Part shown: positions 1-64,000 of the stretch, piece by piece | Layout of the letters: every line of letters begins with the position of its first letter | How positions within the stretch are numbered: the stretch's first letter is position 1 | From: an uncultured Bacilli bacterium | GTDB lineage: Bacteria > Bacillota_I > Bacilli_A > RF39 > UBA660 | DNA length: 64,000 bases | Assembly: GCA_944358115.1 (NCBI GenBank) | Contig: CALVQH010000001.1 | Span: 5,263 to 69,262, forward strand | Direction of reading: 5' to 3' | Notes under the pieces: model-generated | The model's database searches: none | Told to the model about the DNA's origin: nothing | What the model saw: only the letters and a program-made list of their open reading frames with translations | Position numbers and translations under genes: made by a program

Positions 1-1590
1 ATCGATAATGGTGTTGGTATGGATCGTGAAGATGCTCTTTTAGCTTTTGGTAGACATGCTACTAGTAAATTATTGCGTGATGATGATTTATTCTTTATTG
101 ATACCATGGGCTTTCGTGGTGAAGCGCTTCCTTCAATTGCTAGTGTATCCGAAGTAGAATTAAAAACAAGTGATGGAACCGATTCCACATATATTCATAT
201 TAAGGGTGGAGAAACACTAGAAAATATATCTGGTGATTTAAGAGTAGGGACAAGTATTACGGTAACGAATTTATTTTATAATACACCAGCTAGATTAAAA
301 TATTTAAAATCAGAAAATACGGAAACCTATAATTCTGTTAATTTAATTGAAAAACTAGCTCTTGCTCATCCCAGTATTAAATTTACTTTATCAAATAATG
401 AAAAGATAATTGTAAAAACAAGTGGTTCAAACGAATTATTAAAAACAATCCATGAAATTTATGGCTTAAACGTATCAAGTAAAATGCTAGAATTTAAAAA
501 TAGTAATAATGATTTTGATATTTATGGTTATATTTGTAAACCGGAAATATTGCGCTCGAATCGGAATGATTTGAATACTTTTGTAAATGATCGTGTCATC
601 CGCAATAGTGAAATTAATAAAGCGATCAATGATGCTTATCATACTTATAAACCAGATGGCAAATATCCAGTAGTCGTCTTAAAAGTAAATACCGATCCTA
701 CTTTAGTTGATGTCAATATTCATCCTACCAAACAAGATGTAAAAATAAGCAAAATGGAAGAATTATATGATTTAATTTATACAACAATTAAAGATACTTT
801 ATATAATAATTTGTTAATTCCGAGTGCTTTAAGAGAAGAAAGTGTAAATATTATCAAAGATAGTGTGATCGCGGATATTGTCTCTTCTATGACTAAAAAG
901 GAAAGTGAACCAACTCAGACAGAATTAAATTTTCAAGTTGAATTAGAAGCCAATGCTCCGGAATTAAAGATAAGTGACGAACTAGTAGTAAATAAAGAGA
1001 TGAAAAGCTTAGTTTTATATCCTGTAGGTCTTGCCCTAGGAACCTATATAATTGCTCAAAATGAAGAGGGAATTTATTTAATCGATCAACATGCTGCCCA
1101 AGAAAGGGTAAACTATGAAAGATATTTAAATGCTTTAAGAAAAAGAGAAGTTACTACAACTTATCTTTTAATTCCAATTACAATTGAACTTTCGGCATCT
1201 GACTTTTTAACTTTAAAGGAAAATTTGCATATTTTAACTGATATGGGTTTTGTAATTGAAGAATTTGGCGTAAATACTTTTATTGTAAAAGCACATCCAA
1301 CCTGGATTTTACAAGATTATGAAGAAGAAAGTATTCGTAAAATTATTGATTTAGTGATAGATATCAAAGATAGATTCGATCCTATTAAATTCAATGATCA
1401 TGTGGCTGCTACTCTTGCTTGTAAAATGAGTATTAAAGCCAATATGAGAATCTCTCATGAAGCTCAAGAGGAACTTTTAAATGAACTGGTCATGTGTGAT
1501 AACCCTTATAATTGTCCTCACGGAAGACCTACCATTATTAAATTTAGTATTTATGACTTAGAACGAATGTTTAAAAGAGTCATGAATTGA
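1..1590 (+). CDS. mutL: DNA mismatch repair protein MutL, C-terminal ~520 aa (5' end outside window)
   Basis: GFRGEALPSIASVS motif and MutL transducer/dimerisation regions. The frame is open to window position 1. Confidence 0.9.
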   Translation: MDNGVGMDREDALLAFGRHATSKLLRDDDLFFIDTMGFRGEALPSIASVSEVELKTSDGTDSTYIHIKGGETLENISGDLRVGTSITVTNLFYNTPARLKYLKSENTETYNSVNLIEKLALAHPSIKFTLSNNEKIIVKTSGSNELLKTIHEIYGLNVSSKMLEFKNSNNDFDIYGYICKPEILRSNRNDLNTFVNDRVIRNSEINKAINDAYHTYKPDGKYPVVVLKVNTDPTLVDVNIHPTKQDVKISKMEELYDLIYTTIKDTLYNNLLIPSALREESVNIIKDSVIADIVSSMTKKESEPTQTELNFQVELEANAPELKISDELVVNKEMKSLVLYPVGLALGTYIIAQNEEGIYLIDQHAAQERVNYERYLNALRKREVTTTYLLIPITIELSASDFLTLKENLHILTDMGFVIEEFGVNTFIVKAHPTWILQDYEEESIRKIIDLVIDIKDRFDPIKFNDHVAATLACKMSIKANMRISHEAQEELLNELVMCDNPYNCPHGRPTIIKFSIYDLERMFKRVMN

Positions 1591-1699
1591 AAGTAAAAGA
1601 CAAAAAAAGAAGGAAATCAAAAAGAAGTAGAAAATATCATAATAGATATGATGAATAAAACAAGAACGAGAAAAGAAAAATAAAAAATGATTATCAATC

Positions 1700-1727
1700 G
1701 CATTTACTATCAGTAAATGCTTTTTCT
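1700..1727 (+). terminator. Rho-independent terminator after mutL
   Basis: Perfect 9-bp inverted repeat gcatttact-atc-agtaaatgc followed by TTTTT. Confidence 0.7.
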
Positions 1728-1844
1728 TGCTTATGTGATAAAATTATCATATAATATTATCGTAGATAAGAATAAAAAGGAAGTATTACTTCATAGTAAA
1801 AAGCTTCACTTCCTAGTAAAATAATAGTGGAGAGTGAATAAGGA

Positions 1845-2090
1845 ATGACGACATTTAAAAGAGATTTTACTTTTAGAGATAATATTATTGAAGTAGTAGC
1901 GAGGAATGTAAGAAAATATCGGAAAATGGCAGGGATAACGCAAGAACAATTAGCAACTGATATTGGGGTATCCAATGATTTTTTAAGAAGATTTGAATCT
2001 ACTTTTGGTAAAGAAGGAATGAGTTTAAATACCCTTTATAAAATATCAATTGTTCTAGATGTTCCAATGGACAAATTTTTTATTGAATAG
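1845..2090 (+). CDS. Small XRE-family HTH transcriptional regulator (81 aa)
   Basis: The NVRKYRKMAGITQEQLATDIGVS helix-turn-helix resembles single halves of the tandem-HTH regulators elsewhere in the window. Confidence 0.6.
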   Translation: MTTFKRDFTFRDNIIEVVARNVRKYRKMAGITQEQLATDIGVSNDFLRRFESTFGKEGMSLNTLYKISIVLDVPMDKFFIE

Positions 2091-2140
2091 TGCTTTTAAA
2101 ATAGAAAAAATAAGTGTACAATATTAGGTGAGGTGTACTT

Positions 2141-2380
2141 ATGAATAAAGATTATAAATTTAATCCTGAAATGTATAAAACAGTAGCAAAAAATGTAAGA
2201 AAATACCGTAAAGAAAAAAGGCTGTCAATCGATGAATTAAGCAAATATGCTGAGATCAAAAAAGAATTTTTACAAAACTTTGAACTAGCTGAAACTAACA
2301 TGCCCATTTCTATTTACGATTTATATAAAATTAGTGTGATTTTAGATACTAGTATTGATCAATTTTTTGTTGAATCTTAA
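2141..2380 (+). CDS. Small XRE-family HTH transcriptional regulator (79 aa), paralog of the upstream gene
   Basis: NVRKYRKEKRLSIDELS HTH. It shares the C-terminal 'LYKISI(V/I)LD...D(K/Q)FF(I/V)E' with the neighbouring gene. Confidence 0.6.
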   Translation: MNKDYKFNPEMYKTVAKNVRKYRKEKRLSIDELSKYAEIKKEFLQNFELAETNMPISIYDLYKISVILDTSIDQFFVES

Positions 2381-2438
2381 AATTGTTTGATATTTTTCCT
2401 CGATTGTGGTAAATTAATACAAACGAAAGGAAACGACT

Positions 2439-3116
2439 ATGATAAAAAGGAAAAAAAGAGGAAGTTTAATTATTATTTCTGGTACTACTTGTGCTGGAAA
2501 AGGAACCGTAATCGAAGAATTATTAAAACGAAATGAAAATCTATATTTATCCATTTCTTATACATCAAGACCTAAAAGAGGTAGTGAAGTAGATGGGAAA
2601 GACTATTTCTTTGTATCTCCAGAAGAGTTTCAAAGAAAAATAGATCATGGAGATTTTTTGGAATATGCCCAAGTTCAATATGGCTGTTATTATGGAACGC
2701 CTAAAAAAGAAATAGAAGAGAAACTAAAAGAGGGAATGGATGTAATCCTAGAAATTGATGTTGAAGGAGCAAAACAAGTAAAGGCACTTTTTCCAGAAAC
2801 CATTTTAATATTTATTATGGCCCCTTCGATGGAAGAGATTAAAAGGCGAATCAAAAAAAGAAACACCGAAAATCCAGAACAAATCATTAAACGATTTCGA
2901 AAAGCTTATCAAGAAATTAATGAAATTAATAAATATAACTATGTGGTCGTAAATGATAATGTTCTAGACGCAGTAAAAAAGATTGAAGCTATTTTAATCA
3001 GTGAAAAGTGCCGTGTCGATAGAATTGAAGAAATAAGTGTGGAAAATGAAGAAGAAATCATTCATGAATTCTTAATGGATGAATATTTTAATAATGATAC
3101 CAAACCAATTGTGTGA
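2439..3116 (+). CDS. gmk: Guanylate kinase
   Basis: P-loop GTTCAGKGT and the SYTSRPKRGSEVDGKDYFFVS GMP-binding motif. Confidence 0.9.
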   Translation: MIKRKKRGSLIIISGTTCAGKGTVIEELLKRNENLYLSISYTSRPKRGSEVDGKDYFFVSPEEFQRKIDHGDFLEYAQVQYGCYYGTPKKEIEEKLKEGMDVILEIDVEGAKQVKALFPETILIFIMAPSMEEIKRRIKKRNTENPEQIIKRFRKAYQEINEINKYNYVVVNDNVLDAVKKIEAILISEKCRVDRIEEISVENEEEIIHEFLMDEYFNNDTKPIV

Positions 3117-3265
3117 GTGTTTGGTTTTATTTTTGTAAAAATTGTTTAAATAGTCAAAAAAAGAATTGATTTTTATTTCATAATAAGGTATATTAATAAC
3201 ATAGGATAGTTAAAATTTACCTATCATTATTTTTTATAATATTAAGAGCCTATTTATGTATTAAG

Positions 3266-3295
3266 AAGTTTTGGCAAGTTTTGTCGAAACGAATG
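3266..3295. promoter_or_regulatory. Conserved operator-like element AAGTTTTGgCAAgtTTTGTCGAA upstream of paralog 1
   Basis: A near-identical 23-bp element (AAGTTTTGaCAAcgTTTGTCGAA) lies upstream of paralog 2 at 14084-14113. It contains the imperfect inverted repeat GACAA-n3-TTGTC. Confidence 0.5.
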
Positions 3296-3345
3296 AAAAA
3301 TAATTTTATTTATTATAAAATAGTAGAAAGTAAAGGAAGAAAAAT

Positions 3346-5052
3346 ATGAAAAAAAGCACAAAAATAACCCTTTTAGTAGCAGGAGCACTAGTAATATTAT
3401 TGGGAATGATTGGAATAACCTATGCCTTTTTCTCAACAGGAGGAAGTCAAGAACAAGCAAATACTTTTACAAGTGGATGCTTAAATATAAGCTTAACAGA
3501 TGCCTCATCATCAATTAGTTTATCTAATATCTATCCAATTACAGATGTTGAAGGGTTAGAGGGAACTAGTTATGATTTTACAATTACTAATACTTGTAAT
3601 ACTTCTACTAATTATTCCATTAATCTAGAAAGTTTAAATCAAGTATCCAATTCATTAAGTGCAGATTATATTAAAGTAGCACTATCTAGTGATACAGTAG
3701 GAAATGTCATATCAATATTAAGTGACAATACAAGTGTAACACCAGAAATAGATGGAGCTTATGAATCATATAATTTATATACGGGAACACTAGGAGCAAG
3801 TGAAGCAAAAACATATCACTTAAAACTATGGTTAGATTATGATGCAACGGTTGAGCAAGCAGCAAATAAAGTATACTCATCTAAAATAAATGTAATAGCT
3901 AATTCAGAAACACAAGTAGTAGATACATTAGAAGCAACATTTGAACTAAATGATACAACTTTAACATCAAATCTAACAAGTAATGTAACAAGCGCAACAT
4001 ATTGCACTACAACTGATAACATCTGTACACCGGGTACAAGCGCTATAATAGAAGATAATAAATATACAGTTGAAATGGGAAGCAATGCAAATATGCAAAT
4101 GATTTGTACTAAGTTAAATGAAACGAGTAAGTTAATATGTGGAAGCCCTATAAAAATAACAGCAAAAGATATAATATTAGCAGATAACGAAGTTAATGGT
4201 GTGCCAAATTTTAATCAAATTGCAACAGCGGATGAAGGAATGTATACTACACTTGACAATTTAGGAACCAGCTATTACTTTAGAGGGGCAGTCACCAATA
4301 ACTATGTTCAATTTGCAGGATACTACTGGAGAATTATTCGAATTAATGGAGATGACTCAATTCGATTAATTTATGACGGAACAAGTGCTCATGCAAATGG
4401 CGAATCATCCGCGGATAGACAAATTCAAACAAGCGTATATAGTACAAGTCTAAATTATAATTATAGTTACTATGTAGGCTTTACCTATCAAGCAAATACT
4501 CAAAGGCCTTTAGTTCAAAATGAGGAAATATCAAGCACAATTAAAAATGTGTTAGATAATTGGTATACAGAACACTTACAAGAATTTGACAATATTATAA
4601 TAAGTAAACCTGGATTTTGTAATGATAGAAATTCGTATTCTGATGAAAACGGAATAACATCATCATGGGTAGCAAATGGAGCTGTGATTTATTATTCAGC
4701 ATACATAAGAGTAGTAACAAATAAGACTCCTACGTTGCAATGCAATAATAATAGTGATTGGTATATAACTAATATAGGATTAATTACGGCAGACGAAGTA
4801 CTGATGGCTGGTGGTGGATATTTAACTAATAATGATAGTTATTATTTGTATACCGGACAGAATTATTGGACTATGTCTCCTTATAATTTTAATGGCAACA
4901 ATGCTGTTATGTTTGCAGTAGATTTGTATGGGATTCTTGGCTGGGATTATGTCTCTATCGAATGGGGCGTCCGTCCTGTCATCAATCTTTCAGCAGATGT
5001 CACTATTTCCTCGGGAGATGGAACCATAAATAATCCTTATGTAATTGCATAA
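3346..5052 (+). CDS. Secreted protein with SipW-type/TasA-camelysin-like N-terminus and the shared paralog C-terminal domain (paralog 1)
   Basis: MKK...TYAFFSTGG signal peptide plus NTFTSGCLNISL (TasA/camelysin-like). Ser/Thr-rich linker. The C-terminus YYWRIIRINGDDSIRLIYDG...ITADEV...YWTMSPY...GVRPVINL...GDGTINNPYVIA matches the 14166 and 59740 proteins. Confidence 0.7.
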   Translation: MKKSTKITLLVAGALVILLGMIGITYAFFSTGGSQEQANTFTSGCLNISLTDASSSISLSNIYPITDVEGLEGTSYDFTITNTCNTSTNYSINLESLNQVSNSLSADYIKVALSSDTVGNVISILSDNTSVTPEIDGAYESYNLYTGTLGASEAKTYHLKLWLDYDATVEQAANKVYSSKINVIANSETQVVDTLEATFELNDTTLTSNLTSNVTSATYCTTTDNICTPGTSAIIEDNKYTVEMGSNANMQMICTKLNETSKLICGSPIKITAKDIILADNEVNGVPNFNQIATADEGMYTTLDNLGTSYYFRGAVTNNYVQFAGYYWRIIRINGDDSIRLIYDGTSAHANGESSADRQIQTSVYSTSLNYNYSYYVGFTYQANTQRPLVQNEEISSTIKNVLDNWYTEHLQEFDNIIISKPGFCNDRNSYSDENGITSSWVANGAVIYYSAYIRVVTNKTPTLQCNNNSDWYITNIGLITADEVLMAGGGYLTNNDSYYLYTGQNYWTMSPYNFNGNNAVMFAVDLYGILGWDYVSIEWGVRPVINLSADVTISSGDGTINNPYVIA

Positions 5053-5105
5053 CTTACTTGCCTATGGCTCTTTTTCCTTTACCCATGGGCAAGTATAATA
5101 CTTTT

Positions 5106-5130
5106 GAGGAGAGTATTCTCCTCTTTTTTT
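5106..5130 (+). terminator. Rho-independent terminator
   Basis: gaggaga-gtatt-ctcctc hairpin plus T7. Confidence 0.7.
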
Positions 5131-5177
5131 GTGCTTTTTTCTTTTTCTTTTAATATACTTTACTAGGAAGTGAATAT

Positions 5178-5873
5178 ATGTTTTTAAGTTTGCTTAGCAT
5201 AATAAAAGATATGCTTTTATTTACCGGGAGTTATTCAAATGGCGTATTTCCAGAACCATTAAAACCAGAAGAAGAAGAAATCGTGATTACAAGAATGTTA
5301 AATGGCGATAAAGAAGCTAGGAATACGTTAATTGAACATAACCTAAGATTAGTCGCTCATATTGTCAAAAAGTTTGATAATTCCTCTTATGATACCGATG
5401 ATTTAATTAGTATTGGTACCATTGGCTTAATTAAAGGAATTGATTCATTTAAAAAAAGCAAAGCAACCAAGATTACAACTTATGCTGCTAGATGTATAGA
5501 AAATGAAATCTTAATGCATTTTCGCAGTAATAAAAAAATAGCAAATACCGTAAGCCTAAATGACTCTATTGGTTTTGACAAAGATGGTGGGGAAGTAAGT
5601 TTAATGGAAATTATCAAAGATGATTCCAAAGATATCGCTGATACTCTTCATTTAAAAGATAATATTGAGTTATTAAAAAAATACTTTCATGTACTAACTG
5701 ATAGAGAAAAAGAGATCCTAATCAAAAGATATGGCTTACTAAATGAAGATGAACACACTCAAAAAGAAATAGCTCGTGATTTAAAAATATCTCGAAGTTA
5801 TGTATCAAGAATTGAAAAAAGAGCATTATCGAAAGTTTTAAAAGAATTTATGAAACAAGATCAAGATTTATAA
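5178..5873 (+). CDS. sigK: Sporulation sigma factor, SigK-like pro-sigma (SigE/SigK family)
   Basis: The pro-sequence ...SYSNGVFPEPLKPEEEE resembles B. subtilis pro-SigK (SYVKNNAFPQPLSSSEE). NLRLVAHIVKKF and DLISIGTIGLIK region-2 motifs. A region-4 HTH is present. Confidence 0.65.
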   Translation: MFLSLLSIIKDMLLFTGSYSNGVFPEPLKPEEEEIVITRMLNGDKEARNTLIEHNLRLVAHIVKKFDNSSYDTDDLISIGTIGLIKGIDSFKKSKATKITTYAARCIENEILMHFRSNKKIANTVSLNDSIGFDKDGGEVSLMEIIKDDSKDIADTLHLKDNIELLKKYFHVLTDREKEILIKRYGLLNEDEHTQKEIARDLKISRSYVSRIEKRALSKVLKEFMKQDQDL

Positions 5874-5921
5874 TTTACAAAATAGAAAGTTTGATTTACA
5901 ATTACATTAGGAGGTAACGTT

Positions 5922-6227
5922 ATGCATACATTAAAAGATTATTGTTTATCATTAATATTAAACAAAGATGCTACTAAGCACATAGATCCTAATAAATATC
6001 AAATGGTAATTAGTGCCATTGCAATGAATGATCATGTAGATGAAATCATATCTTATATATTCCGATCTATCGAATATCAATATATCAATGCCAAAGTAGT
6101 ACCACAAGATCATCATATTTTAGAAATCTTATCACCATCTTATTGTGTTGATAGAGCTTATGAATATTTATTATTTTTACAAAATGATCATGAATATGCT
6201 CATGAATGTGAATCCTTTGCAAGGTAA
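5922..6227 (+). CDS. Hypothetical protein (101 aa)
   Basis: ORF only; no recognisable motif. Confidence 0.3.
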   Translation: MHTLKDYCLSLILNKDATKHIDPNKYQMVISAIAMNDHVDEIISYIFRSIEYQYINAKVVPQDHHILEILSPSYCVDRAYEYLLFLQNDHEYAHECESFAR

Positions 6228-6279
6228 TCTTGCTTTTTTTTCGCTAATCAAGTAAAATAGTAGTAGAAAAGAGGTTATT

Positions 6280-7938
6280 ATGACAAACAAAGAGTTAGCA
6301 GATTTAATATTTCCAAATATTACTAAAACACCAGAAGATTATGAATTAATGTATCCTGAAAGAAACTTAAAAGAAGGCACTAAAGTAGTAAGATTTGCTC
6401 CATCTCCAACCGGATTTATGCATATTGGTAACATGATGAGTGCAACGATTAATTATTGTTTAGCAAAATCAAGTGGCGGTGTATTTTTCTTAAGAAATGA
6501 AGATACCGATCAAGCAAGAACAGTAGAAGGTGCAGTCGAATTTATTCATCATACATTAAACCATTATGGCTTAACTCCTGATGAATATGAGTTTAACGGC
6601 AAAACAGTTGGAAATTATGGCCCATATATTCAAAGTGAAAGAATTGAAATTTATCATACCTTTATTAAATATTTAATTAGTATAGGAAAAGCTTATCCTT
6701 GCTTCTTAACAAGTGATGAATTAAACGAAATAAGAGAGTATCAATCTAAATCCAAAAAAAGAATTGGTATTTATGGTAGATATGCAAAATTTAGAGATGT
6801 TTCTAATGAAGAAAAAGCTAGAAGAATCAAAAATGGTGAAAAGTTTACGATTCGTTTTCGTTCAGAAGGGGATTTCAACAGAAAATTTGTTTTTGAAGAT
6901 TTAACCAAAGGCAAAATTGAAATGCCGGAAAATGATATTGATGTTCCAATCATGAAAAGCGAAAACTTACTGCCAACCTATCACTTTGCTCATGTAGTTG
7001 ATGATCATTTAATGCGTACGACTCATGTTGTTAGAGGAGAAGAGTGGATGAGTAGTGTTCCTCTTCATTATGATTTATTTAAAGCCTTCGGTTATAAAAT
7101 GCCCAAATACATTCATACTTCTTTAATATTAAAAAAAGATGGCGACACAATTAGAAAAATTTCTAAAAGAAAAGATCCCGAAGCTTTAATGTTCTTTTAT
7201 GAAGAAAAAGGTTATCCAGCTTTAGCTGTCATTGATTCAGTCATGACAATTGCCAATTCTAACTTTGAAGAGTGGCGAACAAATAATCCTGATAAACCAT
7301 TCTATGAATTCCCATTTAGTCCAAAGAAAATGAGCTCTAGTGGAGCACTATTTGATTTAGATAAATTAGATAATATTTCTAAAAATTATATTTCCAAAAT
7401 GAGTGCCGAAGAATTATATGAACAATATCTTTCTTGGGCTAAAAAATATGATGAACATGTTTATGAACGAATTAGTAAATATAAAGAGGAAACCATTTTC
7501 TTTTTAAATATTGAAAGAGAATCAAAAAAGCCAAGAAAAGACTATGAAAACTACATTAGTATTTTTCCAAAAACTTGGTATATTTATGATGAAGAATGGG
7601 ATAAAAAGTTAACTTATGATTTTGTTAAAATTACGGATAAAGAAGAAATCAAAAAGATTATGGAAGAATATTTAAATCATGTTTATAATGAATTTGACAC
7701 AGAAGAAATATGGTTTAATAAAATAAAGGAATTATGTGAAAAAATGGGATATGCTTCTAATATGAAAGTATATAAAGAAAATCCTAGCCAATACAAAGGA
7801 AGTGTAGCTGATTTTACAACTGTAATGCGTGTTGTCTTAACTACTTCTAGTATGACTCCAAATCTTTATGATATTATGAAGTTACTGGGTAAAGAAAAAA
7901 TGTTAAAACGTTTGGAAATTTTTATAGAAAAATATTAA
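6280..7938 (+). CDS. gltX: Glutamate--tRNA ligase
   Basis: Class-I HIGH region RFAPSPTGFMHIGN and KISKRK (KMSKS-like). Confidence 0.85.
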   Translation: MTNKELADLIFPNITKTPEDYELMYPERNLKEGTKVVRFAPSPTGFMHIGNMMSATINYCLAKSSGGVFFLRNEDTDQARTVEGAVEFIHHTLNHYGLTPDEYEFNGKTVGNYGPYIQSERIEIYHTFIKYLISIGKAYPCFLTSDELNEIREYQSKSKKRIGIYGRYAKFRDVSNEEKARRIKNGEKFTIRFRSEGDFNRKFVFEDLTKGKIEMPENDIDVPIMKSENLLPTYHFAHVVDDHLMRTTHVVRGEEWMSSVPLHYDLFKAFGYKMPKYIHTSLILKKDGDTIRKISKRKDPEALMFFYEEKGYPALAVIDSVMTIANSNFEEWRTNNPDKPFYEFPFSPKKMSSSGALFDLDKLDNISKNYISKMSAEELYEQYLSWAKKYDEHVYERISKYKEETIFFLNIERESKKPRKDYENYISIFPKTWYIYDEEWDKKLTYDFVKITDKEEIKKIMEEYLNHVYNEFDTEEIWFNKIKELCEKMGYASNMKVYKENPSQYKGSVADFTTVMRVVLTTSSMTPNLYDIMKLLGKEKMLKRLEIFIEKY

Positions 7939-8017
7939 GCAAAATAATCATTGCTATTGCGAAAGTTATATTTTTATGATATGATTAATTAGCTTTCTTA
8001 GTTTAGCAGTGGTTTAT

Positions 8018-8093
8018 GGTCTGTTGGTGAAGCGGTTAACACATTGCCCTCTCAAGGCAACATTCATGGGTTCAAATCCCATACAGATCACCA
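8018..8093 (+). tRNA. tRNA-Glu (anticodon CUC)
   Basis: Cloverleaf with 7-bp acceptor stem and CCA end. It aligns position-by-position with Bacillus tRNA-Glu. The anticodon loop is CTCTCAA. Confidence 0.75.
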
Positions 8094-8318
8094 TTTAGTG
8101 ATTTATCCCTTATTTAAGGGATTTTTAATTGCAATTTACTTGCGTAACTTTTTCTTGAATATTTCATATACTATAATTGACAAATAATATGTTTTTGTGA
8201 TATATTACTTGTACCGGAAGCAATATTTGCTTTGTCAGGTCTATAACTGATGTATGATTTCAAATTTAGTGCTTGGCACCTTCTCAGTTAGGATTAAAAG
8301 AACGAAAGTTCTTTTTTT

Positions 8319-9053
8319 CTATGGAATAAATAATTTTACTTCGATAAAACTAATAGTAGACGTAATGTCATTTCCTGTAGTAAGATGCCATTCATATTTA
8401 CTATGTAGATAATGTGACATAATATCTGCACTCTGTATTCCGAAATTATACTTAGAATCATATGTTTTAACCTTAACAATTAGGGGACCTGATAATATGG
8501 GCTTATGAATCATGGAATAATCATAATTGATAATACCATTAACTAATTCTTCATAAATGCTATCTTGTAGATTGTAATAACCATTACTTTTTGTTTTACA
8601 TTCATCTATTTTTATATAAAGTTTTAAAGGCTGATTAGGATCAATAAAGTGATTACGAATAGAATACAAAATAATTTCCTTAATAATTCTTTTCTGTGCA
8701 TAATCACAAAATCTACCTCGAGCGGATTTATCATTAATAATTGGTGCAAAAACTTTACTATTTTTTATAAATACACCAAAATTTTTTTCTTTTTTTACTA
8801 AATTAAATATTCTTCGTTTGTCAGACTTACTAAGTCTAGTAGTACCCTTAATTTCAATGCAATGTTTATCACAATGCTTTGAATTTTGATGGCAATATTT
8901 ACATTTTATTTGATCAATGATATTTTTATACTTGTTTACAAAATTCATATATTCATTTGATGAATAAAAAAATAATCCACCAAAAATACAGGAATTTTCA
9001 TTTTTATTTAATTTCCCAGAATCATCCATTAAAATAAATATTTCGTGAGTCAT
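8319..9053 (-). CDS. DUF3800-like protein
   Basis: N-terminal IFILMDDSGK (DUF3800 'DESG'-type start) and a C-terminal QSADIMSHYL motif. A strong RBS (AGGGAGG) precedes the ATG at 9053. The gene lies just downstream of a tRNA. Confidence 0.45.
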   Translation of the reverse strand: MTHEIFILMDDSGKLNKNENSCIFGGLFFYSSNEYMNFVNKYKNIIDQIKCKYCHQNSKHCDKHCIEIKGTTRLSKSDKRRIFNLVKKEKNFGVFIKNSKVFAPIINDKSARGRFCDYAQKRIIKEIILYSIRNHFIDPNQPLKLYIKIDECKTKSNGYYNLQDSIYEELVNGIINYDYSMIHKPILSGPLIVKVKTYDSKYNFGIQSADIMSHYLHSKYEWHLTTGNDITSTISFIEVKLFIP

Positions 9054-9280
9054 ATTACCTCCCTTTAATAATTTTTTACATATATCTTTGTCTATCTCAT
9101 TTCTATTATAAAATAAAGTTTGTACAATAAACATAAGCAATTATCTTATTAGAATAACACTTAATCGCATTTCAATAACTTTTATGATATTTTGATATAT
9201 CTATTAATTTTCATTTATTTGCTTTAACAATAGTTAATACAATTATGATATTTTTAAATTTGCTTTCATTTTTCATGATA

Positions 9281-9700
9281 TTAATCCATTTTTAAATAAT
9301 TACATAACTTGTTAAATTCAGTACTATTGTTATCAACCGTTTTTGTCTCACGATGGCCATCTTCATATTCAATTAAGAAAGTGGTCTTACCAATTACTTT
9401 GTTTTTTCCTGACAAAGCACCACCCACTAATCCTGCGGGACCAAGTAAAGCACCTCCTACGGCACCTCTAACTACTGTGCTTCCTACTTTTTTTCTGCTA
9501 TCAGTATTATTTCCAACTATCATAACTTGTCTTATAGTTTTTGATTTTTTTAACTGTTCTTGATATGCAAGACGTTTCTCATATTTTGCCTTTTCTTCAT
9601 CATTCATTAATCCATTTTTATATTTTGTTTTCTTTTTATTCTCATTAATTCCAATAGCTAAGACTAATACTACAATTACAAGAAAAATAACTAATACCAT
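9281..9700 (-). CDS. Small membrane protein with glycine-zipper segment
   Basis: N-terminal TM helix. GAVGGALLGPAGLVGGALSG glycine zipper. Confidence 0.4.
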   Translation of the reverse strand: MVLVIFLVIVVLVLAIGINENKKKTKYKNGLMNDEEKAKYEKRLAYQEQLKKSKTIRQVMIVGNNTDSRKKVGSTVVRGAVGGALLGPAGLVGGALSGKNKVIGKTTFLIEYEDGHRETKTVDNNSTEFNKLCNYLKMD

Positions 9701-10007
9701 TTTTTATCACTCCTTTAAAATTGCTTTTTTAATGATATACTTTCTCCTAAAAAATAGATAAATAATTATGTTTATTTACAATTTCTATAAGGCAATATTC
9801 TTTTTTCCTTACAAATAATATTATACCTTAAATAAAGAAAGAACACAATGAAAAGGTATTCCTTATCATTACTGTTATGCTATTAGATGTTAAAAAGTAA
9901 GAAAAGAATCAAAAAGGAAAGCTAATTTTCTAGTTTTTGTATAAAAAAATGTAAAGTTTAGGAATATTAGCTAGTTTTATCCTCATATTTAAGATAAACT
10001 ATTAGTA

Positions 10008-10550
10008 GTGATAATTATGAAAACAAAAATAATTAATTATGATCATATAAAAGAAACGGAAATAACGGATCGAGTAATTCGTGTAAAAGCTTTAATGATC
10101 AATAGTAAAAAAGAAATTTTACTTGCTGAAGCATTTAGTACGATTCAGTTTCCTGGTGGCCACTTAGAACAAGGTGAAGAATTAAAAGATGCCCTAAAAA
10201 GAGAAGTCATGGAAGAAACTGGAATTATTTTAAATCAAGAGTATGAACCCTTTTTTGCAATTAAATATTTTTTAAAAGATTATCCCATAAAAGGAAATAA
10301 TCGTAGTATTGAAATCTATTATTTTTACATTTTTACGGATGAACCATATAATTTAGATAATATTCATTTAGATGATCAAGAAAGAAATGGTGATTTTAAA
10401 CTCACTTATGTGAAATTGAAAGATTTTAAAAAATATTTAAAAAATCATCCCGGTAGTTTAAAAATTAATCAAATAGTGAGAAGAGAAATGTTAGAAGCGG
10501 TAAAATATTTAAAAAAGGAAAAGAGAAAATATGGAAACAAAGAAATTTAA
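10008..10550 (+). CDS. NUDIX hydrolase
   Basis: Nudix box GGHLEQGEELKDALKREVMEETGI. Confidence 0.8.
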   Translation: MIIMKTKIINYDHIKETEITDRVIRVKALMINSKKEILLAEAFSTIQFPGGHLEQGEELKDALKREVMEETGIILNQEYEPFFAIKYFLKDYPIKGNNRSIEIYYFYIFTDEPYNLDNIHLDDQERNGDFKLTYVKLKDFKKYLKNHPGSLKINQIVRREMLEAVKYLKKEKRKYGNKEI

Positions 10551-10851
10551 AATGATTGATGAAGCTTTTACTTGTGTAGTATGTAATAAAAAGGTAGAAC
10601 CATTATCTTATACAGCTCGTGATCATTGCCCCAACTGTTTATGTAGTTTACATGTAGATGATTATCCAGGTGATAGATTATGTAATTGTCATGGTGTGCT
10701 GCGACCAATGGAAATAGAAAAAGGGAAAAAGGATACCTTAAAAATTGTTTATCGTTGTGATAAATGTGGAATGATTAAAAAAAATAAAATGGCTCGCGAT
10801 GATAATTATGATTTAGTGATTAAAATCATGAGTCATGATCATGTAAAGTAA
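10531..10851 (+). CDS. RNHCP-domain zinc-ribbon protein
   Basis: RDHCPNC motif and multiple Cys pairs (CxxC). Confidence 0.6.
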   Translation: METKKFKMIDEAFTCVVCNKKVEPLSYTARDHCPNCLCSLHVDDYPGDRLCNCHGVLRPMEIEKGKKDTLKIVYRCDKCGMIKKNKMARDDNYDLVIKIMSHDHVK

Positions 10852-10921
10852 GGAATAAGATAGGGTAGAATAAAAAAATTTTTGGTATAATAGAAAAACA
10901 AAAGAAGAAAGAAGGATAATC

Positions 10922-11806
10922 ATGGCAATTCTTTTAAAGAAAAAATTAGAAGTAATGAATCATTTAAAAAACGAAGTAGAATTCATTGAAAAGTTAAATG
11001 AAAAAAAGCCTCATGTGAAAGTAGGAATCTTGAATTTAATGCCAACCCTAGAAGATACTGAAAGACAATTAATGGTTGCTCTTGATACCAAATTGTTGCA
11101 AGTAGAACTAGACTTTTTATATTTAGATACCAAAATAGTAGAGAAAGAAAAAAAAGAGTATTATAAAAAATATTATCGTTCTTTTAGCGAAATAAAAAAA
11201 GAGGACTATGACGGTATCATTATCACCGGTGCTCCTCTTGAACATATTAATTATCATGATATTGATTATATTGAAGAATTAAAAGAATTCTTTAAATACA
11301 CGAAACAACATGTAAGATCAACTCTTTTTTTATGCTGGGCCTCTCAATTCGGTTTACAATATTTTTATGGTGTCAATCGCTATAATTTACCAGAAAAGTT
11401 ATCAGGGATATATGAACATTATATTGTAAAAGAAACGAATTTAGTAAAAGGTTTAAATGATTATTTTTTAGTACCCCAATCAAGATATTGTAGTGTGATT
11501 GAAAGTGAAATTATGGATCGTAAGGATCTTATATTAACAAGCAAATCCAATGAATCTGGACCTTATATTATTGAAAGTATTGATGGCAGTAAAGTCTTTT
11601 TAACAGGACATGCTGAATATGATTTATACACGCTAGATAAAGAATACAAACGAGATATAAATAAAGGATTAAAAATAGATCCGCCATGTAATTATTATAA
11701 AGAGAATGATCCAAAGAAGGATCCAATCTATTCATGGCATGCAACTTCAACCATTATTTATCATAATTGGTTATATTACTATGTTTACGAAGAAGAAGTA
11801 ATGTGA
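10922..11806 (+). CDS. metA: Homoserine O-acyltransferase (MetA family)
   Basis: VGILNLMP...ETQLM...GAPLEH motifs of the MetA/HTS family. Confidence 0.8.
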   Translation: MAILLKKKLEVMNHLKNEVEFIEKLNEKKPHVKVGILNLMPTLEDTERQLMVALDTKLLQVELDFLYLDTKIVEKEKKEYYKKYYRSFSEIKKEDYDGIIITGAPLEHINYHDIDYIEELKEFFKYTKQHVRSTLFLCWASQFGLQYFYGVNRYNLPEKLSGIYEHYIVKETNLVKGLNDYFLVPQSRYCSVIESEIMDRKDLILTSKSNESGPYIIESIDGSKVFLTGHAEYDLYTLDKEYKRDINKGLKIDPPCNYYKENDPKKDPIYSWHATSTIIYHNWLYYYVYEEEVM

Positions 11807-12102
11807 AGAATTTGCCGAAAAGAAAGTATTTTTCCACATCCAAGTTCAATAGTTTTTGAATTTGGATGTATTTTTTTGATTGTACTTTGAATTTCTCTTA
11901 TTTTTCCTGCTTCATAAAAAGTAAGAACAATAGAATCTTTACTATAATAAGCATCCATAATTTCTTCGCTTAAAAAACTAATTTCTTCAGGAAATAAAGT
12001 TGGTTTTTGGAAAACTTGCTGTTCATCAATTTCTCGAAAAACTTCCTTCGAAGGAATAAGAGATTCGAAAGGCCGCCATTTGACAAAACCACGATCAATC
12101 AT
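11785..12102 (-). CDS. YolD-like protein (UmuD-like accessory of the Y-family polymerase)
   Basis: ~105-aa protein immediately downstream of, and overlapping, the Y-family polymerase gene, as in Bacillus uvrX/yolD and yqjW/yqjX pairs. Confidence 0.45.
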   Translation of the reverse strand: MIDRGFVKWRPFESLIPSKEVFREIDEQQVFQKPTLFPEEISFLSEEIMDAYYSKDSIVLTFYEAGKIREIQSTIKKIHPNSKTIELGCGKILSFRQILHITSSS

Positions 12103-13370
12103 GCACTGTGTCCTCCAATCTTTTTATTTCTTTCATAAATGGTTGAATCTGGAAGTAAACTAGATGCTTTTAAAAGAGCATTTTTTCCATACTTATCTTT
12201 AATTTCTAATATAGCTTGATTAATTTGTTCTTGTTCCTTCACTTTTTCTACTTCATCAAAAATATTTAATTGAACTCCTGTTTTATCTTTAAGTTCACCA
12301 CAAGAAACAGTAACCTTACGAATAGGTAATCCTTCATAAAACTTATCAAAAATCATAAGACAGTTTGCTAAAATAACTTGTTCTACATCAGTTGGATTAT
12401 TAAGCTTGATTTGATGAAAGAACCCACCGCCAACACTTTTAGAATATCCAATTCCAAGTCCAATAACAGAAGTGGTTTTATGGTTTTTATAAAGACGAAT
12501 AGCAATTACTTCAACCATTTCTCGAATAATAATTTTAATATTATCACCATGATAATCTTTAAATAGTACTTGACTATGAGAATAAGATTTATCTTCTACT
12601 TTTCCCATATCTCCAATCCGACTTAAATCAATCCCGTTTGCATGATTCCAAAGCTCTTCGCCAATTACTCCGAATTTTTGTTTTAATTCATGACGATCAA
12701 AATGAGCTAAATCATACATCGAATAAATACCTAGTTTATTGAGATTTGCTTCCATCCTCGGGCCAATTCCCCAAACTCTAGATAGGGGAGAAATGCACCA
12801 TAATTTAGTTGGAATATCATCATAATCCCATTTAGCAATAAAATCTTGATTATGTTTTGCTTCAATATCCATACTAACTTTAGCGAGTAACATATTAGGT
12901 CCAATCCCACAAGTAGCGCATAAGCCAGTAGATTTTTTTACATCTTTTAAAATATCTAAGGCAAGCTCATAATCACTTTTTCCATACATTTTAAGATAGT
13001 CCGTAACATCCAAAAAACATTCATCAATCGAATAAATATGTAAATCTTCTTTTGCAACATATTTTAAATAAACTTCAACAACCTCTCTAGATTTCGCTAA
13101 ATATAGGCTCATTCGTGGTTTTGCAATGGTATATTGAATGTGTTTTGGTATTTGATAAAGTCGTCCTCGAGAGGGAACACCTTTCGTTTTTAGATAAGGA
13201 CTAACAGCTAGAGTAATGGCACCATTACCTTGAGTAGGATTCGCAACCACTAAAGGATAATTAAAAGGATCTAATCCTCTTTCAATACATTCACAACTAG
13301 CAAAAAAACTTTTTAAATCAATACACAAAAAATGTCTGTGTAAATAAACCGTATCCATATGCATCACCAT
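12099..13370 (-). CDS. Y-family DNA polymerase (UmuC/DinB/UvrX-like)
   Basis: LCIDLKSFFASCE catalytic motif (D..FFAS.E). Palm and little-finger regions. Confidence 0.85.
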   Translation of the reverse strand: MVMHMDTVYLHRHFLCIDLKSFFASCECIERGLDPFNYPLVVANPTQGNGAITLAVSPYLKTKGVPSRGRLYQIPKHIQYTIAKPRMSLYLAKSREVVEVYLKYVAKEDLHIYSIDECFLDVTDYLKMYGKSDYELALDILKDVKKSTGLCATCGIGPNMLLAKVSMDIEAKHNQDFIAKWDYDDIPTKLWCISPLSRVWGIGPRMEANLNKLGIYSMYDLAHFDRHELKQKFGVIGEELWNHANGIDLSRIGDMGKVEDKSYSHSQVLFKDYHGDNIKIIIREMVEVIAIRLYKNHKTTSVIGLGIGYSKSVGGGFFHQIKLNNPTDVEQVILANCLMIFDKFYEGLPIRKVTVSCGELKDKTGVQLNIFDEVEKVKEQEQINQAILEIKDKYGKNALLKASSLLPDSTIYERNKKIGGHSA

Positions 13371-13434
13371 AACTTAATTATAAACAAACAATTGTATTAT
13401 ATCAAGCGGTAAATAATGGAAATAAAAAACTAGA

Positions 13435-13890
13435 TTAATTTTTAACCAAATCTAGTTTTATCTCTTCATCGATTTTACCAGTAACAAAATCAGCTGAAAC
13501 ATGAAAGTACTTACAAAAGCCTATAATATAACTCGTAAGAGCAAGATTAATGCCATTTTCATATTTACTAATAGAAGAACGAGTAATATTAAGAATTTTC
13601 GCAAGCTCATCTTGAGTCAAATCATTTTCGCGTCTAATTCTTTTAATTCTTTTAGCAAGTAATTTAGAATCAATTCTTTTACTATTTTCATATTCCCAAA
13701 CTTCAGTAAAACCTAAAACATAATCTAGTGATACATGAAAGATATTACAAAACTTATCTAATTGTCTTAATGGAATTAAATCATTTTCTCTTTCCCACAT
13801 GTTATAACTGTTCCTAGATACTCCTAGAATTTCCGCAACTTCTCTTTGCTTTAAATCAGCATATATTCTTACCTTTTTTAGTCTCATCAT
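13435..13890 (-). CDS. Tandem-HTH XRE-family transcriptional regulator (two HTH_XRE domains)
   Basis: Two repeats of 'L...R...L.Q.ELA..L..S...YS..E.G'. Divergent from paralog 2. Paralogous to 50613-51056 and 59106-59543. Confidence 0.8.
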   Translation of the reverse strand: MMRLKKVRIYADLKQREVAEILGVSRNSYNMWERENDLIPLRQLDKFCNIFHVSLDYVLGFTEVWEYENSKRIDSKLLAKRIKRIRRENDLTQDELAKILNITRSSISKYENGINLALTSYIIGFCKYFHVSADFVTGKIDEEIKLDLVKN

Positions 13891-14083
13891 CTTAAAACTC
13901 TCTTTCTTATGTAATCATTTTTACACAAAATATTAAAACAGAGAACTACACATAGTGATAAGAAATAAAAAGTAAATAAATATAACAAAATATAAAAATA
14001 AAATTACAAAATAATTGACAATCACTCAATAATAATGTATAGTAAAAATATATCATAGAAAAACATAGTAGAAAGAAATTGAA

Positions 14084-14113
14084 AAGTTTTGACAACGTTT
14101 GTCGAATACCATG
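14084..14113. promoter_or_regulatory. Conserved operator-like element upstream of paralog 2
   Basis: AAGTTTTGaCAAcgTTTGTCGAA matches the 3266-3295 element in 21 of 23 positions. A TTGACA-17-TATAGT promoter lies about 70 bp upstream. Confidence 0.5.
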
Positions 14114-14165
14114 TATTATCTATTAAAATGTGATATGATGCCAAAAGGAAAGGAAGAGAAGAAGA

Positions 14166-15380
14166 ATGGAGTTCGAAACTTTAAAACAAAGTCATTTAAA
14201 AAGAAATATTATGATAGGAGTAGTAGCAGTACTAATTATTAGTGCCGTAGTACTAAATTTTACCAGAGCAAAATACCGAGTGACACAATCAATACCTTTA
14301 GTCAATGGTACAATCAATTATAGTTTAGCAGACCTAAATATTGTAGCACTATACATTGATGGAGTAGCAGCTGACGAATTAGATAGTTCTAAAAATTATA
14401 CACTAGATACCGATCAAAGTACATGCACCTACAAAGATGGTAGCACAATTCAAAATTTAACATTAAATTATGATAGTGATACCAAAACATTTACGATTGC
14501 TCCTTATACAACCAAGGGAACAAAGTGTACATTGTATTTTGATGAACAAAAGATACCAGCAGTAGATGTAATAGAAGAAGCTTATAACACTAATCCAAAC
14601 ATGTTAGCATATGATGATTATGGAAATTTAAGATACATAGGAGCAGACCCAAATAATTATGTTTTATTTAATAATGAATTATGGAGGATCATAGGAGTAT
14701 TTAGTGAAGATACACATGGAGTAAGTGGAGAAAAATTAGTAAAAATAATTAGAAGTGAATCAATAGGAAGTATAGAATGGGATAGTGGTAACGTAAATGA
14801 TTGGTCCACAGCCAGTTTACAAACAACATTGAATGGGGATTATTTAAATGGAAGTGGAAGCTATGCTAGTACTGGGATAAAAAGTGATACAGCAAGAAAT
14901 ATGATTGAAACGGTAACATGGAAACTTGGTGGAAGAGCAAGTTATACAAGTTCCAGTAATGGACTAGCAAGTCATTTTTATGGATATGAAAGAGGAACAA
15001 CAGTATATAGTGGAAGACCAACAACATGGAGTGGAAAAGTAGCATTAATGTATCCAAGTGATTATGGATATGCCACAAGTGGAGGTTCAACAACAAATAG
15101 AGAAGCATGCCTAGCCAAAGAGTTGTACAACTGGGATTCGTCAAGTTTTAGCGATTGCAAGAACAATGACTGGCTTTATGATAGCAGTACATATCAATGG
15201 ACACTTACGCCGGGCTCGTCGCGTTCGGACTACGTCTTCCTTGTGGGCAAGCCTGGTTTTGTGGGCCGCAGCAATGCGAGCTACTCGAGCGAGGTCCGTC
15301 CTTCGGTATATCTAACATCGAATGTGAAAATCTCAGGAGGTGATGGAACTAGTAATAGTCCATACACTTTGGAGGTGTGA
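14166..15380 (+). CDS. Signal-anchored surface protein, paralog 2 of the GVRP-domain family
   Basis: N-terminal TM followed by TRAKYRVTQSIPLVNGTINYSLADLNIVA, nearly identical to the 59740 protein. The C-terminus LWRIIGVF...GVRPSVYL...GGDGTSNSPYTLEV is shared. The last ~200 nt are unusually GC-rich. Confidence 0.7.
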   Translation: MEFETLKQSHLKRNIMIGVVAVLIISAVVLNFTRAKYRVTQSIPLVNGTINYSLADLNIVALYIDGVAADELDSSKNYTLDTDQSTCTYKDGSTIQNLTLNYDSDTKTFTIAPYTTKGTKCTLYFDEQKIPAVDVIEEAYNTNPNMLAYDDYGNLRYIGADPNNYVLFNNELWRIIGVFSEDTHGVSGEKLVKIIRSESIGSIEWDSGNVNDWSTASLQTTLNGDYLNGSGSYASTGIKSDTARNMIETVTWKLGGRASYTSSSNGLASHFYGYERGTTVYSGRPTTWSGKVALMYPSDYGYATSGGSTTNREACLAKELYNWDSSSFSDCKNNDWLYDSSTYQWTLTPGSSRSDYVFLVGKPGFVGRSNASYSSEVRPSVYLTSNVKISGGDGTSNSPYTLEV

Positions 15381-15449
15381 TAAGGCTCGCAGGAAGAGGG
15401 AAGTCTTCCCGAGCCGGCGCCACTTATCCACAGGTAGGAAGTAGTAAAA

Positions 15450-15734
15450 GTGGGAATATATAATAGATATTATATTGCTAAGAAAAAACATCAAGAATAT
15501 CTTATTGTGATTATAAGAAAAGGAAAATATGTTTCTTATGGTATTGATGCTCTCATACTAAAACATTTAAAGACAAATGTGAATATAGAGCATCAACTAC
15601 AAGAAAAACATATTAATTATCTAATATTAGATAATTTAGATATTATAAGTAAATATGCTGATGAAAATAATCAGTATAATAAATATTTTTATTTAGAAAC
15701 AATTAGAAAAATATTAAATAAAATTGTAGGGTAA
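15450..15734 (+). CDS. Small ORF with MutS domain-I-like (mismatch-binding) N-terminal signature; possible gene remnant
   Basis: YYIAKKKHQEYLIVIIRKGKYVSYGIDA resembles MutS [28 protein letters not shown]. GTG start, weak RBS. Confidence 0.35.
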   Translation: MGIYNRYYIAKKKHQEYLIVIIRKGKYVSYGIDALILKHLKTNVNIEHQLQEKHINYLILDNLDIISKYADENNQYNKYFYLETIRKILNKIVG

Positions 15735-15751
15735 GTATTAGTAAAAAACCG

Positions 15752-15856
15752 AACTCGTCGAATTCGAACAACGTCTTCAATGTGAACAATACTGGTTATG
15801 TGAACAACAACAACAATGCGAACAACTCGAACGGGGTCCGTCCTAGAGCTTTCTAA
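15752..15856 (+). pseudogene. Degenerate partial copy of the 3' end of the 14166-15380 gene
   Basis: ~75% nt identity to 15214-15320. Translates to SSNSNNVFNVNNTGYVNNNNNANNSNGVRPRAF* versus the gene's SSRSDYVFLVGKPGFVGRSNASYSSEVRPSVYL. Differences are mostly G/C in the gene versus A in the copy. Confidence 0.6.
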
Positions 15857-15997
15857 TAATCGGGATTTTATGGTTAAGACTATAATTTGTGTATGTTAGA
15901 AAACATTACTTATCCTAAGGCTTAGCCTTGAATAACATATATGGATGGAAAGTGATACGTCACTTTCCTAGTACTATATATTAAGAAAAAAATTAAA

Positions 15998-16357
15998 ATG
16001 AAATTTGTAACAATTAGAAAAATGGGTTTATTTTATCAAGTATTTGATGATGATGCTTTCATATTGCATTATTTATTAGATTATAAAGTAATAGATAGGA
16101 AAGCAGGCTTTCCCAATAATGCAATTAATAAAGTAATAAATATTTTGGAAGCAAAAAAAATTAATTATAAGATTATTGGCGAGAATATAACAAAAGATTT
16201 TAAAGATTTAAATAAATATGCTTTTTATTTAGCAAAATCTAAAGACAAAATAGTTGTTCAAAATTTAATTCATAATATTGAATTAAAATTGGAAGAAAAA
16301 GATGAAAGCGAGTTGCTTCAAATATTAGAAGGAATTGAAAAACTGGTGAATGAATAA
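15998..16357 (+). CDS. Small ORF with MutS domain-I-like signature (119 aa)
   Basis: IRKMGLFYQVFDDDAFILHYLL...AGFPNNA...KKINYKIIGEN parallels MutS [15 protein letters not shown]...GVPYHS...KGYKVAICEQ. Confidence 0.4.
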   Translation: MKFVTIRKMGLFYQVFDDDAFILHYLLDYKVIDRKAGFPNNAINKVINILEAKKINYKIIGENITKDFKDLNKYAFYLAKSKDKIVVQNLIHNIELKLEEKDESELLQILEGIEKLVNE

Positions 16358-16461
16358 TGAGTTTCGAATTGTAAAAAATATGAAGCAATTTATTTTATCT
16401 CTAGATTCTTTTTTATCTTATAGGAAAGTACACGAAAAACGTGTATTTTTAAAACTTATTC

Positions 16462-16490
16462 TTGACGAACGTATGTATTTACAGTATAAT
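16462..16490 (+). promoter_or_regulatory. Sigma-70-type promoter for tnpB
   Basis: TTGACG, 17-nt spacer, TATAAT; about 20 nt upstream of the GGGGTGA RBS. Confidence 0.6.
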
Positions 16491-16509
16491 ACTATTATCA
16501 GGGGTGATT

Positions 16510-17652
16510 ATGATTATGAAAATACACAGGGCATATCAATTTCGTTTGTATCCAACAAAAGAACAAGAAGTAATTATTCGTAAAACATTTAGATGTACGA
16601 GATTTGTTTATAATTATTGTTTAGATTTAAAAAAGAAAAATAATTATTTAACTAAGTTTGACTTAATGAAAGAATTACCAAAATTAAAAAAAGAATATCC
16701 CTTTTTAAAAGAAATAGATAGTTGTTCCTTACAAAATGCCATTACAGATTTAATGGTAGGTTTTAGATTGTTTGAAAAAGGCCATGGAGGATATCCTAAG
16801 TTTAAGAAAAAAGGAGTAAAAGAAAGTTTCCGTACTAGTTTTATTACTAGTAGTTATAAAGGTACAATTTATGAAAATATAAAACTAGATTTAAAAAGAA
16901 GAATCATTGAATTACCAAAAATAAAAGAGATTAAAATAAGAGGATATCGTAATTTAGATAAGATTAGTGGAAGAATACTAAATGCCACGATAAGAGAAGT
17001 AGGCACTAGATTTTATGTGTCTGTATGTGTAGAAGAAGAAATCAAGTTACCAGAAAGAAAAAATAATCAAGCAGTAGGAATCGATATAGGAGTAAAGAAC
17101 TTAGTTGTAACAAGTAATAAAGAATATTATGGGAATCCCCGATATTTAGAAAAATATGAAAAAAAGATAAAAAGATTCCAACAAGAATTATCAAGAAAAA
17201 TAAAGGGAAGTAAAAACTATATTAAGTGTAAGAAAAAATTAGAAGAAGTATATCGAAAGCTAAAAAATGCAAGAAAAAAGACAGTAGAAGAAATAGTAGC
17301 CAAAATAATAGCCTTACATGATATTATTATTGCCGAGAATCTCCAAGTAAAGAAAATGTTAGAGCATAAAAATAACCACAAACATTTACGAAAAGAAATC
17401 ACAAATGCTACATTTAGTGAAATCATAAGAGTACTCAAATATAAGTGCAACTGGTTAAATAAGATATTTATTCAAGTAAATCCCTATTATGCAAGTAGTC
17501 AGATTTGTAGTGGATGTGGAAATAAAGAAAGTATTATGAAAGATATAAGAGTAAGAGAATATAAATGTAGTAAATGTGGTTTAGAAATAGAGAGAGATTA
17601 CAATGCAAGTTTGAATATATTAAAAGAAGGATTAAGATGTTACAATAATTAA
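16510..17652 (+). CDS. tnpB: TnpB (IS605 OrfB family RNA-guided endonuclease)
   Basis: N-terminal MKIHRAYQFRLYPTKEQ (OrfB_IS605 N-terminus). RuvC-like core. C-terminal zinc finger CSGCG...CSKCG. RBS GGGGTGA before ATG 16510. Confidence 0.85.
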   Translation: MIMKIHRAYQFRLYPTKEQEVIIRKTFRCTRFVYNYCLDLKKKNNYLTKFDLMKELPKLKKEYPFLKEIDSCSLQNAITDLMVGFRLFEKGHGGYPKFKKKGVKESFRTSFITSSYKGTIYENIKLDLKRRIIELPKIKEIKIRGYRNLDKISGRILNATIREVGTRFYVSVCVEEEIKLPERKNNQAVGIDIGVKNLVVTSNKEYYGNPRYLEKYEKKIKRFQQELSRKIKGSKNYIKCKKKLEEVYRKLKNARKKTVEEIVAKIIALHDIIIAENLQVKKMLEHKNNHKHLRKEITNATFSEIIRVLKYKCNWLNKIFIQVNPYYASSQICSGCGNKESIMKDIRVREYKCSKCGLEIERDYNASLNILKEGLRCYNN

Positions 17653-17770
17653 ATTAAATGAAAATAAAGAAAGAAAGTACGGGAGCAACTCTCGGAGTTT
17701 ATGTCTGTGATGTATTAAAATACAGCAGAAAAAAACGAATCGTGAGGTTCGGCGAATTAACGTAAGTTAA
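17600..17770 (+). ncRNA. Candidate TnpB-associated guide (omega-RNA) / IS right-end region
   Basis: Structured segment spanning the 3' end of tnpB and ~120 nt downstream. Stem-loops such as ctgtgatgtatt-aaa-atacagcag and the near-palindrome ttcggcgaa. By analogy to IS605-family omega-RNAs only. Confidence 0.25.
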
Positions 17771-18199
17771 TTCTTATGTTCTTTAAATAGATTAGACCAT
17801 TATATTATTCACAATTTACATTTAAAGTATTATGTTCGATATATGGATGACTTTTTAATATTTCATCATGACAAATATTATTTGGAAGAATGTCTAATTA
17901 AAATAAAATATCAATTAAATAACATTTATCATTTGAATATTAATGAAAATAAAACAAAGATAATTAATACAAAAGAAGGATTCGTCTTATTAGGTTATTA
18001 TTTTAAAATAAGAAATAAAAAGACAATAATAAAACAAACATGGAATAAAGTACAAAAAAGAATAAAAGATAGTAATGATTTATATAATAAAAAGCAAATA
18101 ACTTTTTCCAAATATTTTTCATCTATTAATAATTATCGCTTTACTTTTAAATATTCTAATAATCATAAAATAACAAAATATATTGAAAGAAATTATTAG
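17771..18199 (+). pseudogene. 5'-truncated reverse transcriptase (retron/group-II/Abi-like RT, C-terminal part only)
   Basis: The frame opens right after a stop at 17768 and reads ...NRLDHYIIHNLHLKYYVRYMDDFLIF (RT motif 5, YxDD), then LNINENKTKI (motif 6) and GFVLLGYYF (motif 7). No fingers/palm motifs 1-4 and no start codon. Confidence 0.65.
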
Positions 18200-18227
18200 A
18201 ATTGATATCATTGTATTGGTGAGTGTT

Positions 18228-18938
18228 ATGGATTTAAAAAATATTATATGGAATAAAAAAACATATCAAGAATTTATAGATTATTTAAAAAGTATAAGGG
18301 AAGAAGAATATAAAAAGTTTAGTGAAAAAATAACTTTTACGAAATATGAAATGTTAGGTATCAGACTTCCTGAATTAAGAAGAATATCAAAAGAAATAAG
18401 TGAATGTGATTATCAATCATTCTTAAAAGTAAGTGAATCAACTTATTATGAAGAAGTAATGATTTATTTATTAGTAATAGCTAATATCAAAAATATAAGC
18501 GAGTTAATGATTTATTTTGATCATGCTATAGCCTTAATTGATAATTGGGCTTTATGTGATACATTCTGTAATAGTTTAAAATTAGTAAATAAAAACAAAG
18601 AATATTTTTTAACTAAAATAGACGAATTAATGAATAGTAATAAAACATATCACATAAGAGTAGGGCTTATTTTATTATTATGCTTTTATGTAGAAGAAAA
18701 ATATTTAGATTTGATCTGTAAGTATTTAGATTGTATTAAAAGTGATGAATACTATGTGAATATGGCTGAAGCTTGGCTTGTATGTGAAATATTTATTAAG
18801 TATGAAAGTGTTGGTTTAAAATATTTAGAACATAATGAGCTAAATAAATTTACAATCAATAAGAGTATTAGCAAAATAAGAGACAGCTATCGAGTGGATA
18901 AGGAAATGAAAGAATATATTTTAAAATTTAAAAGATAA
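18228..18938 (+). CDS. DNA alkylation repair protein (AlkD/AlkC-like HEAT-repeat glycosylase family)
   Basis: Repeated helical motifs ending ...NWALCDTF... and YVNMAEAWLVCEIF, typical of the DNA_alkylation family. The GGTGAG RBS favours the start at 18228. Confidence 0.5.
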   Translation: MDLKNIIWNKKTYQEFIDYLKSIREEEYKKFSEKITFTKYEMLGIRLPELRRISKEISECDYQSFLKVSESTYYEEVMIYLLVIANIKNISELMIYFDHAIALIDNWALCDTFCNSLKLVNKNKEYFLTKIDELMNSNKTYHIRVGLILLLCFYVEEKYLDLICKYLDCIKSDEYYVNMAEAWLVCEIFIKYESVGLKYLEHNELNKFTINKSISKIRDSYRVDKEMKEYILKFKR

Positions 18939-18941
18939 AAA

Positions 18942-18966
18942 GTCCGAATTAATTTTCGGGCTTTTT
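18942..18966. terminator. Bidirectional terminator between convergent genes
   Basis: gtccgaa-ttaatt-ttcgggc hairpin flanked by an A-run and a T-run. Confidence 0.6.
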
Positions 18967-19422
18967 GCATACATCAACATATTCTACATAATTAGATGCT
19001 TCTTCTAGTTCTGGTATTGTTAATTTAACCGCACTATTACTGGTTCCACATGCTGGATATACAGTATCAAATTCTTTTAAGGAAACATCTAAATATACTT
19101 TAACATTTGAATTGATTCCAAAAGGACACACGCCACCAGCAGTATGACCAACAAGCGTTTCTAACTCTTCACTTGGAATCATTTTTGCTTTCGTATGGAA
19201 TGTTTGTTTAAATTTAGAATTATCAATTTTTTTGTCCCCACTAGCTACAATTAAAATAGGGGAATCATCCACTAAAAAAGCCATAGTTTTAGCAATTTCA
19301 GCATCTTTGCATCCTAAAGCTTCGGCTGCTTCTCTAACCGTTGCTGTACTCTCGTGAAATTCTATCACATTTCCATCTAAATGAAATTTTTTTAAATATT
19401 CTTTTGCTTTTACTAAAGACAT
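18949..19422 (-). CDS. YbaK/ProX-family aminoacyl-tRNA deacylase
   Basis: YbaK-fold signature ...KTMAFLVDD...IVASGDKKID...GHTAGGVCPFG. Confidence 0.6.
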   Translation of the reverse strand: MSLVKAKEYLKKFHLDGNVIEFHESTATVREAAEALGCKDAEIAKTMAFLVDDSPILIVASGDKKIDNSKFKQTFHTKAKMIPSEELETLVGHTAGGVCPFGINSNVKVYLDVSLKEFDTVYPACGTSNSAVKLTIPELEEASNYVEYVDVCKKPEN

Positions 19423-19561
19423 AAACAACCTTCTTTCTTTATTACTTATAGCATACTTAAAAACAAAACACAAGAAAATTTAAAAATAAATAATAATTAT
19501 CATTGACATACAAATGTATGTTTTGATATAATTAAAACAAGAAAATCAGTGGGGTGAAAAT

Positions 19562-20434
19562 ATGAATGATATTATTTTAAACAAGGAAGAAAAAATTGAA
19601 AATTTAATTTATGAAATACGGGGCAAACAAGTAATGCTAGATAGTGATTTAGCAAGACTTTATGGTTGTGCAAATGGTACTAAATCGATTAATTTAGCCG
19701 TTAGAAGGCATATTAATAGATTCCCAGAAAGATTTATGTTTCAACTAACCCAAGAAGAATATGATAATTTGCGGTTTCAACTTGAAACCACAAAAAACGG
19801 TAATATGGCAAGAACCTTACCATATGCCTTTACAGAGCAAGGCGTTGCCATGCTTGCAACCGTCCTTAGAACAAGTGTAGCTGAAGAAATAAGTATTTCG
19901 ATTATGGACGCTTTTGTTGCTATGCGTAAATATATATCAAATGATTTAATGGAACAAAAATATATTAAAAATATGGTATTAGAGCATGATACCCGAATTA
20001 AATTATTAAAAGCATCTTTTACGAAATTTGAAGAAAAAAGAAAGGCTCATGAAATTTATTTTGATGGGCAGATTTATGATGCTTATTCTAAGATATTAAA
20101 TATTTTTAATAGTGCTAAAAAAGAGCTAATAATTATTGATAGTTATGCCGATAAAAAAATTCTTGATATTGTTAAAGATTTAAATATAAAAGTAGTTATT
20201 ATAACTAAGAAAAATAATTTATTAAAAGAAACAACTATAAAAGAGTATAATAAAGAATATCATAATTTGACAGTCAAATATGATAATACGTTTCATGATC
20301 GATATTTTATATTAGATAATGAAATAGTATATCATTGTGGTGCCAGTATTAATAGGATTGGTTATAAAACTTTCTCTATTACCCTAATTGGGGATCAAGA
20401 AATGATTAACGCTTTAATAAACAAAATCAATTAG
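19562..20434 (+). CDS. ORF6N (KilA-N-like) domain protein with uncharacterised C-terminal domain
   Basis: IRGKQVMLDSDLARLYG...INLAVRRHINRF is a typical ORF6N domain, common in phage anti-repressors and mobile elements. Confidence 0.65.
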   Translation: MNDIILNKEEKIENLIYEIRGKQVMLDSDLARLYGCANGTKSINLAVRRHINRFPERFMFQLTQEEYDNLRFQLETTKNGNMARTLPYAFTEQGVAMLATVLRTSVAEEISISIMDAFVAMRKYISNDLMEQKYIKNMVLEHDTRIKLLKASFTKFEEKRKAHEIYFDGQIYDAYSKILNIFNSAKKELIIIDSYADKKILDIVKDLNIKVVIITKKNNLLKETTIKEYNKEYHNLTVKYDNTFHDRYFILDNEIVYHCGASINRIGYKTFSITLIGDQEMINALINKIN

Positions 20435-20714
20435 AACTTAAAAATTAAGGAAAATAGAGTGTGGCACCACCATAAAGCTGTGCTAACGGAACTAAAGACA
20501 TAAATAAAGTATTAAGATACTCTAATAAATAAAACTAACTTTACACTTTTTTGTTAAATTATTCTAGTTAACACGATAAAAATGAATATTTTATGGTACA
20601 ATAAATAATAGAGAATGGAGGTAATGGTGCACTAAGTAGGATATAAATGAATTTAATGATTTTAAAGTCCAAATTTAGTAGAAAACATTTAGTTAAGAAA
20701 AGGAGAGTGGAAGA

Positions 20715-21887
20715 ATGTTAAAAACAAAAGTTGGATATAGTGAAAACGTAGATGCATATGCATCAGGTGTAGAAACAGCCAAAATGGCAAACGTAATTGA
20801 AAATCCTCAAGTTGGATTATTCTTTACTAGTTGTGTTCAAGATCAAGTAAAATTAATGGAAGGAGCTAAAAGCGTTTTAGGAGATGTTCCTATTATTGGA
20901 TGTACTTCATCTGCAGCTTTATGTACTCAAGATGGCTATCTAAATAAAGAAACAGGTTATTCTGGAATGATGCTATTTGGCGGTGATGCTGAAGTTGTTA
21001 CTGCTGGATCTAAAAAAACAGATGAAAGTCCTAGAGAAATCGGTAGACGTATTGCTGAAGAAGCAGTAAGTAAAGTAAAAGGCAAAGATGTAGAACCAGA
21101 TTTCTTCTTTATGAGTGCAAGCCCAGCAAACGAAGAAGAATACATGAAAGGAATCCAAGATGTAATTGGAAACATTCCAGTATTTGGTGGATCTGCAGCT
21201 GATAACACCGTTGAAGGCAAATGGAGTATCCTAAATGATGGCGAATATTTTGCTGACGGTTGTGCAATTGCTATTTTCTATACAAATGGTGAAATGAAAA
21301 ACCTTTATACAGGAGCTTATCATGAAACAGAACATGCTGGTATTATAACGAAAGTAAGAGATTCTAGAACTTTAGTGGAAATTGATCATGAACCAGCTCT
21401 AAAAAAATATGCTGAATGGACAGGCAAAGACGTAAATTCATTAATGGGAGGTAACTTACTTACCGAAACAATTTGTGCACCTTTAGGAGTAAAAGACCCG
21501 ATTGGCAAAGTAACCGCTGTACGTCATCCAATGAATGGTAATGATGATTATTCGATGAATATTGGCGCTGACTTAGCCGAAAATACAGCTATTATATTAC
21601 TTTCTAATACACCAGAAGGAATATTAAAAGCCAATGAAGAAACAATTGAGAAAGTAACAGATATGATGGAAGGTGAAGTACAAAGCTATTTCTTAGTTCA
21701 TTGCGGAGGACGTCGCCTTGGACTAGCCCTAGCAAGTATTGAAGATAAGATTTATCCAGAAGTAAAAAAAGCCATTCCAGATAAAGAATTCTTAATGGTA
21801 TTTACTTTTGGAGAGTATGGTGAGGGCGATCATTCATCTAACACGGTTGGTGGATTATCACTTTCTTATACAGCATTTGGAGAATAA
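20715..21887 (+). CDS. Hypothetical protein (390 aa), first gene of an operon with an aldehyde dehydrogenase and an SDR
   Basis: Gly-rich segments (GCTSSAALCT, FGGSAADNT) and no clear family signature. A FIST-type fold is only a guess. Confidence 0.3.
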   Translation: MLKTKVGYSENVDAYASGVETAKMANVIENPQVGLFFTSCVQDQVKLMEGAKSVLGDVPIIGCTSSAALCTQDGYLNKETGYSGMMLFGGDAEVVTAGSKKTDESPREIGRRIAEEAVSKVKGKDVEPDFFFMSASPANEEEYMKGIQDVIGNIPVFGGSAADNTVEGKWSILNDGEYFADGCAIAIFYTNGEMKNLYTGAYHETEHAGIITKVRDSRTLVEIDHEPALKKYAEWTGKDVNSLMGGNLLTETICAPLGVKDPIGKVTAVRHPMNGNDDYSMNIGADLAENTAIILLSNTPEGILKANEETIEKVTDMMEGEVQSYFLVHCGGRRLGLALASIEDKIYPEVKKAIPDKEFLMVFTFGEYGEGDHSSNTVGGLSLSYTAFGE

Positions 21888-21902
21888 AAAAGGAGGAATT
21901 AT

Positions 21903-23339
21903 ATGAAAAGTTTAATAGGAAATAAATGGTGCGATTCATCTGATGGCAAGGTTATTGAAGTATATAACCCTGCCACGAACGAATTAATTGATACCGTACC
22001 AAGTTTGACAAAAGAAGATGTAGAAAGAGCAATTGACTATGCGGATGCGCATCAATTAGAATGGGAAGCAAAAAGTGTAATTGAAAGATGTGAAGTATTA
22101 TCAAGATTTGCAGAGCTTGTCGAAGAAAATAAAGATGAACTAGCAATGCTACTTTCTAAAGAAACAGGTAAACCAATTAAAGAAGCTTATAATGAAATAG
22201 CAAATATCCAGATTGGTGTTCCTGGATATGTTGAAAAAGTAAAACATGAATATGGAAACATTGTTTATAGAGGTACTGAAAAAGGCCAAGAAAATACGAT
22301 TCAATATACGATTCAACAACCTCTAGGCGTAGTAGTAGCCATTATTCCATTCAATTTCCCAAGTGATATCTTTATTAATAAAGTACCACCTGCATTATTA
22401 ATGGGAAATGCCGTAATCTTAAAACCTGCTAGTGTAAATCCACTTACTTTAACAAGATATGTTGAATTACTTGTGGAAGCAGGAGTTCCAGCAGGTATCA
22501 TTAGTGTTGTTCATGGAAGTGGTGGCGTTGTTGGAAAAGCCCTAACTAGTAACAAGAAAGTGGATATGGTAAGCTTAACTGGTTCTACTGCTGCGGGAAT
22601 TGATGCAGCTAAAAATTGTGCTGACCATTGTGCTCATAGTTCTCTAGAACTAGGTGGAAATGATACTTTCATCCTTTGTGCTGATGGCGATATGGACTTA
22701 GCTATTGAAGAAACTGTTTGGGGAAGACTTTATAACACAGGTCAAGTATGTTGTGCATCAAAAAGATTTTTAGTTGAAAATTCTGTTAAAGATGAATACA
22801 TTAGAAGAATGGTTGAAAAAATTAATTCTTTAAAACAAGGAGATCCTCAGGATATGTCTACAGACATTGGTTGCTTAGTAAGTGAAGAAGCTGCGATTGA
22901 AGTAGAACGTCAAGTGAATGGAACCATTGCCGCTGGTGCAACACTCGTTTGTGGTGGCAAACGAAATGGTGCTTTTTATGAACCAACGATTCTAGATAAT
23001 GTAACTCCAGATATGGAAGTAGCGAAAGACATGGAAATCTTTGGTCCAGTAATTCCTGTCATTGGCTTTGATAACCTAGAGGAAGCAATTGAAATTGCTA
23101 ATAAATCTATTTATGGCTTATCTGGTTCCATTATCACCAAAGATATTAGTAAAGCAATTAAAGTGAGTGAAAAAATGGAATGTGGTGGTTTTGTTATTAA
23201 TGGTGCATCATTCTTCCGCTCATTCGAGCAACCATTTGGTGGCTGGAAATATTCTGGAATTGGCAATGAAGGAATTATGACAACTCTAAAAGAGATGTCA
23301 AGAACGAAAACTGTTATTTTAAAAAATATTACAAAATAA
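21903..23339 (+). CDS. NAD(P)-dependent aldehyde dehydrogenase
   Basis: ELGGN motif and catalytic Cys in GQVCCA. The length is typical for this family. Confidence 0.85.
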   Translation: MKSLIGNKWCDSSDGKVIEVYNPATNELIDTVPSLTKEDVERAIDYADAHQLEWEAKSVIERCEVLSRFAELVEENKDELAMLLSKETGKPIKEAYNEIANIQIGVPGYVEKVKHEYGNIVYRGTEKGQENTIQYTIQQPLGVVVAIIPFNFPSDIFINKVPPALLMGNAVILKPASVNPLTLTRYVELLVEAGVPAGIISVVHGSGGVVGKALTSNKKVDMVSLTGSTAAGIDAAKNCADHCAHSSLELGGNDTFILCADGDMDLAIEETVWGRLYNTGQVCCASKRFLVENSVKDEYIRRMVEKINSLKQGDPQDMSTDIGCLVSEEAAIEVERQVNGTIAAGATLVCGGKRNGAFYEPTILDNVTPDMEVAKDMEIFGPVIPVIGFDNLEEAIEIANKSIYGLSGSIITKDISKAIKVSEKMECGGFVINGASFFRSFEQPFGGWKYSGIGNEGIMTTLKEMSRTKTVILKNITK

Positions 23340-23351
23340 AGGAGGAATTTT

Positions 23352-24110
23352 ATGTTTGATTATACAGGAAAAATTGTTGTAGTCTCTGGTGCGTCATCTG
23401 GCTTAGGCCGTCAAATGGCTTTAGGATATGCGCATCAAGGTGCAACTGTTGTAATTACAGCTAGAAGAATGGAAAAACTAGAAGCTGTGGCAGATGAAAT
23501 CCGTGCTTTAGGTGCTGAGGCATACCCAATTAAATGTGATGTAACGGATGTTGCAAGTGTAAATGCAGCAGCCAAAGAAGTAAAAGAAAAATATGGCAAA
23601 GTAGATGTTTTAGTTAACTGTGCTGGAAGTGCTAAAAATGCTGGAGTCTTAGATATGACGGATGAAGATTGGGATTTCACCATCAAAACCGATATGACTA
23701 GTTTATTCTATGTAACCAGAGCATTCGCAAGTATCATGAAAGAGCATAATTATGGCCGTATCATCAATATTGCATCAATGTATGGAATGGTCGGAAATAT
23801 GGCTATGGACACCGTTGCATATCATACAAGCAAGGGTGGCGTAATAAACTTTACTCGTGCCGTTGCAGCTGAACTTGCTAAATATGGTATTACTTGTAAT
23901 GCCATCTGCCCAGGATACTTTGATACAGAGCTTACGCATGAAACATTAATTACCGATTCATTTACTGCTTACATGAAATCGACTGTACCACTTGGAAGAT
24001 ATGGCCGTGAAGGCGAGTTAAATGCTGCTGCCATATTCTTAGGAAGTACTGAAGCAAGCTATGTCACAGGCGTAATCTTACCAGTTGATGGTGGATATAC
24101 TTGCGTATAA
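23352..24110 (+). CDS. Short-chain dehydrogenase/reductase (SDR family)
   Basis: VVSGASSGLGRQ cofactor motif, YHTSK catalytic Y-x3-K, NAG. Confidence 0.85.
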   Translation: MFDYTGKIVVVSGASSGLGRQMALGYAHQGATVVITARRMEKLEAVADEIRALGAEAYPIKCDVTDVASVNAAAKEVKEKYGKVDVLVNCAGSAKNAGVLDMTDEDWDFTIKTDMTSLFYVTRAFASIMKEHNYGRIINIASMYGMVGNMAMDTVAYHTSKGGVINFTRAVAAELAKYGITCNAICPGYFDTELTHETLITDSFTAYMKSTVPLGRYGREGELNAAAIFLGSTEASYVTGVILPVDGGYTCV

Positions 24111-24120
24111 TAATAAAAAA

Positions 24121-24151
24121 GAATCTACTAGGAATCTAGTGGATTTTTTTA
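24121..24151 (+). terminator. Rho-independent terminator
   Basis: atctactag-gaa-ctagtggat hairpin plus T7. Confidence 0.6.
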
Positions 24152-24276
24152 TTTGTCCCAAAATATGTAAAGTTGTGTAAAAAGAAGGAAATAAAAAAGG
24201 AAAAAAGAATAGTACAAGCAATAAATAATAGTAAGGAGTGTAACTTTTATAATTTATTTCATAGGAGAGTTTAAAA

Positions 24277-25218
24277 ATGCAAAATGAAATTATAATATTT
24301 GAAAATCAAAATGTGAAACTAGAAGTAAACATGAAAGATGAAACGGTATGGCTTAATCGCGAACAGATGGCCAAGCTATTTGATAGAGATATCAAAACAA
24401 TTGGTAGGCATATCAATAATGCTTTAAAAGAAGAGTTAGATAATTCAACTGTCGCAAAATTTGCGACAGTTGCCAAAGAAGGAGAACGTGAAGTAACTCG
24501 TAATATCGAATATTACAACTTAGATATGATTATTAGTGTTGGTTATCGTGTTAAATCTCAAAATGGAATAATATTTAGAAAATGGGCGAATAAAATATTA
24601 AAAGATTATTTAATCAAAGGATATGCGGTTAATGAAAAAAGATTAGAATATCTAGAAAAAACAGTAAAACTAATAGATATTGCCAGTCGTAATTTAGAAG
24701 GATTAGACGGGGTAGGGGCTAGTGATATCATAAAAGTATTACAAAGTTATACCAAATCACTAGATTTACTAGATGATTATGATCATAAAACCTTAACAAA
24801 ACCAAAAGGAAATATTAGTAAAGAAAAAATCACTTATAAAAATTGCATCGATATTATCAAAACGTTAAAGTTTAATGAGAAAAGTAATTTATTTGCCCAA
24901 GAAAGAGATAGAGGATTAGAAAGTATTATTAAAAATATTTATCAAACATTTGATGGTAAAGATGTATATGAAAGTATAGAGGAAAAAGCAGCTAATTTTT
25001 TATATACCTGTGTAAAGAATCATGTATTCATTGATGGCAACAAACGAATCGCCGCAACACTTTTCATTTATTTCTTGCAATTTTATAACATTTTATATGT
25101 AAGTGATAGACCCATCATTGATAACAATACATTAGCATCTCTAACACTTTTAATCGCAGAATCAAACCCTAAAGAAAAAGAAATACTAGTCGATTTAATT
25201 ATGAATTTTCTAACGTGA
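24277..25218 (+). CDS. RhuM-family N-terminal domain fused to a Fic/Doc-family domain
   Basis: N-terminal RhuM-like signature (VWLNREQMAKLFDRDIKTIGRHI...YNLDMIISVGYRV). C-terminal HVFIDGNKRIAA matches the Doc/Fic H.F.DGNKR motif. Confidence 0.7.
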   Translation: MQNEIIIFENQNVKLEVNMKDETVWLNREQMAKLFDRDIKTIGRHINNALKEELDNSTVAKFATVAKEGEREVTRNIEYYNLDMIISVGYRVKSQNGIIFRKWANKILKDYLIKGYAVNEKRLEYLEKTVKLIDIASRNLEGLDGVGASDIIKVLQSYTKSLDLLDDYDHKTLTKPKGNISKEKITYKNCIDIIKTLKFNEKSNLFAQERDRGLESIIKNIYQTFDGKDVYESIEEKAANFLYTCVKNHVFIDGNKRIAATLFIYFLQFYNILYVSDRPIIDNNTLASLTLLIAESNPKEKEILVDLIMNFLT

Positions 25219-25462
25219 ATTTAATATAATAGGAGAAAACAAAGAAAATGATACATTAAAGAATCCGTTATAAACGGATGGCCAAGACCTACAATAATAC
25301 ATCAAATTGAAACAAAACTATATGAAAGAAAGGCTTTGCTTGAAAATAAAGCTACTAATTTTGATAGTACTTTACCAAGCATTGAAGATATCGAAAAAGA
25401 TTAGAAGAAACGATAAAAAATGAATAGAAACATCTTTTTAAAAATATGAAAGCTATGATATA

Positions 25463-26134
25463 ATGGAAATAGCAAGAGGGATCAATATGAAAAAATTGGA
25501 CATCATCTATGAAGACAAAAATATATTAGTCGTAAATAAACCTTCTAAAATGTTAACAATTAGTGATGGCACAAATGCTAAAACTTTATATGAAATGGCA
25601 AGAGACTATGTAAAGAAAAAACATAAATCCAATAAAATATTTATTGTTCATAGACTTGATAAGGATACTTCCGGAGTTGTGTTATTTGCCAAATCAGAAG
25701 AAATAAAAAAGAAATTGCAAGAACATTGGAATGAACTAGCTAATAGAGAGTATATTGCCATATTAGAAGGTAATTTAAAAGAAGATAGAGGTGTAATCAA
25801 AAATTATCTATTAGAAGATCGCACCCATAAGGTATATGCCTCAAAAAATAAAAGGGGAGAATATGCCGAAACGCACTATGAAGTGATAAATAGAACAAAT
25901 AAAAATACCGTAGTAAAAGTAAATATTAAAACTGGTAAAAAAAATCAAATCAGAGTTGCCTTTGCTTCTTTAAATCATCCCATTATTGGCGATAAAAAAT
26001 ATGGCAGCACAACAAATCCAATCAAAAGACTAGGACTCCATGCCTACAAACTTGCAATCACAATAGATAATAAGCATTTCGAGTGGGAAGCAAAATTGCC
26101 TTCTGGCTTTACACAATACTGTAAAAAAAGATGA
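25463..26134 (+). CDS. RluA-family pseudouridine synthase
   Basis: HRLDKDTSGVVLFAK catalytic-Asp motif. The start may be 25487 (MKKLDI). Confidence 0.8.
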   Translation: MEIARGINMKKLDIIYEDKNILVVNKPSKMLTISDGTNAKTLYEMARDYVKKKHKSNKIFIVHRLDKDTSGVVLFAKSEEIKKKLQEHWNELANREYIAILEGNLKEDRGVIKNYLLEDRTHKVYASKNKRGEYAETHYEVINRTNKNTVVKVNIKTGKKNQIRVAFASLNHPIIGDKKYGSTTNPIKRLGLHAYKLAITIDNKHFEWEAKLPSGFTQYCKKR

Positions 26135-26182
26135 AATAAAAGAAGAAATATAGTAAAATAATAATGATAGTGAGGAATGTAT

Positions 26183-27082
26183 ATGTTAAAAGTAGAAAAT
26201 GTAACAAAATATTATGGCGACGTTTTAGCAGTCGATAATCTGTCATTTACAATTAATGATGGCGAAATCTTCGGCCTACTTGGAGTAAACGGCGCTGGCA
26301 AAACAACAACATTTAGAATGATTATGAGCTTACTTGAACCAACTAAAGGTAAAATCACCTTAAATGGTGAGTCTGTTGGCTATGATGTAAGTGAACAAAT
26401 TGGTTTCTTAACGGAAGAACGAAGTCTTCTTACCAAGCTGACTGTTAAAGATCAAGTCATTTATTATGCAACACTAAAAGGTATGAAGGAAAGCGATATT
26501 CTAAAAAAACTAGATTACTGGTTAGATCGTTTTGGAATTAGTGAATATAAAGAGCGGAAAATAAAAGAATTATCAAAAGGAAATCAACAAAAAATCCAAT
26601 TCATTACTGCAATTATTCATGAACCAAACTTACTCGTATTAGATGAACCTTTTACCGGACTAGATCCAATCAATGTTGAATTATTTATGGACGTAATAAG
26701 AGAATTTAAAGAAAAAGGAAAAATGATTATTTTTTCTTCTCATCGCATGGAACATGTTGAACTTTTCTGTGAAAAACTAGTAATTTTATTAAAAGGAAAA
26801 ACAGTTTTAAGTGGCTCTTTAAAAGAAATCAAAAAAAATTATCGTAAGAAAACCATTCGCATTAATGGTGAAGTTGATTTAGAAGCTTTAAAAAAATGTA
26901 ACGGCGTAATAGAAGTAAAAGAAGAAAACTTAGATATTATCGTAAAAATTGAAAGTGATGAATACGTAGATGAAGTATTTAAAGTTGTAAAAAAGGGTAA
27001 AGAAATTACCAAATTTGTAGTAGAAGACGCATCATTAAATGAAATATTTGTGAGTTTAGTAGGTGAAGCATATGAAAAATAA
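26183..27082 (+). CDS. ABC transporter ATP-binding protein
   Basis: Walker A GVNGAGKTT, signature LSKGNQQK, Walker B LLVLDEP. Confidence 0.9.
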   Translation: MLKVENVTKYYGDVLAVDNLSFTINDGEIFGLLGVNGAGKTTTFRMIMSLLEPTKGKITLNGESVGYDVSEQIGFLTEERSLLTKLTVKDQVIYYATLKGMKESDILKKLDYWLDRFGISEYKERKIKELSKGNQQKIQFITAIIHEPNLLVLDEPFTGLDPINVELFMDVIREFKEKGKMIIFSSHRMEHVELFCEKLVILLKGKTVLSGSLKEIKKNYRKKTIRINGEVDLEALKKCNGVIEVKEENLDIIVKIESDEYVDEVFKVVKKGKEITKFVVEDASLNEIFVSLVGEAYEK

Positions 27083-28367
27083 ATTTAAATATTTAGTAAA
27101 ATATAGCTTAAAGAAAAAAATAGATACCAAATGGTTTAAAATTGTAAATGTTTTATTATTAATTTTATTAGTCTTTTTAGTAAACATGGATTATTTCATC
27201 AATTTATTTGGTGGTGATTTTGAAGAAAAAGAAAGTATTTATGTAGTAGATCATGTAGGATCTTTTGATACGTTCTCTACCTATTTTAATGCCTTAGCTT
27301 CTGAAATGGGTAGTGATGAATATGAAATCATATTAGATCAAGATATTTTAAATAAGGAAGAAGAAATAGATGATGAAGTAGTTGTCGTTTTAAATCCTTC
27401 AGATACAGGATATTTAGAAGGTGAAATTGTATCATTTAATGCTGTATCTAGAACTACATATGAAATGATTGTAAATGCTCTAAATGCTGTAAAAAGTGAA
27501 CTTGTCCTAAGTACAAGTGGTCTTACTCAAGAACAAATTACTTCTTTATCAAGTCCAGTTGAAATAACCGAAAAAGTATTAAATGAAGAAGCTCAAAATA
27601 ATGAAACCAAGGAGAATGTAGGTGCCATTGTCACAACAGTCTTAATAGTACCTTTCTTTATTCTCATTGTAACCATGGTTCAAATGTTAGGTGCGGAAAT
27701 TAATGATGAAAAAACAAGTAGGGGAATGGAAATTATTATTTCTAGTGTGCCTGCCAAAATACACTTTATATCAAAAGTAGTCGCAGCGATTTCCTATGTT
27801 TTAATTCAAGGGGTATTATTATTAATCTATTCCGGAATTGCGATGCTTTTAAGAAATATTTTAGCAAGTTCGTCTGCGATGTCATCCACCGGTATGTTTA
27901 GTGAAATTATAACGATGTTAAGTGATGCCGGCATATTTAGTTTACTAGCAAAAGGAAGCATTGTTCTGATTATCTTATTTGTGGTAAGTTTTATTGCTTA
28001 TGCAATTACCGCTGCTATTTTAGCTAGTATGACAACGAATATTGAAGATTTTCAACAACTACAAACACCACTTATGATTATTATGCTAGTAGGGTATTAT
28101 GTTGCTCTTATGGCCGTCATGTTTGATGGGTCAGTATTTATCCATATTCTCGGGTTTATTCCCTTATTATCAGTCATGATTGCTCCAACCCTCTATTTAA
28201 TAGGGGAGATGAGCTTGTTATCACTTACTTTATCAACTCTCTTAACAGTAGTAGTAACTTATCTTTTATATAAATATGGACTTCGTATTTATAAAGTAGG
28301 AATCTTAAATTATTCTTCTAGTAAATTATGGCGAAAGATGTTTAAATCATTAAAAAATAAAGAATAA
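27063..28367 (+). CDS. ABC-2 family transporter permease
   Basis: N-terminal TM, large extracytoplasmic loop, then about six TM helices. Overlaps the ATPase gene. Confidence 0.7.
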   Translation: MKHMKNKFKYLVKYSLKKKIDTKWFKIVNVLLLILLVFLVNMDYFINLFGGDFEEKESIYVVDHVGSFDTFSTYFNALASEMGSDEYEIILDQDILNKEEEIDDEVVVVLNPSDTGYLEGEIVSFNAVSRTTYEMIVNALNAVKSELVLSTSGLTQEQITSLSSPVEITEKVLNEEAQNNETKENVGAIVTTVLIVPFFILIVTMVQMLGAEINDEKTSRGMEIIISSVPAKIHFISKVVAAISYVLIQGVLLLIYSGIAMLLRNILASSSAMSSTGMFSEIITMLSDAGIFSLLAKGSIVLIILFVVSFIAYAITAAILASMTTNIEDFQQLQTPLMIIMLVGYYVALMAVMFDGSVFIHILGFIPLLSVMIAPTLYLIGEMSLLSLTLSTLLTVVVTYLLYKYGLRIYKVGILNYSSSKLWRKMFKSLKNKE

Positions 28368-28390
28368 GACGACTTGAATCAAAGCCGTCT

Positions 28391-28639
28391 TTAATTTTTC
28401 TTTTTTAATTTTTTTAATGTATCTTTAATCGTTTTGGTATCAATATTACTTACGGTGTACCAACCACATTCCGTCATTTTTTGATACAAGTTATGTTGAA
28501 GTTTAAGTGTTTCTTCGAGTCCATAATGTAGAGCTTCATGAACTTCTTTATTAGATGCTTCTAAAGTACCGTGAACATAAACTTCCATATTACTCTTAAG
28601 GAGTAATAAAATATTTTCCATTAATAATTGATCGTTCAT
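28391..28639 (-). CDS. Coat F-domain-like small protein
   Basis: Small helical protein (HEALHYGLEETLKLQHNLYQKM) resembling spore coat protein F-like pairs such as yraD/yraE. Confidence 0.35.
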   Translation of the reverse strand: MNDQLLMENILLLLKSNMEVYVHGTLEASNKEVHEALHYGLEETLKLQHNLYQKMTECGWYTVSNIDTKTIKDTLKKLKKKN

Positions 28640-28824
28640 TTAACTTCACTCTCCAATAAATTCATAAGTTTTGCAAGGATTGCTTGATGCTTCTTAAGTT
28701 CACTTTTTAAAAATGTCTTCAAATTTTTGTCTTGAAGCATCTGAATAGCATCAGCAACAATTTGTCCTACATTTTGTTCATGACCAATTGCATCTTCCAC
28801 ATATAATAATTCTTTTTGTGTCAT
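28636..28824 (-). CDS. Small Coat F-like/hypothetical protein (62 aa), translationally coupled to the downstream gene
   Basis: 4-nt overlap with the downstream ORF; helical small protein. Confidence 0.3.
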   Translation of the reverse strand: MTQKELLYVEDAIGHEQNVGQIVADAIQMLQDKNLKTFLKSELKKHQAILAKLMNLLESEVK

Positions 28825-28892
28825 AAAAACACCTCCTAAAACTAGTATGAGCAGAAGAGGGATTTTTAAACAAAAAAATAAGAGAATGACTC

Positions 28893-30248
28893 TTATTTAT
28901 TATAGGTATTTACTAAATTAGTAAATATAGTTTGTAAATTTTTAAGTCCCACTTCGTCTTTTGCTTCACATCGCATTGTGATATTAGGCCCTGTATTACT
29001 AGCTCGCACTAAAGCCCAACCGGTTGAGAAATTAGCTCGTACCCCATCGATTGTATTTAAAGACCATTTTTGCAATTCACAAAATTCTTTTATTTTTTTA
29101 ACTACCTCAAATTTTTTATCATCTGGACTTGGAAATTTAATTTCTGGTGTACTGTAATATTTAGGAATATCAGAGAGGAGAGAACTTAAACTTTTATTGG
29201 TTTTACTCAAAATTTCAAGTAAGCGAAGTCCGGCATAAATACCACTTCCAACATCCGCAATTTTATCTCGGAAATAAAAATGTCCTGAATATTCTCCTCC
29301 AAAAGGCATATCATCTTCTTTTACTTTTGCTTGCGTATAACTAGCGCCAGTCCGGTAACATACCGGAGTACCACCCAGTCTTTTGATTTCATCTTCTAGA
29401 GCCTTGGAGCACTTAACATCATAAAGGAAAGTTTTATTTTTAACTTTATTAATAATATCGCGAATTATCAGAATCATAAAGTGATCACTAGGAACGACTT
29501 GACCGAGTTCATTGACAATACCAAGTCGATCACCATCGCCATCAAAAGCAATACCACAATCAGCCTTTTTAGCTACTACTGTCTTTTTTAAGACTTCCAA
29601 ATTTGCTTCCACATTAGGATCTGGATGATGATTAGGGAAATTGCCATCACTTTCTTCAAATAAAATTTCAAAATCAACATTTACTTTTTCAAAAATCTTT
29701 CTTGCAATAATAGATGTGGTTCCGTTTCCAAGGTCAATAATCACTTTTCTTTTTCTTCTGCCAAATTCTACTCCATATCTTAAATATTCTACATACTTAT
29801 CAGTAATATTACCACTAGAAACGGTTCCATTACCTGTTAAAAATTTACCAGCTAAAGTATAATTTTTAAAGTCTTCAATCATTTCGCCTCGAGCATTTGC
29901 CAAATTATCAAAAGAAAATTTAAAACCATTATCATCTTTAGGATTATGACTAGCCGTAATCATAATACCAAATAAATTGTGAATAAAGCGCGCATAATAA
30001 TGCATTGGTGTTGTGGTAAGTCCATAATTATAAACGTTTAACCCACTATCCGTAATTCCTTTTGTAAGATAAGCAGCAAGACTTGGACTAGATAAGCGAT
30101 TATCATAAGAGACAATACATGTTGTTTGATTTAATTTTTCTCTTAAATAGCTGCCATAACTTCTGCCAATCGTATAAGCGACGGTTTCATTAATTTCGGT
30201 AGGGTAAACACCTCTAATATCATACTCTCGAAATATATTTGGATTCAT
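28893..30248 (-). CDS. Phosphoglucomutase/phosphomannomutase family protein
   Basis: Active-site TASHNPKDDNGFKF and the metal-binding DGDGDR loop. Confidence 0.85.
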   Translation of the reverse strand: MNPNIFREYDIRGVYPTEINETVAYTIGRSYGSYLREKLNQTTCIVSYDNRLSSPSLAAYLTKGITDSGLNVYNYGLTTTPMHYYARFIHNLFGIMITASHNPKDDNGFKFSFDNLANARGEMIEDFKNYTLAGKFLTGNGTVSSGNITDKYVEYLRYGVEFGRRKRKVIIDLGNGTTSIIARKIFEKVNVDFEILFEESDGNFPNHHPDPNVEANLEVLKKTVVAKKADCGIAFDGDGDRLGIVNELGQVVPSDHFMILIIRDIINKVKNKTFLYDVKCSKALEDEIKRLGGTPVCYRTGASYTQAKVKEDDMPFGGEYSGHFYFRDKIADVGSGIYAGLRLLEILSKTNKSLSSLLSDIPKYYSTPEIKFPSPDDKKFEVVKKIKEFCELQKWSLNTIDGVRANFSTGWALVRASNTGPNITMRCEAKDEVGLKNLQTIFTNLVNTYNK

Positions 30249-30377
30249 ATTTAACCTCTTTCTATCCTCCTAATGATAACATAAAAAAGTATGAAATTCA
30301 ATTGCTTATCACCAAGTTCTATGTTATAATGAATTAAATTGATAAATATTTTTTGGCATGAAAGTAGGGATACTAGA

Positions 30378-32621
30378 ATGAACACAGAAGAATTAAGACA
30401 AACATTATTTGAAATGATTGAGGAAGGAAGAAATTTATCACTTTCTGAAACAGAATTAGTTCCTCATACGGAAGTAAGAGTAAAAAAGGGTAAGACACAA
30501 GATTTTTTAAATTTGGCAAAAGAGTATTATCAAAGACAAATAAAAGAAGAAGAAGCCTTAAATTATGTTTTAAAAGATTTAAAAGAACCGGAAGAAGAAA
30601 ATCTATTAGAAGATAAGGAAAACAATATATATAAAAAGGATTTTCAAAAATTAGAAGAACTAAATAAAAGTTTAGAATTAAATGCGAAAGATAGAGCAAA
30701 ATATCAGAAAGCCAAAGACGATCTAAGTAAAAGAGCAGAACAAGATCCTGGAATCTGGAGTGAGATAAGAAATCTTCAAGATTTAATAAAATCCTTAGAA
30801 GATGAAAAAAGAGAAATACAAAATAATATTGCTAAAATAAAAGATGAGATTAATAATCGTGTAAAAGCTTTAGTAGAAGAAAGAATGAATACTCTAAGAG
30901 AACGCTATCTTGCTTCTAAACCCAAAGATCATGAGACCGGTTATGATGATGCTTTTATTTTAAAAGAAGATAAAGAAGAATATGATGATTTATATTTATT
31001 ATTAAAAGTAATCGAAAATGCAAGGGAAGACCTTCCTTTGATAAATATTGATAATCTTATATGTGTAAACCCTCATCAAGAAGCAACCGCTCACATATTA
31101 ACCTCAAGACTCTCAATATTAAAAAGTTTAAATCCAGAAATAAAGCCATTAAAAAAGCCCCAACTATTGGAATTAAACGAAGAATTGACAAAAGAAATTG
31201 CAATGGAATTAGCAACACTAATTAAACATGCTAAAGATCACCCTGAAGAACCTTTAGCCGAAGGCAAAGAAGTATTAGCAAGTGATTTAGAAGAGTATAA
31301 TTTACTAGCAAAACAATTTGAAATATTGACCATGGTTTATGATACGGATACCTTGACAATGATAGGAAAGGCCAAAATACCAATTGAAAAAGAAGAAGAA
31401 TACAAACGTGTTTGCACGAAACTAGAAGCATTAAGAAAATTAAAGGAAGAAGCAAATGCTCACACTGAAAAAATAGAACCAACGGAAGGAAAAGGAAAGA
31501 AAAATCCCGCAAGCAAGTTAGAACATAAAGATACAAAAGAAAACAAAAATTTACCAGTAAAAGAGCAACTAAAAAGAAAAGCAGTAAAAATGATTCGCAA
31601 GGCAAAGAATCAAGAATGGTGGCAGAAAAATGGTAAAAAAGTAGTTGGTGTTGGTTTATCTCTAGCTGTTGCAGCTTATTCTCTTACCACACTTGCTCCT
31701 ACCGTTATTTATGCAACCAGCTGTTTATCTTTAGCAAATCCAGCTTTAGCAGGAGCTATTAATAGCTTTAATGCTAGTTTAATTAATGGACTAGGTCTTT
31801 CACTAGGATCTCTAAACTTAAATATTGCCGCAGCGAATGTAGGAGCAGCCATGCTTACCAGTTTAGTGAAATTAGGCCTCATCGGTGGAGGACTTGCCGC
31901 AGCAAACAAAATTATCAAAACGGAAGAAATGCAAAAACTACCTGATCCTGAAAGAAAAACACTTACACAAAAATTAATAAATTTAGGTGATCAAATCATT
32001 GGTAAAACAAAAGAAGTAGCTTCCACTCTTACTGATAAAGTATCTACCTTGACTGAAAATCTGGCCTATGCTACAGATGGCCCAAACATCAATTTAGTAA
32101 ATGAAGGCATTAAAGCAAAAATCGAGGCGGATAGCAATATTGAGTCTTTAGATGATGATGCAACATTTAAGGAAATACAAGAAGGGGTAACAAAGCAAAT
32201 CGCAGAACAAGAAAGTAAGCTAGAAGAAGAAGCGCAAAAAAGAAAAGCCATTGAAGATCGAATTAATGAAAGATTTAATAGTATTAAGCATGATGAAGCA
32301 GCAATTTATATCAAACCTACTAATATTGCCCCTCCAAAAGTGGAAGAAAAACTTACCCCACCGGTAATTAAACTTCCATCTGATGAAGAAATCATGCAAT
32401 CAATTAGTACAGAAAATCTAAATTTAGCGCGGATAGATAATTATTTAGAGGCAATGCAAGAAAATGATTTTATGACTGCTCGTAATCTTCAAAGTCTCAT
32501 TCTAGGTGAAACTGGAATCAATGTTGGCGAATATGATATAAAGGAAGAAGCGGAAATAAACCGCTTGAGGGAAGATATCTTAAATGCTACAAATAATAAA
32601 GAAGAAAAGAGGACTAGGTAA
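30378..32621 (+). CDS. Large coiled-coil protein with central Gly/Ala-rich hydrophobic segment
   Basis: K/E-rich heptad-like N- and C-terminal halves. The central ~100 aa (VVGVGLSLAVAAY...GLIGGGLAAANKII) is hydrophobic and low-complexity. ATG at 30378 behind a GGGA RBS. Confidence 0.4.
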   Translation: MNTEELRQTLFEMIEEGRNLSLSETELVPHTEVRVKKGKTQDFLNLAKEYYQRQIKEEEALNYVLKDLKEPEEENLLEDKENNIYKKDFQKLEELNKSLELNAKDRAKYQKAKDDLSKRAEQDPGIWSEIRNLQDLIKSLEDEKREIQNNIAKIKDEINNRVKALVEERMNTLRERYLASKPKDHETGYDDAFILKEDKEEYDDLYLLLKVIENAREDLPLINIDNLICVNPHQEATAHILTSRLSILKSLNPEIKPLKKPQLLELNEELTKEIAMELATLIKHAKDHPEEPLAEGKEVLASDLEEYNLLAKQFEILTMVYDTDTLTMIGKAKIPIEKEEEYKRVCTKLEALRKLKEEANAHTEKIEPTEGKGKKNPASKLEHKDTKENKNLPVKEQLKRKAVKMIRKAKNQEWWQKNGKKVVGVGLSLAVAAYSLTTLAPTVIYATSCLSLANPALAGAINSFNASLINGLGLSLGSLNLNIAAANVGAAMLTSLVKLGLIGGGLAAANKIIKTEEMQKLPDPERKTLTQKLINLGDQIIGKTKEVASTLTDKVSTLTENLAYATDGPNINLVNEGIKAKIEADSNIESLDDDATFKEIQEGVTKQIAEQESKLEEEAQKRKAIEDRINERFNSIKHDEAAIYIKPTNIAPPKVEEKLTPPVIKLPSDEEIMQSISTENLNLARIDNYLEAMQENDFMTARNLQSLILGETGINVGEYDIKEEAEINRLREDILNATNNKEEKRTR

Positions 32622-32890
32622 TGGAAAAAGAAGATATTATTACACTTGAAGATAATACCGAGTATATGGTGCTAGATACAGCTCTTTTAAATCAAGAAAA
32701 ATATTTATATTGTGTGCGAATAGATGAAGAAGAAAAACCAACAAGTGAATATAAATATTTTAAAGAGATTAATGAAAATAATGAATTATTCACGGAAGAA
32801 GTAGAAGATGAAGTCGTGATTGAAACCATTACTTCTATGTTCGCCGCTGATTATTTAAATAGTGTAACAGACGAAGAACAAGACGTTTAA
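32621..32890 (+). CDS. DUF1292-like small acidic protein
   Basis: MEKEDIITLEDNTEYMVLDT...YLYCVRIDEE pattern. Confidence 0.45.
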   Translation: MEKEDIITLEDNTEYMVLDTALLNQEKYLYCVRIDEEEKPTSEYKYFKEINENNELFTEEVEDEVVIETITSMFAADYLNSVTDEEQDV

Positions 32891-32894
32891 AAGG

Positions 32895-33080
32895 AAAACT
32901 AAAAAAGAGACTTGATGGTTGGTGAAAAATCAAGAGTAGAACTTTTAAAAAATCACTTGGGAGTCGAATATTTGATAAGTAAAATATTACGTAACTTTGC
33001 GTTAAAAAGAAAAAGAGAAAAATAAAGGTGGTACCGCGCATAAAACTTGCGCCCTTTGGTGCTACCTTTTTTGTGTAAAA
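32895..33080 (+). promoter_or_regulatory. T-box riboswitch leader controlling ileS
   Basis: Conserved T-box sequence AAAGGTGGTACCGCG at 33024-33038 overlapping a terminator (gcgccctttggtgctacc plus T6). Candidate AUC specifier at 32929-32931. Confidence 0.75.
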
Positions 33081-33093
33081 AGAAGGAGGAAAT

Positions 33094-36000
33094 ATGAAAA
33101 ATTTTAAAGATTTAGACAAACGTAACGTAAATTTAGTAGAAAAGGATATAAGGGATTACTGGGATAAAATAGATATCCTAAAAAGAAGTATTGAAACGAG
33201 AGATAAAGAAAATAACTTTGTTTTCTATGATGGACCAGCAACCGCAAATGGTATGCCAGGACTTCATCATATGGTAGCAAAATTCTTAAAAGATACATTC
33301 TGCAAATATGAAACAATGAAAGGAAAAAGAGTAATAAGAAAAATTGGTTGGGATACCCATGGCTTACCCGTGGAAGTTCAAGTTGAAAAGAAACTTGGGT
33401 TTACTGGCAAAGGTGACATTGAAAAATACGGAATTAAAGAATTTAATCAAAAATGCCGCGAAACTGTTTGGGAAAATGAAGATGCTTTCTCTAGACTAAC
33501 CAAAGAAATGGGACAATTCATTGATTTAGAGCATCCCTACATCACGTATAATAATGACTATATCGAAACGGAGTGGTGGATCTTAAAGAAATTCTTTGAT
33601 GAAGGATTATTCTATGAAGGTCTAAAAATTTTACCATATTGTCCTAGATGTGGTACCGGTCTTGCCTCACATGAAGTTCAACAAGGCTATAAAGAAGTAG
33701 AGGTAGATACAGTCATCGTTCCTTTTAAAAGAGTAGATAAAGATGAATATTTCTTAGTTTGGACAACTACTCCATGGACCTTAATTGCTAATGTTGCTTT
33801 ATGTGTTCATCCCGATGAAGATTATGTACTAGTAGAATCAAAAGGTTATAAATTTATTTTAGCTGCTAAATTAGCATCAACTGTTTTAGGCGAAGAATAC
33901 ACCGTTTTAGATACATTTAAAGGTAGTACCCTAGAAAATGTTGGTTATGAGCAATTGATACCAAGCTTGTCAGTTAATAAAAAAGCATTCTATGTAACGT
34001 GTGATACGTATGTAACCATGGAAGATGGAACGGGTATTGTTCACATTGCTCCTGCTTTTGGTGCGGATGATTATGAAGTAGGAAGACGTTATAATTTGCC
34101 AATTTTAAATCCAGTTGGTGATGATGGCTGTTATACGGAAGGATTATGGAAGGGAATGTTTGTCTTTGATGCGGATAAAGAAGTCATTAAATATTTAAAA
34201 GAAAATGATAAATTATTCAAAAAAATTCACATGACTCATAACTATCCTCATTGTTGGCGTTGTAATACTCCACTCATCTATTATTCAAAACCAAGTTATT
34301 ATTTAGAGATTACTAAAATAAAGGATAAAATTGTAGAAAATAATAAAAAGGTAAATTGGTACCCAGATTATGTCGGTGAAAAAAGATTTGGCAACTGGCT
34401 AGAAAACTTAAATGACTGGGCTATTTCTAGAAGTCGTTATTGGGGAACTCCACTACCACTTTGGAGATGTGAATGTGGCCATATGGATATGATTGGTTCC
34501 CGCACAGAATTAGTTGAAAAAGCGATTGAAGAAATTGATGAATCCATTGATTTACACCGTCCATATGTTGATGATGTTCATATCAAGTGTCCAAAATGTG
34601 GTAAAGTAATGAGTCGTACGCCAGAAGTAATTGACTGTTGGTTCGATAGTGGAGCAATGCCTTTTGCTCAATATCATTATCCATTTGAAAACATGGATAT
34701 CTTTGAATCTCAATTTCCAGCTGACTTCATTTGTGAAGGAATTGATCAAACCAGAGGTTGGTTCTATTCTTTAATTGTTATTGGTACTTTTGTAAAAGGT
34801 GTAAGTCCTTATAAAAATGTATTAGTAAACGAATTATTACTAGATAAACATGGTAAAAAAATGCATAAATCAAAAGGCAATGCAATTGAACCATTTAGCT
34901 TGATGGAGCGTTTCGGTGTAGATACTATTCGTTGGTACTTACCTTATACTTCTCCTGTATGGACCCCAATCAAGTTTGATGAAGATGGCTTAAAAGAAGT
35001 ATATTCAAAATTCTTTAATCCCCTAAGAAATACTTATAATTTCTTTCAATTATATGCCAATACCGATCATATTGATATTGATGAATGTAAAGTAGCTTAT
35101 GAAGATTTAGAAGAAATTGATAAATGGTTATTATCAAAATATCATAATCTATTAAAATATGTAATCGAATCTTATGATGAATATGATTTAAATAAAGTAG
35201 TAAAGAGTATTACTAACTTTGTATCAGAGGATCTATCAAACTGGTATATTAGAAGAAATAGAAGTCGCTATTGGGGTAGTGAGCTTAATAATTCCAAAAA
35301 AGCCGTTTATAGTACAACTTATGAAGTTTTAGTGGGTGTATGTAAAATGATCGCTCCCGTAATTCCATATTTAAGCGAAGAATTATATCGTAATCTAACG
35401 GGAGAAGAATCTGTTCATCTAGCATATTTCCCTAAATACAATACAGAATATATTGATCTAAAACTAGAAGAAAAAATGGATACAGTAAGAACCCTAATTA
35501 GTATTGGCCGAAATGTTCGTGAAGAAGCGAAAATTAAGGTCAGAGAACCACTTTCAGAATGTTTATTAAACGCTGATTTAAAAGACTTAATCTCTGATTT
35601 AAAAGATTTAATCTTAGAAGAATTAAATGTCAAAGAAGTAGTCTTTGCCAGTGATTTAAATAAATACATGAGTTTCTTTGTAAAGCCAAACTTTAAAGTA
35701 GCTGGACCTGTATTTGGATCTAACATTCAAGTATTTAGTAATATTCTAGCCAATTTAACCGAAGAAGAAATTACAACTTTAAATAAAGGAGAAACCATTC
35801 ATATCACGATAGATGATACAGAATATGAAATTGATTCAAGCTATACCGATATTCGTATTAATGCCAAAGAAGGATACAATGTAGGCATGGAAAATAATTT
35901 ATTTGTTATTTTAAATACTGTACGTAGTGAAGAATTAATTTTAGAAGGAATTGCTCGTGAATTTGTATCTAAAGTTCAAAATATAAGAAAGAAAGAAGAT

Positions 36001-36186
36001 TACAATGTAGCAGATCGTATTACTATCGCTTATCATGGTGATGAGGTAGTTAAAAAATCAGTAGAAATGTTTGAAGATTATATCAAGAGTGAAACATTAA
36101 CTACGAAAATTACTTATCAAGAAGAAATAAAAGATGATCTAGATCTAAATGGTCATCAAGCTGGAATTACGACAAAGAGAGTTTAG
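33094..36186 (+). CDS. ileS: Isoleucine--tRNA ligase (long, type-2-like form)
   Basis: HIGH-region PGLHHMVAKF, WAISRSRYWGTPLP, KMHKSKGN (KMSKS), C-terminal Zn-ribbon CPKCG. 1030 aa. Confidence 0.85.
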   Translation: MKNFKDLDKRNVNLVEKDIRDYWDKIDILKRSIETRDKENNFVFYDGPATANGMPGLHHMVAKFLKDTFCKYETMKGKRVIRKIGWDTHGLPVEVQVEKKLGFTGKGDIEKYGIKEFNQKCRETVWENEDAFSRLTKEMGQFIDLEHPYITYNNDYIETEWWILKKFFDEGLFYEGLKILPYCPRCGTGLASHEVQQGYKEVEVDTVIVPFKRVDKDEYFLVWTTTPWTLIANVALCVHPDEDYVLVESKGYKFILAAKLASTVLGEEYTVLDTFKGSTLENVGYEQLIPSLSVNKKAFYVTCDTYVTMEDGTGIVHIAPAFGADDYEVGRRYNLPILNPVGDDGCYTEGLWKGMFVFDADKEVIKYLKENDKLFKKIHMTHNYPHCWRCNTPLIYYSKPSYYLEITKIKDKIVENNKKVNWYPDYVGEKRFGNWLENLNDWAISRSRYWGTPLPLWRCECGHMDMIGSRTELVEKAIEEIDESIDLHRPYVDDVHIKCPKCGKVMSRTPEVIDCWFDSGAMPFAQYHYPFENMDIFESQFPADFICEGIDQTRGWFYSLIVIGTFVKGVSPYKNVLVNELLLDKHGKKMHKSKGNAIEPFSLMERFGVDTIRWYLPYTSPVWTPIKFDEDGLKEVYSKFFNPLRNTYNFFQLYANTDHIDIDECKVAYEDLEEIDKWLLSKYHNLLKYVIESYDEYDLNKVVKSITNFVSEDLSNWYIRRNRSRYWGSELNNSKKAVYSTTYEVLVGVCKMIAPVIPYLSEELYRNLTGEESVHLAYFPKYNTEYIDLKLEEKMDTVRTLISIGRNVREEAKIKVREPLSECLLNADLKDLISDLKDLILEELNVKEVVFASDLNKYMSFFVKPNFKVAGPVFGSNIQVFSNILANLTEEEITTLNKGETIHITIDDTEYEIDSSYTDIRINAKEGYNVGMENNLFVILNTVRSEELILEGIAREFVSKVQNIRKKEDYNVADRITIAYHGDEVVKKSVEMFEDYIKSETLTTKITYQEEIKDDLDLNGHQAGITTKRV

Positions 36187-36270
36187 AAATAAACTTTCTT
36201 TTTTTGTTCTAGCACTTCTCAAGTACTATTTTTCATATGAATAAATGTAGCATTTAGAAAGGAAATTTAT

Positions 36271-37425
36271 ATGAATTTAAATGATTTAAAAGTAAGCGGT
36301 ACCAACCAAATAGAATTAAACGATTCTCTAAAAACATCACTATTAAGTCTAAAAATATCATTAAATGAAAGTACCCAAATCCCTAGTAATAACGAATTAA
36401 CTATTTATGTCGATACAAGTTCTACTCCAACCGAAAATAGAAAAACTTATACATTTCAATTAGATAATGCTTTATCTATAGGAGACGAATTTATTATGGA
36501 ACCAGTTATTACAGATAAAAATATTGAACTAAAAGCATATGTGAAAAGGAGTACAAATGATATCGAAGAAATAGAATATCAAAATATTTTATTATTTGCA
36601 GGAACAAACTATATCTATACCAATTATGAAAATGCTACTATAGATATAATGTATCCTAAAAATAATGATTTAGTAAAATATTATTTAAATAACATTTTAT
36701 ATAGTTTAAATAATAAAAATAAAATACTTAGTTTAGATGATATTTATTTCAAAGATGCTTTTACTGAGGTAGATGATAAGTTGAATGCAGCTTTAAATAA
36801 TTTAAGCATTGATTGCCTTACATCCAATAATAACAAATTTAGTTTAGATAGTGATGGTAATTTAACAGTTAATAGCCTAACAACTACTGTTTCATCATCA
36901 GCAGATTTAGATTTTAATGAAATTTATCCAATTGGCTCTGTTTATTTAAGTGTTAATTCAACAAATCCAAGTGTTTACTTTGGAGGAACTTGGGAACAAA
37001 TTAACGGTTATTATCTATATGCTGGAAATACTAATAATACTGGTGGTAGTAGTTTAACAGGAGAAGCATCTGGAAATACAGGATCTACAACATTAACTGC
37101 AAATCAAATTCCAAGCCATAGCCATTCAATTCCTTCACTAAATGGTACGGCCTCTTCGAATGGATCCCACACTCACAATATCGGCGCTGATTTTGATGGA
37201 GGGGCCGGAAGTGCACGTTACACTGTTCATTCAAGAGGAACAAGTGGAGCAGGATATTTAATGGCAACGTCTTCTTCTGGAGCACATACTCATAGTGTAA
37301 GCACAAATGCAAGCAATACAGGTTCATCTGGAGGTACATCAAGTCATACACACTCATTAAATAATCATACTCACACAATTAATCCACCATTTTATAGTTT
37401 ATTTGTATTTAAAAGAACCGCTTAA
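36271..37425 (+). CDS. Phage tail-fibre-like protein with HxH metal-binding fibre tip
   Basis: IYPIGSVYLSVNS...GGTWEQI plus five HxH repeats (SHSHSI, SHTHNI, AHTHSV, SHTHSL, NHTHTI) like the T4 gp37/gp12 needle. Gly/Ser/Thr-rich. Confidence 0.6.
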   Translation: MNLNDLKVSGTNQIELNDSLKTSLLSLKISLNESTQIPSNNELTIYVDTSSTPTENRKTYTFQLDNALSIGDEFIMEPVITDKNIELKAYVKRSTNDIEEIEYQNILLFAGTNYIYTNYENATIDIMYPKNNDLVKYYLNNILYSLNNKNKILSLDDIYFKDAFTEVDDKLNAALNNLSIDCLTSNNNKFSLDSDGNLTVNSLTTTVSSSADLDFNEIYPIGSVYLSVNSTNPSVYFGGTWEQINGYYLYAGNTNNTGGSSLTGEASGNTGSTTLTANQIPSHSHSIPSLNGTASSNGSHTHNIGADFDGGAGSARYTVHSRGTSGAGYLMATSSSGAHTHSVSTNASNTGSSGGTSSHTHSLNNHTHTINPPFYSLFVFKRTA

Positions 37426-37509
37426 AAAAACATCTTTTGATGTTTTTTTAGTTATTTGCCAATGCCATATTCTAAAAAGTACATAAACTAACTATGGGAA
37501 GGAGGCATT

Positions 37510-37875
37510 ATGAAAAATATTAAAGGCTACGTAAATATGAAAACTGATTTAAACCTTATTCTTTTAAGAATACAATTTTTAGAAGAAAAAGAAAAGCAAA
37601 TAAATAAAGAAAAAGTATCTCTTGAAGAATTAAAACAAAAATTAACAAATATTTTAAATCAAACGGAAGAAAAATTGAAAGAGTTAAAAGGGATAGACAG
37701 AGAATTGTTTTATGAAATAATGGTAAAAGGAACCAATGTAACAAGAGCAGTAGATAAAGTATCAATTACATATGATGTTGATCCATCAACGATTTGGAAG
37801 TATTACTATCCTAAAATAAAAGAAGACATCAAAAAATTAGAAAAAGAAATAATGTCTAGCGAGATTCTAGTATAA
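37510..37875 (+). CDS. Small coiled-coil hypothetical protein
   Basis: ORF only; lies between the fibre-like gene and the RHS gene. Confidence 0.3.
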   Translation: MKNIKGYVNMKTDLNLILLRIQFLEEKEKQINKEKVSLEELKQKLTNILNQTEEKLKELKGIDRELFYEIMVKGTNVTRAVDKVSITYDVDPSTIWKYYYPKIKEDIKKLEKEIMSSEILV

Positions 37876-37905
37876 ACTTTCATATTTATATATCGGGGTG
37901 AGAAT

Positions 37906-40900
37906 ATGAAAGAATTAAAACATCTTCGTAAACAAAATGAAAAACAATTCTTAAATGATGATGGGTCTATTTCCCTATATCTCTATAACAATGATATTCA
38001 TTATTTAAAAAATGGTGAATATCTAGAAATTGATAATACACTCGTTGAGGAAGAAAATAACATCATTAATAAAGAAAATAATTTTCATACACGTTTTACG
38101 AAAGATACAAAAACAAATTTATTAGTAGATATTACCAAAGATAATTATTATCTAAAAATTTATTTAATGAAATCAAAAAATAATGCAATGAATATGAAGA
38201 AAAATAAAAACAATATAAAACTAGAAAATATCTTAGAAGATATAGATATTGATTATCATGTAATATCGACACAATTAAAGGAAGCTATTATTTTAAAAAA
38301 TAAAAATAATATTCCTACCTCTTTATCTTTTAAAGTAGATACTAACCTAGATTTAGAAGTGGAAGAAAAGGGAAGTGTTCTAGCAAAAGATAAAGAAAAA
38401 CCAATTTTTGTAATTGCAGCACCTTTTATGAAAGATAATAAAGGAACATACAATTACAAGATAAAATACGATTTAAGTTTAAAAGATGATACGTATATCT
38501 TAAACTTAAATTTAGATCAAGAATGGTTAAATGAAGCAGAGTTCCCTGTAGTAATTGATCCAACAATTGTAAATCCGGACGAAGAAGATCCAGAAAATGT
38601 ATATGATGCATATATAAGCTCGAGTCTTCCTGATATGAATATGAATACTCACGAGGAACTATACGTTGGTTCGAATTCAACTAGAACAACAAGAACATTA
38701 TTAAAGTTTAAACTTCCAACAATTGGTACAGGATATGATATTGTAAATGCCACAGCGTATCTAAATAGCGAATTTATGTCTTTAAATGGTAAAACAATTA
38801 ACGTTCATGAGATAACTAACGATTGGAATGAAGCAACAGTTACTTGGAATAGTATCTATGATAAGTATAATTCAAAAATCGAAGAGTATTTTTATGAACA
38901 AAGAACGGTACAAAGTGAGAAAATATTCCCGTTCAATATTACCAATTTAGTCAAAAAATGGTATGCGGGTAATCCTAATTATGGCCTCATGTTAAAGTTA
39001 AATGATGAAACGCCAAATGATGACAATGATAGTTACATCTTTTATTCTAAAACTTATGATGGTTTAAATGAAACAGGATTAAGGCCTTATTTAGCCATTA
39101 CTTATCGTAATCAGAATGGCCTAGAGGATTATATGACTTATCAAACACAAGAATACACAGATGGTGCAAGCTATATCAATAATTTAACTGGTAATCTAAC
39201 CACTACATTCAATTTAAATGAAACAATAGGGGGTAAATATCCAATTGGTTTAAGTCTAGTTTATAATACGAATGATATGGTTTTAAATAATAACTATGGT
39301 TATCAATCTGGATACAAATTAAATTTACATGAAACAATAAAAGAAGTAACAATAGACCTAAATAATTACTTAGAATATATAGATGCTGATGGTACAATCC
39401 ATTACTTTCGAAATGAATTAGATGAAGAAGGAGAAAAAATTGATAATAAGTACATAGATGAAGATGGATTAGGCCTAAACGCTACAAAAGAAACAAATAA
39501 AGTAATAATAGAAGATATAAATAGTAATAAATATGAATTTTCTTTAAATAATAATATTTATTATTTAACCAAATTAACAAATACAAATAATGATAGTGTA
39601 ACAATAACATATGATACAAATAACCGAATCAATAAAGTAACAGATGCCAATAATTCTAGCATCAATATTACATATAATACAAATAATATGATTATTACCA
39701 GTGATAGCACAACAACAACAGTCAATTATACAAATAATAAAGTAACTAGTATAATAAGTAAAAATGGTACCACCAATTTTACTTATAATAATTATGGCTT
39801 AATTAGTAAAATTACCGATGTAAATGGATTAAGTAAAGCTTTTAATTATTATGATGTAAGTCCATATAAAATAAAAAAAGTAATAGAATATGGCTTAAAT
39901 GATGAAGAAGGAGCTTCTCTAGAATTTGAATACGGCTTTTTAGTTACAAGAGTAAAAGATAATAAGGATCGATATAATACCTATATTTTTAACGAACAAG
40001 GAAATACAATTGGTTTTACGAATTTAGATGAAGAAGCAAATTTAAATAATGCTTATGGAAAAGGTGTAGTTTATGAAAATACCACAATTTATAAAGAAAA
40101 TAATGGTACCTATTTTGAAGATATAAATCGAGCAGGAAATAAATTGAAAAATGAAATATTAGCAGTTAAATACACGAAAAATTTAATTAAAAATAGTAGT
40201 TTTGAAGATGCAGAAACATTCTTTATTGGAACTAGAACAACGGAAGAAAAAAGAACTGGAAGTTATAGTTTAAAATTTTCTGATTATTGCTATTTTGAAG
40301 ATCCATCTCTTCCGCCGCGAGGAAAAAATTATACTTTTAGTGGATACTTTAAAAATGATAAAACCTTAACCATGAGCTTAGAAAGAAGAGGATTAAATAA
40401 AACGGATACTTTAGATATAATATCTATTCCTCCAAATGAAGATTTTACAAAATATAGCGTGACGGGTGATTATCCTTCTTCTGAAGAAGAAGGCGGATAT
40501 ATTTCAGTAACGATAACTTCAAATGAAAAAGGAACAGCCTATTTAGATGATGTACAACTTGAAGAAGGAGAAATTGCTAATTATTATAATATGTTAGAAA
40601 ATGGTGATTTCCATGATGGATTAACTGGATGGAATGCAAGTGCCTATGATCGTGAAGGAAATAGTATTAATAATGTAGCAAGTGTAGTAACATTAGAAAA
40701 TGGCGTAAAAGCTTTAAAAATAGCTTCTAATCCTGATTTAGATATTGCTGTTTCCACTACTTTAAAAGTAAATGGAATTGGTGATTTATCGGAAGATAGA
40801 ATAGGAGACTTATATAATTTATCATTCTGGTATAAAAACGAAGGATTACCAAAGGGCGGAACAGGAATGGAATATAGTAATTCTGTATTATTAAGCTTTT

Positions 40901-43900
40901 ATTATACCAACGTACCTGAAGGTGAAGGGTACGGAATTGATCCTATTGGTTTAACTTCTCATAGTAATGAATGGCAATATTTCTCAGCTCCATTCCCAAC
41001 AGATAGTTTATATAATTATGATACCATCGCTTTAACCATATTATCAAATTATAATGCCAATAACTTATATATTACCAATATTTCTTTATCAAAAGATATA
41101 GAACAAAATTATAATTATCATAATAGTGAAACTGGTAATTTAGAGGGAATTAGAAACATGGATAGTTCTCATGCTAGTTTCACTTATGATGAAAATAATC
41201 AATTAACAAGTATGTTTAATCCATTAGGTAATAACTTTAAATTTGAATACGATAATGTGGTAACAGATCGTATATTAAAAGGAATATCACCATCAGGAAT
41301 ATCGAATGAAATTTTATATGATGAATTTGGTAATCCTAAAAAAACAATCATCAATAATGTCAATCCAGATCAAGATATTATGGATGGTAAAACTTATTAT
41401 ATTCGTTTAAAAGGTTCACAAGAATATTGGGATAGTAATTTTATAACAAATGAGATTTTATTAAAAGAAGATAATTGTAGTCATGATACTTACACTCTTT
41501 TAAAAGAGGGTGAATACTTCCGAATAAAAAGTGGGAATGAGTATGTAACACTCATAAATGATTCAATTGGTTTAACCAAGTTAATGACTGATGATTCTTT
41601 GTTCAGATTTTTCCTCCAAAACAACAATAGTTACATCATCATTCCCAAAACCAAAGATAATACATTACTAGAACACAATCTAGCAAATGTAAATGGTAAA
41701 ATTTCTTTAAAAACAAGTGATACCAAAGAATATGAAGAGCAATTTTATTTTGAAGATATTGATACGCAATTGTTTATTGAATCAAAAGCGGAATATACTG
41801 AAGATGGAAAGTTTGTTACCCAAACAATCGATTCTTTAGGCAAAGTTACATCTTATGATATTAATACCACCAATGGTTTAACTAATAGTATTACTGATGC
41901 AAACAACATAACAACTTACTATACTTATAATACTAAAGATCAAATAACCAAAGTAAAGAAAGAAAACAAAGAAGTAAACTATGATTATAATAGCAATAAT
42001 TTACTATCAAAAATAACTTCAAATAACAAAGAATATAACTTTACTTATGATAATTTCTTAAATTCCAAACAAATAAAAATAGGAGACAATATTACTCTTA
42101 TTACTAATAATTATGAAAATAATAATGGGAATCTTCTATCAAGTGTTTATGGTAATGGTGATACATTTAGTTACACTTATGATGAACTTGATAGAATTAA
42201 AACAATGACAAATGATGCTAGTACCTATACATATCATTATGATAATTTGGGCAATTTAGCTAAAATAACAAGTATAAGTGAAAATTATAATTATTATTAT
42301 GACTTATCTAATAGGATTAGCAAATACCTAGTCAATAACTTTAATATTGAGTATGACTATGATTCGAATAATAATATACTTAAGAAAGAGTATACATTAA
42401 ATGATAAAGAAACAGTTACTTTTGAATATAACACCGATGATGCAATAACCAAAGTAACATTCGATAATAATAATTTAAATTATGCTTATGATTATCTAGG
42501 AAGATTAACTAGTAAAGATATAAATGGCAATCAAAAGATAGAGTATACATACATAACAAATGGTAATAAAACTTCTACTGTATTAAAATCCATGAAAATA
42601 AATAATGATTTATATGAATATTATTATGATCATCTATATAATATCACAGATATTTATTTAAATAATAAATTAATTAATCATTATGAGTATGATAATTTTA
42701 ATGAACTAATTAAAGAAGATAGCTATAGTTTAAACAAAACAATAAGATATACTTATGATAATGCTGGAAACATATTAAAGAAACAAGAATACGAATTAGA
42801 TACTTATAATTTATTACATACAGATACTTATGAATATAATAATGTTAATTGGGAAGGCCAATTGACAAAATATAACAATGAATCAATTACTTATGATGCT
42901 ATAGGTAATCCATTAACCATAGGAAATAAAACACTAACTTGGGTAAATGGTAGACAACTAGCAAGTTATACCGATGAAAGTCTAAATATTTCTTATACTT
43001 ATAATAAAGATGGAATAAGAACAGAGAAAGTAATAAATAATACAAAAACTAATTACTTTACAGAAAATAATAAGATAATATTTGAACAAACAGGAAATAA
43101 TATGGTATACTATATACGAGATGAGGAAGGAAGTTTAATAGGATTTAAATATAATAATACACTTTATTATTATATAAAAAACATGCAAGAAGATATCATA
43201 GGAATAACGGATAGTAATTATAACTTAGTATGCAGTTATGAATATGATTCATGGGGAAAACTAATATCCATTAAAGATAATAATGGAAACATTATTACTA
43301 ATACATCTCATATAGGTTATATCAATCCATTTAGATATAGGTCATACTATTATGATAATGAAACAAAGTTGTATTATCTAAATAGTAGATACTATAATCC
43401 AGAATGGGGTAGATTTATTAATGCAGATAGATTTATAAGCACAGATACAGGTATAATTGGCTTCAATATGTATGCTTATTGTAATAATGAGCCAATATCA
43501 AGAAAAGATTATAGTGGAAGTTTCTTCGGACTAGTTTTTGGAATGTTTGCAGTTACAGCTGGAATTATTCTTGGTGCAGAGATTATTGATAATAATAATA
43601 AAAAACAAAATAAAAAAGCTAAAAAAGAAATAGAAGAAGTGCAAAAAAAACACAATGTTTGTCCAATAGAAGAAAATAAAAATTTTAAAGAAACTTTAAA
43701 AACTAATGCAAAAAAAGTTCAAAATGATACTCAAAATATGAATTATATAGAAAGACTAAACTATTTAAGAGAAAATGCAAATGATGGTCAAAAATTCGAT
43801 TTAAAACTATTTACAAAAGATACAATATTTTATGACGGTATGTATATGGAACCACAAGATATCGGTAACTATCACTTTGGGTACATAGGTAGAGCTGCAG

Positions 43901-44070
43901 GCATTCAAACTTGGGTTTTATTAAAGGGTGCCTCAGTAAATCAAATAAAGAAAATGAATTGGGAAGTATTTAAAAATTGTTTTACTACATCTTTCTGCGA
44001 CGATCCTAGAGATCAATATTTTATAAAAATGGGAGCGATAGCATATGATAAAGAACATAAAAATAAATAG
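37906..44070 (+). CDS. RHS/YD-repeat polymorphic toxin (2054 aa) with DNRLRE-like N-terminal domain and variable C-terminal toxin domain
   Basis: Dozens of YD repeats (YTYD.NGN., YDxxGRL). Canonical RHS core end RYYNPEWGRFINADRF followed by NMYAYCNNEPI. N-terminal DAYISSSLPDMNMNTHEELYVGSNS...LLKFKL matches the DNRLRE domain. No signal peptide. A TM helix (FFGLVFGMFAVTAGIILG) follows the core. Confidence 0.85.
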   Translation: MKELKHLRKQNEKQFLNDDGSISLYLYNNDIHYLKNGEYLEIDNTLVEEENNIINKENNFHTRFTKDTKTNLLVDITKDNYYLKIYLMKSKNNAMNMKKNKNNIKLENILEDIDIDYHVISTQLKEAIILKNKNNIPTSLSFKVDTNLDLEVEEKGSVLAKDKEKPIFVIAAPFMKDNKGTYNYKIKYDLSLKDDTYILNLNLDQEWLNEAEFPVVIDPTIVNPDEEDPENVYDAYISSSLPDMNMNTHEELYVGSNSTRTTRTLLKFKLPTIGTGYDIVNATAYLNSEFMSLNGKTINVHEITNDWNEATVTWNSIYDKYNSKIEEYFYEQRTVQSEKIFPFNITNLVKKWYAGNPNYGLMLKLNDETPNDDNDSYIFYSKTYDGLNETGLRPYLAITYRNQNGLEDYMTYQTQEYTDGASYINNLTGNLTTTFNLNETIGGKYPIGLSLVYNTNDMVLNNNYGYQSGYKLNLHETIKEVTIDLNNYLEYIDADGTIHYFRNELDEEGEKIDNKYIDEDGLGLNATKETNKVIIEDINSNKYEFSLNNNIYYLTKLTNTNNDSVTITYDTNNRINKVTDANNSSINITYNTNNMIITSDSTTTTVNYTNNKVTSIISKNGTTNFTYNNYGLISKITDVNGLSKAFNYYDVSPYKIKKVIEYGLNDEEGASLEFEYGFLVTRVKDNKDRYNTYIFNEQGNTIGFTNLDEEANLNNAYGKGVVYENTTIYKENNGTYFEDINRAGNKLKNEILAVKYTKNLIKNSSFEDAETFFIGTRTTEEKRTGSYSLKFSDYCYFEDPSLPPRGKNYTFSGYFKNDKTLTMSLERRGLNKTDTLDIISIPPNEDFTKYSVTGDYPSSEEEGGYISVTITSNEKGTAYLDDVQLEEGEIANYYNMLENGDFHDGLTGWNASAYDREGNSINNVASVVTLENGVKALKIASNPDLDIAVSTTLKVNGIGDLSEDRIGDLYNLSFWYKNEGLPKGGTGMEYSNSVLLSFYYTNVPEGEGYGIDPIGLTSHSNEWQYFSAPFPTDSLYNYDTIALTILSNYNANNLYITNISLSKDIEQNYNYHNSETGNLEGIRNMDSSHASFTYDENNQLTSMFNPLGNNFKFEYDNVVTDRILKGISPSGISNEILYDEFGNPKKTIINNVNPDQDIMDGKTYYIRLKGSQEYWDSNFITNEILLKEDNCSHDTYTLLKEGEYFRIKSGNEYVTLINDSIGLTKLMTDDSLFRFFLQNNNSYIIIPKTKDNTLLEHNLANVNGKISLKTSDTKEYEEQFYFEDIDTQLFIESKAEYTEDGKFVTQTIDSLGKVTSYDINTTNGLTNSITDANNITTYYTYNTKDQITKVKKENKEVNYDYNSNNLLSKITSNNKEYNFTYDNFLNSKQIKIGDNITLITNNYENNNGNLLSSVYGNGDTFSYTYDELDRIKTMTNDASTYTYHYDNLGNLAKITSISENYNYYYDLSNRISKYLVNNFNIEYDYDSNNNILKKEYTLNDKETVTFEYNTDDAITKVTFDNNNLNYAYDYLGRLTSKDINGNQKIEYTYITNGNKTSTVLKSMKINNDLYEYYYDHLYNITDIYLNNKLINHYEYDNFNELIKEDSYSLNKTIRYTYDNAGNILKKQEYELDTYNLLHTDTYEYNNVNWEGQLTKYNNESITYDAIGNPLTIGNKTLTWVNGRQLASYTDESLNISYTYNKDGIRTEKVINNTKTNYFTENNKIIFEQTGNNMVYYIRDEEGSLIGFKYNNTLYYYIKNMQEDIIGITDSNYNLVCSYEYDSWGKLISIKDNNGNIITNTSHIGYINPFRYRSYYYDNETKLYYLNSRYYNPEWGRFINADRFISTDTGIIGFNMYAYCNNEPISRKDYSGSFFGLVFGMFAVTAGIILGAEIIDNNNKKQNKKAKKEIEEVQKKHNVCPIEENKNFKETLKTNAKKVQNDTQNMNYIERLNYLRENANDGQKFDLKLFTKDTIFYDGMYMEPQDIGNYHFGYIGRAAGIQTWVLLKGASVNQIKKMNWEVFKNCFTTSFCDDPRDQYFIKMGAIAYDKEHKNK

Positions 44071-44620
44071 AAAGAAAATTGTTATTGCTGGTATTCTAAT
44101 TGTATTAATAGCGTTATTAATAATTCCAATAATAGTTATTATGATACTTTTTGTTGATGGCCTTAAAGAGAATGCTATTGATAAAAAGGCTATGGAATAT
44201 GAAAGTGAAGAAAAGCGCTTAGAATACTTTTTAGAAAATGAAGAATACCTTAATAAATTAGCAAACTATTTTATAGAATATCCAGAACTTGATAGAATAG
44301 GAAAAAACATTTGGTGTTCTAATGCCGATGAACCAACATATGAATTGAATGATATAACAATTTGTACTTATAAAAAATTAGAAAATCTACCAATTAAAGA
44401 TATTGTAGAAATATATAAAAAAACAAACCTTTCAATTGTTGGTAGAAGGAATGACTGTATTGCATTTTATTTATACATAACAACATATCATGATGTTTGC
44501 TATAATTATTATTTCACTTCTTCAAAAAGTGAATATATAAAATATGATTATGGGATAATTGAAGAAAATGAAATAAATGAGAATTGGAGTAGTATGTTTT
44601 CAAATATTCCTTATGATTAA
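44045..44620 (+). CDS. Putative cognate immunity protein (N-terminal TM, 191 aa)
   Basis: Overlaps the last 26 nt of the RHS gene, the typical toxin-immunity arrangement. TM helix IVIAGILIVLIALLIIPIIVIMILF. Confidence 0.5.
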   Translation: MIKNIKINRKKIVIAGILIVLIALLIIPIIVIMILFVDGLKENAIDKKAMEYESEEKRLEYFLENEEYLNKLANYFIEYPELDRIGKNIWCSNADEPTYELNDITICTYKKLENLPIKDIVEIYKKTNLSIVGRRNDCIAFYLYITTYHDVCYNYYFTSSKSEYIKYDYGIIEENEINENWSSMFSNIPYD

Positions 44621-44838
44621 AAACAAGCAATATTAGAACTAATGTAATCAGTTTACACTAGTTCTTTTTATATATTTGAATAAACAGATAATAATATGGC
44701 ATAAGAATAAAATGCGTTAGCGTATGATGAAAATTCGCAAACATGCCTTTTGATTAAAGAATAAAAAAATTCAATATCATAGTACAATCGCCAACTCGTG
44801 TGTTCTCTTTTTTTCATACAATAAATAGGAGGAAGAAT

Positions 44839-45234
44839 ATGGAACATATATATAATGTAATCTCTTATTTATTGGGTGGAATTGATGCACCGATCATTGT
44901 CTTATTAATTACCATGGTCTATGTCTATCTAACGGGTTGGTGCAAAGTAATATTTTGCCATAAAATGAATAAATTAGTAGGCTTAAAAGGTATCATTCGT
45001 GATCTTGGCTATTTAATGATTGTGTCTTTATCGGTATTATTAGATCGTTTAATGGGAAGTGCGGAAGCGATAAGAACAATCGTTATTTATTTCTTTGTTG
45101 CCCATGAAGGTTTATTAATTTTAAAATGTTGGTGTAAAATGGGACTTCCTCTACCACAAAAAATATATAACACGCTAGAAAATTTATTAGGAGAGGAGGA
45201 ATCTGATGGCAACTCTACTGAACGTGAAGAATAA
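44839..45234 (+). CDS. Holin (phage_holin_4_1 / TcdE-like family)
   Basis: Three TM segments. The conserved YL.G.D.P...LL..M..DY.TG and GL.LP pattern of the family. RBS TAGGAGGAAG before ATG 44839. Confidence 0.65.
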   Translation: MEHIYNVISYLLGGIDAPIIVLLITMVYVYLTGWCKVIFCHKMNKLVGLKGIIRDLGYLMIVSLSVLLDRLMGSAEAIRTIVIYFFVAHEGLLILKCWCKMGLPLPQKIYNTLENLLGEEESDGNSTEREE

Positions 45235-45958
45235 TGTCTTAAAGAGGGGAAAGCATTACTTAACAAGTGACTATAAAACAAGAAATGAATCGAGAAGCAC
45301 CCATAATGGCATGGATTTGGTAGGACAAAATGGAGTAGATGATATTGTAGCCATAGAATCGGGAACCGTAACTTATACTGGTTATGATGCAAGTGGCGGT
45401 GGATACTGGATATCGATTACGACAAATGGGATAGAGCATCGTTATTTTCATTTAAAAAAAGGATCACTAAAAGTAAAGAAAGGCGATCGTGTAACCAAAG
45501 GTGATGTCATAGCAACCATGGGTGATTCTGGAAATGCTACGGGAAATAATCTTCATTTTGCTATTTATAAAAATGGTTATATTGACCCAAAACCATATTT
45601 AATGAATGATAATCCTTTTAATGTAGAAAGTAATGATGCTTACACCACATTTATTCGTGATTTACAAAAGGCAATCGGTACCAATGTAGACGGGATTGCT
45701 GGACCGGAAACACTATCAAAAACCCCAACCATATCAACAAGTACCGGCTGGAATCATGCCGCTGTTAGACCTTTACAAATTTATTTACAAAACTTAGGAT
45801 ATGATTTAGGAAGTAAAGGTGTAGATGGTCAGTTTGGAAAAGATATGAAGGCCTGTATTAAAAAGTACCAAAAAGATGTAGGTTTAGCATCAAAATACCA
45901 AGATGGTATTGTAACTGCTAAAATGTATACTTGGCAAAAATTATTAAAATTAAATTAA
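45206..45958 (+). CDS. M23 peptidase (LytM-type endopeptidase) with two peptidoglycan-binding repeats; endolysin-like
   Basis: HNGMDL...D...HLHFAI M23 signature. C-terminal PG_binding_1-like repeats (VDGIAGPETL, VDGQFGKDM). Overlaps the holin gene. Confidence 0.75.
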   Translation: MATLLNVKNNVLKRGKHYLTSDYKTRNESRSTHNGMDLVGQNGVDDIVAIESGTVTYTGYDASGGGYWISITTNGIEHRYFHLKKGSLKVKKGDRVTKGDVIATMGDSGNATGNNLHFAIYKNGYIDPKPYLMNDNPFNVESNDAYTTFIRDLQKAIGTNVDGIAGPETLSKTPTISTSTGWNHAAVRPLQIYLQNLGYDLGSKGVDGQFGKDMKACIKKYQKDVGLASKYQDGIVTAKMYTWQKLLKLN

Positions 45959-45986
45959 GAGCTTTATTTGTTAAGCTCTTTTTTTA
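45957..45986 (+). terminator. Rho-independent terminator
   Basis: aagagctt-tatttgtt-aagctctt hairpin plus T6. Confidence 0.65.
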
Positions 45987-46046
45987 AATTGTTGTTTAGA
46001 AAGAATTGTATTTTTTCTTATATTTTCGTATAATTAAATTAGGTAG

Positions 46047-46475
46047 GTGAAGTGTATGTGGATTACTTGGTTAATTATTGTTATATTATTAACCATTTTA
46101 GAAGCGATAACGATTAATTTAGTAAGTGTATGGTTTATTGTAAGTGGCATTGTAAGCTTATTCTTATCCTTTGTAATTGATTCATTTTATATTCAATTTA
46201 GCATCTTTGTATGTTTAGGCTTAGTTTTAATGCTTTTAACAAGGCCATATCTAGTAAAGAAACTAGCAAAGAAAAAAGTAAGTACCAATTTAGATCGGGT
46301 AATTGGTATGGAAGGAATAGTAACCGAAGAAATTACCAAATTTAAAATTGGTGAAGTAAAAGTAGATGGCAAAAAATGGAGTGCTATGGCAAATGAAAAA
46401 ATAAAAGTAGGTGAGGAAGTCATCATTGATAAGATCGATGGTGTCAAACTCATTGTAAGAAAGGAAGAAAAGTAA
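46047..46475 (+). CDS. NfeD-family membrane protein (short form)
   Basis: Two or three N-terminal TM helices plus a C-terminal OB-fold (KIGEVKVDGKKWSA...VIIDKIDGVKLIV). Paired with the SPFH gene. Confidence 0.7.
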   Translation: MKCMWITWLIIVILLTILEAITINLVSVWFIVSGIVSLFLSFVIDSFYIQFSIFVCLGLVLMLLTRPYLVKKLAKKKVSTNLDRVIGMEGIVTEEITKFKIGEVKVDGKKWSAMANEKIKVGEEVIIDKIDGVKLIVRKEEK

Positions 46476-47362
46476 TGGAAATTTTAATTGCAATTTTAAT
46501 TTTAGTAGTTATTTTAATTATTCCCAATATTAAAATAGTTCCTCAAGCAAAAGCATATGTAATCGAAAGATTGGGAAGTTATTATACCACATGGCAAAAC
46601 GGGTTACATGTAAAAATACCATTTGTTGATCGCGTCTCAAAAGTGGTTAGTCTAAAAGAAACGGTAAAGGATTTTGCTCCTCAACCGGTAATTACGAAAG
46701 ATAATGTAACCATGCAAATTGATACAGTAGTATACTATCAAATTACGGATCCTAAACTCTATACCTATGGAGTGGATGCCCCAGTAAGTGCGATTGAAAA
46801 TCTAACAGCTACAACCCTTAGAAATATTATTGGTGAATTAGAATTAGATCAAACACTAACGAGTAGAGATATTATTAATGGTAAAATGCGGGCAATCTTA
46901 GATGAAGCTACCGATCCTTGGGGAATCAAAGTAAATCGGGTTGAAGTAAAAAATATTTTACCTCCAAGAGATATTCAAGAAGCAATGGAAAAACAAATGC
47001 GTGCTGAAAGAGAAAGAAGAGAAAAAATATTACAAGCTGAAGGAGAAAAGAAATCAAGTATTTTAATCGCTGAGGGAGAAAAAGAAAGTGCCATTTTACG
47101 AGCAGAAGCCGAAGCACAAAGTGCTATTAAAGTTGCTGAAGGACAAGCAGAAGCTTTAATTAAAATAAAAGAAGCCGAAGCAAAGGGAATAGAACTCTTA
47201 AAAAATGCTAAAGCTGATGTAACCGTATTAACTCTAAAAAGTTATGAAGCCTTAAGTAAAGTAGCAGACGGTCAATCAACCAAACTCATTATACCCGCTA
47301 ATTTACAAGATATTGCAACCTTTGGCACAACCCTAATGGAGGTTATGAAAGATAAGAAATAG
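46475..47362 (+). CDS. SPFH/band-7 (stomatin/flotillin-like, FloA-type) protein
   Basis: N-terminal TM, SPFH domain, C-terminal Ala/Glu-rich coiled-coil (EAEAQSAIKVAEGQAEA). Confidence 0.8.
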   Translation: MEILIAILILVVILIIPNIKIVPQAKAYVIERLGSYYTTWQNGLHVKIPFVDRVSKVVSLKETVKDFAPQPVITKDNVTMQIDTVVYYQITDPKLYTYGVDAPVSAIENLTATTLRNIIGELELDQTLTSRDIINGKMRAILDEATDPWGIKVNRVEVKNILPPRDIQEAMEKQMRAERERREKILQAEGEKKSSILIAEGEKESAILRAEAEAQSAIKVAEGQAEALIKIKEAEAKGIELLKNAKADVTVLTLKSYEALSKVADGQSTKLIIPANLQDIATFGTTLMEVMKDKK

Positions 47363-47378
47363 TCTTATCTTTTTCAAC

Positions 47379-47852
47379 ATGATACAAGAACATACCATTC
47401 CTCCTTTTTATAATCCAGATTCAAAGGTGCTAATATTAGGATCTTTCCCCAGCGTAAAATCAAGAGAAGAAGGCTTTTATTATGCTCATCCCCAAAATCG
47501 CTTTTGGAAGGTGTTAGCAAATATTTTTAACGAAGAGATAACAGATAAGAAAGCTTTTTTAAAAAAACATCAGATTGCCTTATTTGATGTATGTGCCTCT
47601 TGTGAAATCAAAGGATCGAGTGATGCTTCTATTAAAAAAGTAATTCCCAATGATATTAAAAAATTAATAGAAGAAAGTGAAATAAAAGTGATTTTACTAA
47701 ATGGAAAAACTGCCACAAATCTTTTTAAAAAGATGATAAAAGACATTAAAATACCTACAATTAGTTTACCTAGTACCAGTCCTGCCAACGCAACTTACAG
47801 TTTAGATAAATTAATAAAGGAATATGAAATCATAAAAAAGTTTACAAAATAA
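47379..47852 (+). CDS. DNA-deoxyinosine (hypoxanthine) glycosylase-like, UDG superfamily
   Basis: VLILGSFPSVKS...YYAHPQNRFW matches the small UDG-fold family. Confidence 0.55.
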   Translation: MIQEHTIPPFYNPDSKVLILGSFPSVKSREEGFYYAHPQNRFWKVLANIFNEEITDKKAFLKKHQIALFDVCASCEIKGSSDASIKKVIPNDIKKLIEESEIKVILLNGKTATNLFKKMIKDIKIPTISLPSTSPANATYSLDKLIKEYEIIKKFTK

Positions 47853-47945
47853 GTGTCAAGAAAGAGAAAAAAATAAAAAAGGTAAAAAGTAAGCTCTTTA
47901 AAAAATAAAAAGGTTATGTTATACTTATCAAGGTGGTAAAATAAA

Positions 47946-48314
47946 ATGGATAAGTTAGGATATTCGAAGATAGAGATATTAGTTGTAATTGTATTATTAG
48001 GCATTGTAGCATTTATAACAATCAATAAAACATCATATGCTTTTGCAATTGATAAAAATGAAGCCGTAGATGAAGTTAAATATTTAATAGAGGTGCAAGC
48101 AGAAGATTATGCTTTGGCAAATACAACTCTTTTTGAGGAAACAAATACAACTTATATAAGTGTAGATGATTTAATTGAAGCAGGATACTTAATTGGTAAT
48201 GAAGATGGCTTATTAACCGATCCAACCGATTCTTCTAAAAACTTTAATGACAAAAAAGTAAAATTAGAGTATGATGCTTCAAATAATAATGTAACCGCAA
48301 CGGTTGTCGATTAA
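47946..48314 (+). CDS. Type IV pilin-like / competence pseudopilin-like protein
   Basis: Class III signal LG|YSKIEILVVIVLLGIVA with Glu at +5 of the mature N-terminus. Confidence 0.55.
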   Translation: MDKLGYSKIEILVVIVLLGIVAFITINKTSYAFAIDKNEAVDEVKYLIEVQAEDYALANTTLFEETNTTYISVDDLIEAGYLIGNEDGLLTDPTDSSKNFNDKKVKLEYDASNNNVTATVVD

Positions 48315-48336
48315 GCAAGAAAAACTTGCTTTTTTT
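48313..48336 (+). terminator. Rho-independent terminator
   Basis: gcaag-aaaaa-cttgc plus T7. Confidence 0.65.
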
Positions 48337-48384
48337 GAGTAATAAGAGTATAATACTTAGCGTATTAAAAAGGAGGAAAATTTA

Positions 48385-48966
48385 ATGGAAGAAAAAATAA
48401 GAAATTTAACTTTTGTAGTTATTTTAGGCTTTATTATCACTTTTATATTAATTATTGGCTTGTATTTTAGAGATGGTGGCAATACTAATTATGGTTCATC
48501 TAATAATGGTAGTAGTGGTAGTTCTTCAAGTGGAAGCTCTACTACTTCAACAGATTATGATGTAAGTGCTATGAATGAAGTAGATGTAGATGAAGCTTTA
48601 GCTTTATTTGATGAAAAAGGAACCCATGTATTATATATTGGCCGTAGTACTTGTTCCGTATGTGTTCAATTTGTACCAGTATTAAATGAGGTTCAAAAAG
48701 AGCTTAACTTCACAACGAACTACTTACCAGTAGAAACAAGTGCTACTAAAACATGGAGTGATTTCCAAGATGAATTAAAACCATTAACAGATAAATTAAC
48801 AATTGAAGCAACTGCAAATGGCAATAAAGGAACACTAGGAGAATTATTTATTACAAATGGATATACACCAGCTTTAGTTGTTATTAAAGACGGTGAAGTA
48901 GTAGAAGGCTTCTTTGGTTACCGTGATGCCGATACATTAACAGATATATTAGAAGAATACTTATAA
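48385..48966 (+). CDS. Membrane-anchored thioredoxin-like protein
   Basis: N-terminal TM, Ser-rich linker, CSVC (CxxC) within a thioredoxin-fold-like region. Confidence 0.5.
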   Translation: MEEKIRNLTFVVILGFIITFILIIGLYFRDGGNTNYGSSNNGSSGSSSSGSSTTSTDYDVSAMNEVDVDEALALFDEKGTHVLYIGRSTCSVCVQFVPVLNEVQKELNFTTNYLPVETSATKTWSDFQDELKPLTDKLTIEATANGNKGTLGELFITNGYTPALVVIKDGEVVEGFFGYRDADTLTDILEEYL

Positions 48967-48990
48967 TAGAGCAACAAGCTCTATTTTTTT
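48966..48990 (+). terminator. Rho-independent terminator
   Basis: atagagc-aacaa-gctctat plus T7. Confidence 0.7.
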
Positions 48991-49076
48991 GTGATCGTAT
49001 GATTGATGCTATATACATCTTATGATATAATCAAAATAAAAAGATAGAAGAATGTATAGAAAGGAATAAAAATTTT

Positions 49077-49412
49077 ATGCTAAATTTAGAAGTAATAGAT
49101 TTAAAGGAAAACGAACAAATTATAATAACTACAGATAATGTGATTGTATATGCCAAAGATAACCAATTTAATTTAGCAATGTGCATTACAAGTCAAAGAG
49201 TATTGCTATATCAAGATACTAATAAGCAACTTCCTAGATTTTGGCCGAATACCATAGGAATGCATAAGCCAAAATATGAATTAGTATATGAATTAGACAA
49301 AAGTAAGATAAAAAATTTTGAATATAAAAAAGGAATAAATTATTTAACAGATGAAAATGATAACATCTTAGAAATTTGTGGTGAAAATTTAGAAAAATAT
49401 TTATTTGAATAA
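49077..49412 (+). CDS. Hypothetical protein (111 aa)
   Basis: ORF only; possibly a bacterial PH-like fold (guess). Confidence 0.3.
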   Translation: MLNLEVIDLKENEQIIITTDNVIVYAKDNQFNLAMCITSQRVLLYQDTNKQLPRFWPNTIGMHKPKYELVYELDKSKIKNFEYKKGINYLTDENDNILEICGENLEKYLFE

Positions 49413-49523
49413 TAATTTTAATTCTTAAAATGAAAAAATATCTCGTTTTCTAAAGCACCTCCCTTAATTCGACAAATTATTAAAAAAGAATATGATATAA
49501 TTAGCACTTCAGGAGGGATTAAA

Positions 49524-50261
49524 ATGAGAACCAAAGAATTAGAAAATTTGAAACAAGAGTTTTTAAGAATTAAAAATATGGGGTATGTTAAAAGTACTAG
49601 ATCCGGTGTTACCGGAGTAGGCAAAACATTTGAAGATTTGCTGGGAAAAGAAGAAGATACAAAAGGAACTCCAGACTACCATGGCATTGAATTGAAAACA
49701 AAATTAGGATATAGTCAGTCTTATACAACACTCTTTAATTCTACGCCAGAGGGAGAATTGGAAACACAAAGACTATGTAAAGAATATGGCTATCCAGATA
49801 AAATTCTAAGGGATAAAAAAGTGTTAAATGTTTCAATTACTACAACACCAATTTTAGTAGCAAATCGATATTTTTTTAATTTAAAGGTAGATTACAATAT
49901 GAAAAAATTAATTTTAATAATTAAAAATAAATATGGTAAGATTTTAGAAAATAAAGTATACTGGAGTTTTGGAACATTAAAGGAAAAATTAAATACAAAA
50001 TTACAATATGTTGCATTAATTAATGCGTGGCCAACAACACGCAATAACGTAACATATTATAAATATTATAAAATTAATTTTTATAAATTAAAAACTTTTG
50101 AAAAATTTATAGAACTAATTGATAAAGGAATAATTCGTATAAGCTTAAAAATAGGAGTATACAGAACTGGAACCAAAAAAGGATTATACCATGATCGTGG
50201 AACAAGTTTTGAATTAAAAACTTTTGATTTTTATCAATTATTTGAACATATTTATATATGA
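49524..50261 (+). CDS. MvaI/BcnI-family (MutH-like) restriction endonuclease-like protein, apparently orphan
   Basis: N-terminal GVTGVGKTFEDLLGKEED...PDYHGIELKTK and C-terminal GLYHDRG resemble BcnI as recalled from memory. No adjacent methyltransferase. Confidence 0.45.
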   Translation: MRTKELENLKQEFLRIKNMGYVKSTRSGVTGVGKTFEDLLGKEEDTKGTPDYHGIELKTKLGYSQSYTTLFNSTPEGELETQRLCKEYGYPDKILRDKKVLNVSITTTPILVANRYFFNLKVDYNMKKLILIIKNKYGKILENKVYWSFGTLKEKLNTKLQYVALINAWPTTRNNVTYYKYYKINFYKLKTFEKFIELIDKGIIRISLKIGVYRTGTKKGLYHDRGTSFELKTFDFYQLFEHIYI

Positions 50262-50339
50262 TAATGCATTTTGTTTGGATCAAGGGGAATTCGCAGGCAT
50301 AAAAAAATCTCATACATAGATGAGATGTTTTTTCAAAAA

Positions 50340-50416
50340 TGGTCGGGAAGACAGGATTTGAACCTGCGACCCCTTGGTCCCAAACCAAGTGCACTACCAA
50401 ATTGTGCTACTTCCCG
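50340..50416 (-). tRNA. tRNA-Pro (anticodon UGG)
   Basis: CGGGAAGTAGCACAAT...anticodon loop TTTGGGA...CCA, read on the minus strand. Confidence 0.85.
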
Positions 50417-50424
50417 ATAATTAA

Positions 50425-50501
50425 TGGTGCGCCCTAAGGGAGTCGAACCCCTAACCTTTAGATCCGTAGTCTAACGCTCTATCCAATTGAGCTAAGGGCG
50501 C
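50425..50501 (-). tRNA. tRNA-Arg (anticodon ACG)
   Basis: GCGCCCTTAGCTCAATTGGATAGAGCGTTAGACTACGGATCTAAAGG...CCA closely matches Bacillus tRNA-Arg(ACG). Confidence 0.85.
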
Positions 50502-50612
50502 ATCTCCATTAGTTAGTGCACTTGTAAAATGCATTATCATTATATTATAATTATATGTAAAAATCAAGAGTTTTTGCATAAAAATCGGAAAAAATCAGAA
50601 AAAAGATAGAGA

Positions 50613-51056
50613 TTACTCAGCATCTCTATCTTTTCCTAATATTTTATCTATCGAATAATGATATTTTTTGGCTAACTCATAAAGAGTAGTAGTAAGAATT
50701 AAATTCTTAGCATTCTCATATCGATTCCAAGTTGGCTGATTAATATTTAGCTCATTAGAAATCTGTACTTGAGTTAAACCTTTCTTTAACCTAATTTTTT
50801 TCAAATTTTCACCAGTGACCTTTATTTTAATGTCTGGTTTTTGATTGGCATATTTCTTTTTGTTGTTAAAACCAACAACATAGTCAATAGAAACTCCAAA
50901 ATAATTGCAGAATTGATTTAATCTTTTTAATGGGATAGTATCAGTACCACATTCCCACATACTGTAGGAACCTTTAGATACGCCCATTACTTCTGCAATA
51001 TCTTTTTGTTTCAAACCAGCATCTTCCCTGATTTCCTTCATTCTTGGAAAATTCAT
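50613..51056 (-). CDS. Tandem-HTH XRE-family regulator (third paralog)
   Basis: Two HTH_XRE repeats (LKQKDIAEVMGVSKGSYSMWE and LTQVQISNELNINQPTWNRYE). ATG at 51056 with a GGTGATAGG RBS. Confidence 0.75.
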   Translation of the reverse strand: MNFPRMKEIREDAGLKQKDIAEVMGVSKGSYSMWECGTDTIPLKRLNQFCNYFGVSIDYVVGFNNKKKYANQKPDIKIKVTGENLKKIRLKKGLTQVQISNELNINQPTWNRYENAKNLILTTTLYELAKKYHYSIDKILGKDRDAE

Positions 51057-51174
51057 ACCTATCACCAGTAATAATTTTCTCAAAAAATACGTAATTATTA
51101 ACATTTTGGAGTTTATATGCATAGCGTTTTACAATAAACATGATATATGATAAAATTATGTTAGGTGATAGTAC

Positions 51175-51771
51175 ATGAATAAAGCGTTTTCTATCGAAAA
51201 TTTATTTGATGAATTAAAAGATAACATAGAATTAGATGACGATATAGATGCTTTATTTAAAATATTAAAAGAAATATTAAAAAGAAATCCTAAAAAAGGG
51301 ATAGAAGATTGGCTATACTTGATGAGCAAATATGATTTTTTTAAAATCCAAAGAGATATGAACGTATATCCTTTAACAAATACCTTTTTATTAGAAATCG
51401 CCAAAAAAAGAACACTAATCTTTGCTTTAAAACTAATAAATGACTTACCCATATCAAATCAGAAGATAATTCAAAAGCATTTCTTAAATATATACCATTC
51501 TCAAAGTGGCCTAAATCAGTATTTTAAAGAAGTAGCTTTTAAAAAAGAACAAACAGAGCTTTTGTCGGAAATTAAATATGTCTTAAGCGATAAATTAAAA
51601 AAAGAAAAACTATTTTTTGATGAAACAGACTTTTTGAAAAAGATCATCTTGATAGGGTTAGAGCAGCCCCAACCCAATATAAACTTTTTGTTAGAGCTTG
51701 CTGAATTACCTAAGGCCAAAAAAGAAAGAGCAATATTAAAAACATTATTAATTGATTATATCTTTAAATAA
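51175..51771 (+). CDS. Hypothetical protein (198 aa), divergent from the XRE regulator
   Basis: ORF only. Confidence 0.3.
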   Translation: MNKAFSIENLFDELKDNIELDDDIDALFKILKEILKRNPKKGIEDWLYLMSKYDFFKIQRDMNVYPLTNTFLLEIAKKRTLIFALKLINDLPISNQKIIQKHFLNIYHSQSGLNQYFKEVAFKKEQTELLSEIKYVLSDKLKKEKLFFDETDFLKKIILIGLEQPQPNINFLLELAELPKAKKERAILKTLLIDYIFK

Positions 51772-51799
51772 GAGTATAATAAAAGCAAGAGGTTTAATT

Positions 51800-52537
51800 A
51801 TGAAATATTTTTTAGCGGTTGATAAAGGGAAATCTTTTGATAGTGACAGTAATTTCCGAAAAATAGACTTAGGCAAAGATTTAGAACACGAAAATAATTT
51901 AAAAGCTTTATGTGATTTTACAGGTAGTTATCTTAATGAAAGAGAATTAAAGGAAGCCTTAAATGAAAGACATTTACTAGCAACAAATGAAATGCATTAT
52001 AATCTAGTGATTGGCTACAAAAAAGATTCTTATCGTTTTATTGCTGCTCCATATCAAAAAGAACATGAGTATCTCGATTGTAAAAAGTTAGAAGAAACAA
52101 TTCATCATTTTGCTCAAGACAAGGAAGCTTTACAAGTAATCATAAGCTACTATAGTAATTTTGGAAAAGTATATAATATTAAACCGGAACTATATTCTTT
52201 TAGAGTTTTTATATCAAATCCATATGAAGATTACAAATTTTATGATGTCATCAGAAGATTTGTTGATAAAGTATGTTATCGCATCGATCATGGAAAGAAA
52301 ACTTTAAACTTTCGAAGAATGTATGATTTGGCTATGCTAGTATCGAAATTAGTGCCTTCAAAAGTTGAAAAACAAGAAAAAGAAGTGCCAAATCAATCTA
52401 TCGCAGCATCAAAACCTCGGATGGATAGTGTCGTCTATCATGAATATGAAGAATTGCTATATCGTTTAGAGCAATTGTCTGAAAAAGAAAAAAATATGGC
52501 CGAAAATGAAATTCCAGGGCAAAGAAGATTATATTAA
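51800..52537 (+). CDS. Hypothetical protein (~246 aa)
   Basis: ORF with an AAGAGG RBS before ATG 51800. Confidence 0.3.
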   Translation: MKYFLAVDKGKSFDSDSNFRKIDLGKDLEHENNLKALCDFTGSYLNERELKEALNERHLLATNEMHYNLVIGYKKDSYRFIAAPYQKEHEYLDCKKLEETIHHFAQDKEALQVIISYYSNFGKVYNIKPELYSFRVFISNPYEDYKFYDVIRRFVDKVCYRIDHGKKTLNFRRMYDLAMLVSKLVPSKVEKQEKEVPNQSIAASKPRMDSVVYHEYEELLYRLEQLSEKEKNMAENEIPGQRRLY

Positions 52538-52625
52538 TTGTAAATTTTGTGTCAATAATTGGTAAAATTACTTCATAATTATGTAAATATTTAGTATGAT
52601 ATTAATGTAAAAGGGAGCGGTGTAT

Positions 52626-52823
52626 ATGTTATATCCATCAATCGATAAATTATTAAATATTGTAGATTCAAAGTATATTCTAGTTCATGTAGCATCACTT
52701 AGAAGTAAACAAATGCTAGAAAACAGACATTTTCAAATGAAAGAAAGCGAGTATGTCAATAAAAAAGAACTAGGAAGAGCTTTAGAAGAAATCGAAAAAG
52801 GATTAGTAAAAATAAAAAAATAA
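52626..52823 (+). CDS. rpoZ: DNA-directed RNA polymerase subunit omega
   Basis: LYPSIDKLLNIVDSKYILVHVASLRSKQM matches the RpoZ N-terminal consensus. Confidence 0.8.
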   Translation: MLYPSIDKLLNIVDSKYILVHVASLRSKQMLENRHFQMKESEYVNKKELGRALEEIEKGLVKIKK

Positions 52824-52883
52824 TTTTTTATGAAAAAAACTCTTGATTTTAGCTATCTCATATGATAAGATAGTTATGTTCTC

Positions 52884-52960
52884 TGGGGAATTAGCTCAGT
52901 TGGCTAGAGCATCACGCTTGCACCGTGAGGGTCGCGGGTTCGAGTCCCACATTCTCCACC
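52884..52960 (+). tRNA. tRNA-Ala (anticodon UGC)
   Basis: GGGGAAT acceptor with a G3:U70 pair, anticodon loop CTTGCAC, CCA end. Confidence 0.85.
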
Positions 52961-52973
52961 ATTTAGAATTTTA

Positions 52974-52994
52974 GCCCGTATTTACGGGTTTTTT
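52974..52994 (+). terminator. Rho-independent terminator after tRNA-Ala
   Basis: cccgta-tt-tacggg plus T8. Confidence 0.75.
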
Positions 52995-53019
52995 TAATAA
53001 AAAATTTTAGGAGGATAAA

Positions 53020-53979
53020 ATGCCAGCAAATAATTTTTCTTTTTCCAAAGAGAAATATAATATCCAAAACATGTCAATTGGAATTGCGCATAATACTTAT
53101 AAAGAGTTTTATCATGCCAGCGAAAAAGAACTATATGATATTGCCTCTATTACTAAACTTTTTACTTTAAAGCTGCTATATGATTTACAAGAAAATAAGA
53201 AATTAAATTTTCATGACAAAATAAAAAAATATGTAAGTACTCCATATTTACAAAATACTACAATTTTAGATTTAATCAAAATGAAAGATACATTAAGGAC
53301 ACCTAAAAAATTAAGTGATACCAAAGACAAAGAAGAATTCTTAGAAATCTTAATGAATGCCAGGATTATTAAAAAAGAGGTACCAGAATATAATGATATC
53401 GGCTTTTGTCTTTTAGGCATATTAATTGAAGAGGTAACAAACAAATCATTAACGACCAATTTTGAAGAATTATTTAAAGCACTTAATTTAAAAAATACGC
53501 ATATAAATCCCAATCAAACTTATAAAATATATGGAAATGGAGGTCATGGTTGTTTGCCTCATGATAAAAAGACAAGAGTAACAGGTGGCATCACCGGAGC
53601 TTCTGGTATATTTTCTAATGCGTATGACCTATTACAAGTGGGTAATTTGCTAATAGAAAAGAAGTTTTTTAAAGAAGAATTTTTAGAAGAAATTTTTAAA
53701 TATAACTTTGTTGATCATAAAATGCGCAATAGAACTTATGCTGGCCTTTATAAATATACAGAGGATTACAAATGTTATGTTCCAAAAAATTATTCTCGAT
53801 ATTCCCTTGCTCATCAAGGCTACACCGGTGCCACTTTGATTGTAGATTTAGAAAATAAGATCGTAAATGTATTATTATTTGATGCAATATTACCAAACAT
53901 CAATGAAAAAAGTTCTAAATTTTTTGAAGGCTATTATGAATTGCAAGAAATAATTGCAAATAAAACATTTCTTTTATAG
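53020..53979 (+). CDS. Serine hydrolase, beta-lactamase/PBP-like family
   Basis: SITK (SxxK) active-site motif near the N-terminus. Confidence 0.6.
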   Translation: MPANNFSFSKEKYNIQNMSIGIAHNTYKEFYHASEKELYDIASITKLFTLKLLYDLQENKKLNFHDKIKKYVSTPYLQNTTILDLIKMKDTLRTPKKLSDTKDKEEFLEILMNARIIKKEVPEYNDIGFCLLGILIEEVTNKSLTTNFEELFKALNLKNTHINPNQTYKIYGNGGHGCLPHDKKTRVTGGITGASGIFSNAYDLLQVGNLLIEKKFFKEEFLEEIFKYNFVDHKMRNRTYAGLYKYTEDYKCYVPKNYSRYSLAHQGYTGATLIVDLENKIVNVLLFDAILPNINEKSSKFFEGYYELQEIIANKTFLL

Positions 53980-54072
53980 GATACAAACAATTCTTATGAT
54001 AAAGTTGACAGAAAACCATAACTTGTTATGGTTTTTTCATATGTAATTTGTTATAATAAATAATAGGGTAGT

Positions 54073-56457
54073 GTGATGAACATGGAAAGAACATTAAAAA
54101 GAGAAGAACTAGAAAAAATAGATGCTTATTTTAGAGCGGCTAATTATTTAGCAGCAGGAGAACTTTATTTAAAAGAAAATCCTTTACTAAAAGAGCCTTT
54201 AAAATTGGAACACATCAAAAGAAAATTAGTTGGACATTGGGGAACTACTCCTGGCCAAAATTTTTGTTATGTCCATTTAAATCGGATAATCAAGAAAAAT
54301 AATATGGATATGATTTTTATCTCTGGTCCGGGACATGGCGGAGGAGCGGCTTATTCTAATGTTTACCTAGAAGGAACCTATAGTGAAATTTATCCTGAAA
54401 TATCGTATGATGAAGAAGGATTAAAAAAATTAATGAAACGCTTTAGTTTCCCAGGAGGTACTTCTAGTCATGTAGCTCCAGAAATGCCAGGAAGTATTAA
54501 TGAAGGTGGCGAACTAGGATATAGCTTATCCCATGCTTTTGGAGCTGTTTTAGATAATCCTAATCTTTGGGCTGCTTGCGTCGTAGGAGACGGGGAAGCG
54601 GAAACTGGGCCACTTGCTACCAGTTGGCAACTAAATAAATTTTTAAATCCCATCACCGATGGCGTCGTTCTTCCTATATTACATTTAAACGGTTATAAAA
54701 TTGCTAATCCTACCATTTTAGCCAGAATTAGTACCGAAGAATTAACCATGTATTTTGAAGGCTTAGGTTGGCGTCCTTATTTTGTAGAATATAAAACGGA
54801 AGCACAAATCCACGAAGATATGGCAAGCACTTTAGATGCTGTCGTAGAAGAAATAAAAAGAATAAAAGCCCATGCAAAAGAACAAAATGATACGACTAGA
54901 CCAATGTGGCCAATGATAATTTTGAAAACACCAAAAGGTTGGACAGGACCTAAAATTGTGGAAGAAAAAATTGTAGAAGGAACCTTCCGTGCACATCAAG
55001 TACCAGTTGCCGTCGACAAAGACCATGAACAAAATTTAAGTATTTTAGAAGAATGGCTAAAAAGTTATCGTCCATGGGAATTATTTGATGAATTTGGTAC
55101 GCTAAAAAAAGGCTTGCAAGAACTGATTCCTTCCAAAGAAAAAAGAATGGGAGCAAGCGTTTATGCAAATGGTGGCCTAATATTAAAGGAATTAAATATT
55201 CCTGATTATCAAAGTTACATGATTGATGTTCCAACTCCTGGCAAAATAAAAATGAGTGATATGACGATTTTAGGCGAATTTATTCGTGATATCGTCAAAT
55301 TAAATCCTCATAATTATCGTATTTTTGGCCCTGACGAAGCATTAAGTAATCGCTTAAGTCATGTATTTGAAGTAACCAATCGCAAATGGAATGGAGAGAC
55401 AATAAGGACAGATGAATTCTTAAATACCGATGGCGCTGTAATTGATAGTATTTTATCAGAACATGCTTGTGAAGGAATGTTAGAAGGATATCTATTAACA
55501 GGAAGACACGGTTTTATTCATACATATGAATCATTTAGTCGTATTATCGATTCGATGGTCTCTCAACATGCTAAATGGTTAAAAATTTGTAAAGAACTCC
55601 CATGGCGAGCTTCTATATCAAGCTTAAATATTATCTTATCAAGTCATGTTTGGCAGCAAGATCATAATGGCTATACTCATCAAGATCCCGGATTCCTAAA
55701 TCATATAGTAACCAAAAAACCAGAGATTGTTCGTATATATTTACCAATTGATACGAATACATTACTGTCTACTTTTGATCACATTAGTAAAACCAAAGAT
55801 TATATTAATGTTGTTGTAGCTAGCAAGCATCCTTCATTACAATGGCTAGATAAAAAAGAAGCAATGGAACATTGTAAAAAAGGGCTTGGCATTCTCGACT
55901 TTGCTAGCAACGATGAAGGCAATCCTGATATTATTTTAGCAAGTGCAGGAGATACGCCAAATCTAGAAATCCTTGCTGCCTCAGTACTACTTAGAAAAAA
56001 TATACCAAACCTAAAAATAAGAGTCGTAAACGTCATCGATTTAATGCGACTTGTATCTCATGAAGATCATCCTCATGGGCTTACCGATTTAGAATATGAT
56101 AAAATATTTACGAAAGATAAACCAATTATTTTTGCATTCCATGGGTATCCAAATTTAATTCATGAACTTACTTACAAACGAGCAAACAAAGATTTACATG
56201 TAAGAGGATACATAGAAGAAGGAGCCATTACAACAGCCTTTGATATGCGTGTATTAAATAAAATAGATCGCTATCATTTAGTAAAACTAGCAATCAAGCA
56301 TTTAAAAATGAATACGATTGAAGCGATTAAATTAAATGATTACTGTGATATTATGCTTGCTAAACACAAAAAATACATCAAAGAAAATGGCGTAGATATG
56401 GAAGAAATTACGAATTTTGAATTTGATTTTAAAGGAAGGGATCAATATGAAATATGA
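54073..56457 (+). CDS. xfp: Phosphoketolase (xylulose-5-P/fructose-6-P)
   Basis: EGGELGYSLSHAFGAVLDNP TPP-binding signature. 794 aa. Confidence 0.9.
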   Translation: MMNMERTLKREELEKIDAYFRAANYLAAGELYLKENPLLKEPLKLEHIKRKLVGHWGTTPGQNFCYVHLNRIIKKNNMDMIFISGPGHGGGAAYSNVYLEGTYSEIYPEISYDEEGLKKLMKRFSFPGGTSSHVAPEMPGSINEGGELGYSLSHAFGAVLDNPNLWAACVVGDGEAETGPLATSWQLNKFLNPITDGVVLPILHLNGYKIANPTILARISTEELTMYFEGLGWRPYFVEYKTEAQIHEDMASTLDAVVEEIKRIKAHAKEQNDTTRPMWPMIILKTPKGWTGPKIVEEKIVEGTFRAHQVPVAVDKDHEQNLSILEEWLKSYRPWELFDEFGTLKKGLQELIPSKEKRMGASVYANGGLILKELNIPDYQSYMIDVPTPGKIKMSDMTILGEFIRDIVKLNPHNYRIFGPDEALSNRLSHVFEVTNRKWNGETIRTDEFLNTDGAVIDSILSEHACEGMLEGYLLTGRHGFIHTYESFSRIIDSMVSQHAKWLKICKELPWRASISSLNIILSSHVWQQDHNGYTHQDPGFLNHIVTKKPEIVRIYLPIDTNTLLSTFDHISKTKDYINVVVASKHPSLQWLDKKEAMEHCKKGLGILDFASNDEGNPDIILASAGDTPNLEILAASVLLRKNIPNLKIRVVNVIDLMRLVSHEDHPHGLTDLEYDKIFTKDKPIIFAFHGYPNLIHELTYKRANKDLHVRGYIEEGAITTAFDMRVLNKIDRYHLVKLAIKHLKMNTIEAIKLNDYCDIMLAKHKKYIKENGVDMEEITNFEFDFKGRDQYEI

Positions 56458-57934
56458 TTATATTATTATAGGTGCTGGAATGGGTGGTTTAAGTGCCGGC
56501 CTAAATCTTGCTTATAATAATAAAAAAGTACTAATTTTAGAAAAGAATAGTTTACCAGGAGGATTAGTAACCACTTTTAAAAGAGGTCGCTTTGAATTTG
56601 ATGCATCACTATATGATTTAATGGATTATGGTAGTGAGGAACATATTGGTTCCTTACAAAGACTATTTAAAAAATACAATTTAGAAATAGATACCTTACC
56701 AATTCCCTATAACATTAGAATAAAAAGCATTGATGACAAATTAGATGAAGTAATGAAAGGGGAAATTGATGATTGGGTATTAAGATTAGAAGAACTACAT
56801 AGTGGATCCATGTCTTCTTTTCGCAGCTTACTACCACTATTAAAAGAAATTCATGAAGCTTTAGTAGCCCTAAAAAAAGGAAGAAACAATCTCGAAAAAG
56901 ATTTTCCTAATTTTATTAAATATGTTGATAAAAATGCTTATGATGCTTTAGTTGATTTAAATTTGCCAATCGATACCATTCATCTTTTAGGCTATATCTG
57001 GATTGAAATTGGTAGTCCGCTAAATAAATTAAACTTTATTGATTTTGCTGAATGCATGTACAAATACATTTTTAGAAGACCAGTTGCTTTACAAAACAAA
57101 AGCATTGATTTCACTTTAAAACTTGCCAAAAGGATAGAAGAACTAGGCGGAAAGATAAACTATCGTTCACTCGTGACAGAAATAAAAGATACGGAAGATG
57201 GAAAAGAAGTAATACTTAGTGATGGTACAAAATATCATGCTAAAGATGTTATTTGTAATTTATCAGAACGTTATGTATTAAAAGAATTAATAAAAGAAAA
57301 CATCCCCCAAGCAAATCAAAAAGAAAACGCTAGAACTCTATCTATGAATGGACTAGTAGTATATCTAGGTTTAAATAAATCTTATCAAGATCTAAAATTA
57401 TATAATTATCGTTATTATGAATTTCAAAATTTAAATAGCGTGGTAAATATGAAAAGTATGAAAAAATTCTATCATCATACTTTAGAAGCGGTTGTTCCTA
57501 ATATTGTAAATGAACAAGCAAGTCCTAAAAATACGACAATTTTAGTTCTAAAAACACTCTATTCTGGTGATGTATGGAATAGTGTAAATAAAGAAAATTA
57601 TTATCAAACCAAAGAAGAATTGGCAAATGCCTTAATTGAAGAGTTTGAATCTGCTTTTCATATCGATATTAAAGAATATATTGAAGAAATAGAAATAGCA
57701 TCACCAATTACTTTTGAACGTTATACCAATAATATTAACGGCTGTATGTTTGGACCAATGCGTCTAGGCTATGATAACAGTATTCATCGCTTGCTATCTT
57801 ACGAAGAAGAACGAATTCCTCATATTCATTTTGTGGGAGGATCTTCTTTATTTGGAAGCGGAGTTGACAATGCTTTTTATAGTGGTTATTATATAACTGA
57901 AAAATTATTAGAAGAAGAAAGAAGGAGTGAGTAA
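56447..57934 (+). CDS. FAD-dependent oxidoreductase, phytoene desaturase (CrtI)-like family
   Basis: YDYIIIGAGMGGLSAGLNLA...LILEKN..PGG dinucleotide-binding motif. Start overlaps the xfp stop. Confidence 0.6.
   Translation: MKYDYIIIGAGMGGLSAGLNLAYNNKKVLILEKNSLPGGLVTTFKRGRFEFDASLYDLMDYGSEEHIGSLQRLFKKYNLEIDTLPIPYNIRIKSIDDKLDEVMKGEIDDWVLRLEELHSGSMSSFRSLLPLLKEIHEALVALKKGRNNLEKDFPNFIKYVDKNAYDALVDLNLPIDTIHLLGYIWIEIGSPLNKLNFIDFAECMYKYIFRRPVALQNKSIDFTLKLAKRIEELGGKINYRSLVTEIKDTEDGKEVILSDGTKYHAKDVICNLSERYVLKELIKENIPQANQKENARTLSMNGLVVYLGLNKSYQDLKLYNYRYYEFQNLNSVVNMKSMKKFYHHTLEAVVPNIVNEQASPKNTTILVLKTLYSGDVWNSVNKENYYQTKEELANALIEEFESAFHIDIKEYIEEIEIASPITFERYTNNINGCMFGPMRLGYDNSIHRLLSYEEERIPHIHFVGGSSLFGSGVDNAFYSGYYITEKLLEEERRSE

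Positions 57935-64000: not shown

What the first reader, a model, noticed from the sequence alone, without database searches (positions are those of the whole stretch)
3266..3295. Conserved 23-bp operator-like element shared by the promoters of paralogs 1 and 2
AAGTTTTGgCAAgtTTTGTCGAA (3266-3288) and AAGTTTTGaCAAcgTTTGTCGAA (14084-14106) differ at only 2 positions although the surrounding intergenic DNA is unrelated. Both lie roughly 60-80 bp upstream of their paralog's start codon. The core GACAA-n3-TTGTC is an imperfect inverted repeat, as expected for an HTH-dimer operator. Paralog 3's upstream region instead carries a different inverted repeat (tagactg...cagtcta) around its TTGACT-17-TATAAT promoter.
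Basis: seen in the sequence. Interest (0 to 1): 0.55.

Follow-up and report, generated by a model that had tools for sequence, protein, structure and literature searches.

The report
Spo0A binding site upstream of secreted-protein genes

Summary
They differ at 3 positions, not 2, and are far beyond chance.

The right half, TTTGTCGAA, contains the exact Spo0A "0A box" core TGTCGAA. An imperfect box (TGGCAAG / TGACAAC) lies 3 bp upstream, the known layout for a Spo0A~P dimer.

Across about 90 non-redundant sites in related low-GC gut Bacilli MAGs ("Mycoplasma sp. CAG:776" group) the geometry is fixed: boxes, 4 bp, a weak -35-like wTGnAw, 17 bp, then (TGn)TAnnnT.

The same composite lies upstream of:
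- many members of this secreted-protein family;
- the spoIIAA-like/sigF-like operon (7 motif-ascertained and 5 of 5 protein-ascertained cases);
- spo0A itself, in two MAGs;
- unrelated genes (miaB, gpsB-like, Rpn-family).

The window encodes SigK and Ger(x)B/C, so its organism is probably a spore former.

The inverted repeat is not conserved. The motif does not track adjacent Xre/HTH genes (5 of 10 motif loci against 9 of 15 non-motif loci).

The best reading is Spo0A~P activation of a downstream sigma-A-type promoter. This is a new member of a known kind and of modest interest. Binding itself is inferred, not shown.

The parts
3280..3288 (+). Promoter-proximal consensus Spo0A box, site 1: TTTGTCGAA (core TGTCGAA 3282-3288)
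   Evidence: Exact match to the published 0A-box core (PMC3485338, PMC2731898). Invariant in homologous upstream regions. The 9-mer occurs 4 times in the window against 0.71 expected, and all four copies are intergenic.
3272..3278 (+). Distal imperfect box, site 1: TGGCAAG, 3 bp upstream of the consensus box (10-bp register)
   Evidence: Read. This is the same layout as the 'imperfect box with 3 mismatches separated by 3 bp' in the phi29/Nf Spo0A sites (PMC2731898). The position-frequency table shows a TTTGACAAs unit at -10..-2.
3293..3321 (+). Putative Spo0A-dependent promoter P2 of paralog 1: -35-like ATGAAA (3293-3298), 17 bp, -10 TAAAAT (3316-3321)
   Evidence: Found by the promoter scan. 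The same offsets (+5..+10 and +28..+33 after the box) carry information in 90 non-redundant sites.
3346..5052 (+). Paralog 1: 568-aa secreted or surface protein with a TasA/SipW-type N-terminal signal and a DUF6273-like C-terminal region
   Evidence: some homologues carry PF19789 and PF12389.
14098..14106 (+). Promoter-proximal consensus Spo0A box, site 2: TTTGTCGAA (core 14100-14106)
   Evidence: The promoter stretch printed (12 nt before the motif to 40 nt after it) is identical in L102, L109 and L128, although those contigs are only 82-89% identical to the window overall.
14090..14096 (+). Distal imperfect box, site 2: TGACAAC, 3 bp upstream of the consensus box
14111..14139 (+). Putative Spo0A-dependent promoter P2 of paralog 2: -35-like ATGTAT (14111-14116), 17-bp spacer containing TG at 14131-14132, -10 TATGAT (14134-14139)
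   Evidence: Read. The geometry is conserved across sites.
14166..15380 (+). Paralog 2 (404 aa, N-terminal membrane anchor MEFETLK...)
3166..3194 (+). Conserved upstream sigma-A-type promoter P1 of the paralog-1 region: TTGATT-17-TATATT. The boxes lie about +82..+88 from its predicted start.
14015..14043 (+). Conserved upstream promoter P1 of the paralog-2 region: TTGACA-17-TATAGT, with an ATTGA-N7-TCAAT palindrome across the -35 and spacer. This palindrome is the more likely operator of the local HTH regulator.
13435..13890 (-). Divergent tandem-HTH (2 x HTH_3) regulator next to paralog 2. It is not tied to the 23-bp motif.
49468..49476 (-). Further exact TTTGTCGAA box in reverse orientation. 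It overlaps a -35-like TCGACA lying 21 bp from TATAAT, upstream of ORF 49524-50261.
61727..61735 (-). Further exact TTTGTCGAA box in reverse orientation. It overlaps a -35-like TCGACA lying 21 bp from TGcTAGGAT, upstream of ORF 61800-62099.
5178..5873 (+). sigK (sporulation sigma factor), evidence that the organism is a spore former
   Evidence: TIGR02846 at 303.4 bits against a cutoff of 298.65. Ger(x)B-type 62091-63131 and Ger(x)C 63132-63962 have strong hits that fall below the curated cutoffs.

Best explanation
The 23-bp element is a composite binding site for phosphorylated Spo0A. A perfect 0A box (TTTGTCGAA) lies promoter-proximal, and a degenerate box lies 3 bp upstream in the same orientation. 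In many relatives a third unit sits one more helical turn upstream.

The site ends 4 bp before a weak -35-like hexamer (ATGAAA / ATGTAT), which is followed after 17 bp by a good -10 (an extended -10 at site 2). The core box therefore spans about -46 to -40.

Most likely mechanism (inferred): at the onset of stationary phase or sporulation, a Spo0A~P dimer or oligomer binds cooperatively on one face of the DNA. It contacts the sigma-A holoenzyme at the defective -35 and switches on this promoter, as at spoIIG and spoIIE in B. subtilis.

The boxes also lie about 50-90 bp downstream of a second, conserved, strong sigma-A promoter (P1). Spo0A~P may therefore also impede P1 transcripts. This is speculative.

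Shown here: sequence identity to the 0A consensus, conservation, geometry, and co-occurrence with hallmark Spo0A targets. Inferred: actual binding, and the sign of regulation.
For: 1. The core TGTCGAA is exact at both sites. It equals the published 0A box, whose G2, C4 and G5 are contacted by the protein (PMC3485338).
2. An imperfect second box 3 bp away matches the described Spo0A dimer sites (PMC2731898).
3. TTTGTCGAA occurs 4 times in the window against 0.71 expected, and all copies are intergenic. In 500 kb of related loci, 8 of 11 extra copies fall in the 13% of DNA that is non-coding.
4. The proximal box is identical in 15 upstream regions of family genes found by protein homology; one further homolog (L001) carries TTCGCCGAA. 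The distal half varies.
Seventy-two are low-GC loci (73 matches), mostly of this gut Bacilli clade, with several unlinked sites per MAG.
6. Genes downstream include a SpoIIAA-like STAS protein followed by a SigF-like sigma (with SpoVAC and SpoVAD in L129), in 7 MAGs.
7. The less biased test: 5 of 5 spoIIAA-like orthologues chosen by protein similarity carry TTTGTCGAA 54-56 nt before the ATG, with the same spacing to -35 and -10.
8. Bona fide spo0A genes (TIGR02875, 230 and 324 bits against a cutoff of 200) in L099 and L174 carry the composite motif about 95-170 bp upstream. Their conserved C-terminal segment SRVERAIRH(A/S)IEV is kept.
9. The position-frequency table of 90 non-redundant sites shows information at unconstrained positions exactly where a -35 (wTGnA), a TG and a TAnnnT -10 should lie.
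10. The window encodes SigK and has strong but sub-cutoff matches to Ger(x)B/C.
Against: - No binding or expression data exist, and spo0A was not seen in this window or in an assembly of the same species. The two spo0A loci come from related MAGs.
- The distal half (GTTTTGACAA) is more conserved in its T-run than in the G-N-C core. It also reads as a reverse-oriented TGTCAAA box, so the orientation of the second protomer, or a second factor, is not settled.
- tandem-HTH regulators next to motif-bearing loci form a subfamily (more like the paralog-2 neighbour) distinct from those at motif-less loci. A local contribution therefore cannot be fully excluded.
- The SpoIIAA-like and SigF-like matches fall below NCBIfam's curated cutoffs.
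Confidence: 0.8

Rival explanations
1. Operator for the local Xre-type HTH regulators: the small HTH pair 1845-2380 or the tandem-HTH proteins. A dimer binds the inverted repeat GACAA-n3-TTGTC and represses the paralogs.
For: The inverted repeat is perfect at site 2 and is present in the clade consensus TTTTGACAAnnTTTGTC. A tandem-HTH gene is divergent from paralog 2 and from several motif-bearing homologues. Those regulators resemble one another more than they resemble the ones at motif-less loci.
Against: The left arm is not maintained (GAAAA, GATAA, AGTAA, CACTA) while the right arm is invariant. tandem-HTH adjacency is 5 of 10 with the motif and 9 of 15 without it. Paralog 1 has no adjacent tandem-HTH gene. 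The same composite lies before spoIIAA-like, spo0A, miaB, gpsB-like and Rpn genes. A better candidate operator for the local regulators is the ATTGA-N7-TCAAT palindrome in the upstream promoter P1.
Confidence: 0.06
2. A composite site in which Spo0A uses only the proximal TTTGTCGAA. The conserved distal GTTTTGACAA is recognised by another factor, or acts as a T-tract/UP-like element contacted by the RNA polymerase alpha subunit.
For: In protein-ascertained sites the most conserved distal positions are G-TTTT and AA rather than the G-N-C core. The distal unit lies at about -62 to -50, where UP elements sit.
Against: The units repeat with an exact 10-bp period and share the TTTG-N-C-R-A-A skeleton. 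In other Firmicutes hits and at spo0A (L174, L086, L123, L153) the distal unit is a plain direct TGTCAAn box 3 bp from TGTCGAA. Published Spo0A sites have just this consensus-plus-imperfect-box layout (PMC2731898).
Confidence: 0.08
3. A promoter for an alternative sigma factor (for example sigma-H, with CGAAT as -10), or a catabolite (cre-like) site.
For: Site 2 reads GTCGAAT, which resembles the sigma-H -10 RNNGAAT. TGACAACGTTTGTC loosely resembles a cre site.
Against: The base after CGAA is unconstrained (A 28, C 25, G 10, T 27 of 90). No AGGA-type -35 is present. The central CG of the cre-like reading is absent at site 1 and in most homologues. A separate -35/-10 pair at fixed distance downstream is conserved instead.
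Confidence: 0.03
4. A functionless remnant of the duplication that created the paralogs.
For: The whole regulatory region of about 190 bp is homologous between the two paralogs and their relatives.
Against: The box is invariant while flanking bases vary. It is identical in contigs only 82-89% identical overall. It also recurs before non-homologous genes.
Confidence: 0.02

Closest known systems
Spo0A '0A boxes' of Bacillus subtilis and Clostridioides difficile (abrB, spo0A, sigH, spoIIA, spoIIE, spoIIG promoters)
   Same: Identical 7-bp core TGTCGAA with T-rich 5' flank. Located within 100 bp of start codons. Found before spo0A and the spoIIA-type operon. One strong box is accompanied by weaker ones (PMC3485338).
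   Different: In B. subtilis and C. difficile the early sporulation promoters mostly carry imperfect boxes. In this clade a perfect TTTGTCGAA at a rigid distance (4 bp) from the -35 position is the rule. The regulon includes a large family of secreted TasA-signal/DUF6273 proteins.
Spo0A sites 0A-1 and 0A-3 of phages phi29 and Nf
   Same: A consensus box plus an imperfect box (up to 3 mismatches) separated by 3 bp, giving a 25-30 bp footprint (PMC2731898). Here the layout is TGGCAAG-TTT-TGTCGAA and TGACAAC-GTT-TGTCGAA.
   Different: The phage sites act in repression or anti-activation. Here the position (-46..-40 before a weak -35) suggests activation.
Spo0A-activated sigma-A promoters spoIIG and spoIIE of B. 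subtilis (own knowledge: Satola 1992, Baldus 1994, York 1992, Schyns 1997; papers not held in the library)
   Same: 0A boxes around -40 to -50 next to a poor or misplaced -35, with activation through contact with sigma-A region 4.
   Different: Exact box positions in spoIIG and spoIIE could not be checked here (one search failed). The window promoters keep a normal 17-bp spacer rather than the 22-bp spacer of spoIIG. The two reverse boxes at 49468 and 61727 do have a 21-bp spacing.
Palindromic operators of Xre/Cro-type HTH dimers (for example phage repressors, SinR)
   Same: A short imperfect inverted repeat close to a promoter, sometimes next to an HTH gene.
   Different: The inverted repeat is not conserved, there is no linkage to the HTH genes, and the element is used genome-wide.
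Direct-repeat boxes of response regulators such as PhoB (pho box)
   Same: Helically phased direct repeats immediately upstream of a defective -35, read by a phosphorylated response-regulator dimer.
   Different: Different protein family and sequence. This is only a functional analogy.

Membership tests
Spo0A binding site (0A box) | 7-bp core TGTCGAA (TGNCGAA) with G2, C4 and G5 intact | tested here: met
   Exact at 3282-3288 and 14100-14106. Identical in 15 protein-ascertained family upstream regions, with one variant, TTCGCCGAA in L001. Consensus taken from PMC3485338.
Spo0A binding site (0A box) | A second, often imperfect, box 3 bp away so that a Spo0A~P dimer can bind | tested here: met
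   TGGCAAG 3272-3278 and TGACAAC 14090-14096, each 3 bp from the consensus box. A 10-bp-phased unit appears in the position-frequency table. Precedent in PMC2731898. The orientation of the distal unit is formally ambiguous because G-N-C is self-complementary.
Spo0A binding site (0A box) | The organism encodes Spo0A with the conserved DNA-recognition helix | tested here: inconclusive
   There is no spo0A in the 64-kb window. The window has SigK and strong but sub-cutoff Ger(x)B/C matches. Two low-GC MAGs returned by the same motif scan (labelled Tenericutes and Anaeroplasmataceae) encode Spo0A above the NCBIfam cutoff, with SRVERAIRH(A/S)IEV. The same-species genome could not be searched.
Spo0A binding site (0A box) | The same motif lies before hallmark direct Spo0A targets (spoIIA operon, spo0A itself) | tested here: met
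   Seven motif-ascertained and 5 of 5 protein-ascertained spoIIAA-like/sigF-like operons, and two spo0A genes, all in related MAGs.
Spo0A binding site (0A box) | Over-representation in intergenic, promoter-proximal DNA | tested here: met
   All 4 window copies are intergenic, against 0.71 copies expected. Eight of 11 extra copies in clade loci fall in the 13% of DNA that is non-coding.
Spo0A binding site (0A box) | Physical binding by Spo0A~P and spo0A-dependent expression | not testable with these tools
   Needs EMSA or footprinting and genetics.
Palindromic operator of a local Xre/HTH dimer | Both arms of the inverted repeat conserved or co-varying across orthologous sites | tested here: not met
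   The left arm varies freely while the right arm is fixed.
Palindromic operator of a local Xre/HTH dimer | Genomic linkage between the site and the regulator gene | tested here: not met
   Adjacency is 5 of 10 with the motif and 9 of 15 without it. The motif also lies before many genes with no HTH neighbour.
Sigma-H promoter | -35 RNAGGAWWW and -10 RNNGAAT at 11-12 bp spacing (own knowledge of the consensus) | tested here: not met
   There is no AGGA, and the base after CGAA is unconstrained (position 9).
Known structured RNA element (Rfam) | Match to a curated covariance model | tested here: not met
   The only matches in the window are a T-box at 32865-33059 and four tRNAs.

The most novel reading that the evidence does not exclude
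In an uncultured, low-GC gut Bacilli lineage that public databases label Mycoplasma or Tenericutes, Spo0A uses an unusually rigid promoter cassette: perfect TTTGTCGAA, 4 bp, weak -35. With it, Spo0A directly switches on a large, fast-diverging family of secreted TasA-signal/DUF6273 proteins. Many of these genes also carry a second promoter with its own Xre-type operator. Surface or matrix protein repertoire would then be wired straight to the sporulation decision, rather than through a SinI/SinR/AbrB-type relay, with a Spo0A-driven switch between two promoters.
Probability: 0.35. Interest if true: 0.5.

Novelty: new member of a known kind. Interest (0 to 1): 0.3.

Why it matters
It replaces a 'private operator' idea with a regulon assignment. 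Two of the three paralogs in this window, and many relatives, are predicted direct Spo0A targets, expressed at entry into stationary phase or sporulation.

It also gives a sharp, easily scanned Spo0A motif and promoter geometry for an uncultured gut lineage that databases mislabel as Mycoplasma or Tenericutes but that clearly keeps sporulation genes. That is useful for predicting which of its surface proteins are made when it sporulates, which bears on transmission between hosts.

It adds no new regulatory principle.

Tried and rejected
- **Inverted-repeat operator:** rejected on comparative variation and on the lack of linkage to HTH genes.
- **Sigma-H promoter and cre-site readings:** rejected by the position-frequency table and by the absence of the key bases.
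- **RNA element in a long leader:** no Rfam match at either site, and the conserved features are promoter hexamers. I did no de novo RNA folding.
- **Duplication relic or repeated mobile cassette:** rejected. Only the boxes and hexamers are conserved before unrelated genes.
- **Other sporulation targets in the window:** I looked for spo0A, spoIIE and similar genes. Only sigK and gerB/gerC-type genes turned up.
- **Box positions in spoIIG:** I tried to read Schyns 1997, but the paper is not held, so that comparison rests on my own knowledge.
- **Lineage biology:** a literature search for the CAG:776 lineage gave nothing useful.
- **B. inaquosorum hit (L079):** it lies before a tkmA/ptkA-type operon. 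I did not establish whether that is a documented Spo0A target.
- **Not used:** the third homology search, structure prediction and fold search, because they would not bear on a DNA site.

Full report
**Observation.** They differ at three positions, not two. A search allowing three mismatches finds only these two copies in 64 kb, against 0.02 expected. They end 57 and 59 bp before the start codons of ORFs 3346-5052 and 14166-15380. These ORFs are mosaic paralogs. Paralog 3 (probable true start 59740) shares its N-terminus with paralog 2 and its C-terminus with paralog 1.

**Context.** The window has 29% G+C. It encodes:
- MutL, two small Xre-type HTH proteins, guanylate kinase, paralog 1, SigK and GltX;
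- further on, a tandem-HTH regulator divergent from paralog 2;
- Ger(x)B-type and Ger(x)C-type germination proteins at its right end.

So the organism is probably a spore former. Paralog 1 has a TasA/SipW-type signal, and its homologues (more than 3,800) sometimes carry DUF6273 and camelysin (Peptidase_M73) domains. The window is 95-96% identical to gut-metagenome contigs L002 and L034. It is 82-89% identical to MAGs labelled 'uncultured Mycoplasma sp.' or 'Bacilli'.

**What the motif is made of.** The right half, TTTGTCGAA, contains TGTCGAA. This is the published core of the Spo0A box, whose G2, C4 and G5 are contacted by the protein. C. difficile Spo0A recognises the same sequence (PMC3485338). 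Three base pairs upstream lies an imperfect box, TGGCAAG or TGACAAC. Spo0A~P acts as a dimer, and footprinted sites in phages phi29 and Nf consist of a consensus box plus an imperfect box (up to three mismatches) separated by 3 bp (PMC2731898). In the window the 9-mer TTTGTCGAA occurs four times against 0.71 expected. All four copies are intergenic and lie within 50-65 bp of a start codon.

**Comparative evidence from family genes.** Fifty-seven metagenome loci were found through similarity to paralog 1, and three more through exact protein look-ups. Two kinds of upstream region appear.
- One kind (15 loci with the exact box, plus L001 with a diverged copy, TTCGCCGAA) carries the motif at the same distance from the ATG. 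The proximal box is identical in those 15. The distal half reads GGCAA, GACAA, GAAAA, GATAA, AGTAA, CACTA or AACAA.
- Many copies show three units (TTTTGAnAAs) in 10-11 bp register.
- The other kind, which includes paralog 3, lacks the motif. It has TTGACT-17-TATAAT with a GACT-N3-AGTC palindrome and a hairpin-rich leader.

An alignment of motif-bearing regions shows that they also share an upstream promoter block, ATTGAyw-N17-TATAkT (3166-3194; 14015-14043).

**Geometry.** In 90 non-redundant sites the unconstrained positions carry information exactly where a sigma-A promoter would lie:
- wTGnAw at +5..+10 after the box;
- TG at +23..+24;
- TAnnnT at +28..+33;
- a ribosome-binding site about 15 nt further on.

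In the window these are ATGAAA 3293-3298 and TAAAAT 3316-3321 (also found), and ATGTAT 14111-14116 and TGaTATGAT 14131-14139. The core box therefore spans about -46 to -40 of a promoter with a poor -35. This is the position expected for an activator that contacts sigma region 4. For Spo0A at spoIIG and spoIIE this is established knowledge that I could not re-read here.

**Is it a private or a global site?** I scanned one genome from each of 185,579 species for GTTTTGNNAANNTTTGTCGAA.
- Seventy-two are low-G+C loci (73 matches), mostly from gut MAGs named Bacilli, Mycoplasma sp. (including CAG:776) or Tenericutes, often with several unlinked sites per MAG.
- Downstream genes include many family members. 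They also include a 110-aa STAS protein whose best match is SpoIIAA, followed by a SigF-like sigma factor, with SpoVAC and SpoVAD next in L129. Others are MiaB, a GpsB/DivIVA-like protein, Rpn-family proteins and an HDIG protein.
- The remaining hits include Bacillaceae and Clostridia, where the distal unit is often a plain TGTCAAn box 3 bp from TGTCGAA.

That scan was ascertained on the motif, so I ran a less biased test. I picked five spoIIAA-like orthologues by protein similarity. All five carry TTTGTCGAA 54-56 nt before the ATG, with the same N4, -35, 17 bp, -10 layout and variable distal units.

Two of the scanned loci contain spo0A itself, above the NCBIfam cutoff and with the conserved C-terminal segment SRVERAIRH(A/S)IEV. 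In both, the composite motif lies about 95-170 bp upstream, as expected for autoregulation. In 500 kb of clade loci, 8 of 11 additional TTTGTCGAA copies fall in the 13% of DNA that is non-coding. Several are extra boxes three helical turns from the composite site.

**Local regulators.** A tandem-HTH gene is adjacent to 5 of 10 motif-bearing family loci and to 9 of 15 motif-less ones, so there is no association. The regulators next to the two promoter classes do form two subfamilies. This fits recognition of class-specific palindromes in the upstream promoters: ATTGA-N7-TCAAT in the motif-bearing class and GACT-N3-AGTC in the other. I regard these palindromes, not the 23-mer, as the likely operators of the local HTH proteins. 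This is inference only.

**Mechanism proposed.** Spo0A~P binds the perfect box and, cooperatively, the weaker upstream unit or units on one face of the helix. It then activates the downstream sigma-A-type promoter of paralogs 1 and 2 at the onset of stationary phase or sporulation. The identical geometry before the spoIIAA-like operon, which must be switched on at that time, supports activation. The boxes also lie about +82 (paralog 1) and +51 (paralog 2) from the predicted start of the conserved upstream promoter. Bound Spo0A~P might therefore also obstruct that promoter, which is speculative. Binding, the sign of regulation and the presence of spo0A in this very genome remain untested.

**Alternatives.**
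- A sigma-H promoter and a cre site fail on their defining bases.
- No Rfam family matches.
- A duplication relic is excluded by conservation before unrelated genes.
- A second factor, or a UP-like role, for the distal GTTTTGACAA cannot be excluded. Its T-run is better conserved than its G-N-C core, and it also reads as a reverse TGTCAAA box.

**Verdict.** This is a real, strongly non-random element, correctly spotted. It is most likely an ordinary Spo0A site in a new lineage and before a new class of target genes: a new member of a known kind. Confidence is about 0.8 and interest is modest.

Noticed in passing
window 49440-49530 and 61700-61800: Two further exact TTTGTCGAA boxes in reverse orientation (49468-49476, 61727-61735). 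Each overlaps a -35-like TCGACA lying 21 bp from a -10 (TATAAT 49496-49501; TGcTAGGAT 61752-61760), a spoIIG-like over-long spacer. Both are preceded by RGCACCTC 6-7 bp upstream. The downstream ORFs (49524-50261, 61800-62099) have no NCBIfam match.
   Followed up: partly
window 3166-3194 and 14015-14043; L020, L032, L047 upstream regions: A conserved strong promoter block lies upstream of the motif: ACAAAAnnATTGAyw-N17-TGTATAyT, with an ATTGA-N7-TCAAT palindrome across the -35 and spacer. The palindrome is perfect in paralog-2-type loci and is a likely operator for the divergent tandem-HTH regulator.
   Followed up: partly
window 59560-59740; L003-L005, L019, L023, L031: A second class of regulatory region for the same gene family. 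It has a divergent tandem-HTH gene, TTGACT-17-TATAAT with a GACT-N3-AGTC palindrome, and a leader of about 90 nt with paired repeats (aagctagg...gcctagc, catcat...atgatg). tandem-HTH proteins fall into two subfamilies that track the two promoter classes.
   Followed up: partly
L106 915-1888; L129, L158, L176, L179-L189: In this clade the SpoIIAA-like STAS gene is followed directly by the SigF-like sigma gene. No SpoIIAB-type anti-sigma kinase gene lies between them. In several loci the operon sits right after rpsF-ssb-rpsR.
   Followed up: no
window 4075-4965 (inside paralog 1) versus L002: The flanks are 95-96% identical to L002, but the central part of paralog 1 does not align at megablast level, and the proteins are only 68% identical. 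This looks like a hypervariable cassette in a secreted protein.
   Followed up: no
window 15998-16357; L001 5935-6246: A short ORF (about 100-119 aa) with weak similarity to MutS domain I follows paralog 2 in the window and also follows the paralog-1-like gene in L001.
   Followed up: no
window 16462-17652: IS605-family TnpB/Cas12f-like ORF (OrfB_IS605 and TNB domains).
   Followed up: no
window 37906-44070 and 44045-44620: A 2054-aa RHS/YD-repeat protein with a DNRLRE domain, followed by a small ORF (a possible toxin-immunity pair). A holin (44800-45234) and an M23 peptidoglycan hydrolase (45206-45958) follow.
   Followed up: no
window 32865-33059: T-box leader upstream of ileS (33094-36186). 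tRNA genes lie at 8018-8090, 50343-50416, 50428-50501 and 52885-52958.
   Followed up: no
L094, L116, L130, L134, L171; L084/L147, L117, L155: Composite Spo0A-type sites with good promoters lie 145-370 nt upstream of miaB and other ORFs, with no ORF of at least 60 aa in between. A conserved start follows the -10 (TATAATArCGACyT). These could be long leaders or small RNAs or peptides.
   Followed up: no
L079 7245-7265 (Bacillus inaquosorum); L066/L173 (Geobacillus): The same 21-bp pattern occurs before a tkmA/ptkA/ptpZ-type tyrosine-kinase operon in B. inaquosorum and before dnaG in two Geobacillus species. These may be genuine Spo0A sites in cultured Bacillaceae.
   Followed up: partly
L019 about 1516, L025 about 3, L060 about 31 (minus strand): TTTGTCGAA is embedded in a hairpin, AAAGCGTCGAttTTTGTCGAACGCTTT, followed by a T-run. 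This is probably an intrinsic terminator that contains the 9-mer by chance.
   Followed up: no

Follow-up and report, generated by a model that had tools for sequence, protein, structure and literature searches.

DGRs whose variable proteins carry a C-type-lectin fold are known from Bordetella phage BPP-1 (Mtd), Treponema denticola (TvpA) and Legionella (LdtA). In architecture D the cassette includes MSL genes, a class of DGR accessory gene that encodes a small MutS-like protein and co-occurs with avd (Wu et al. 2018, PMC5758913). DUF6273 (PF19789) likewise has a C-lectin fold and is a DGR target (PMC10743442; bioRxiv 2024.10.15.618418). In the gut-phage targets of this group, the 'tentaclins' and the Toutatisvirus targets, the variable repeat (VR) occupies the C-terminal end of the domain. 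A further member of the group is found at the N-terminus of the IgA protease of Thomasclavelia ramosa (PDB 9qa6).

Here we analyze a 64-kb stretch of bacterial DNA (the window), in which three ORFs encode the related proteins P1, P2 and P3 (Table 1). P2 is the variable protein of a DGR. The DGR in the window is a disrupted member, the machinery of which has been destroyed in this strain by a mobile element. Systems of this kind, in which a DGR acts on a C-type-lectin target, are known; the protein family and the regulatory setting are undescribed. Our overall reading is that a lectin-fold P2 is diversified by a DGR whose cassette is broken here, that P1 and P3 are undiversified paralogs and that expression is probably under XRE control; we give it a probability of about 0.85.

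Table 1. Features of the P1, P2 and P3 loci, in order of position in the window.
Feature	Position	Strand	Basis
Two single-HTH XRE genes upstream of P1, same strand	1845-2090, 2141-2380	+	HTH_3 E 2e-9 and 4e-5; 37% mutual identity
Second leader-box copy TTTTGGCAAGTTTTGTCGAA in P1 leader, downstream of promoter-like site 3166-3194	3269..3288	+	
P1: camelysin/TasA-like signal and N-domain (putative), middle beta domain, DUF6273-like C-type-lectin domain (predicted); no TR in window	3346..5052	+	
R2, tandem-HTH XRE-family regulator, 151 aa, divergent from P2	13435..13890	-	two HTH_3 stretches, E 4e-24
P2 promoter, sigma-70-like, TTGACA-17-TATAGT	14015..14043	+	11/12 consensus match; position conserved in same-class loci
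Leader box TTTTGACAACGTTTGTCGAA between P2 promoter and RBS, candidate operator	14087..14106	+	
P2, DGR variable protein; predicted short N-tail, TM helix, conserved juxtamembrane segment, small beta-sandwich, C-type-lectin-like (DUF6273-like) domain	14166..15380	+	
VR, P2 codons about 349-379 of 404, ends in GGTCCGTCCT just before VRPSVYL	15210..15302	+	blastn to TR, adenine bias, orthologue hypervariability
G+C-rich hairpin directly after P2 stop codon, candidate terminator or DGR target-recognition hairpin	15384..15416	.	DNA fold -11.4 kcal/mol, z -2.2
Small ORF, 94 aa, MutS-domain-I-like, candidate MSL-type DGR accessory gene	15450..15734	+	MutS_I E 0.098; 99% conserved in L089
Template repeat (TR), AAC-rich, encodes PNSSNSNNVFNVNNTGYVNNNNNANNSNGVRP	15749..15844	+	TR identity with L089, A-specific mismatches to VR
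Small ORF, 119 aa, MutS-domain-I-like, second candidate MSL accessory gene	15998..16357	+	MutS_I E 0.0012
avd remnant, codons 1-22 only	16350..16415	+	100% identical to first 22 aa of L089 bAvd
IS200/IS605-family tnpB-only element	16416..17778	+	synteny breakpoints vs L089, TnpB domains, NCBIfam guided_TnpB
DGR RT remnant, residues 212-352, with ...VRYMDDFLIF...	17783..18199	+	95% identical to L089 RT C-terminus
R3, tandem-HTH XRE regulator, divergent from P3	59106..59555	-	HTH_3
P3 promoter block, TTGACT-17-TATAAT at 59617-59645	59614..59665	+	11/12 promoter match
P3: P2-type N-terminus and P1-type C-type-lectin domain (predicted); no TR in window	59740..61074	+	

The VR at the 3' end of P2 matches the template repeat (TR) with a blastn E value of 1.3e-10, and 20 of the 22 substitutions between them fall at TR adenines (Fisher p about 1e-11). 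The pair differs almost only at TR adenines, as is characteristic of a DGR; departing from this pattern, the window VR shows a 3-nt deletion and, in the two remaining substitutions, non-adenine changes. VR and TR end in the identical GGTCCGTCCT, a candidate IMH, after which the sequences part, and the G+C-rich hairpin, a candidate homing element, lies ~80 nt downstream.

The pattern of substitution recurs among relatives. Over 36 P2 orthologues (83-99% identity) the 17 TR codons that have A at position 1 or 2 average 2.73 bits of column entropy, against 0.19 for the other 15 and 0.18 for the remainder of the protein, and the two classes of TR codon are perfectly separated in variability (U = 255, p 7e-7). 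Hypervariability is confined to the VR stretch, which encodes 34 distinct peptides in the 36 sequences. A second orthologue group (n = 62, 65-70% identity) varies in the same manner. The TR is identical at 111 of 111 nt between the window and the syntenic strain L089, and the VRs of the two differ; the window TR matches the L089 VR at 78% over 96 nt.

In L089 the cassette is intact, in the order target, MutS-like ORF, TR, MutS-like ORF, Avd, RT. Its bAvd matches PF22296, together with NCBIfam DivGenRetAVD at E 7.6e-14 (51.9 bits, below the cut-off of 80). The 352-aa RT matches RVT_1, with a 328-aa reverse transcriptase (8ub7, E 1.5e-20) as its best solved relative, and contains the sequence IGNLTSQ, which we take to be the DGR-type [LIV]GxxxSQ motif. 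The MutS_I matches of the two small ORFs in the window (E 0.0012 and 0.098) are under the gathering score; their place in the cassette, alongside avd, is as expected of the MSL class. Homologues of the 119-aa ORF are found downstream of the cargo gene at the related loci L001-L006 and L033.

Within the window an IS element, with ends set by synteny with L089 only, replaces 885 bp of the DGR, comprising avd codons 23-112 and RT codons 1-210. Its TnpB matches Pfam OrfB_IS605 and the zinc-ribbon TNB domain, and scores 280.7 bits with NCBIfam guided_TnpB against a cut-off of 100; no tnpA is present. What is left of the RT matches RVT_1 profile positions 153-204 (E 1e-5) and has an in-frame stop upstream. 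The 64-kb window has no intact RT or Avd, so the DGR cannot work here without complementation from another part of the genome. The VR of this lineage is frozen. Two other samples also have this IS-disrupted locus, and their P2 protein is identical. In two 99%-identical orthologues from short contigs (P0271 and P0272) the VR differs from that of the window only at codons next to GVRP.

A first-pass annotation of this DNA had described P1, P2 and P3 as a diversifying three-member surface-protein family with a common C-terminal domain. It overlooked the DGR at P2 altogether, that is the TR, the two MutS-like ORFs, the Avd and RT remnants and the IS element. Diversification proves to be correct for P2, by means of a DGR lying just downstream of the point at which that description ended; for P1 and P3 no such mechanism is seen. 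A sensitive blastn search of each of these two genes against the window returned paralog-to-paralog matches only and no TR, and there is no RT or Avd within ±3 kb of P3-like loci. Searching 88 related loci for TR/VR pairs revealed internal repeats in 10. The repeat of L081, the only one of the ten aligned base by base, shows no adenine bias and is explained by similarity between tandem paralogs, so it was rejected as a TR/VR pair.

All three ORFs are present where they had been placed, and pairwise alignment confirms that the proteins are paralogs. For P3 a start at 59740 is preferred over a longer ORF from 59707 because its homologues begin MEFETLK. The C-terminal domains of P1 and P3 are close (40% identity over 335 aa, E 3e-52), but that of P2 is much less like them than had been claimed (24%, E 3e-7). 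Of the motif blocks listed as conserved, P2 keeps four (LWRII, QWTLTP in place of YWTMSPY, VRPS..L and GDGT..SPY.L) and lacks ITADE and the RLIY block, and P3 ends in GIGT..DPY instead of GDGT. The near-identity reported for the N-termini of P2 and P3 holds in the segment TRAKYR.TQSIPLVNGTINYSLADLNIVA, which differs at one residue only; the first 200 aa show 45% identity (E 2e-45), and the DNA here shows 76% identity over 210 nt. The family has three members within the window, but related genomes hold at least 7-9 paralogs each, dispersed on the chromosome.

The C-type-lectin-like fold is supported by a structure model of P3 (pLDDT 81), in which the domain resembles solved C-lectin-fold domains, those of TvpA and Mtd included. 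On this model the C-terminal domain has a C-type-lectin-like fold with a solved relative, and the VR of P2 is homologous to its last strands and loop. The architecture of P2 is modeled by homology to P3. None of P1, P2 and P3 matches Pfam DUF6273 at E<=1, and Pfam, NCBIfam and PHROGs give no significant family assignment. Weak DUF6273 matches are found in 17 of 31 P3 homologues and 13 of 36 P1 homologues (best E about 1e-6), and some homologues carry precomputed PF19789 matches. Judged by sequence, the window proteins are divergent relatives of DUF6273 and not formal members. The first-pass annotation had pointed to an uncharacterized 'YWxRSP...VRP' domain; this is recognizable as DUF6273, weakly and in the homologues, but it is not uncharacterized in fold, having a solved C-type-lectin relative. 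The domain is widespread, with 5547 clusters at 50% identity, and is often repeated within giant proteins. Sequence searches of the PDB, with single sequences and with a profile, found nothing, a fold search of BFVD gave weak matches only, and no PADLOC defence-system model matches the cargo proteins.

The P2 locus resembles the Mtd, TvpA and LdtA systems in having a TR/VR pair with adenine-specific substitutions, a VR located C-terminally in a C-lectin-fold domain, small MutS-like ORFs that are candidate accessory genes and, in the intact relative L089, Avd and RT. Several features set it apart from them. The target is predicted to be held in the membrane by an N-terminal TM helix and to have a small beta-sandwich stalk, the TR has a MutS-like ORF on either side, the conserved locus includes a divergent tandem-HTH gene, most members of the target's large paralog family are not diversified, and the RT and avd of the window have been destroyed by an IS element. 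With the DUF6273 proteins it shares the C-terminal position of the VR and the weak Pfam matches given by many orthologues. Sequence identity is only ~15%, and the window proteins are cellular, chromosomal and membrane-anchored, unlike a virion protein or a protease fusion. There is also a likeness to the type V pili adhesins of Bacteroides, where surface adhesive proteins are reported to be diversified by chromosomal DGRs of gut commensals (bioRxiv 2024.11.15.621889); the two differ in phylum, in anchoring (pilus subunit versus TM anchor) and in the family of the target domain.

Each of P2 and P3 had been said to be divergent from a tandem-HTH XRE regulator, and this is borne out. R2 (84.7 bits) and R3 (74.8 bits) match HTH_3 (PF01381) above the gathering score, in two stretches each (E 1e-21 to 1e-24). 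R2 shares 43% identity with R3 and with a third paralog (50613-51122), and an equivalent of R2 lies upstream in the syntenic strains L089 and L090. The pairing of regulator and cargo is conserved, with an HTH gene in 45 of 60 related loci (37 tandem and 8 single), typically 175-190 nt away; promoter and leader boxes at these loci are also strongly conserved. Upstream of P1 the two single-HTH genes are present as described, with a 225-aa ORF (2439-3116) standing between them and P1; P1 orthologues elsewhere are paired with a divergent tandem-HTH gene. At the SinR and TasA-CalY loci of Bacillus an XRE-type HTH regulator likewise adjoins the gene for a secreted protein with a SipW-type signal. 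The present loci differ from these in having two HTH domains per chain, no sipW or sinI that we could see, and a cargo with a lectin-fold domain.

The leader box of P2 is a candidate operator. Its pattern occurs perfectly in the 64 kb only at P2 and upstream of P1 (chance 0.25), and TTTGTCGAA is found upstream of 21 of 77 non-redundant family loci. The regulators would act on their cargo genes through such operators; telling against this, the TTTGTCGAA box is also present at 9 loci that lack a divergent regulator.

We propose that P1, P2 and P3 are extracytoplasmic proteins that bind ligands, made by an uncultured gut bacterium of low G+C content. Each probably starts with a hydrophobic anchor or signal, continues with one or two stalk domains of the beta-sandwich type and ends in a DUF6273-type C-type-lectin domain. 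Their surface location is suggested by the predicted TM helix, conserved cysteine pairs and analogy, and ligand binding is likewise presumed. The positive charges around the TM helix have an ambiguous distribution. In strains with an intact cassette the TR would be transcribed and then reverse-transcribed by an RT/Avd complex with random misincorporation at adenines, and the cDNA would replace the VR of P2. This would randomize 17 codons lining the binding face of the lectin fold and leave the scaffold codons fixed. In the lineage of the window the tnpB element has taken out the larger part of avd and the first two-thirds of the RT; diversification has stopped, and the frozen VR is starting to drift. 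P1 and P3 are non-diversified paralogs, and the expression of each cargo is probably set by its local tandem-HTH XRE protein acting on conserved promoter and leader boxes.

Other explanations must be weighed against this. The genes could be the receptor-binding (tail) proteins of a prophage, or remnants of these, with a phage DGR and phage repressors. DUF6273 DGR targets are best known from gut phages, several phage proteins annotated 'DUF6273 domain-containing' are weak structural matches in BFVD, P2 weakly matches phrog_9958, and the regulators match the RstR phage-repressor subfamily at about the cut-off. Yet P2 is flanked by housekeeping genes that are syntenic between strains, encoding tRNA-synt_1c (class Ic aminoacyl-tRNA synthetase), NUDIX, HTS and DNA_alkylation proteins, and tsaD and rplK flank a relative of P3. 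Phage structural genes are absent within ±7 kb, all members begin with a membrane anchor or signal in place of a tail-fibre N-terminus, and the 7-9 copies per genome are dispersed on the chromosome. We regard a phage origin as highly improbable. A role in fibres is quite unlikely, if less so. Here the proteins would be subunits or tip adhesins of TasA/camelysin-like donor-strand fibres, processed by a SipW-type signal peptidase and controlled by an XRE protein acting like SinR. The camelysin/TasA-like N-terminus that had been ascribed to P1 receives weak support of this kind: P1 itself has no Pfam match and its N-domain is poorly modeled, but 22 of 36 orthologues weakly match Peptidase_M73 (best E 7e-6), and P1 matches the signal and first strand of NCBIfam TasA at E 0.007 (15.9 bits against a cut-off of 450, residues 4-65 only). 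The conserved post-TM segment of P2 and P3 lacks order in the monomer model, which is what a donor strand would show, and global hhalign sets FTRAKY..PLVNGTINYSL over YAFFS..FTSGCLNISL. The support for that alignment of the P2/P3 N-terminus with a TasA-type signal is, however, negligible (E 0.021, probability 1%), the beta-sandwich of P2 and P3 has only ~70 residues, and no SipW-like gene was noticed among the window ORFs that were read as translations.

The one-to-one divergent pairing at 45 of 60 loci speaks for a transmembrane signaling module, in which the lectin-like ectodomain would sense an external ligand and a 14-residue cytoplasmic tail would control the cognate tandem-HTH protein, the DGR tuning the specificity of the sensor and not adhesion. 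The N-tail and juxtamembrane residues are near-invariant while the ectodomains diverge, the conserved juxtamembrane segment is predicted to be disordered in the P3 model, and DGR targets fused to regulatory domains occur in cyanobacteria, according to literature cited within PMC11661182. Against this, the cytoplasmic tail is very short, P1 in the window has no divergent partner, and the same regulator family is paired with unrelated non-membrane ORFs at 50613-52537. Furthermore, the divergence of regulator and cargo is weakly correlated (Mantel r 0.21, 28 of 2000 permutations), and for the N-terminal part not at all. We consider signaling very unlikely. A larger view, speculative and on balance unlikely, is that the dispersed paralogs, of which each genome has at least 7-9, are a set of lectin-like receptors anchored in the membrane, each with its own tandem-HTH regulator and all with near-identical promoter and leader boxes. 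They would then make up a switchable, possibly mutually exclusive adhesin or antigen expression system of genome-reduced gut Bacilli with one DGR-randomized member, which would join repertoire switching and targeted hypermutation in a single family.

On our preferred reading of a DGR acting on a lectin-fold P2, the locus offers a cellular DGR from an uncultured gut lineage about which little is known, with a membrane-anchored DUF6273-type lectin domain as its target. The loss of RT and avd to the tnpB element is a natural knockout, in which a frozen VR can be set against 30-odd distinct VRs of close relatives. That the target is one member of a large and otherwise ordinary paralog family shows a DGR recruiting an existing binding scaffold. 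The DGR literature searched describes neither a one-to-one tandem-HTH pairing nor promoter and leader boxes that stay conserved, as non-coding DNA, among paralogs with only ~45% protein identity; these two features offer testable candidate operators. If the proteins attach to host or microbial ligands, they could be the principal adaptive molecules at the surface of these gut bacteria.

The leaders were also considered as RNA. No Rfam matches were obtained in them, either at the gathering score or at E<=5. A GACAA/TTGTC palindrome in the P2-class box was rejected as an RNA hairpin, as its left half varies without compensation and TTTGTCGAA is invariant. RNAalifold places 21 pairs in the P3-class leader, with almost no covariation because the sequences are too conserved. 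The 52-nt P3 block is unique in the window and near-identical at many paralogous loci in other genomes, and within it an inverted repeat, CTAGCT (59630-35) and AGCTAG (59655-60), brackets the -10 element and the start site. The nearest genome records are MAGs labeled Mycoplasma sp., Tenericutes or Bacilli.

P2, one of the three paralogous cargo proteins P1-P3, is the target of a diversity-generating retroelement (DGR). A sensitive self-comparison pairs nucleotides 1050-1137 of P2 with intergenic sequence ~370 nt 3' of its stop codon (E 1.3e-10), defining a variable repeat (VR) within the gene and a template repeat (TR) beyond it. There are 22 mismatched positions between the two, 20 of which are TR adenines (Fisher p ~1e-11), and additionally one AAC codon is absent. 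The coding content of the TR, PNSSNSNNVFNVNNTGYVNNNNNANNSNGVRP, is an AAY-rich template typical of DGRs. Among 35 close metagenomic orthologues (83-99% identity; 36 sequences in all) the differences are concentrated in the VR stretch alone. Over the 36 sequences, every column is hypervariable (1.5-3.2 bits) where the TR codon has adenine at position 1 or 2 (17 codons) and near-invariant (at most 0.59 bits) at the other 15 TR codons; the mean in P2 outside the TR-matched codons is 0.18 bits. The 36 sequences carry 34 distinct VR peptides, and a second orthologue group (62 sequences, 65-70% identity) has the same variability pattern. Residue 343, five invariant codons 5' of the TR match, is Y, T, I, A or H among the orthologues, a variation unexplained by the TR as defined.

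Features of the window
Feature	Position	Remark
P1	3346-5052	568 aa
P2	14166-15380	404 aa
P3	59740-61074	444 aa
VR	15210-15302	within P2
TR	15749-15844	intergenic, 3' of P2
P2 residue 343 codon	15192-15194
Spacer, TR to second MutS-like ORF	15845-15997
Spacer hairpin 1	~15917-15929
Spacer hairpin 2	~15947-15968
avd remnant	16350-16415	codons 1-22
RT remnant	17783-18199	residues 212-352
Y-family polymerase and YolD-like genes	11785-13370
Third tandem-HTH XRE paralog	50613-51122	minus strand
Overlapping ORFs beside it	51175-51771, 51752-52537
tRNA-Pro and tRNA-Arg	50340-50501	adjoin XRE locus 50613-52537
P3-class block	59614-59665	promoter 59617-59645
TTTTGnnAAnnTTTGTCGAA copies	14087-14106, 3269-3288
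P3 TM helix (predicted)	residues 10-36	AlphaFold model
P3 juxtamembrane segment	residues 33-54	AlphaFold model; highly conserved yet disordered
P3 small beta-sandwich	residues 57-124	AlphaFold model
P3 C-terminal domain		AlphaFold model; confidently modelled
T-box leader	32865-33059
1030-aa ORF	33094-36186
2054-aa ORF	37906-44620 region
Small membrane ORF	44045-44620
122-aa ORF	47946-48314

The cassette is intact in a syntenic strain, L089, whose target is 91% identical to P2. There a divergent tandem-HTH regulator is followed by the target, a 94-aa ORF, the TR, a 119-aa ORF, the accessory variability determinant (bAvd, PF22296) and a 352-aa reverse transcriptase (RT; RVT_1). The NCBIfam model DivGenRetAVD also hits the Avd (E 7.6e-14), and the closest solved structure to the RT is 8ub7, a 328-aa reverse transcriptase (E 1.5e-20) whose length suggests to us the DGR enzyme of the Bordetella phage. 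The TRs of the window and L089 are identical over 111 nt, whereas the VRs differ. Both small ORFs give weak matches to MutS domain I (E 0.098 for the 94-aa and 0.0012 for the 119-aa ORF), and they fit as candidates for the 'MSL' accessory class that accompanies avd in architecture D of Wu et al. (PMC5758913). The spacer preceding the second of them contains two perfect short hairpins, AAGGCT/AGCCTT and GGAAAGTGA-TACG-TCACTTTCC, which may be a structured 3' part of the DGR RNA. Immediately behind the regulator of the P2 locus come genes for a Y-family (IMS) DNA polymerase and a YolD-like protein, syntenic in L089 and a further strain, L090.

Synteny between the window and L089 is lost at 16415/16416 and regained at 17778/17779. 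Between these points lies an IS200/IS605 tnpB-only element of 1363 bp, standing in place of 885 bp that encode avd codons 23-112 and RT codons 1-210. An identical P2 protein and the same disrupted locus occur in two other samples. Two 99%-identical P2 orthologues keep the window VR core and change only at codons without a TR adenine, and the window VR itself differs from the TR by the deletion of one codon and two changes at non-adenine positions. We read the P2 DGR as no longer working in the window lineage, its VR frozen and drift begun; an RT acting in trans may lie elsewhere in the genome, outside the 64-kb window.

The first-pass annotation had suggested a diversifying family, which holds for P2 with its adenine-directed pattern. 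No TR-like copy for P1 or P3 was found in the window, and RT or avd was present within 3 kb of none of 80 P3-like loci from other genomes; P1 and P3 are thus ordinary, non-diversified paralogs. An apparent repeat at the related locus L081 was rejected as a TR/VR pair, being tandem-paralog similarity with no adenine bias. In other genomes, P3-like cargos with the leader box TTTGTCGAA have a small MutS-like ORF downstream (L001 9547-9780; L005 7512-7766; L033 5477-5710), with no TR, avd or RT detectable within the fetched flanks, and these loci may be what is left of DGR cassettes since lost.

All three ORFs proposed in that annotation are present, and tblastn of the window adds no cargo paralog to them. 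An alternative P3 start at 59707 gives a longer ORF; homologues, however, begin MEFETLK, which supports the shorter form. The claim of a common C-terminal domain stands for P1 and P3 (~335 residues, 40% identity, E 3e-52), but P2 has a remote relative (24% identity, E 3e-7) lacking the ITADE and RLIY blocks. The N-terminal 200 residues of P2 and P3 are 45% identical (E 2e-45), a likeness also seen in the DNA (76% over 210 nt), and the family is therefore a mosaic and not uniform.

None of the three proteins has a significant match in Pfam, NCBIfam or PHROGs, or a solved-structure match by sequence. Weak matches to DUF6273 (PF19789), a C-type-lectin-fold domain, in 17/31 P3 homologues and 13/36 P1 homologues identify the 'YWxRSP...VRP' domain named in the first-pass annotation. 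The AlphaFold model of P3 (pLDDT 81) has four parts. It scores 13.0 against the Thomasclavelia ramosa IgA peptidase 9qa6_A (184 residues aligned), 6.3 against the Legionella Lcl C-terminal domain, 5.0 against the DGR variable protein TvpA, about 4 against dozens of C-type lectins and 3.9 against Mtd. Clustering at 50% identity places the domain in 5547 clusters, and proteins several thousand residues long have up to 11 copies of it, in agreement with an extracellular binding module. At L007 (4709-8190), two family members of 430 and 729 aa form a tandem pair that lacks an HTH partner, adjoining an ADP-ribosyltransferase exotoxin-like gene (PF03496).

R2 and R3, the tandem-HTH regulators encoded divergently from P2 and P3, are genuine XRE-type proteins with two HTH_3 matches each and 43% mutual identity. 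A third paralog, 43% identical to R2, has two overlapping ORFs without a Pfam match at a distance of 52 nt, so the regulator family is not confined to lectin-type cargos. Related loci came from gut MAGs whose labels are uncultured Mycoplasma sp., Tenericutes, Mycoplasmatota or Bacilli, and from Mycoplasma sp. CAG:776 and Candidatus Caccenecus; family copy number, a point raised earlier, is at least 7-9 per genome among the best 80 of >573 matches. Among the 60 loci whose upstream sequence was long enough, the divergent pairing noted for P2 and P3 is kept at 45, with a tandem-HTH gene at 37 and a single-HTH gene at 8 (none at 15), usually 175-190 nt from the cargo and in unrelated chromosomal settings such as the tsaD-rplK interval. 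It does not extend to P1 in the window, although P1 orthologues elsewhere are paired. Regulator and cargo divergence correlate weakly (Mantel r 0.21), indicating that the modules recombine.

Conservation is higher in the intergenic DNA than in the proteins, and this DNA falls into two classes. An almost invariant P3-class block, TTCTTGACTTT..GTCTAGCT..TATAATTTA..TATAAGCTAGGAAAC, has a CTAGCT/AGCTAG inverted repeat flanking the -10 element on both sides, with an AATGAAG...CTTCA hairpin box downstream (32/77 non-redundant loci). The P2/P1-class box TTTTGnnAAnnTTTGTCGAA lies between promoter and RBS, with exactly two copies in the window (chance expectation 0.25); TTTGTCGAA is upstream of 21 of the 77 loci. 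Both classes are candidate operators. RNAalifold gives a plausible leader fold with covariation essentially absent, and the leaders have no Rfam match.

The evidence best supports a family of putatively surface-exposed, lectin-fold binding proteins whose expression local XRE regulators would control, P2 being diversified by a DGR that appears broken in the window strain. A prophage origin of the cargos is unlikely given the housekeeping synteny around the loci, the predicted membrane anchors and the lack of phage structural genes within 7 kb on either side. Sensor-regulator signalling and a TasA-like fibre are both possible but of low probability, and PADLOC returned no defence-system match for the cargos. 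DGRs that combine a C-lectin target with Avd and MSL are of an already-known kind, and DUF6273 targets are known in gut phages. In the searchable literature we found no account of this target family, TM-anchored and from Mycoplasmatota-like gut Bacilli, no DGR target within a large non-diversified paralog family as seen here, no conserved divergent tandem-HTH partner with leader boxes at a DGR target and no natural IS knockout of the P2 DGR.

Elsewhere in the window, a 2054-aa ORF with YD/RHS-like repeats and a divergent C-terminal end is followed by a small membrane ORF, and the pair looks like a polymorphic toxin with its immunity gene. A T-box leader, whose 96 bits exceed the gathering score, lies 5' of a 1030-aa ORF, and a 122-aa ORF has a prepilin-type N-terminus, GYSKIEILVVIVLLGIVAFI, resembling ComGC-type pseudopilins.

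What the first reader, a model, noticed from the sequence alone, without database searches (positions are those of the whole stretch)
15185..15856. Local GC spike at the 3' end of paralog 2 plus an AT-shifted ectopic partial copy 400 bp downstream
The last ~200 nt of the 14166-15380 gene and ~60 nt after it are about 50-55% GC in a genome near 28% GC (e.g. gggctcgtcgcgttcggactacgtcttccttgtgggcaagcctgg...). A ~105-nt segment at 15752-15856 is a recognisable copy of 15214-15320 (~75% identity). Nearly all its differences are G/C in the gene versus A in the copy, and it gives an Asn-rich in-frame peptide ending GVRPRAF*. The GC patch is followed by GC-rich hairpins (gctcg...gggaag-tc-cttccc...cgagc). 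This suggests either a silent 3' cassette for recombination with the paralog family or a recent foreign/gene-converted patch.
Basis: seen in the sequence. Interest (0 to 1): 0.6.

Follow-up and report, generated by a model that had tools for sequence, protein, structure and literature searches.

The report
Broken diversity-generating retroelement: VR/TR pair
The GC-rich gene end and its A-rich downstream copy are the variable and template repeats of a diversity-generating retroelement, a known system that rewrites a surface protein's binding site; here an insertion sequence has disabled it.

Summary
Window 15210-15302, at the 3' end of gene 14166-15380, and 15749-15844 are a 93/96-nt repeat. 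20 of its 22 substitutions sit at adenines of the downstream copy (P = 5e-11). All 30 of those adenines occupy codon positions 1-2. This is the VR/TR pair of a diversity-generating retroelement (DGR), not a recombination cassette or a foreign patch.

Supporting evidence:
- The TR is 99-100% identical in seven related lineages, whereas their VRs are 65-80% identical.
- A syntenic relative (L012) carries the full cassette: target, MSL1, TR, MSL2, bAvd, RT.
- A structured RNA with strong covariation follows the TR. It includes a 9-bp stem with a UACG tetraloop, like the described Avd-binding stem-loop.
- A GC-rich hairpin after the target stop codon is conserved in position across the family.
- The GC spike is family-wide: VR 55% and TR 46% against 27% for the surrounding DNA.

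In this window a TnpB-only IS200/IS605 element (16416-17783) has replaced 890 bp. That removed bAvd codons 23-112 and RT residues 1-216. The VR looks frozen, because it is the same in strains 1-2% diverged.

This is a known kind of system and a degenerate new member. Interest is low to moderate.

The parts
14166..15380 (+). DGR target gene (variable protein, 404 aa). It has an N-terminal membrane anchor (predicted helix 8-36), a beta-rich middle part, and a C-terminal DUF6273-like (C-type-lectin-like) domain that carries the VR.
   Evidence: ORF. No Pfam hit for the protein itself. Homologs P0062 and P0091 hit DUF6273. The model (pLDDT 63.6) matches the T. ramosa IgA peptidase 9qa6, E 8e-7, whose N-terminal domain is DUF6273 (PMC12402451). 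It also matches phage DUF6273 proteins at E 1e-8 to 1e-5.
15210..15302 (+). Variable repeat (VR), 93 nt. Adenine-derived substitutions span 15213-15289.
   Evidence: In 36 homologs of 83-99% identity, column entropy is 1.43 bits in the VR against 0.19 elsewhere, at the codons that are AAC/AAT in the TR.
15293..15320 (+). IMH-like 3' boundary of the VR: GC-rich GGTCCGTCCT followed by an imperfect repeat. The counterpart IMH* in the TR is 15835-15861.
   Evidence: homology is perfect through GTCCGTCCT and imperfect after it (TCGGTATATCTAACATCG against AGAGCTTTCTAATAATCG). The definition of IMH/IMH* is from PMC5758913.
15384..15415 (.). GC-rich inverted repeat 3 nt after the target stop codon (12 bp with a 2-nt bulge and a 6-nt loop). 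No T-tract follows.
   Evidence: dG -12.6, z -3.2. No terminator call on the + strand. In 31 relatives the 60 nt after the target stop are 43% GC with MFE -17.9, against 23.5% and -6.2 for 186 other genes (P about 1e-12). Sequences differ between relatives but the position is conserved.
15441..15734 (+). MSL1: small MutS-domain-I-like accessory ORF (97 aa from the GTG at 15441; 94 aa from 15450).
   Evidence: (MutS_I E 0.098). The profile-profile comparison to MSL2 gives probability 97.2%, E 4e-11.
15749..15844 (+). Template repeat (TR), 96 nt. It has 30 scored adenines, all at codon positions 1-2 of the VR frame. It is not part of an ORF.
   Evidence: It is 99-100% identical in 7 lineages whose VRs are 65-80% identical.
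15845..15990 (+). Structured RNA 3' of the TR, analogous to the BPP-1 'Sp' region. It has a helix enclosing a UAAG-loop hairpin (15868-15885), a variable hairpin, and an outer helix enclosing a 9-bp stem with a UACG tetraloop (15947-15968).
   Evidence: 30 pairs, 25 with compensatory changes. 96.4% of cells are paired, against 70% in shuffles and 40-47% with slid partners. 64 such UACG hairpins lie on the RT strand of the loci against 1 on the other strand. No Rfam family matches. It fits the 9-bp, tetraloop-capped 'Avd-binding stem-loop' of Handa et al..
15998..16357 (+). MSL2: MutS-domain-I-like accessory ORF (119 aa).
   Evidence: MutS_I 19.5 bits, cut-off 20.6. Homolog P0144 scores 27.3 bits, above the cut-off. 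MSL genes are described as DGR accessories in PMC5758913.
16350..16415 (+). Remnant of bAvd: the first 22 codons only.
   Evidence: tblastn with L012 Avd matches residues 1-22 at 100%. L012 Avd hits PF22296 bAvd.
16416..17783 (+). TnpB-only IS200/IS605-family element (tnpB ORF 16462-17652, with about 130 nt of 3' end region). It replaces 890 bp of the ancestral cassette. The right end is uncertain by about 3 nt.
   Evidence: (OrfB_IS605; NF040570 guided_TnpB at 280 bits against a cut-off of 100).
17783..18199 (+). Remnant of the DGR reverse transcriptase: residues 217-357 of the 357-aa ortholog. YMDD is at 17840-17851.
   Evidence: RVT_1 positions 135-204 of 205, E 6e-9. (95% identical to L012 RT residues 217-357). 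Translation.

Best explanation
The finding is the variable repeat (VR) and template repeat (TR) of a chromosomal diversity-generating retroelement (DGR), in an uncultured low-GC gut bacterium of the class Bacilli.

In the intact form, seen at the same chromosomal position in a sister lineage, the cassette reads: target gene(VR), MSL1, TR, structured RNA, MSL2, bAvd, RT. An RNA containing the TR and its 3' structured region is bound by RT and Avd and is reverse-transcribed. Random nucleotides are inserted opposite template adenines. The cDNA then replaces the VR, up to a GC-rich IMH boundary.

The TR's adenines all sit in the first two positions of AAC/AAT codons. This randomises about 15 residues of a DUF6273/C-type-lectin-like binding surface on a membrane-anchored protein, without ever creating stop codons.

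The GC spike is a by-product. The non-adenine scaffold of the TR/VR is 68% GC, and 16 of the 20 mutated adenines became G or C.

In this genome the machinery is broken. A TnpB-only IS200/IS605 element has replaced 890 bp, which held bAvd codons 23-112 and RT residues 1-216. The present VR is therefore most likely a frozen record of the last retrohoming event.

Shown here: the repeat, the A-bias, the codon placement, TR invariance against VR hypervariability, the gene content of relatives, the RNA covariation, and the IS replacement. Inferred from the Bordetella phage paradigm: the biochemical steps, the roles of the two hairpins and the MSL proteins, and present inactivity.

The stated confidence of 0.93 is for the identification as a DGR VR/TR pair. 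I put the sub-claim that it is now inactive at about 0.8.
For: - A-specific differences: 20 of 22, P = 4.9e-11. All 30 TR adenines lie at codon positions 1-2.
- It is the only A-biased repeat pair in the window.
- TR is 99-100% identical, and VRs 65-80%, among 7 lineages.
- Hypervariable columns in 36 close homologs coincide with the TR's AAY codons.
- The syntenic locus L012 has intact bAvd (PF22296) and a 357-aa RT (RVT_1, containing IGNLTSQ), with 20 of 21 VR/TR mismatches at A.
- 48 of 82 loci fetched with this RT have A-biased VR/TR pairs. In the 42 best pairs, 669 of 726 mismatches lie at A.
- The structured RNA 3' of the TR shows strong covariation. Its 9-bp stem with a UNCG loop fits published DGR RNA elements.
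- The GC-rich post-stop hairpin is specific to DGR targets.
- MSL accessory genes are known in DGRs.
- The GC spike is general: VR 55%, TR 46%, locus 27%.
- IS replacement.
- Frozen VR: strains L092-L094 are 98.2-99.1% identical in the flanks and share all A-derived positions. L092 still has avd sequence past the IS junction.
- There are two non-A substitutions, one of them (15292) specific to this lineage.
Against: - No experiment and no read-level data, so activity or inactivity is inferred.
- Contigs from three other samples break inside or just after the VR (L003, L004, L005). Two of them carry a different VR 3' part on an otherwise about 99.9% identical, IS-bearing background.
- L095 also has the IS and a different VR. 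This could mean continued diversification in trans. However, the L095 difference lies inside a wider divergent block, and contig ends can be chimeric.
- The VR is 3 nt shorter than the TR.
- The GC-rich hairpin lies about 65 nt beyond the IMH, not adjacent to it as in phage BPP-1.
- The fold assignment of the target rests on a moderate model (pLDDT 63.6).
Confidence: 0.93

Rival explanations
1. The element is still diversifying. The cis RT and Avd are lost, but the intact TR, structured RNA, MSL1 and MSL2 are serviced in trans by the RT-Avd of a second DGR elsewhere in the genome.
For: - L003 and L004 (about 99.9% identical, IS present) start with a different VR 3' part: SSYLATNSYGVSP against the window's RSNASYSSEVRP. 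Four of seven differences in the aligned part are at TR-A sites.
- Three of six assemblies break at the VR.
- L095 has the IS plus a different VR.
- MSL1, MSL2, the TR and the RNA are undamaged.
- Related MAGs can carry several RT loci. For example, isolate Lapin-023 bin34 has L016, L028 and L035.
Against: - No second RT or Avd in the 64-kb window.
- The L003/L004 variants include non-A changes (15296-97) and sit at contig ends, where co-occurring strains can be joined.
- The L095 difference lies inside a 77-95% identity block that spans the gene's 3' half, which points to allelic exchange.
- L092-L094 show the VR unchanged over 1-2% divergence.
Confidence: 0.1
2. First reader, option 1: the downstream fragment is a silent cassette that recombines (gene conversion) with the 3' ends of the paralog family, as in pilS/pilE or vls systems.
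For: There is an unexpressed partial copy close to an expressed surface-protein gene. Paralogs exist in the window. There is strain mosaicism in the target gene.
Against: - Gene conversion would copy the donor faithfully. Here the recipient differs from the donor almost only at donor adenines.
- There is a single donor, invariant across lineages.
- The paralogs lack any matching segment.
- RT and Avd are adjacent in relatives.
Confidence: 0.02
3. First reader, option 2: the GC-rich patch is recently acquired foreign DNA or a converted tract from a GC-richer source.
For: The local GC of 50-62% in a 29.5% GC window is striking.
Against: - The patch is syntenic and present in all relatives.
- The same GC excess is seen at the VRs and TRs of 41 of 42 related DGR loci.
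- The reading frame and the conserved scaffold residues (VF.V..G...GVRP) are shared with AT-richer paralogs.
- Part of the excess is explained by A-to-G/C substitutions relative to the TR.
Confidence: 0.01

Closest known systems
Bordetella phage BPP-1 DGR (mtd-avd-TR-brt), the prototype
   Same: - VR at the 3' end of the target gene, with an invariant TR nearby.
- Adenine-specific differences, and AAY codon design.
- A GC-rich IMH-like boundary, with an imperfect IMH* in the TR.
- Avd plus RT in the intact relatives.
- A structured RNA 3' of the TR that includes a tetraloop-capped stem of the kind shown to bind Avd.
- A GC-rich inverted repeat downstream of the VR.
   Different: - Chromosomal in a low-GC Bacilli genome, not in a phage.
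- The gene upstream of the TR is an MSL gene rather than avd, and there are two extra MutS-I-like genes.
- The UACG stem-loop lies about 100 nt after the TR rather than at its edge.
- The inverted repeat lies about 65 nt past the IMH, just after the stop codon.
- The target is a DUF6273-like membrane-anchored protein, not a tail fibre.
- In this window RT and Avd are destroyed.
MSL-containing DGRs ('Architecture D' of Wu et al. 2018, PMC5758913; includes the Legionella DGR)
   Same: Small neutral MutS-domain-I-like accessory ORFs that co-occur with avd. Indels in the VR opposite AAC runs are documented there.
   Different: Here two distant MSL paralogs flank the TR (hhalign 97%), and 41 of the related loci have both. 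I did not check whether that two-MSL arrangement is among the 16 catalogued cases.
DUF6273 / C-type-lectin-like DGR targets of gut Bacillota phages (tentaclins and Faecalibacterium prophage targets; PMC10743442, PMC11792537)
   Same: The VR is embedded in a DUF6273-like globular domain that the cited paper describes as C-type-lectin-like.
   Different: This is a cellular, membrane-anchored protein, part of a very large chromosomal family (more than 7,900 hits), rather than a phage receptor-binding protein. The sequence itself falls below the Pfam threshold.
   Same: An unexpressed donor copy supplies variation to an expressed surface-protein gene.
   Different: Information flows through RNA and reverse transcription, with adenine mutagenesis. 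There is one invariant donor, and no RecA-type copying of alternative cassettes.

Membership tests
Diversity-generating retroelement (DGR) | A TR/VR pair whose differences are (almost) confined to adenines of the TR | tested here: met
   20 of 22 substitutions at TR adenines, P = 4.9e-11. It is the only such pair among 30 repeat pairs in the window.
Diversity-generating retroelement (DGR) | TR adenines placed so that mutagenesis changes amino acids without making stop codons (AAY codons, positions 1-2) | tested here: met
   30 of 30 TR adenines lie at codon positions 1-2 of the VR frame. The TR peptide is Asn-rich.
Diversity-generating retroelement (DGR) | The TR is invariant while the VR is hypervariable among relatives | tested here: met
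   TR 99-100% against VR 65-80% identity among 7 lineages. VR-column entropy is 1.43 bits against 0.19 bits elsewhere.
Diversity-generating retroelement (DGR) | An intact DGR-type reverse transcriptase encoded next to the TR | tested here: not met
   Only residues 217-357 remain. The syntenic ortholog in L012 is intact at 357 aa, matches RVT_1, and contains IGNLTSQ. The I/LGxxxSQ hallmark is cited from my own knowledge, because I did not find it in the papers I opened. The window therefore holds a degenerate DGR, not a complete one.
Diversity-generating retroelement (DGR) | Accessory protein Avd | tested here: not met
   Only codons 1-22 remain (16350-16415). It is intact as bAvd (PF22296, E 3e-8, below the gathering score) in L012, and precomputed as bAvd in L007 and L011.
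Diversity-generating retroelement (DGR) | IMH at the VR 3' end and a non-identical IMH* at the TR 3' end, beginning with a GC-rich segment | tested here: met
   GGTCCGTCCT is shared, and imperfect similarity follows it. The criterion is from PMC5758913. Function was not tested.
Diversity-generating retroelement (DGR) | The VR lies in a C-type-lectin (or Ig) fold domain at the C-terminus of the target | tested here: inconclusive
Diversity-generating retroelement (DGR) | RT-dependent mutagenic retrohoming demonstrated | not testable with these tools
   This needs experiments or read-level population data.
DGR RNA 'Avd-binding stem-loop' (Handa et al., bioRxiv 10.1101/2023.10.23.563531) | A stem of about 9 bp capped by a GNRA or UNCG tetraloop, downstream of the TR | tested here: met
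   15947-15968 is a 9-bp stem with a UACG loop, and every one of the 7 aligned stem pairs shows compensatory changes. It lies about 100 nt after the TR, not immediately after it. Binding to Avd was not tested.
MSL (MutS-like) DGR accessory proteins (Wu et al. 2018) | A small protein with similarity to MutS domain I, encoded in a DGR cassette that also has avd | tested here: inconclusive
   MSL2 scores 19.5 bits against a cut-off of 20.6. Its homolog P0144 scores 27.3 bits. MSL1 is linked only through a profile match to MSL2. Co-occurrence with avd is met in relatives.
IS200/IS605-family TnpB element | A TnpB (OrfB_IS605 plus zinc-ribbon TNB domain) ORF, an element present or absent at a precise junction, and no TnpA | tested here: met
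   NF040570 at 280 bits against a cut-off of 100, plus Pfam OrfB_IS605, Cas12f1-like_TNB and HTH_OrfB_IS605. Empty-site comparison with L011, L012 and L092. The omega-RNA and transposition ends were not characterised, and Rfam gave no hit.

The most novel reading that the evidence does not exclude
After losing its own RT and Avd to an IS insertion, this cassette may remain in use. It retains the target VR, MSL1, the TR, the structured RNA and MSL2. Its TR RNA would be reverse-transcribed in trans by the RT-Avd of another DGR in the same genome. The variant VR ends seen on IS-bearing contigs from other samples would then reflect ongoing diversification. That would show natural trans-complementation between DGRs, and would suggest that the MSL/TR-RNA module is the locus-specific part of the system.
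Probability: 0.1. Interest if true: 0.5.

Novelty: new member of a known kind. Interest (0 to 1): 0.25.

Why it matters
The case shows that a sharp GC spike at a gene's 3' end, paired with an A-rich near-copy, can flag DGRs directly from raw sequence in very AT-rich genomes. In this clade VRs average 55% GC against 27% for the surrounding DNA.

The locus belongs to a large DGR lineage that appears to have little annotation, in uncultured gut Bacilli: 429 loci in species-representative genomes. That lineage diversifies a membrane-anchored DUF6273-like surface protein. It offers natural material for open questions about what MutS-like accessory proteins do in DGRs, and about what the RNA and DNA hairpins contribute. 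Here that material is two MSL paralogs, a well-covarying TR-proximal RNA, and a positionally conserved post-stop hairpin.

The IS-mediated loss of RT and Avd is a clean example of how DGRs decay, leaving 'orphan' VR/TR pairs. For this particular window the result is mainly an annotation: a known mechanism, now inactivated.

Tried and rejected
- Rfam scan of 13900-18400 at E <= 1: no family, neither for the post-TR RNA nor for the TnpB 3' end.
- Profile of 91 target homologs against PDB sequences: no hit at E <= 1.
- Pfam and NCBIfam on the target protein itself: nothing.
- Search for a second target of this TR in the window, using degenerate non-A patterns with 3 mismatches: only the VR and the TR.
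- Search for a second RT or Avd in the window: none.
- Intrinsic terminator reading of the GC-rich hairpin: no T-tract and no + strand terminator call. The two paralogs end in ordinary AT-rich, T-tailed hairpins.
- Use of the L003/L004 contig starts and of L095 as proof of trans activity: rejected as inconclusive. The issues are non-A changes, contig-end position, and a wider divergent block. No fetched protein or locus carries the L003 variant in full.
- The exact-TR scan of metagenome contigs returned a single locus, too few for population statistics.
- My first automated VR/TR scan found nothing because the BLAST penalties were too harsh. It was redone with 1/-1 scoring.
- Alternative genetic code (TGA = Trp) as the cause of split RT ORFs in relatives: not pursued. 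Long ORFs, up to 2054 aa, read through under table 11.
Full report
**1. The observation**

The 3' part of gene 14166-15380 and a segment about 540 nt downstream are a genuine repeat.
- Local alignment pairs 15210-15317 with 15749-15858. The core is 15210-15302 (93 nt) against 15749-15844 (96 nt), with one 3-nt gap inside the downstream copy's AAC-AAC-AAC-AAC run.
- The alignment score is 102, against a mean of 23 and a maximum of 37.5 in 300 shuffles.
- Patterns made from the shared non-A positions occur only at these two places in 64 kb, with 0 expected.
- The GC profile is as described: 0.50, 0.62, 0.52, 0.44 and 0.49 in 100-nt windows from 15150 to 15449, against 0.295 for the window.
- The hairpin after the stop codon exists at 15384-15415: GGCTCG-CA-GGAAGA-[GGGAAG]-TCTTCC-CGAGCC. 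As DNA it folds at -12.6 kcal/mol, z = -3.2.

**2. What the differences say**

- In the 93 aligned core positions there are 22 substitutions, and 20 are at adenines of the downstream copy. That copy has 30 adenines, so the hypergeometric P is 4.9e-11.
- All 30 adenines lie at codon positions 1 or 2 of the gene's reading frame, and none at position 3.
- Read in that frame, the copy gives PNSSNSNNVFNVNNTGYVNNNNNANNSNGVRP, followed by RAF and a stop.
- This is the design of a DGR template repeat. AAC/AAT codons can mutate at A to many amino acids but never to a stop.
- Among 30 repeat pairs in the window, this is the only A-biased one.

**3. Surroundings in the window**

| Coordinates | Feature |
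|---|---|
| 15441-15734 | 94-97-aa ORF with a faint MutS_I signal, between VR and TR |
| 15998-16357 | 119-aa ORF after the TR, just under the MutS_I threshold |
| 16350 onward | Short ORF |
| 16462-17652 | TnpB gene (guided_TnpB, 280 bits) |
| 17771-18199 | C-terminal part of a reverse transcriptase (RVT_1 positions 135-204 of 205; YMDD at 17840-17851) |

**4. Relatives**

- The same arrangement, IS included, is found in several metagenome assemblies at 99.7-100% identity (L001-L006).
- A sister lineage at the same chromosomal position carries the complete cassette. This is L012, about 88% nucleotide identity, with the same HTH regulator upstream and the same DNA-alkylation-repair gene downstream. 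The cassette reads: target (406 aa), ORF97, TR, ORF119, bAvd (112 aa), RT (357 aa, containing GLPIGNLTSQ). 20 of its 21 VR/TR mismatches are at A, with no indel.
- Alignment to L011 and L012 shows that window 16416-17783 (the IS) replaces 890 bp. That stretch encoded bAvd codons 23-112 and RT residues 1-216.
- The window has no other RT or Avd.

**5. TR constant, VR variable**

- Across seven lineages whose flanks differ by 1-12%, the TR is 99-100% identical. The VRs are 65-80% identical to each other.
- In 36 homologs of the target protein at 83-99% identity, column entropy is 1.43 bits in the VR against 0.19 elsewhere. The variable columns are the AAY codons of the TR.
- VR length is 93 or 96 nt, depending on one codon in the AAC run. 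This kind of indel is documented for DGRs (PMC5758913).
- With an RT alignment, 429 loci were confirmed in species-representative genomes, nearly all of them uncultured gut Bacilli MAGs.
- 48 of the 82 examined loci have A-biased VR/TR pairs. In the 42 best pairs, 669 of 726 mismatches are at A.

**6. The GC spike explained**

- The non-A positions of the TR are 68% GC. Of the 20 mutated adenines, 16 became G or C. As a result the VR is 63% GC and the TR is 46%.
- The same holds family-wide: VR 55%, TR 46%, locus 27%. The VR is richer than its locus in 41 of 42 loci.
- The patch is therefore a conserved, intrinsic property of the element and not foreign DNA.

**7. The hairpin after the gene**

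- In relatives the VR ends 66-84 nt before the stop codon. A GC-rich hairpin of unrelated sequence follows the stop directly, without a T-tract.
- The 60 nt after DGR-target stop codons are 43% GC and fold at -17.9 kcal/mol. For 186 other genes in the same loci the values are 23.5% and -6.2. P is about 1e-12.
- The two paralogs in the window end instead in AT-rich, T-tailed terminators.
- This fits the GC-rich inverted repeat that enhances retrohoming in the Bordetella and Legionella DGRs and is found in about a third of DGRs. Here, however, it lies about 65 nt past the IMH-like boundary (15293-15320).

**8. RNA downstream of the TR**

- The 150 nt between the TR and the next ORF form a conserved structure:
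  - a helix enclosing a UAAG-loop hairpin (15868-15885);
  - a variable hairpin;
  - an outer helix enclosing a 9-bp stem with a UACG tetraloop (15947-15968).
- In a 20-sequence alignment, 25 of 30 pairs keep pairing through double changes. 96.4% of cells are paired, against 70% in shuffles and 40-47% with slid partners.
- Hairpins with a UACG (TACG in DNA) loop and a stem of at least 6 bp, most of them 9 bp, occur 64 times on the RT strand of the loci and once on the other strand.
- Rfam has no matching family.
- Handa et al. describe putative Avd-binding stem-loops downstream of TRs in 207 DGRs. These are most often 9 bp and capped by GNRA or UNCG tetraloops. This is the same kind of element.

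**9. Accessory ORFs**

- The two small ORFs are distant paralogs (hhalign probability 97.2%, E 4e-11). 41 related loci have both.
- A homolog of the second passes the Pfam MutS_I threshold.
- MutS-like (MSL) accessory genes that co-occur with avd are a described DGR class (PMC5758913).

**10. The target protein**

- It has an N-terminal helix (membrane anchor), beta-rich domains and a C-terminal domain bearing the VR (pLDDT 63.6).
- Foldseek matches the Thomasclavelia ramosa IgA peptidase (9qa6, E 8e-7). That enzyme's N-terminal domain is DUF6273.
- Foldseek also matches phage DUF6273 proteins. Two homologs hit DUF6273 weakly.
- DUF6273-like domains have been described as C-type-lectin-like and as DGR targets.
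- I regard the fold assignment as likely but not settled.

**11. Is it still active?**

- Strains L092-L094 are 98.2-99.1% identical in the flanks. They have the same VR at every A-derived position.
- L092 continues as intact avd sequence beyond 16415, so this VR state predates the IS.
- The window's VR has two non-A substitutions, and the one at 15292 is lineage-specific. This indicates a frozen VR.
- Against that, the L003 and L004 contigs begin inside the VR with a different 3' part, L005 begins just after the VR, and L095 carries the IS with another VR.
- The L095 difference lies within a 77-95% identity block covering the gene's 3' half, in an otherwise 98-100% identical region. Its right IS flank leads to an unrelated gene.
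- Allelic exchange, and joins across a repeated IS or co-occurring strains, are therefore sufficient explanations. I give trans-complemented activity about 0.1.

**12. Verdict**

- This is a DGR VR/TR pair, with its IMH, GC-rich inverted repeat, TR-proximal structured RNA and MSL genes intact. Avd and RT were destroyed by a TnpB-only IS.
The mechanism is retrohoming, not recombination, and the GC patch is not foreign.
- It is a known kind of system, a new and degenerate member. Interest is about 0.25.

Noticed in passing
window 16416-17783: A TnpB-only IS200/IS605-family element with no tnpA. It is bounded on the left by ...TCTTTTTTA|TCTTATAGG, with a hairpin GTACACG-AAAAA-CGTGTAT at 16429-16447. 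In the uninterrupted relative L012, the left breakpoint directly follows TTTTTTA and the right one lies 0-3 nt after another TTTTTTA. This suggests target-site or microhomology involvement in the 890-bp loss. Contigs L005 and L006 end inside its left part, so it is probably multi-copy.
   Followed up: partly
window 13435-15380, 50613-51771, 59106-61074: A divergently transcribed module, a double-HTH Xre-type regulator on the minus strand next to a plus-strand ORF, occurs three times. The regulators are 38-43% identical to each other. Two of the plus-strand genes are paralogs sharing the membrane-anchor and N-terminal part (44.6% identity).
   Followed up: partly
window 3346-5052 and 59707-61074: The two paralogs keep the VR scaffold (WT.SP...VF.V..G...G[VI]RPVINL...GDGT..PY) and show a milder GC rise there (0.45-0.52). 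3346-5052 even has GGCGTCCGTCCT, almost the IMH-like motif. Neither has a cognate TR in the window. They could be former or remote DGR targets, or never-diversified family members.
   Followed up: partly
L065 4558-5913, L066 4224-5913, L072 4875-5912: In some related loci the hairpin with a 9-bp stem and a UACG loop recurs 4-6 times at a 332-341-nt period. Several TR-like copies were also detected in L080 and L088. This suggests tandem arrays of TR-plus-RNA units in some DGRs of this family.
   Followed up: no
L007 2629-3514 (the same protein in L008-L010); L011 2293-3367: The RT genes of other relatives are split into two ORFs: 112 + 145 aa, identical in four independent assemblies, and 157 + 174 aa. 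DGR decay, or recurrent frameshifts in A-runs, therefore seems common in this clade. L011's VR also has more non-A mismatches than the others (5 of 27).
   Followed up: partly
L095 8419-13101 (OLSM01002161.1): The same IS at the same left junction is followed on the right by an unrelated sequence and a 1124-aa ORF that looks like a pyruvate:ferredoxin oxidoreductase (judged by eye from the sequence, not tested), instead of the RT remnant. This is either an IS-mediated rearrangement or an assembly join across a repeated IS.
   Followed up: partly
window 14250-15250 compared with L095; 12474-13711 compared with L092: Identity between strains is mosaic. Long stretches are 99-100% identical and are interrupted by blocks at 77-95%, including the 3' half of the target gene. 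This indicates homologous exchange of alleles among strains, independent of the DGR.
   Followed up: partly
window 11785-13370 (- strand): A Y-family DNA polymerase (IMS, IMS_C, 423 aa) with a YolD-like small ORF lies immediately upstream of the DGR's HTH regulator. This is a translesion-synthesis pair next to a mutagenic retroelement, and probably a coincidence.
   Followed up: no
window 15210-15302 compared with relatives: VR length polymorphism. It is 93 nt in the window, L011, L013, L092 and L095, and 96 nt (equal to the TR) in L012 and L014. The difference is one codon opposite the TR's (AAC)4 run, consistent with slippage during cDNA synthesis or integration.
   Followed up: yes

Follow-up and report, generated by a model that had tools for sequence, protein, structure and literature searches.

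Two small MutS-like genes in a broken DGR cassette of an uncultured Bacilli bacterium

Why do two small ORFs that resemble domain I of MutS lie close together, far from any mutS gene? The question is raised by a stretch of 64,000 nucleotides from an uncultured Bacilli bacterium, which was analysed at its full length and is called the window here. The two ORFs, orfA (15450..15734, plus strand) and orfB (15998..16357, plus strand), had been pointed out in an initial annotation of this DNA, and both were found there with the peptides quoted from them. Within the window they are indeed far from mutS, as no MutS-like ORF was found besides the two; a mutL fragment lies at 19-1590. The initial annotation had made two guesses, namely pseudogene debris from a mobile element or a small mismatch/branched-DNA-binding module, of which the latter proved to be the nearer.

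It was found that both ORFs are real, conserved protein-coding genes, neither a chance resemblance nor the debris of a mutS gene. At larger divergences the dN/dS of orfA and orfB is about 0.1-0.2; for orfA, the full range is 0.09-0.5. A frameshifted mutS was also considered and rejected. No relative has a full-length mutS at this locus; in the relatives the two genes remain separate and small, at about 95 and 120 aa, and are under purifying selection.

The DGR cassette and its decay

Upstream of orfA lies the target (variable-protein) gene (14166..15380, plus strand) of a diversity-generating retroelement (DGR), a cassette for targeted hypermutation. This gene encodes 404 aa with an N-terminal membrane anchor. 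Its last 60 codons contain the variable repeat (VR; 15210..15302, plus strand), which was aligned to the template repeat (TR) over 93 positions and ends in the G+C-rich, IMH-like sequence GGTCCGTCC. The TR (15749..15844, plus strand), identified by the same alignment, lies between orfA and orfB and is Asn-rich (AAC/AAT) when read in the VR frame. The VR is changed at 20 of the 30 TR adenines but at only 2 of the 63 other bases (Fisher p 3e-9, wider alignment), and all of the TR adenines are in codon positions 1-2. The adenine-specific pattern was also found in the related loci L001 and L008/9. Between strains with identical flanks the VR is hypervariable, and the TR is 99% identical between strains whose VRs are only 75% identical. 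The target gene is syntenic in all relatives, and its homologues give weak Pfam DUF6273 matches over the VR region. The VR/TR pair had been overlooked in the initial annotation, and the DGR was missed with it.

Two further features may belong to the nucleic acid side of the cassette. Just 3′ of the target-gene stop codon, there is a G+C-rich inverted repeat (GGCTCG..GGAAGA/TCTTCC..CGAGCC; 15384..15415, no strand assigned) with a fold z of -2.3, which is conserved in all relatives. About a third of DGRs are known to have GC-rich repeats downstream of the IMH, and this repeat is a candidate for a DGR target-recognition hairpin or for a terminator. On the 3′ side of the TR, a non-coding spacer (15845..15997, plus strand) contains several hairpins (fold z -2.9; 0 of 200 shuffles as good). 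The spacer is presumably a part of the DGR RNA and, by analogy with the BPP-1 spacer, may act in priming. A search of Rfam gave no family in the cassette.

In intact cassettes, the order is the target gene with its VR, orfA, TR, orfB, avd, and the gene for the reverse transcriptase (RT). In all intact relatives, orfB is followed directly by a bAvd gene (matching Pfam bAvd and NCBIfam DivGenRetAVD) and a gene for a 352-aa RT; avd and RT are intact in L001, L010, and L015, for example. In the window, the ORFs likewise flank the TR, while only a remnant of the RT gene lies downstream. Since orfA and orfB flank the TR of the VR/TR pair, this neighbouring RT is the cassette's own. Taken together, orfA and orfB are probably accessory genes of a chromosomal DGR, with a probability of about 0.8.

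What happened to avd and RT in this genome? The avd gene is a stub of its first 22 codons (16350..16415, plus strand), recognised by phmmer against the intact Avd of L001, and then reads through into a TnpB-only element of the IS605 family (16416..17778, plus strand). The tnpB ORF of this element (16462-17652) matches Pfam OrfB_IS605, Cas12f1-like_TNB, and HTH_OrfB_IS605. Directly after it comes the C-terminal part, about 140 aa, of a DGR RT (17779..18199, plus strand), which starts just before the YMDD motif (translation VRYMDDFL) and matches the C-terminus of Pfam RVT_1 (E 1e-5), a PHROG RT (E 7e-16), and the intact RT of L001 (phmmer 3.5e-51). Judging from the cassette context and these sequence matches, the RT is probably of the DGR type. 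The element boundaries were set by comparison with L001, L015, L016, L018, and L010; homology with the relatives breaks at 16415/16416, and the 1363-bp element has replaced 885 bp, which held most of avd and, of the RT gene, the first two-thirds. Like other TnpB-only (IS1341-like) elements, it encodes a TnpB (396 aa), has hairpin-forming ends, and lacks tnpA. It is not a component of the system under study but the agent that destroyed avd and RT, with the 885-bp deletion. The insertion is common to the window and L017.

Because avd and RT have mostly been replaced by the TnpB element, the cassette is, by its sequence, inactive in this genome, and orfA, orfB, TR, and VR are intact relics. One observation counts against the best explanation given here: the VRs differ between two strains that share the same dead RT. 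The place had been described as a TnpB/RT graveyard. It does hold one TnpB element and one RT remnant, but the RT is the cassette's own rather than unrelated debris. A second RT or a second TnpB was sought among the window ORFs and none was found, so that idea was dropped. The window itself is ordinary in this respect: a known kind of element was broken by an insertion sequence. It does show a gain in annotation, as unannotated genes of about 95 aa can be named DGR components, and what looked like hypothetical proteins beside a junkyard becomes a recently inactivated DGR.

Two diverged relatives of MutS domain I

The orfB gene (ATG start, 119 aa, pI 6.75) encodes a typical short-form Msl, a member of the MutS-like DGR accessory family of Wu et al. 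2018. Stand-alone MutS-domain-I proteins, which had been thought to be undescribed, are thus a described class of DGR accessory proteins, MSL or Msl (PMC5758913; bioRxiv 10.1101/2024.11.15.621889). The orfB product consists of a MutS domain I core and two C-terminal helices. It matches Pfam MutS_I (PF01624), the profile proposed earlier as a check, with an E of 0.0012 and 19.5 bits, just below the 20.6-bit cut-off, and the profile matches all 12 of its 12 close homologues (best E 4.6e-6). The AlphaFold2 model of orfB has a pLDDT of 93.5. The top 50 Foldseek matches of this model in the PDB are all MutS/MSH domain I, with about 60 residues aligned at an rmsd of 1.2-2 Å and 22-29% identity. A profile of 71 diverse Msl proteins, including orfB and three close homologues, matches MSH6 and the N-termini of canonical MutS proteins, with which orfB can also be aligned. 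Against PDB sequences, the deeper Msl profile matched only MSH6 (E 0.051), and a narrow profile of the 12 close orfB homologues gave no MutS match. The Msl family is large and stand-alone, with proteins of about 120 aa in 801 representative clusters (E<=1e-3).

The wedge Phe of MutS (Phe12 in orfB) is kept in 71 of 71 Msl relatives, and G-F-P is invariant. The Phe-x-Glu motif is incomplete, as had been noticed earlier: orfB has F12-Y-Q14, and the Glu is found in 10 of the 71 Msl proteins only. In addition to the Glu, orfB lacks the N-terminal helix and all of the MutS parts that couple to ATP and MutL. Neither NCBIfam nor PHROGs gave a match for orfB or orfA, and no homologue was found in the phage collection searched.

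The orfA product (GTG start, 94 aa) is more cryptic. It is basic, with a pI of 9.44 (family mean 9.5 ± 0.3), and it belongs to a family of at least 199 unannotated relatives of about 95 aa with no Pfam domain. Its own match to Pfam MutS_I is weak (E 0.098), and only 3 of 15 and 4 of 44 relatives match that profile. Pairwise BLASTP between orfA and orfB was not significant. The Msl profile, when run against all 744 ORFs of the window, matches only orfB (E 1.4e-41) and orfA (E 1.2e-4). In a comparison of deep alignments by hhalign, the orfA and Msl families match over 66 columns with a probability of 94.4% (E 8.5e-8); shallow alignments of the orfA and orfB families give probabilities of 1% and 26% in the same register. 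The orfA profile matches more than 40 of 150 Msl representatives and is colinear with the long-form ones. The motifs IRK-G-(F)Y, DA-IL, INY-I, and N-Y-KY are common to orfA and Msl. The N-terminal MutS helix is kept in orfA, while the G-F-P strand is absent and the position of the wedge Phe is deleted in the alignment to Msl. Searches of PDB sequences with orfA-family profiles (15 close homologues, and a deeper one) gave no MutS match and nothing relevant. The AlphaFold2 model is poor (pLDDT 54, from a shallow alignment), and the Foldseek search made with it was therefore meaningless; the order of its secondary structure elements is colinear with orfB, minus one strand. By these alignments, orfA is a diverged Msl paralogue whose losses are complementary to those of orfB, and it is linked to MutS transitively, by way of Msl. 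The MutS-domain-I likeness reported for both ORFs is thus borne out, directly for orfB and through Msl for orfA. As also reported, they cover the same domain, and they are therefore paralogues rather than two halves of one gene.

Is there a simpler account of either gene? They might be functionless debris, left by a mutS paralogue or a mobile element, as they adjoin an insertion element and a truncated RT gene and belong to a cassette that is itself dead. However, both frames are intact and evolve at a dN/dS of 0.1-0.2, each ORF has a wide family whose members match it in size, they stay syntenic with avd and RT, and no relative has a full-length mutS here. The debris account is refuted for the gene families and is hardly credible; it is true only in the narrow sense that the ORFs were orphaned here by the loss of the RT. 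As for orfA alone, it might be unrelated to MutS, a small basic nucleic-acid-binding accessory protein that is functionally Avd-like and resembles Msl merely in composition. Both orfA and Msl are AT-rich, Lys/Asn/Ile-rich proteins, orfA lies between VR and TR as avd does in BPP-1-type cassettes, and the BLASTP result, the Pfam E of about 0.1, the poor model, and the shallow hhalign values of 1-26% would all fit. Against this stand the deep hhalign match with its unchanged register, the colinear full-length alignment to long-form Msl with the shared motifs, and the fact that the Msl HMM, which picks out orfA, passes over 742 other ORFs of like composition. Moreover, the true bAvd sits elsewhere in the cassette. 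An orfA unrelated to MutS is therefore quite improbable. The narrower idea that orfA is an Avd was rejected, as it has no bAvd or DivGenRetAVD match and a genuine bAvd follows orfB in the intact relatives.

Pairing of orfA with Msl and its possible role

All of the intact cassettes that were examined combine genes for an orfA-like protein, Msl, bAvd, and RT. Among the cassettes, orfA is placed in three different ways relative to TR and RT, and the co-occurrence is kept throughout. L021-L024 show a 4-nt overlap between start and stop codons, and in the natural protein P0113 an orfA-like domain is fused with an Msl domain. On the other hand, L025/26 kept an orfA-like gene but have no Msl, avd, or RT, which was counted against the explanation given here. 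A metagenome scan with the long-form Msl P0180 recovered canonical mutS genes, not Msl cassettes. On this comparative evidence, orfA and orfB most likely act together as an asymmetric pair. In this clade of gut Bacilli DGRs, Msl thus appears as a conserved pair with complementary losses and fusible halves, in which Phe is the sole MutS contact residue that is always kept. An orfA-type partner of Msl was not found in the searchable literature, which leaves aside the supplement of Wu et al. with its 16 MSL DGRs and 'PAG1-4' candidate genes. The novelty is modest and lies in the pairing of Msl with a conserved, diverged partner.

What might such a pair do? The matter bears on two steps of the DGR, namely the entry of mutagenised cDNA into the target gene and the survival of the resulting heteroduplex in the face of mismatch repair; the searchable literature contains no functional study of Msl, which has only been named. 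I propose that the orfA/orfB pair would bind a densely mismatched intermediate of mutagenic retrohoming, for which the cDNA:VR heteroduplex is the most plausible candidate. Lacking both an ATPase and any part that recruits MutL, the pair would hide this intermediate from the host MutS until replication fixes the new VR. The heterodimer, its substrate, and the anti-mismatch-repair role are offered tentatively, with the odds against them. The full proposal, an asymmetric, ATPase-less 'mini-MutS' heterodimer of a Phe-bearing and a basic, Phe-less Msl that recognises multiply mismatched cDNA:VR and protects it from host mismatch repair or biases that repair, is a rather speculative one. It is made plausible by the retention of Phe in 71 of 71 Msl proteins versus Glu in 10 of 71. 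A MutS domain I on its own is not known to bind DNA well, which counts against the proposal. So does the report that BPP-1 retrohoming can do without MutS (Wu et al. 2018, PMC5758913). In favour of the proposal, deletion of the host mutS raises the DGR output 5-10 fold in Bacteroides (bioRxiv 10.1101/2024.11.15.621889). If the proposal is true, a mini-MutS pair would account for the escape of some DGRs from the all-or-nothing restriction by MutS that is seen in Bacteroides, and the orfA-type family would be a fifth class of DGR accessory gene.

The same pair could instead act during cDNA synthesis. Together with RT-Avd, it would bind the primer-template or the RNA:cDNA hybrid with its mismatches, and thereby stabilise the misincorporation at adenines or ease extension beyond mismatched positions. 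The genes share one operon with avd and RT, to which they are translationally coupled, and orfA is basic like Avd (pI 9.5). The Phe wedge of MutS, which is conserved in Msl, is however a device that binds mismatches in duplex DNA. Three RTs have been reported with a MutS_I-like C-terminal extension, which is thus part of the polymerase molecule itself, but most DGRs, including BPP-1, mutagenise adenines with RT and Avd alone (PMC5758913). A role in cDNA synthesis is therefore possible but doubtful. It is also conceivable that the pair redirects host mismatch repair as a strand-choice factor, so that the cDNA strand is copied into the parental strand. The Bacteroides data suggest an all-or-nothing repair of VR heteroduplexes (bioRxiv 10.1101/2024.11.15.621889), and a mismatch-binding module with extra C-terminal helices could be an adaptor. 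However, no motif for interaction with MutL or the beta-clamp was identified, and the deletion of mutS raises the output of the Bov DGR, which is not among the three Msl-encoding ones. Such redirection seems improbable.

Comparison with known systems

The MSL class of DGR accessory proteins was described from 16 MSL DGRs as small (112-283 aa), with a pI of 7.2 ± 1.7, and it co-occurs with avd and not with HRDC (Architecture D; Wu et al. 2018, PMC5758913). In Bacteroides, Msl is found in three DGRs, Bfr, Bth, and Bun (bioRxiv 10.1101/2024.11.15.621889). Like these proteins, orfB is a small, stand-alone MutS-domain-I homologue of near-neutral charge inside a DGR cassette, and no HRDC match was found in any cassette gene. 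Both the size and the pI of orfB lie inside the ranges of the class, whereas those of orfA lie outside both. The locus differs from the described ones in having this second, diverged paralogue, with the TR between the two genes. In being small and basic and in lying between VR and TR, as avd does in a BPP-1-type cassette, orfA resembles Avd/bAvd; it differs in lacking a match to either profile of that family.

With MutS domain I (PF01624), the Msl proteins share the fold and register, the motifs G-x-F-Y, DDA, G-x-P, and (I/V)-x-(I/V)-x-E/D, and the wedge Phe. In canonical MutS/MSH proteins, domain I is joined to the connector, the lever/clamp, and the ABC ATPase, while orfA and orfB end one or two helices past domain I. 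Msl has no domains II-V, and therefore no clamp, ATPase, or MutL coupling; it has extra C-terminal helices instead, and the Glu is mostly lost. The losses differ between the two genes: the first MutS helix is missing from orfB, and orfA has neither the Phe nor the G-x-P strand. In MSH6/MSH2, as in bacterial MutS, one protomer contacts the mismatch and the other does not. By analogy, the pair of a Phe-bearing and a Phe-less Msl may resemble MSH6/MSH2.

The two ORFs and the DGR repeats

It was found that two small MutS-like ORFs, orfA (15450-15734, + strand; 94 amino acids from a GTG start) and orfB (15998-16357, + strand; 119 amino acids), whose positions and peptides had been given correctly in the initial annotation, flank the template repeat (TR) of a diversity-generating retroelement (DGR). 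Two G+C-rich islands in AT-rich surroundings are direct repeats of one another: one (15210-15302, + strand) forms the 3′ end of a 404-amino-acid target gene (14166-15380), and the other (15749-15844) separates orfA from orfB. In an alignment of 93 positions, 20 of 30 adenines in the latter are changed in the former, as against 2 of 63 non-adenine bases. Since adenine-specific differences are the signature of a DGR, 15749-15844 is the TR and 15210-15302 the variable repeat (VR). Each of the 30 TR adenines occupies codon position 1 or 2, and the TR translated in the frame of the target gene reads PNSSNSNNVFNVNNTGYVNNNNNANNSNGVRP. The adenine-specific pattern is also present in related loci. Among eight related strains, the VR differences form a patchwork exactly at the TR-adenine positions, while the 100 nt flanking the VR are nearly identical. 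A conserved G+C-rich inverted repeat (15384-15415) follows the target stop codon. Length differences of 3 or 6 nt between VR and TR are confined to an (AAC)n run, which suggests slippage on this run during cDNA synthesis or integration; relative to the TR, the window VR lacks 3 nt (15263/15264 versus TR 15803-15805), and that of the related locus L008 (3830-3928) has 6 nt more.

The N-terminal ~200 residues of a 455-amino-acid ORF (59707-61074, + strand) resemble the DGR target (45% identity, E 2e-45). The common region comprises the membrane anchor and the first domain, and this ORF has no VR. A third, weaker relative lies at 3334-5049 (+ strand). Thus, the target belongs to a small surface-protein family with one diversified member.

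Relationship of orfB and orfA to MutS domain I

In single-sequence scans, MutS_I (PF01624), the domain proposed in the initial annotation, was the best Pfam match of both orfB (E 0.0012, 19.5 bits) and orfA (E 0.098, 13.3 bits), but both scores are below the cut-off of 20.6 bits. A wider analysis was undertaken because this evidence taken alone is marginal. Purifying selection acts on both genes (dN/dS mostly 0.1-0.2 at dS 0.3-0.8).

All 12 close homologues of orfB match MutS_I (best E 4.6e-6). An AlphaFold2 model of orfB (pLDDT 93.5) has a beta-beta-alpha-beta-alpha-beta-beta fold followed by two long helices, and a Foldseek search of the PDB gave only MutS, MSH6, or MSH3 chains among its best 50 matches (~60 aligned residues, 1.2-2 Å, 22-29% identity). 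MutS-like (MSL, or Msl) proteins, one of four classes of DGR accessory gene (Wu et al. 2018, PMC5758913), were defined as MutS-related, roughly neutral, 112-283 residues in length, and always found with avd but never with HRDC. An exhaustive profile search gave 801 representative clusters (E<=1e-3), almost exclusively stand-alone proteins of ~120 residues. One long-form Msl is 38-46% identical to the N-termini of genuine 900-residue MutS proteins and shares their register in a joint alignment. All of 71 sampled Msl sequences have the equivalent of the Phe that MutS intercalates at mismatches, and the G-F-P strand is likewise invariant in them. As for the Phe-x-Glu motif, orfB keeps the Phe, but has Gln instead of the Glu, which is found in 10 of the 71. 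Thus, orfB is an ordinary member of the described Msl family, and the earlier statement that stand-alone MutS-domain-I proteins are undescribed was wrong.

Nothing useful was obtained from orfA with its close homologues alone. When orfA-like ORFs present in the more distant cassettes L019 and L020 were included, the profile recovered 199 proteins of 90-100 residues, none of which has a Pfam domain or a name in its source. A profile-profile comparison of 44 orfA-family and 71 Msl sequences gave a probability of 94.4% (E 8.5e-8, 66 columns), and the orfA profile is colinear with long-form Msl proteins. Among 744 window ORFs, orfA (E 1.2e-4) was the sole match of the Msl HMM besides orfB. Compared with long-form Msl, the basic orfA protein (pI 9.4) keeps the N-terminal helix YNRYYIAKKKHQEY, the segment initially matched to MutS, and lacks the Phe and ~14 residues including the G-F-P strand. 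Conversely, orfB lacks the N-terminal helix and has the Phe and the G-F-P strand. Judging from these profiles, orfA is a cryptic Msl paralogue. Both DGR-linked proteins derive from MutS domain I, without any part of MutS for ATP hydrolysis or MutL signalling, and the DNA-wedging Phe is kept in one partner only, orfB.

In the searchable literature, no report was found of the orfA-type family, of such proteins as degenerate Msl, or of their obligate pairing or fusion with Msl; some orfA-type genes may already be among the unnamed candidates of Wu et al.

Intact cassettes in relatives and decay of the window copy

The same chromosomal neighbourhood is present in metagenomic and MAG contigs of uncultured gut Bacilli related to Candidatus Caccenecus, in the order HTS, YolD, UmuC-like Y-family polymerase, XRE regulator, DGR cassette, and DNA-alkylation-repair gene. 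The full cassette consists of target, orfA, TR, orfB, bAvd (106-113 residues), and reverse transcriptase (RT; 352-356 residues); the Avd matches Pfam bAvd and NCBIfam DivGenRetAVD, and the RT matches RVT_1. In the window (12099-13890, − strand), the target is immediately preceded, in divergent orientation, by the UmuC-like polymerase, which has IMS domains, and an XRE regulator with a tandem HTH. This pair has a matching position in L001, L008, L010, and L012, and a YolD-like gene lies alongside in relatives.

An orfA-type gene was present alongside Msl, bAvd, and RT in all intact cassettes examined. It precedes the TR in the window clade, follows the TR directly before Msl in L020-L024 (with 4-nt start/stop overlaps through to RT), and follows the RT in L019. 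In L027 (5634-6893) and L028 (5170-6432), three MutS-domain-I-type genes are in one cassette, in the order 127-residue protein, 92-residue orfA type, TR, 119-residue Msl, bAvd, and RT; the extra 127-residue MutS_I protein passes the Pfam cut-off (28.5 bits). One protein, P0113 (225 residues), naturally joins an orfA-type domain (1-83) to an Msl domain (106-221). Since the two types are co-inherited despite rearrangement, translationally coupled, and fused, which are the usual signs, I infer that they work together.

Homology of the window to intact loci breaks at 16415 and returns at 17779; 885 bp (all of Avd beyond residue 22 and the initial two-thirds of RT) have been replaced by a 1363-bp TnpB-only IS605-family element. 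Of avd, a stub of 22 codons is left, and of the RT the last ~140 residues, starting just before VRYMDDFL; there is no further RT, TnpB, or MutS-like ORF anywhere in the window. What the initial annotation called a TnpB/RT graveyard is thus the cassette's own RT, interrupted by a single insertion element, rather than unrelated junk. The genes are intact in other relatives (orfB protein ~98% and cassette DNA ~93-96% identical). Inactivation of the window cassette, now a relic, was recent. The same TnpB insertion, and therefore the same dead RT, is carried by one MAG contig (L017, Bacilli bacterium HGM10802). The window and L017 are 98-100% identical over 15303-17933, while identity falls to 75% in the VR, and the target-gene bodies (compared over 14518-15302) have dense patches of 25-37 differences per 100 nt. 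The likeliest sources of these differences are an exchange of target alleles by recombination or an RT acting in trans.

Independent decay of this chromosomal DGR is seen in many relatives. Frameshifts split the RT in L002/L003, L016, and L019; Msl carries a frameshift in L018; L004-L006 have lost avd and RT; and TR through RT are deleted entirely in the Candidatus Caccenecus avistercoris contigs L012-L014. The right end of the TnpB element (17716-17771) recurs with 89% identity at L001 1-55, at the end of an unrelated contig part; thus, the element occupies more than one site in this lineage.

Elsewhere in the window are a T-box leader (32865-33059, + strand) upstream of a 1030-amino-acid ORF (33094-36186) and four tRNA genes (8018-8090, 50343-50501, 52885-52958). 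There is also a mutL fragment (19-1590), and spore-germination genes (62091-63962) identify the host as a spore former of the Bacillota.

Possible action on a mismatched heteroduplex

Retrohoming is thought to proceed via a heteroduplex of mutagenised cDNA and the parental VR, and deletion of the host mutS in Bacteroides increased DGR output by 5-10 fold, the effect being all-or-nothing (bioRxiv 10.1101/2024.11.15.621889). It is possible that orfA and orfB form an asymmetric dimer on the mismatched cDNA:VR heteroduplex, and that this inert pair would mask the heteroduplex from the host MutS until the new VR has segregated at replication; I tentatively give this reading a probability of about 0.3. 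RTs with a MutS_I-like tail have been reported (Wu et al. 2018, PMC5758913), which supports an alternative, itself not very likely, in which the pair would work on the RNA:cDNA hybrid together with RT-Avd. That the pair steers repair instead of blocking it is improbable. In MSH6/MSH2, one partner only has the Phe-x-Glu, and of the two protomers of bacterial MutS, one contacts the mismatch. The proposed orfA/orfB dimer on the heteroduplex would have a similar asymmetry.
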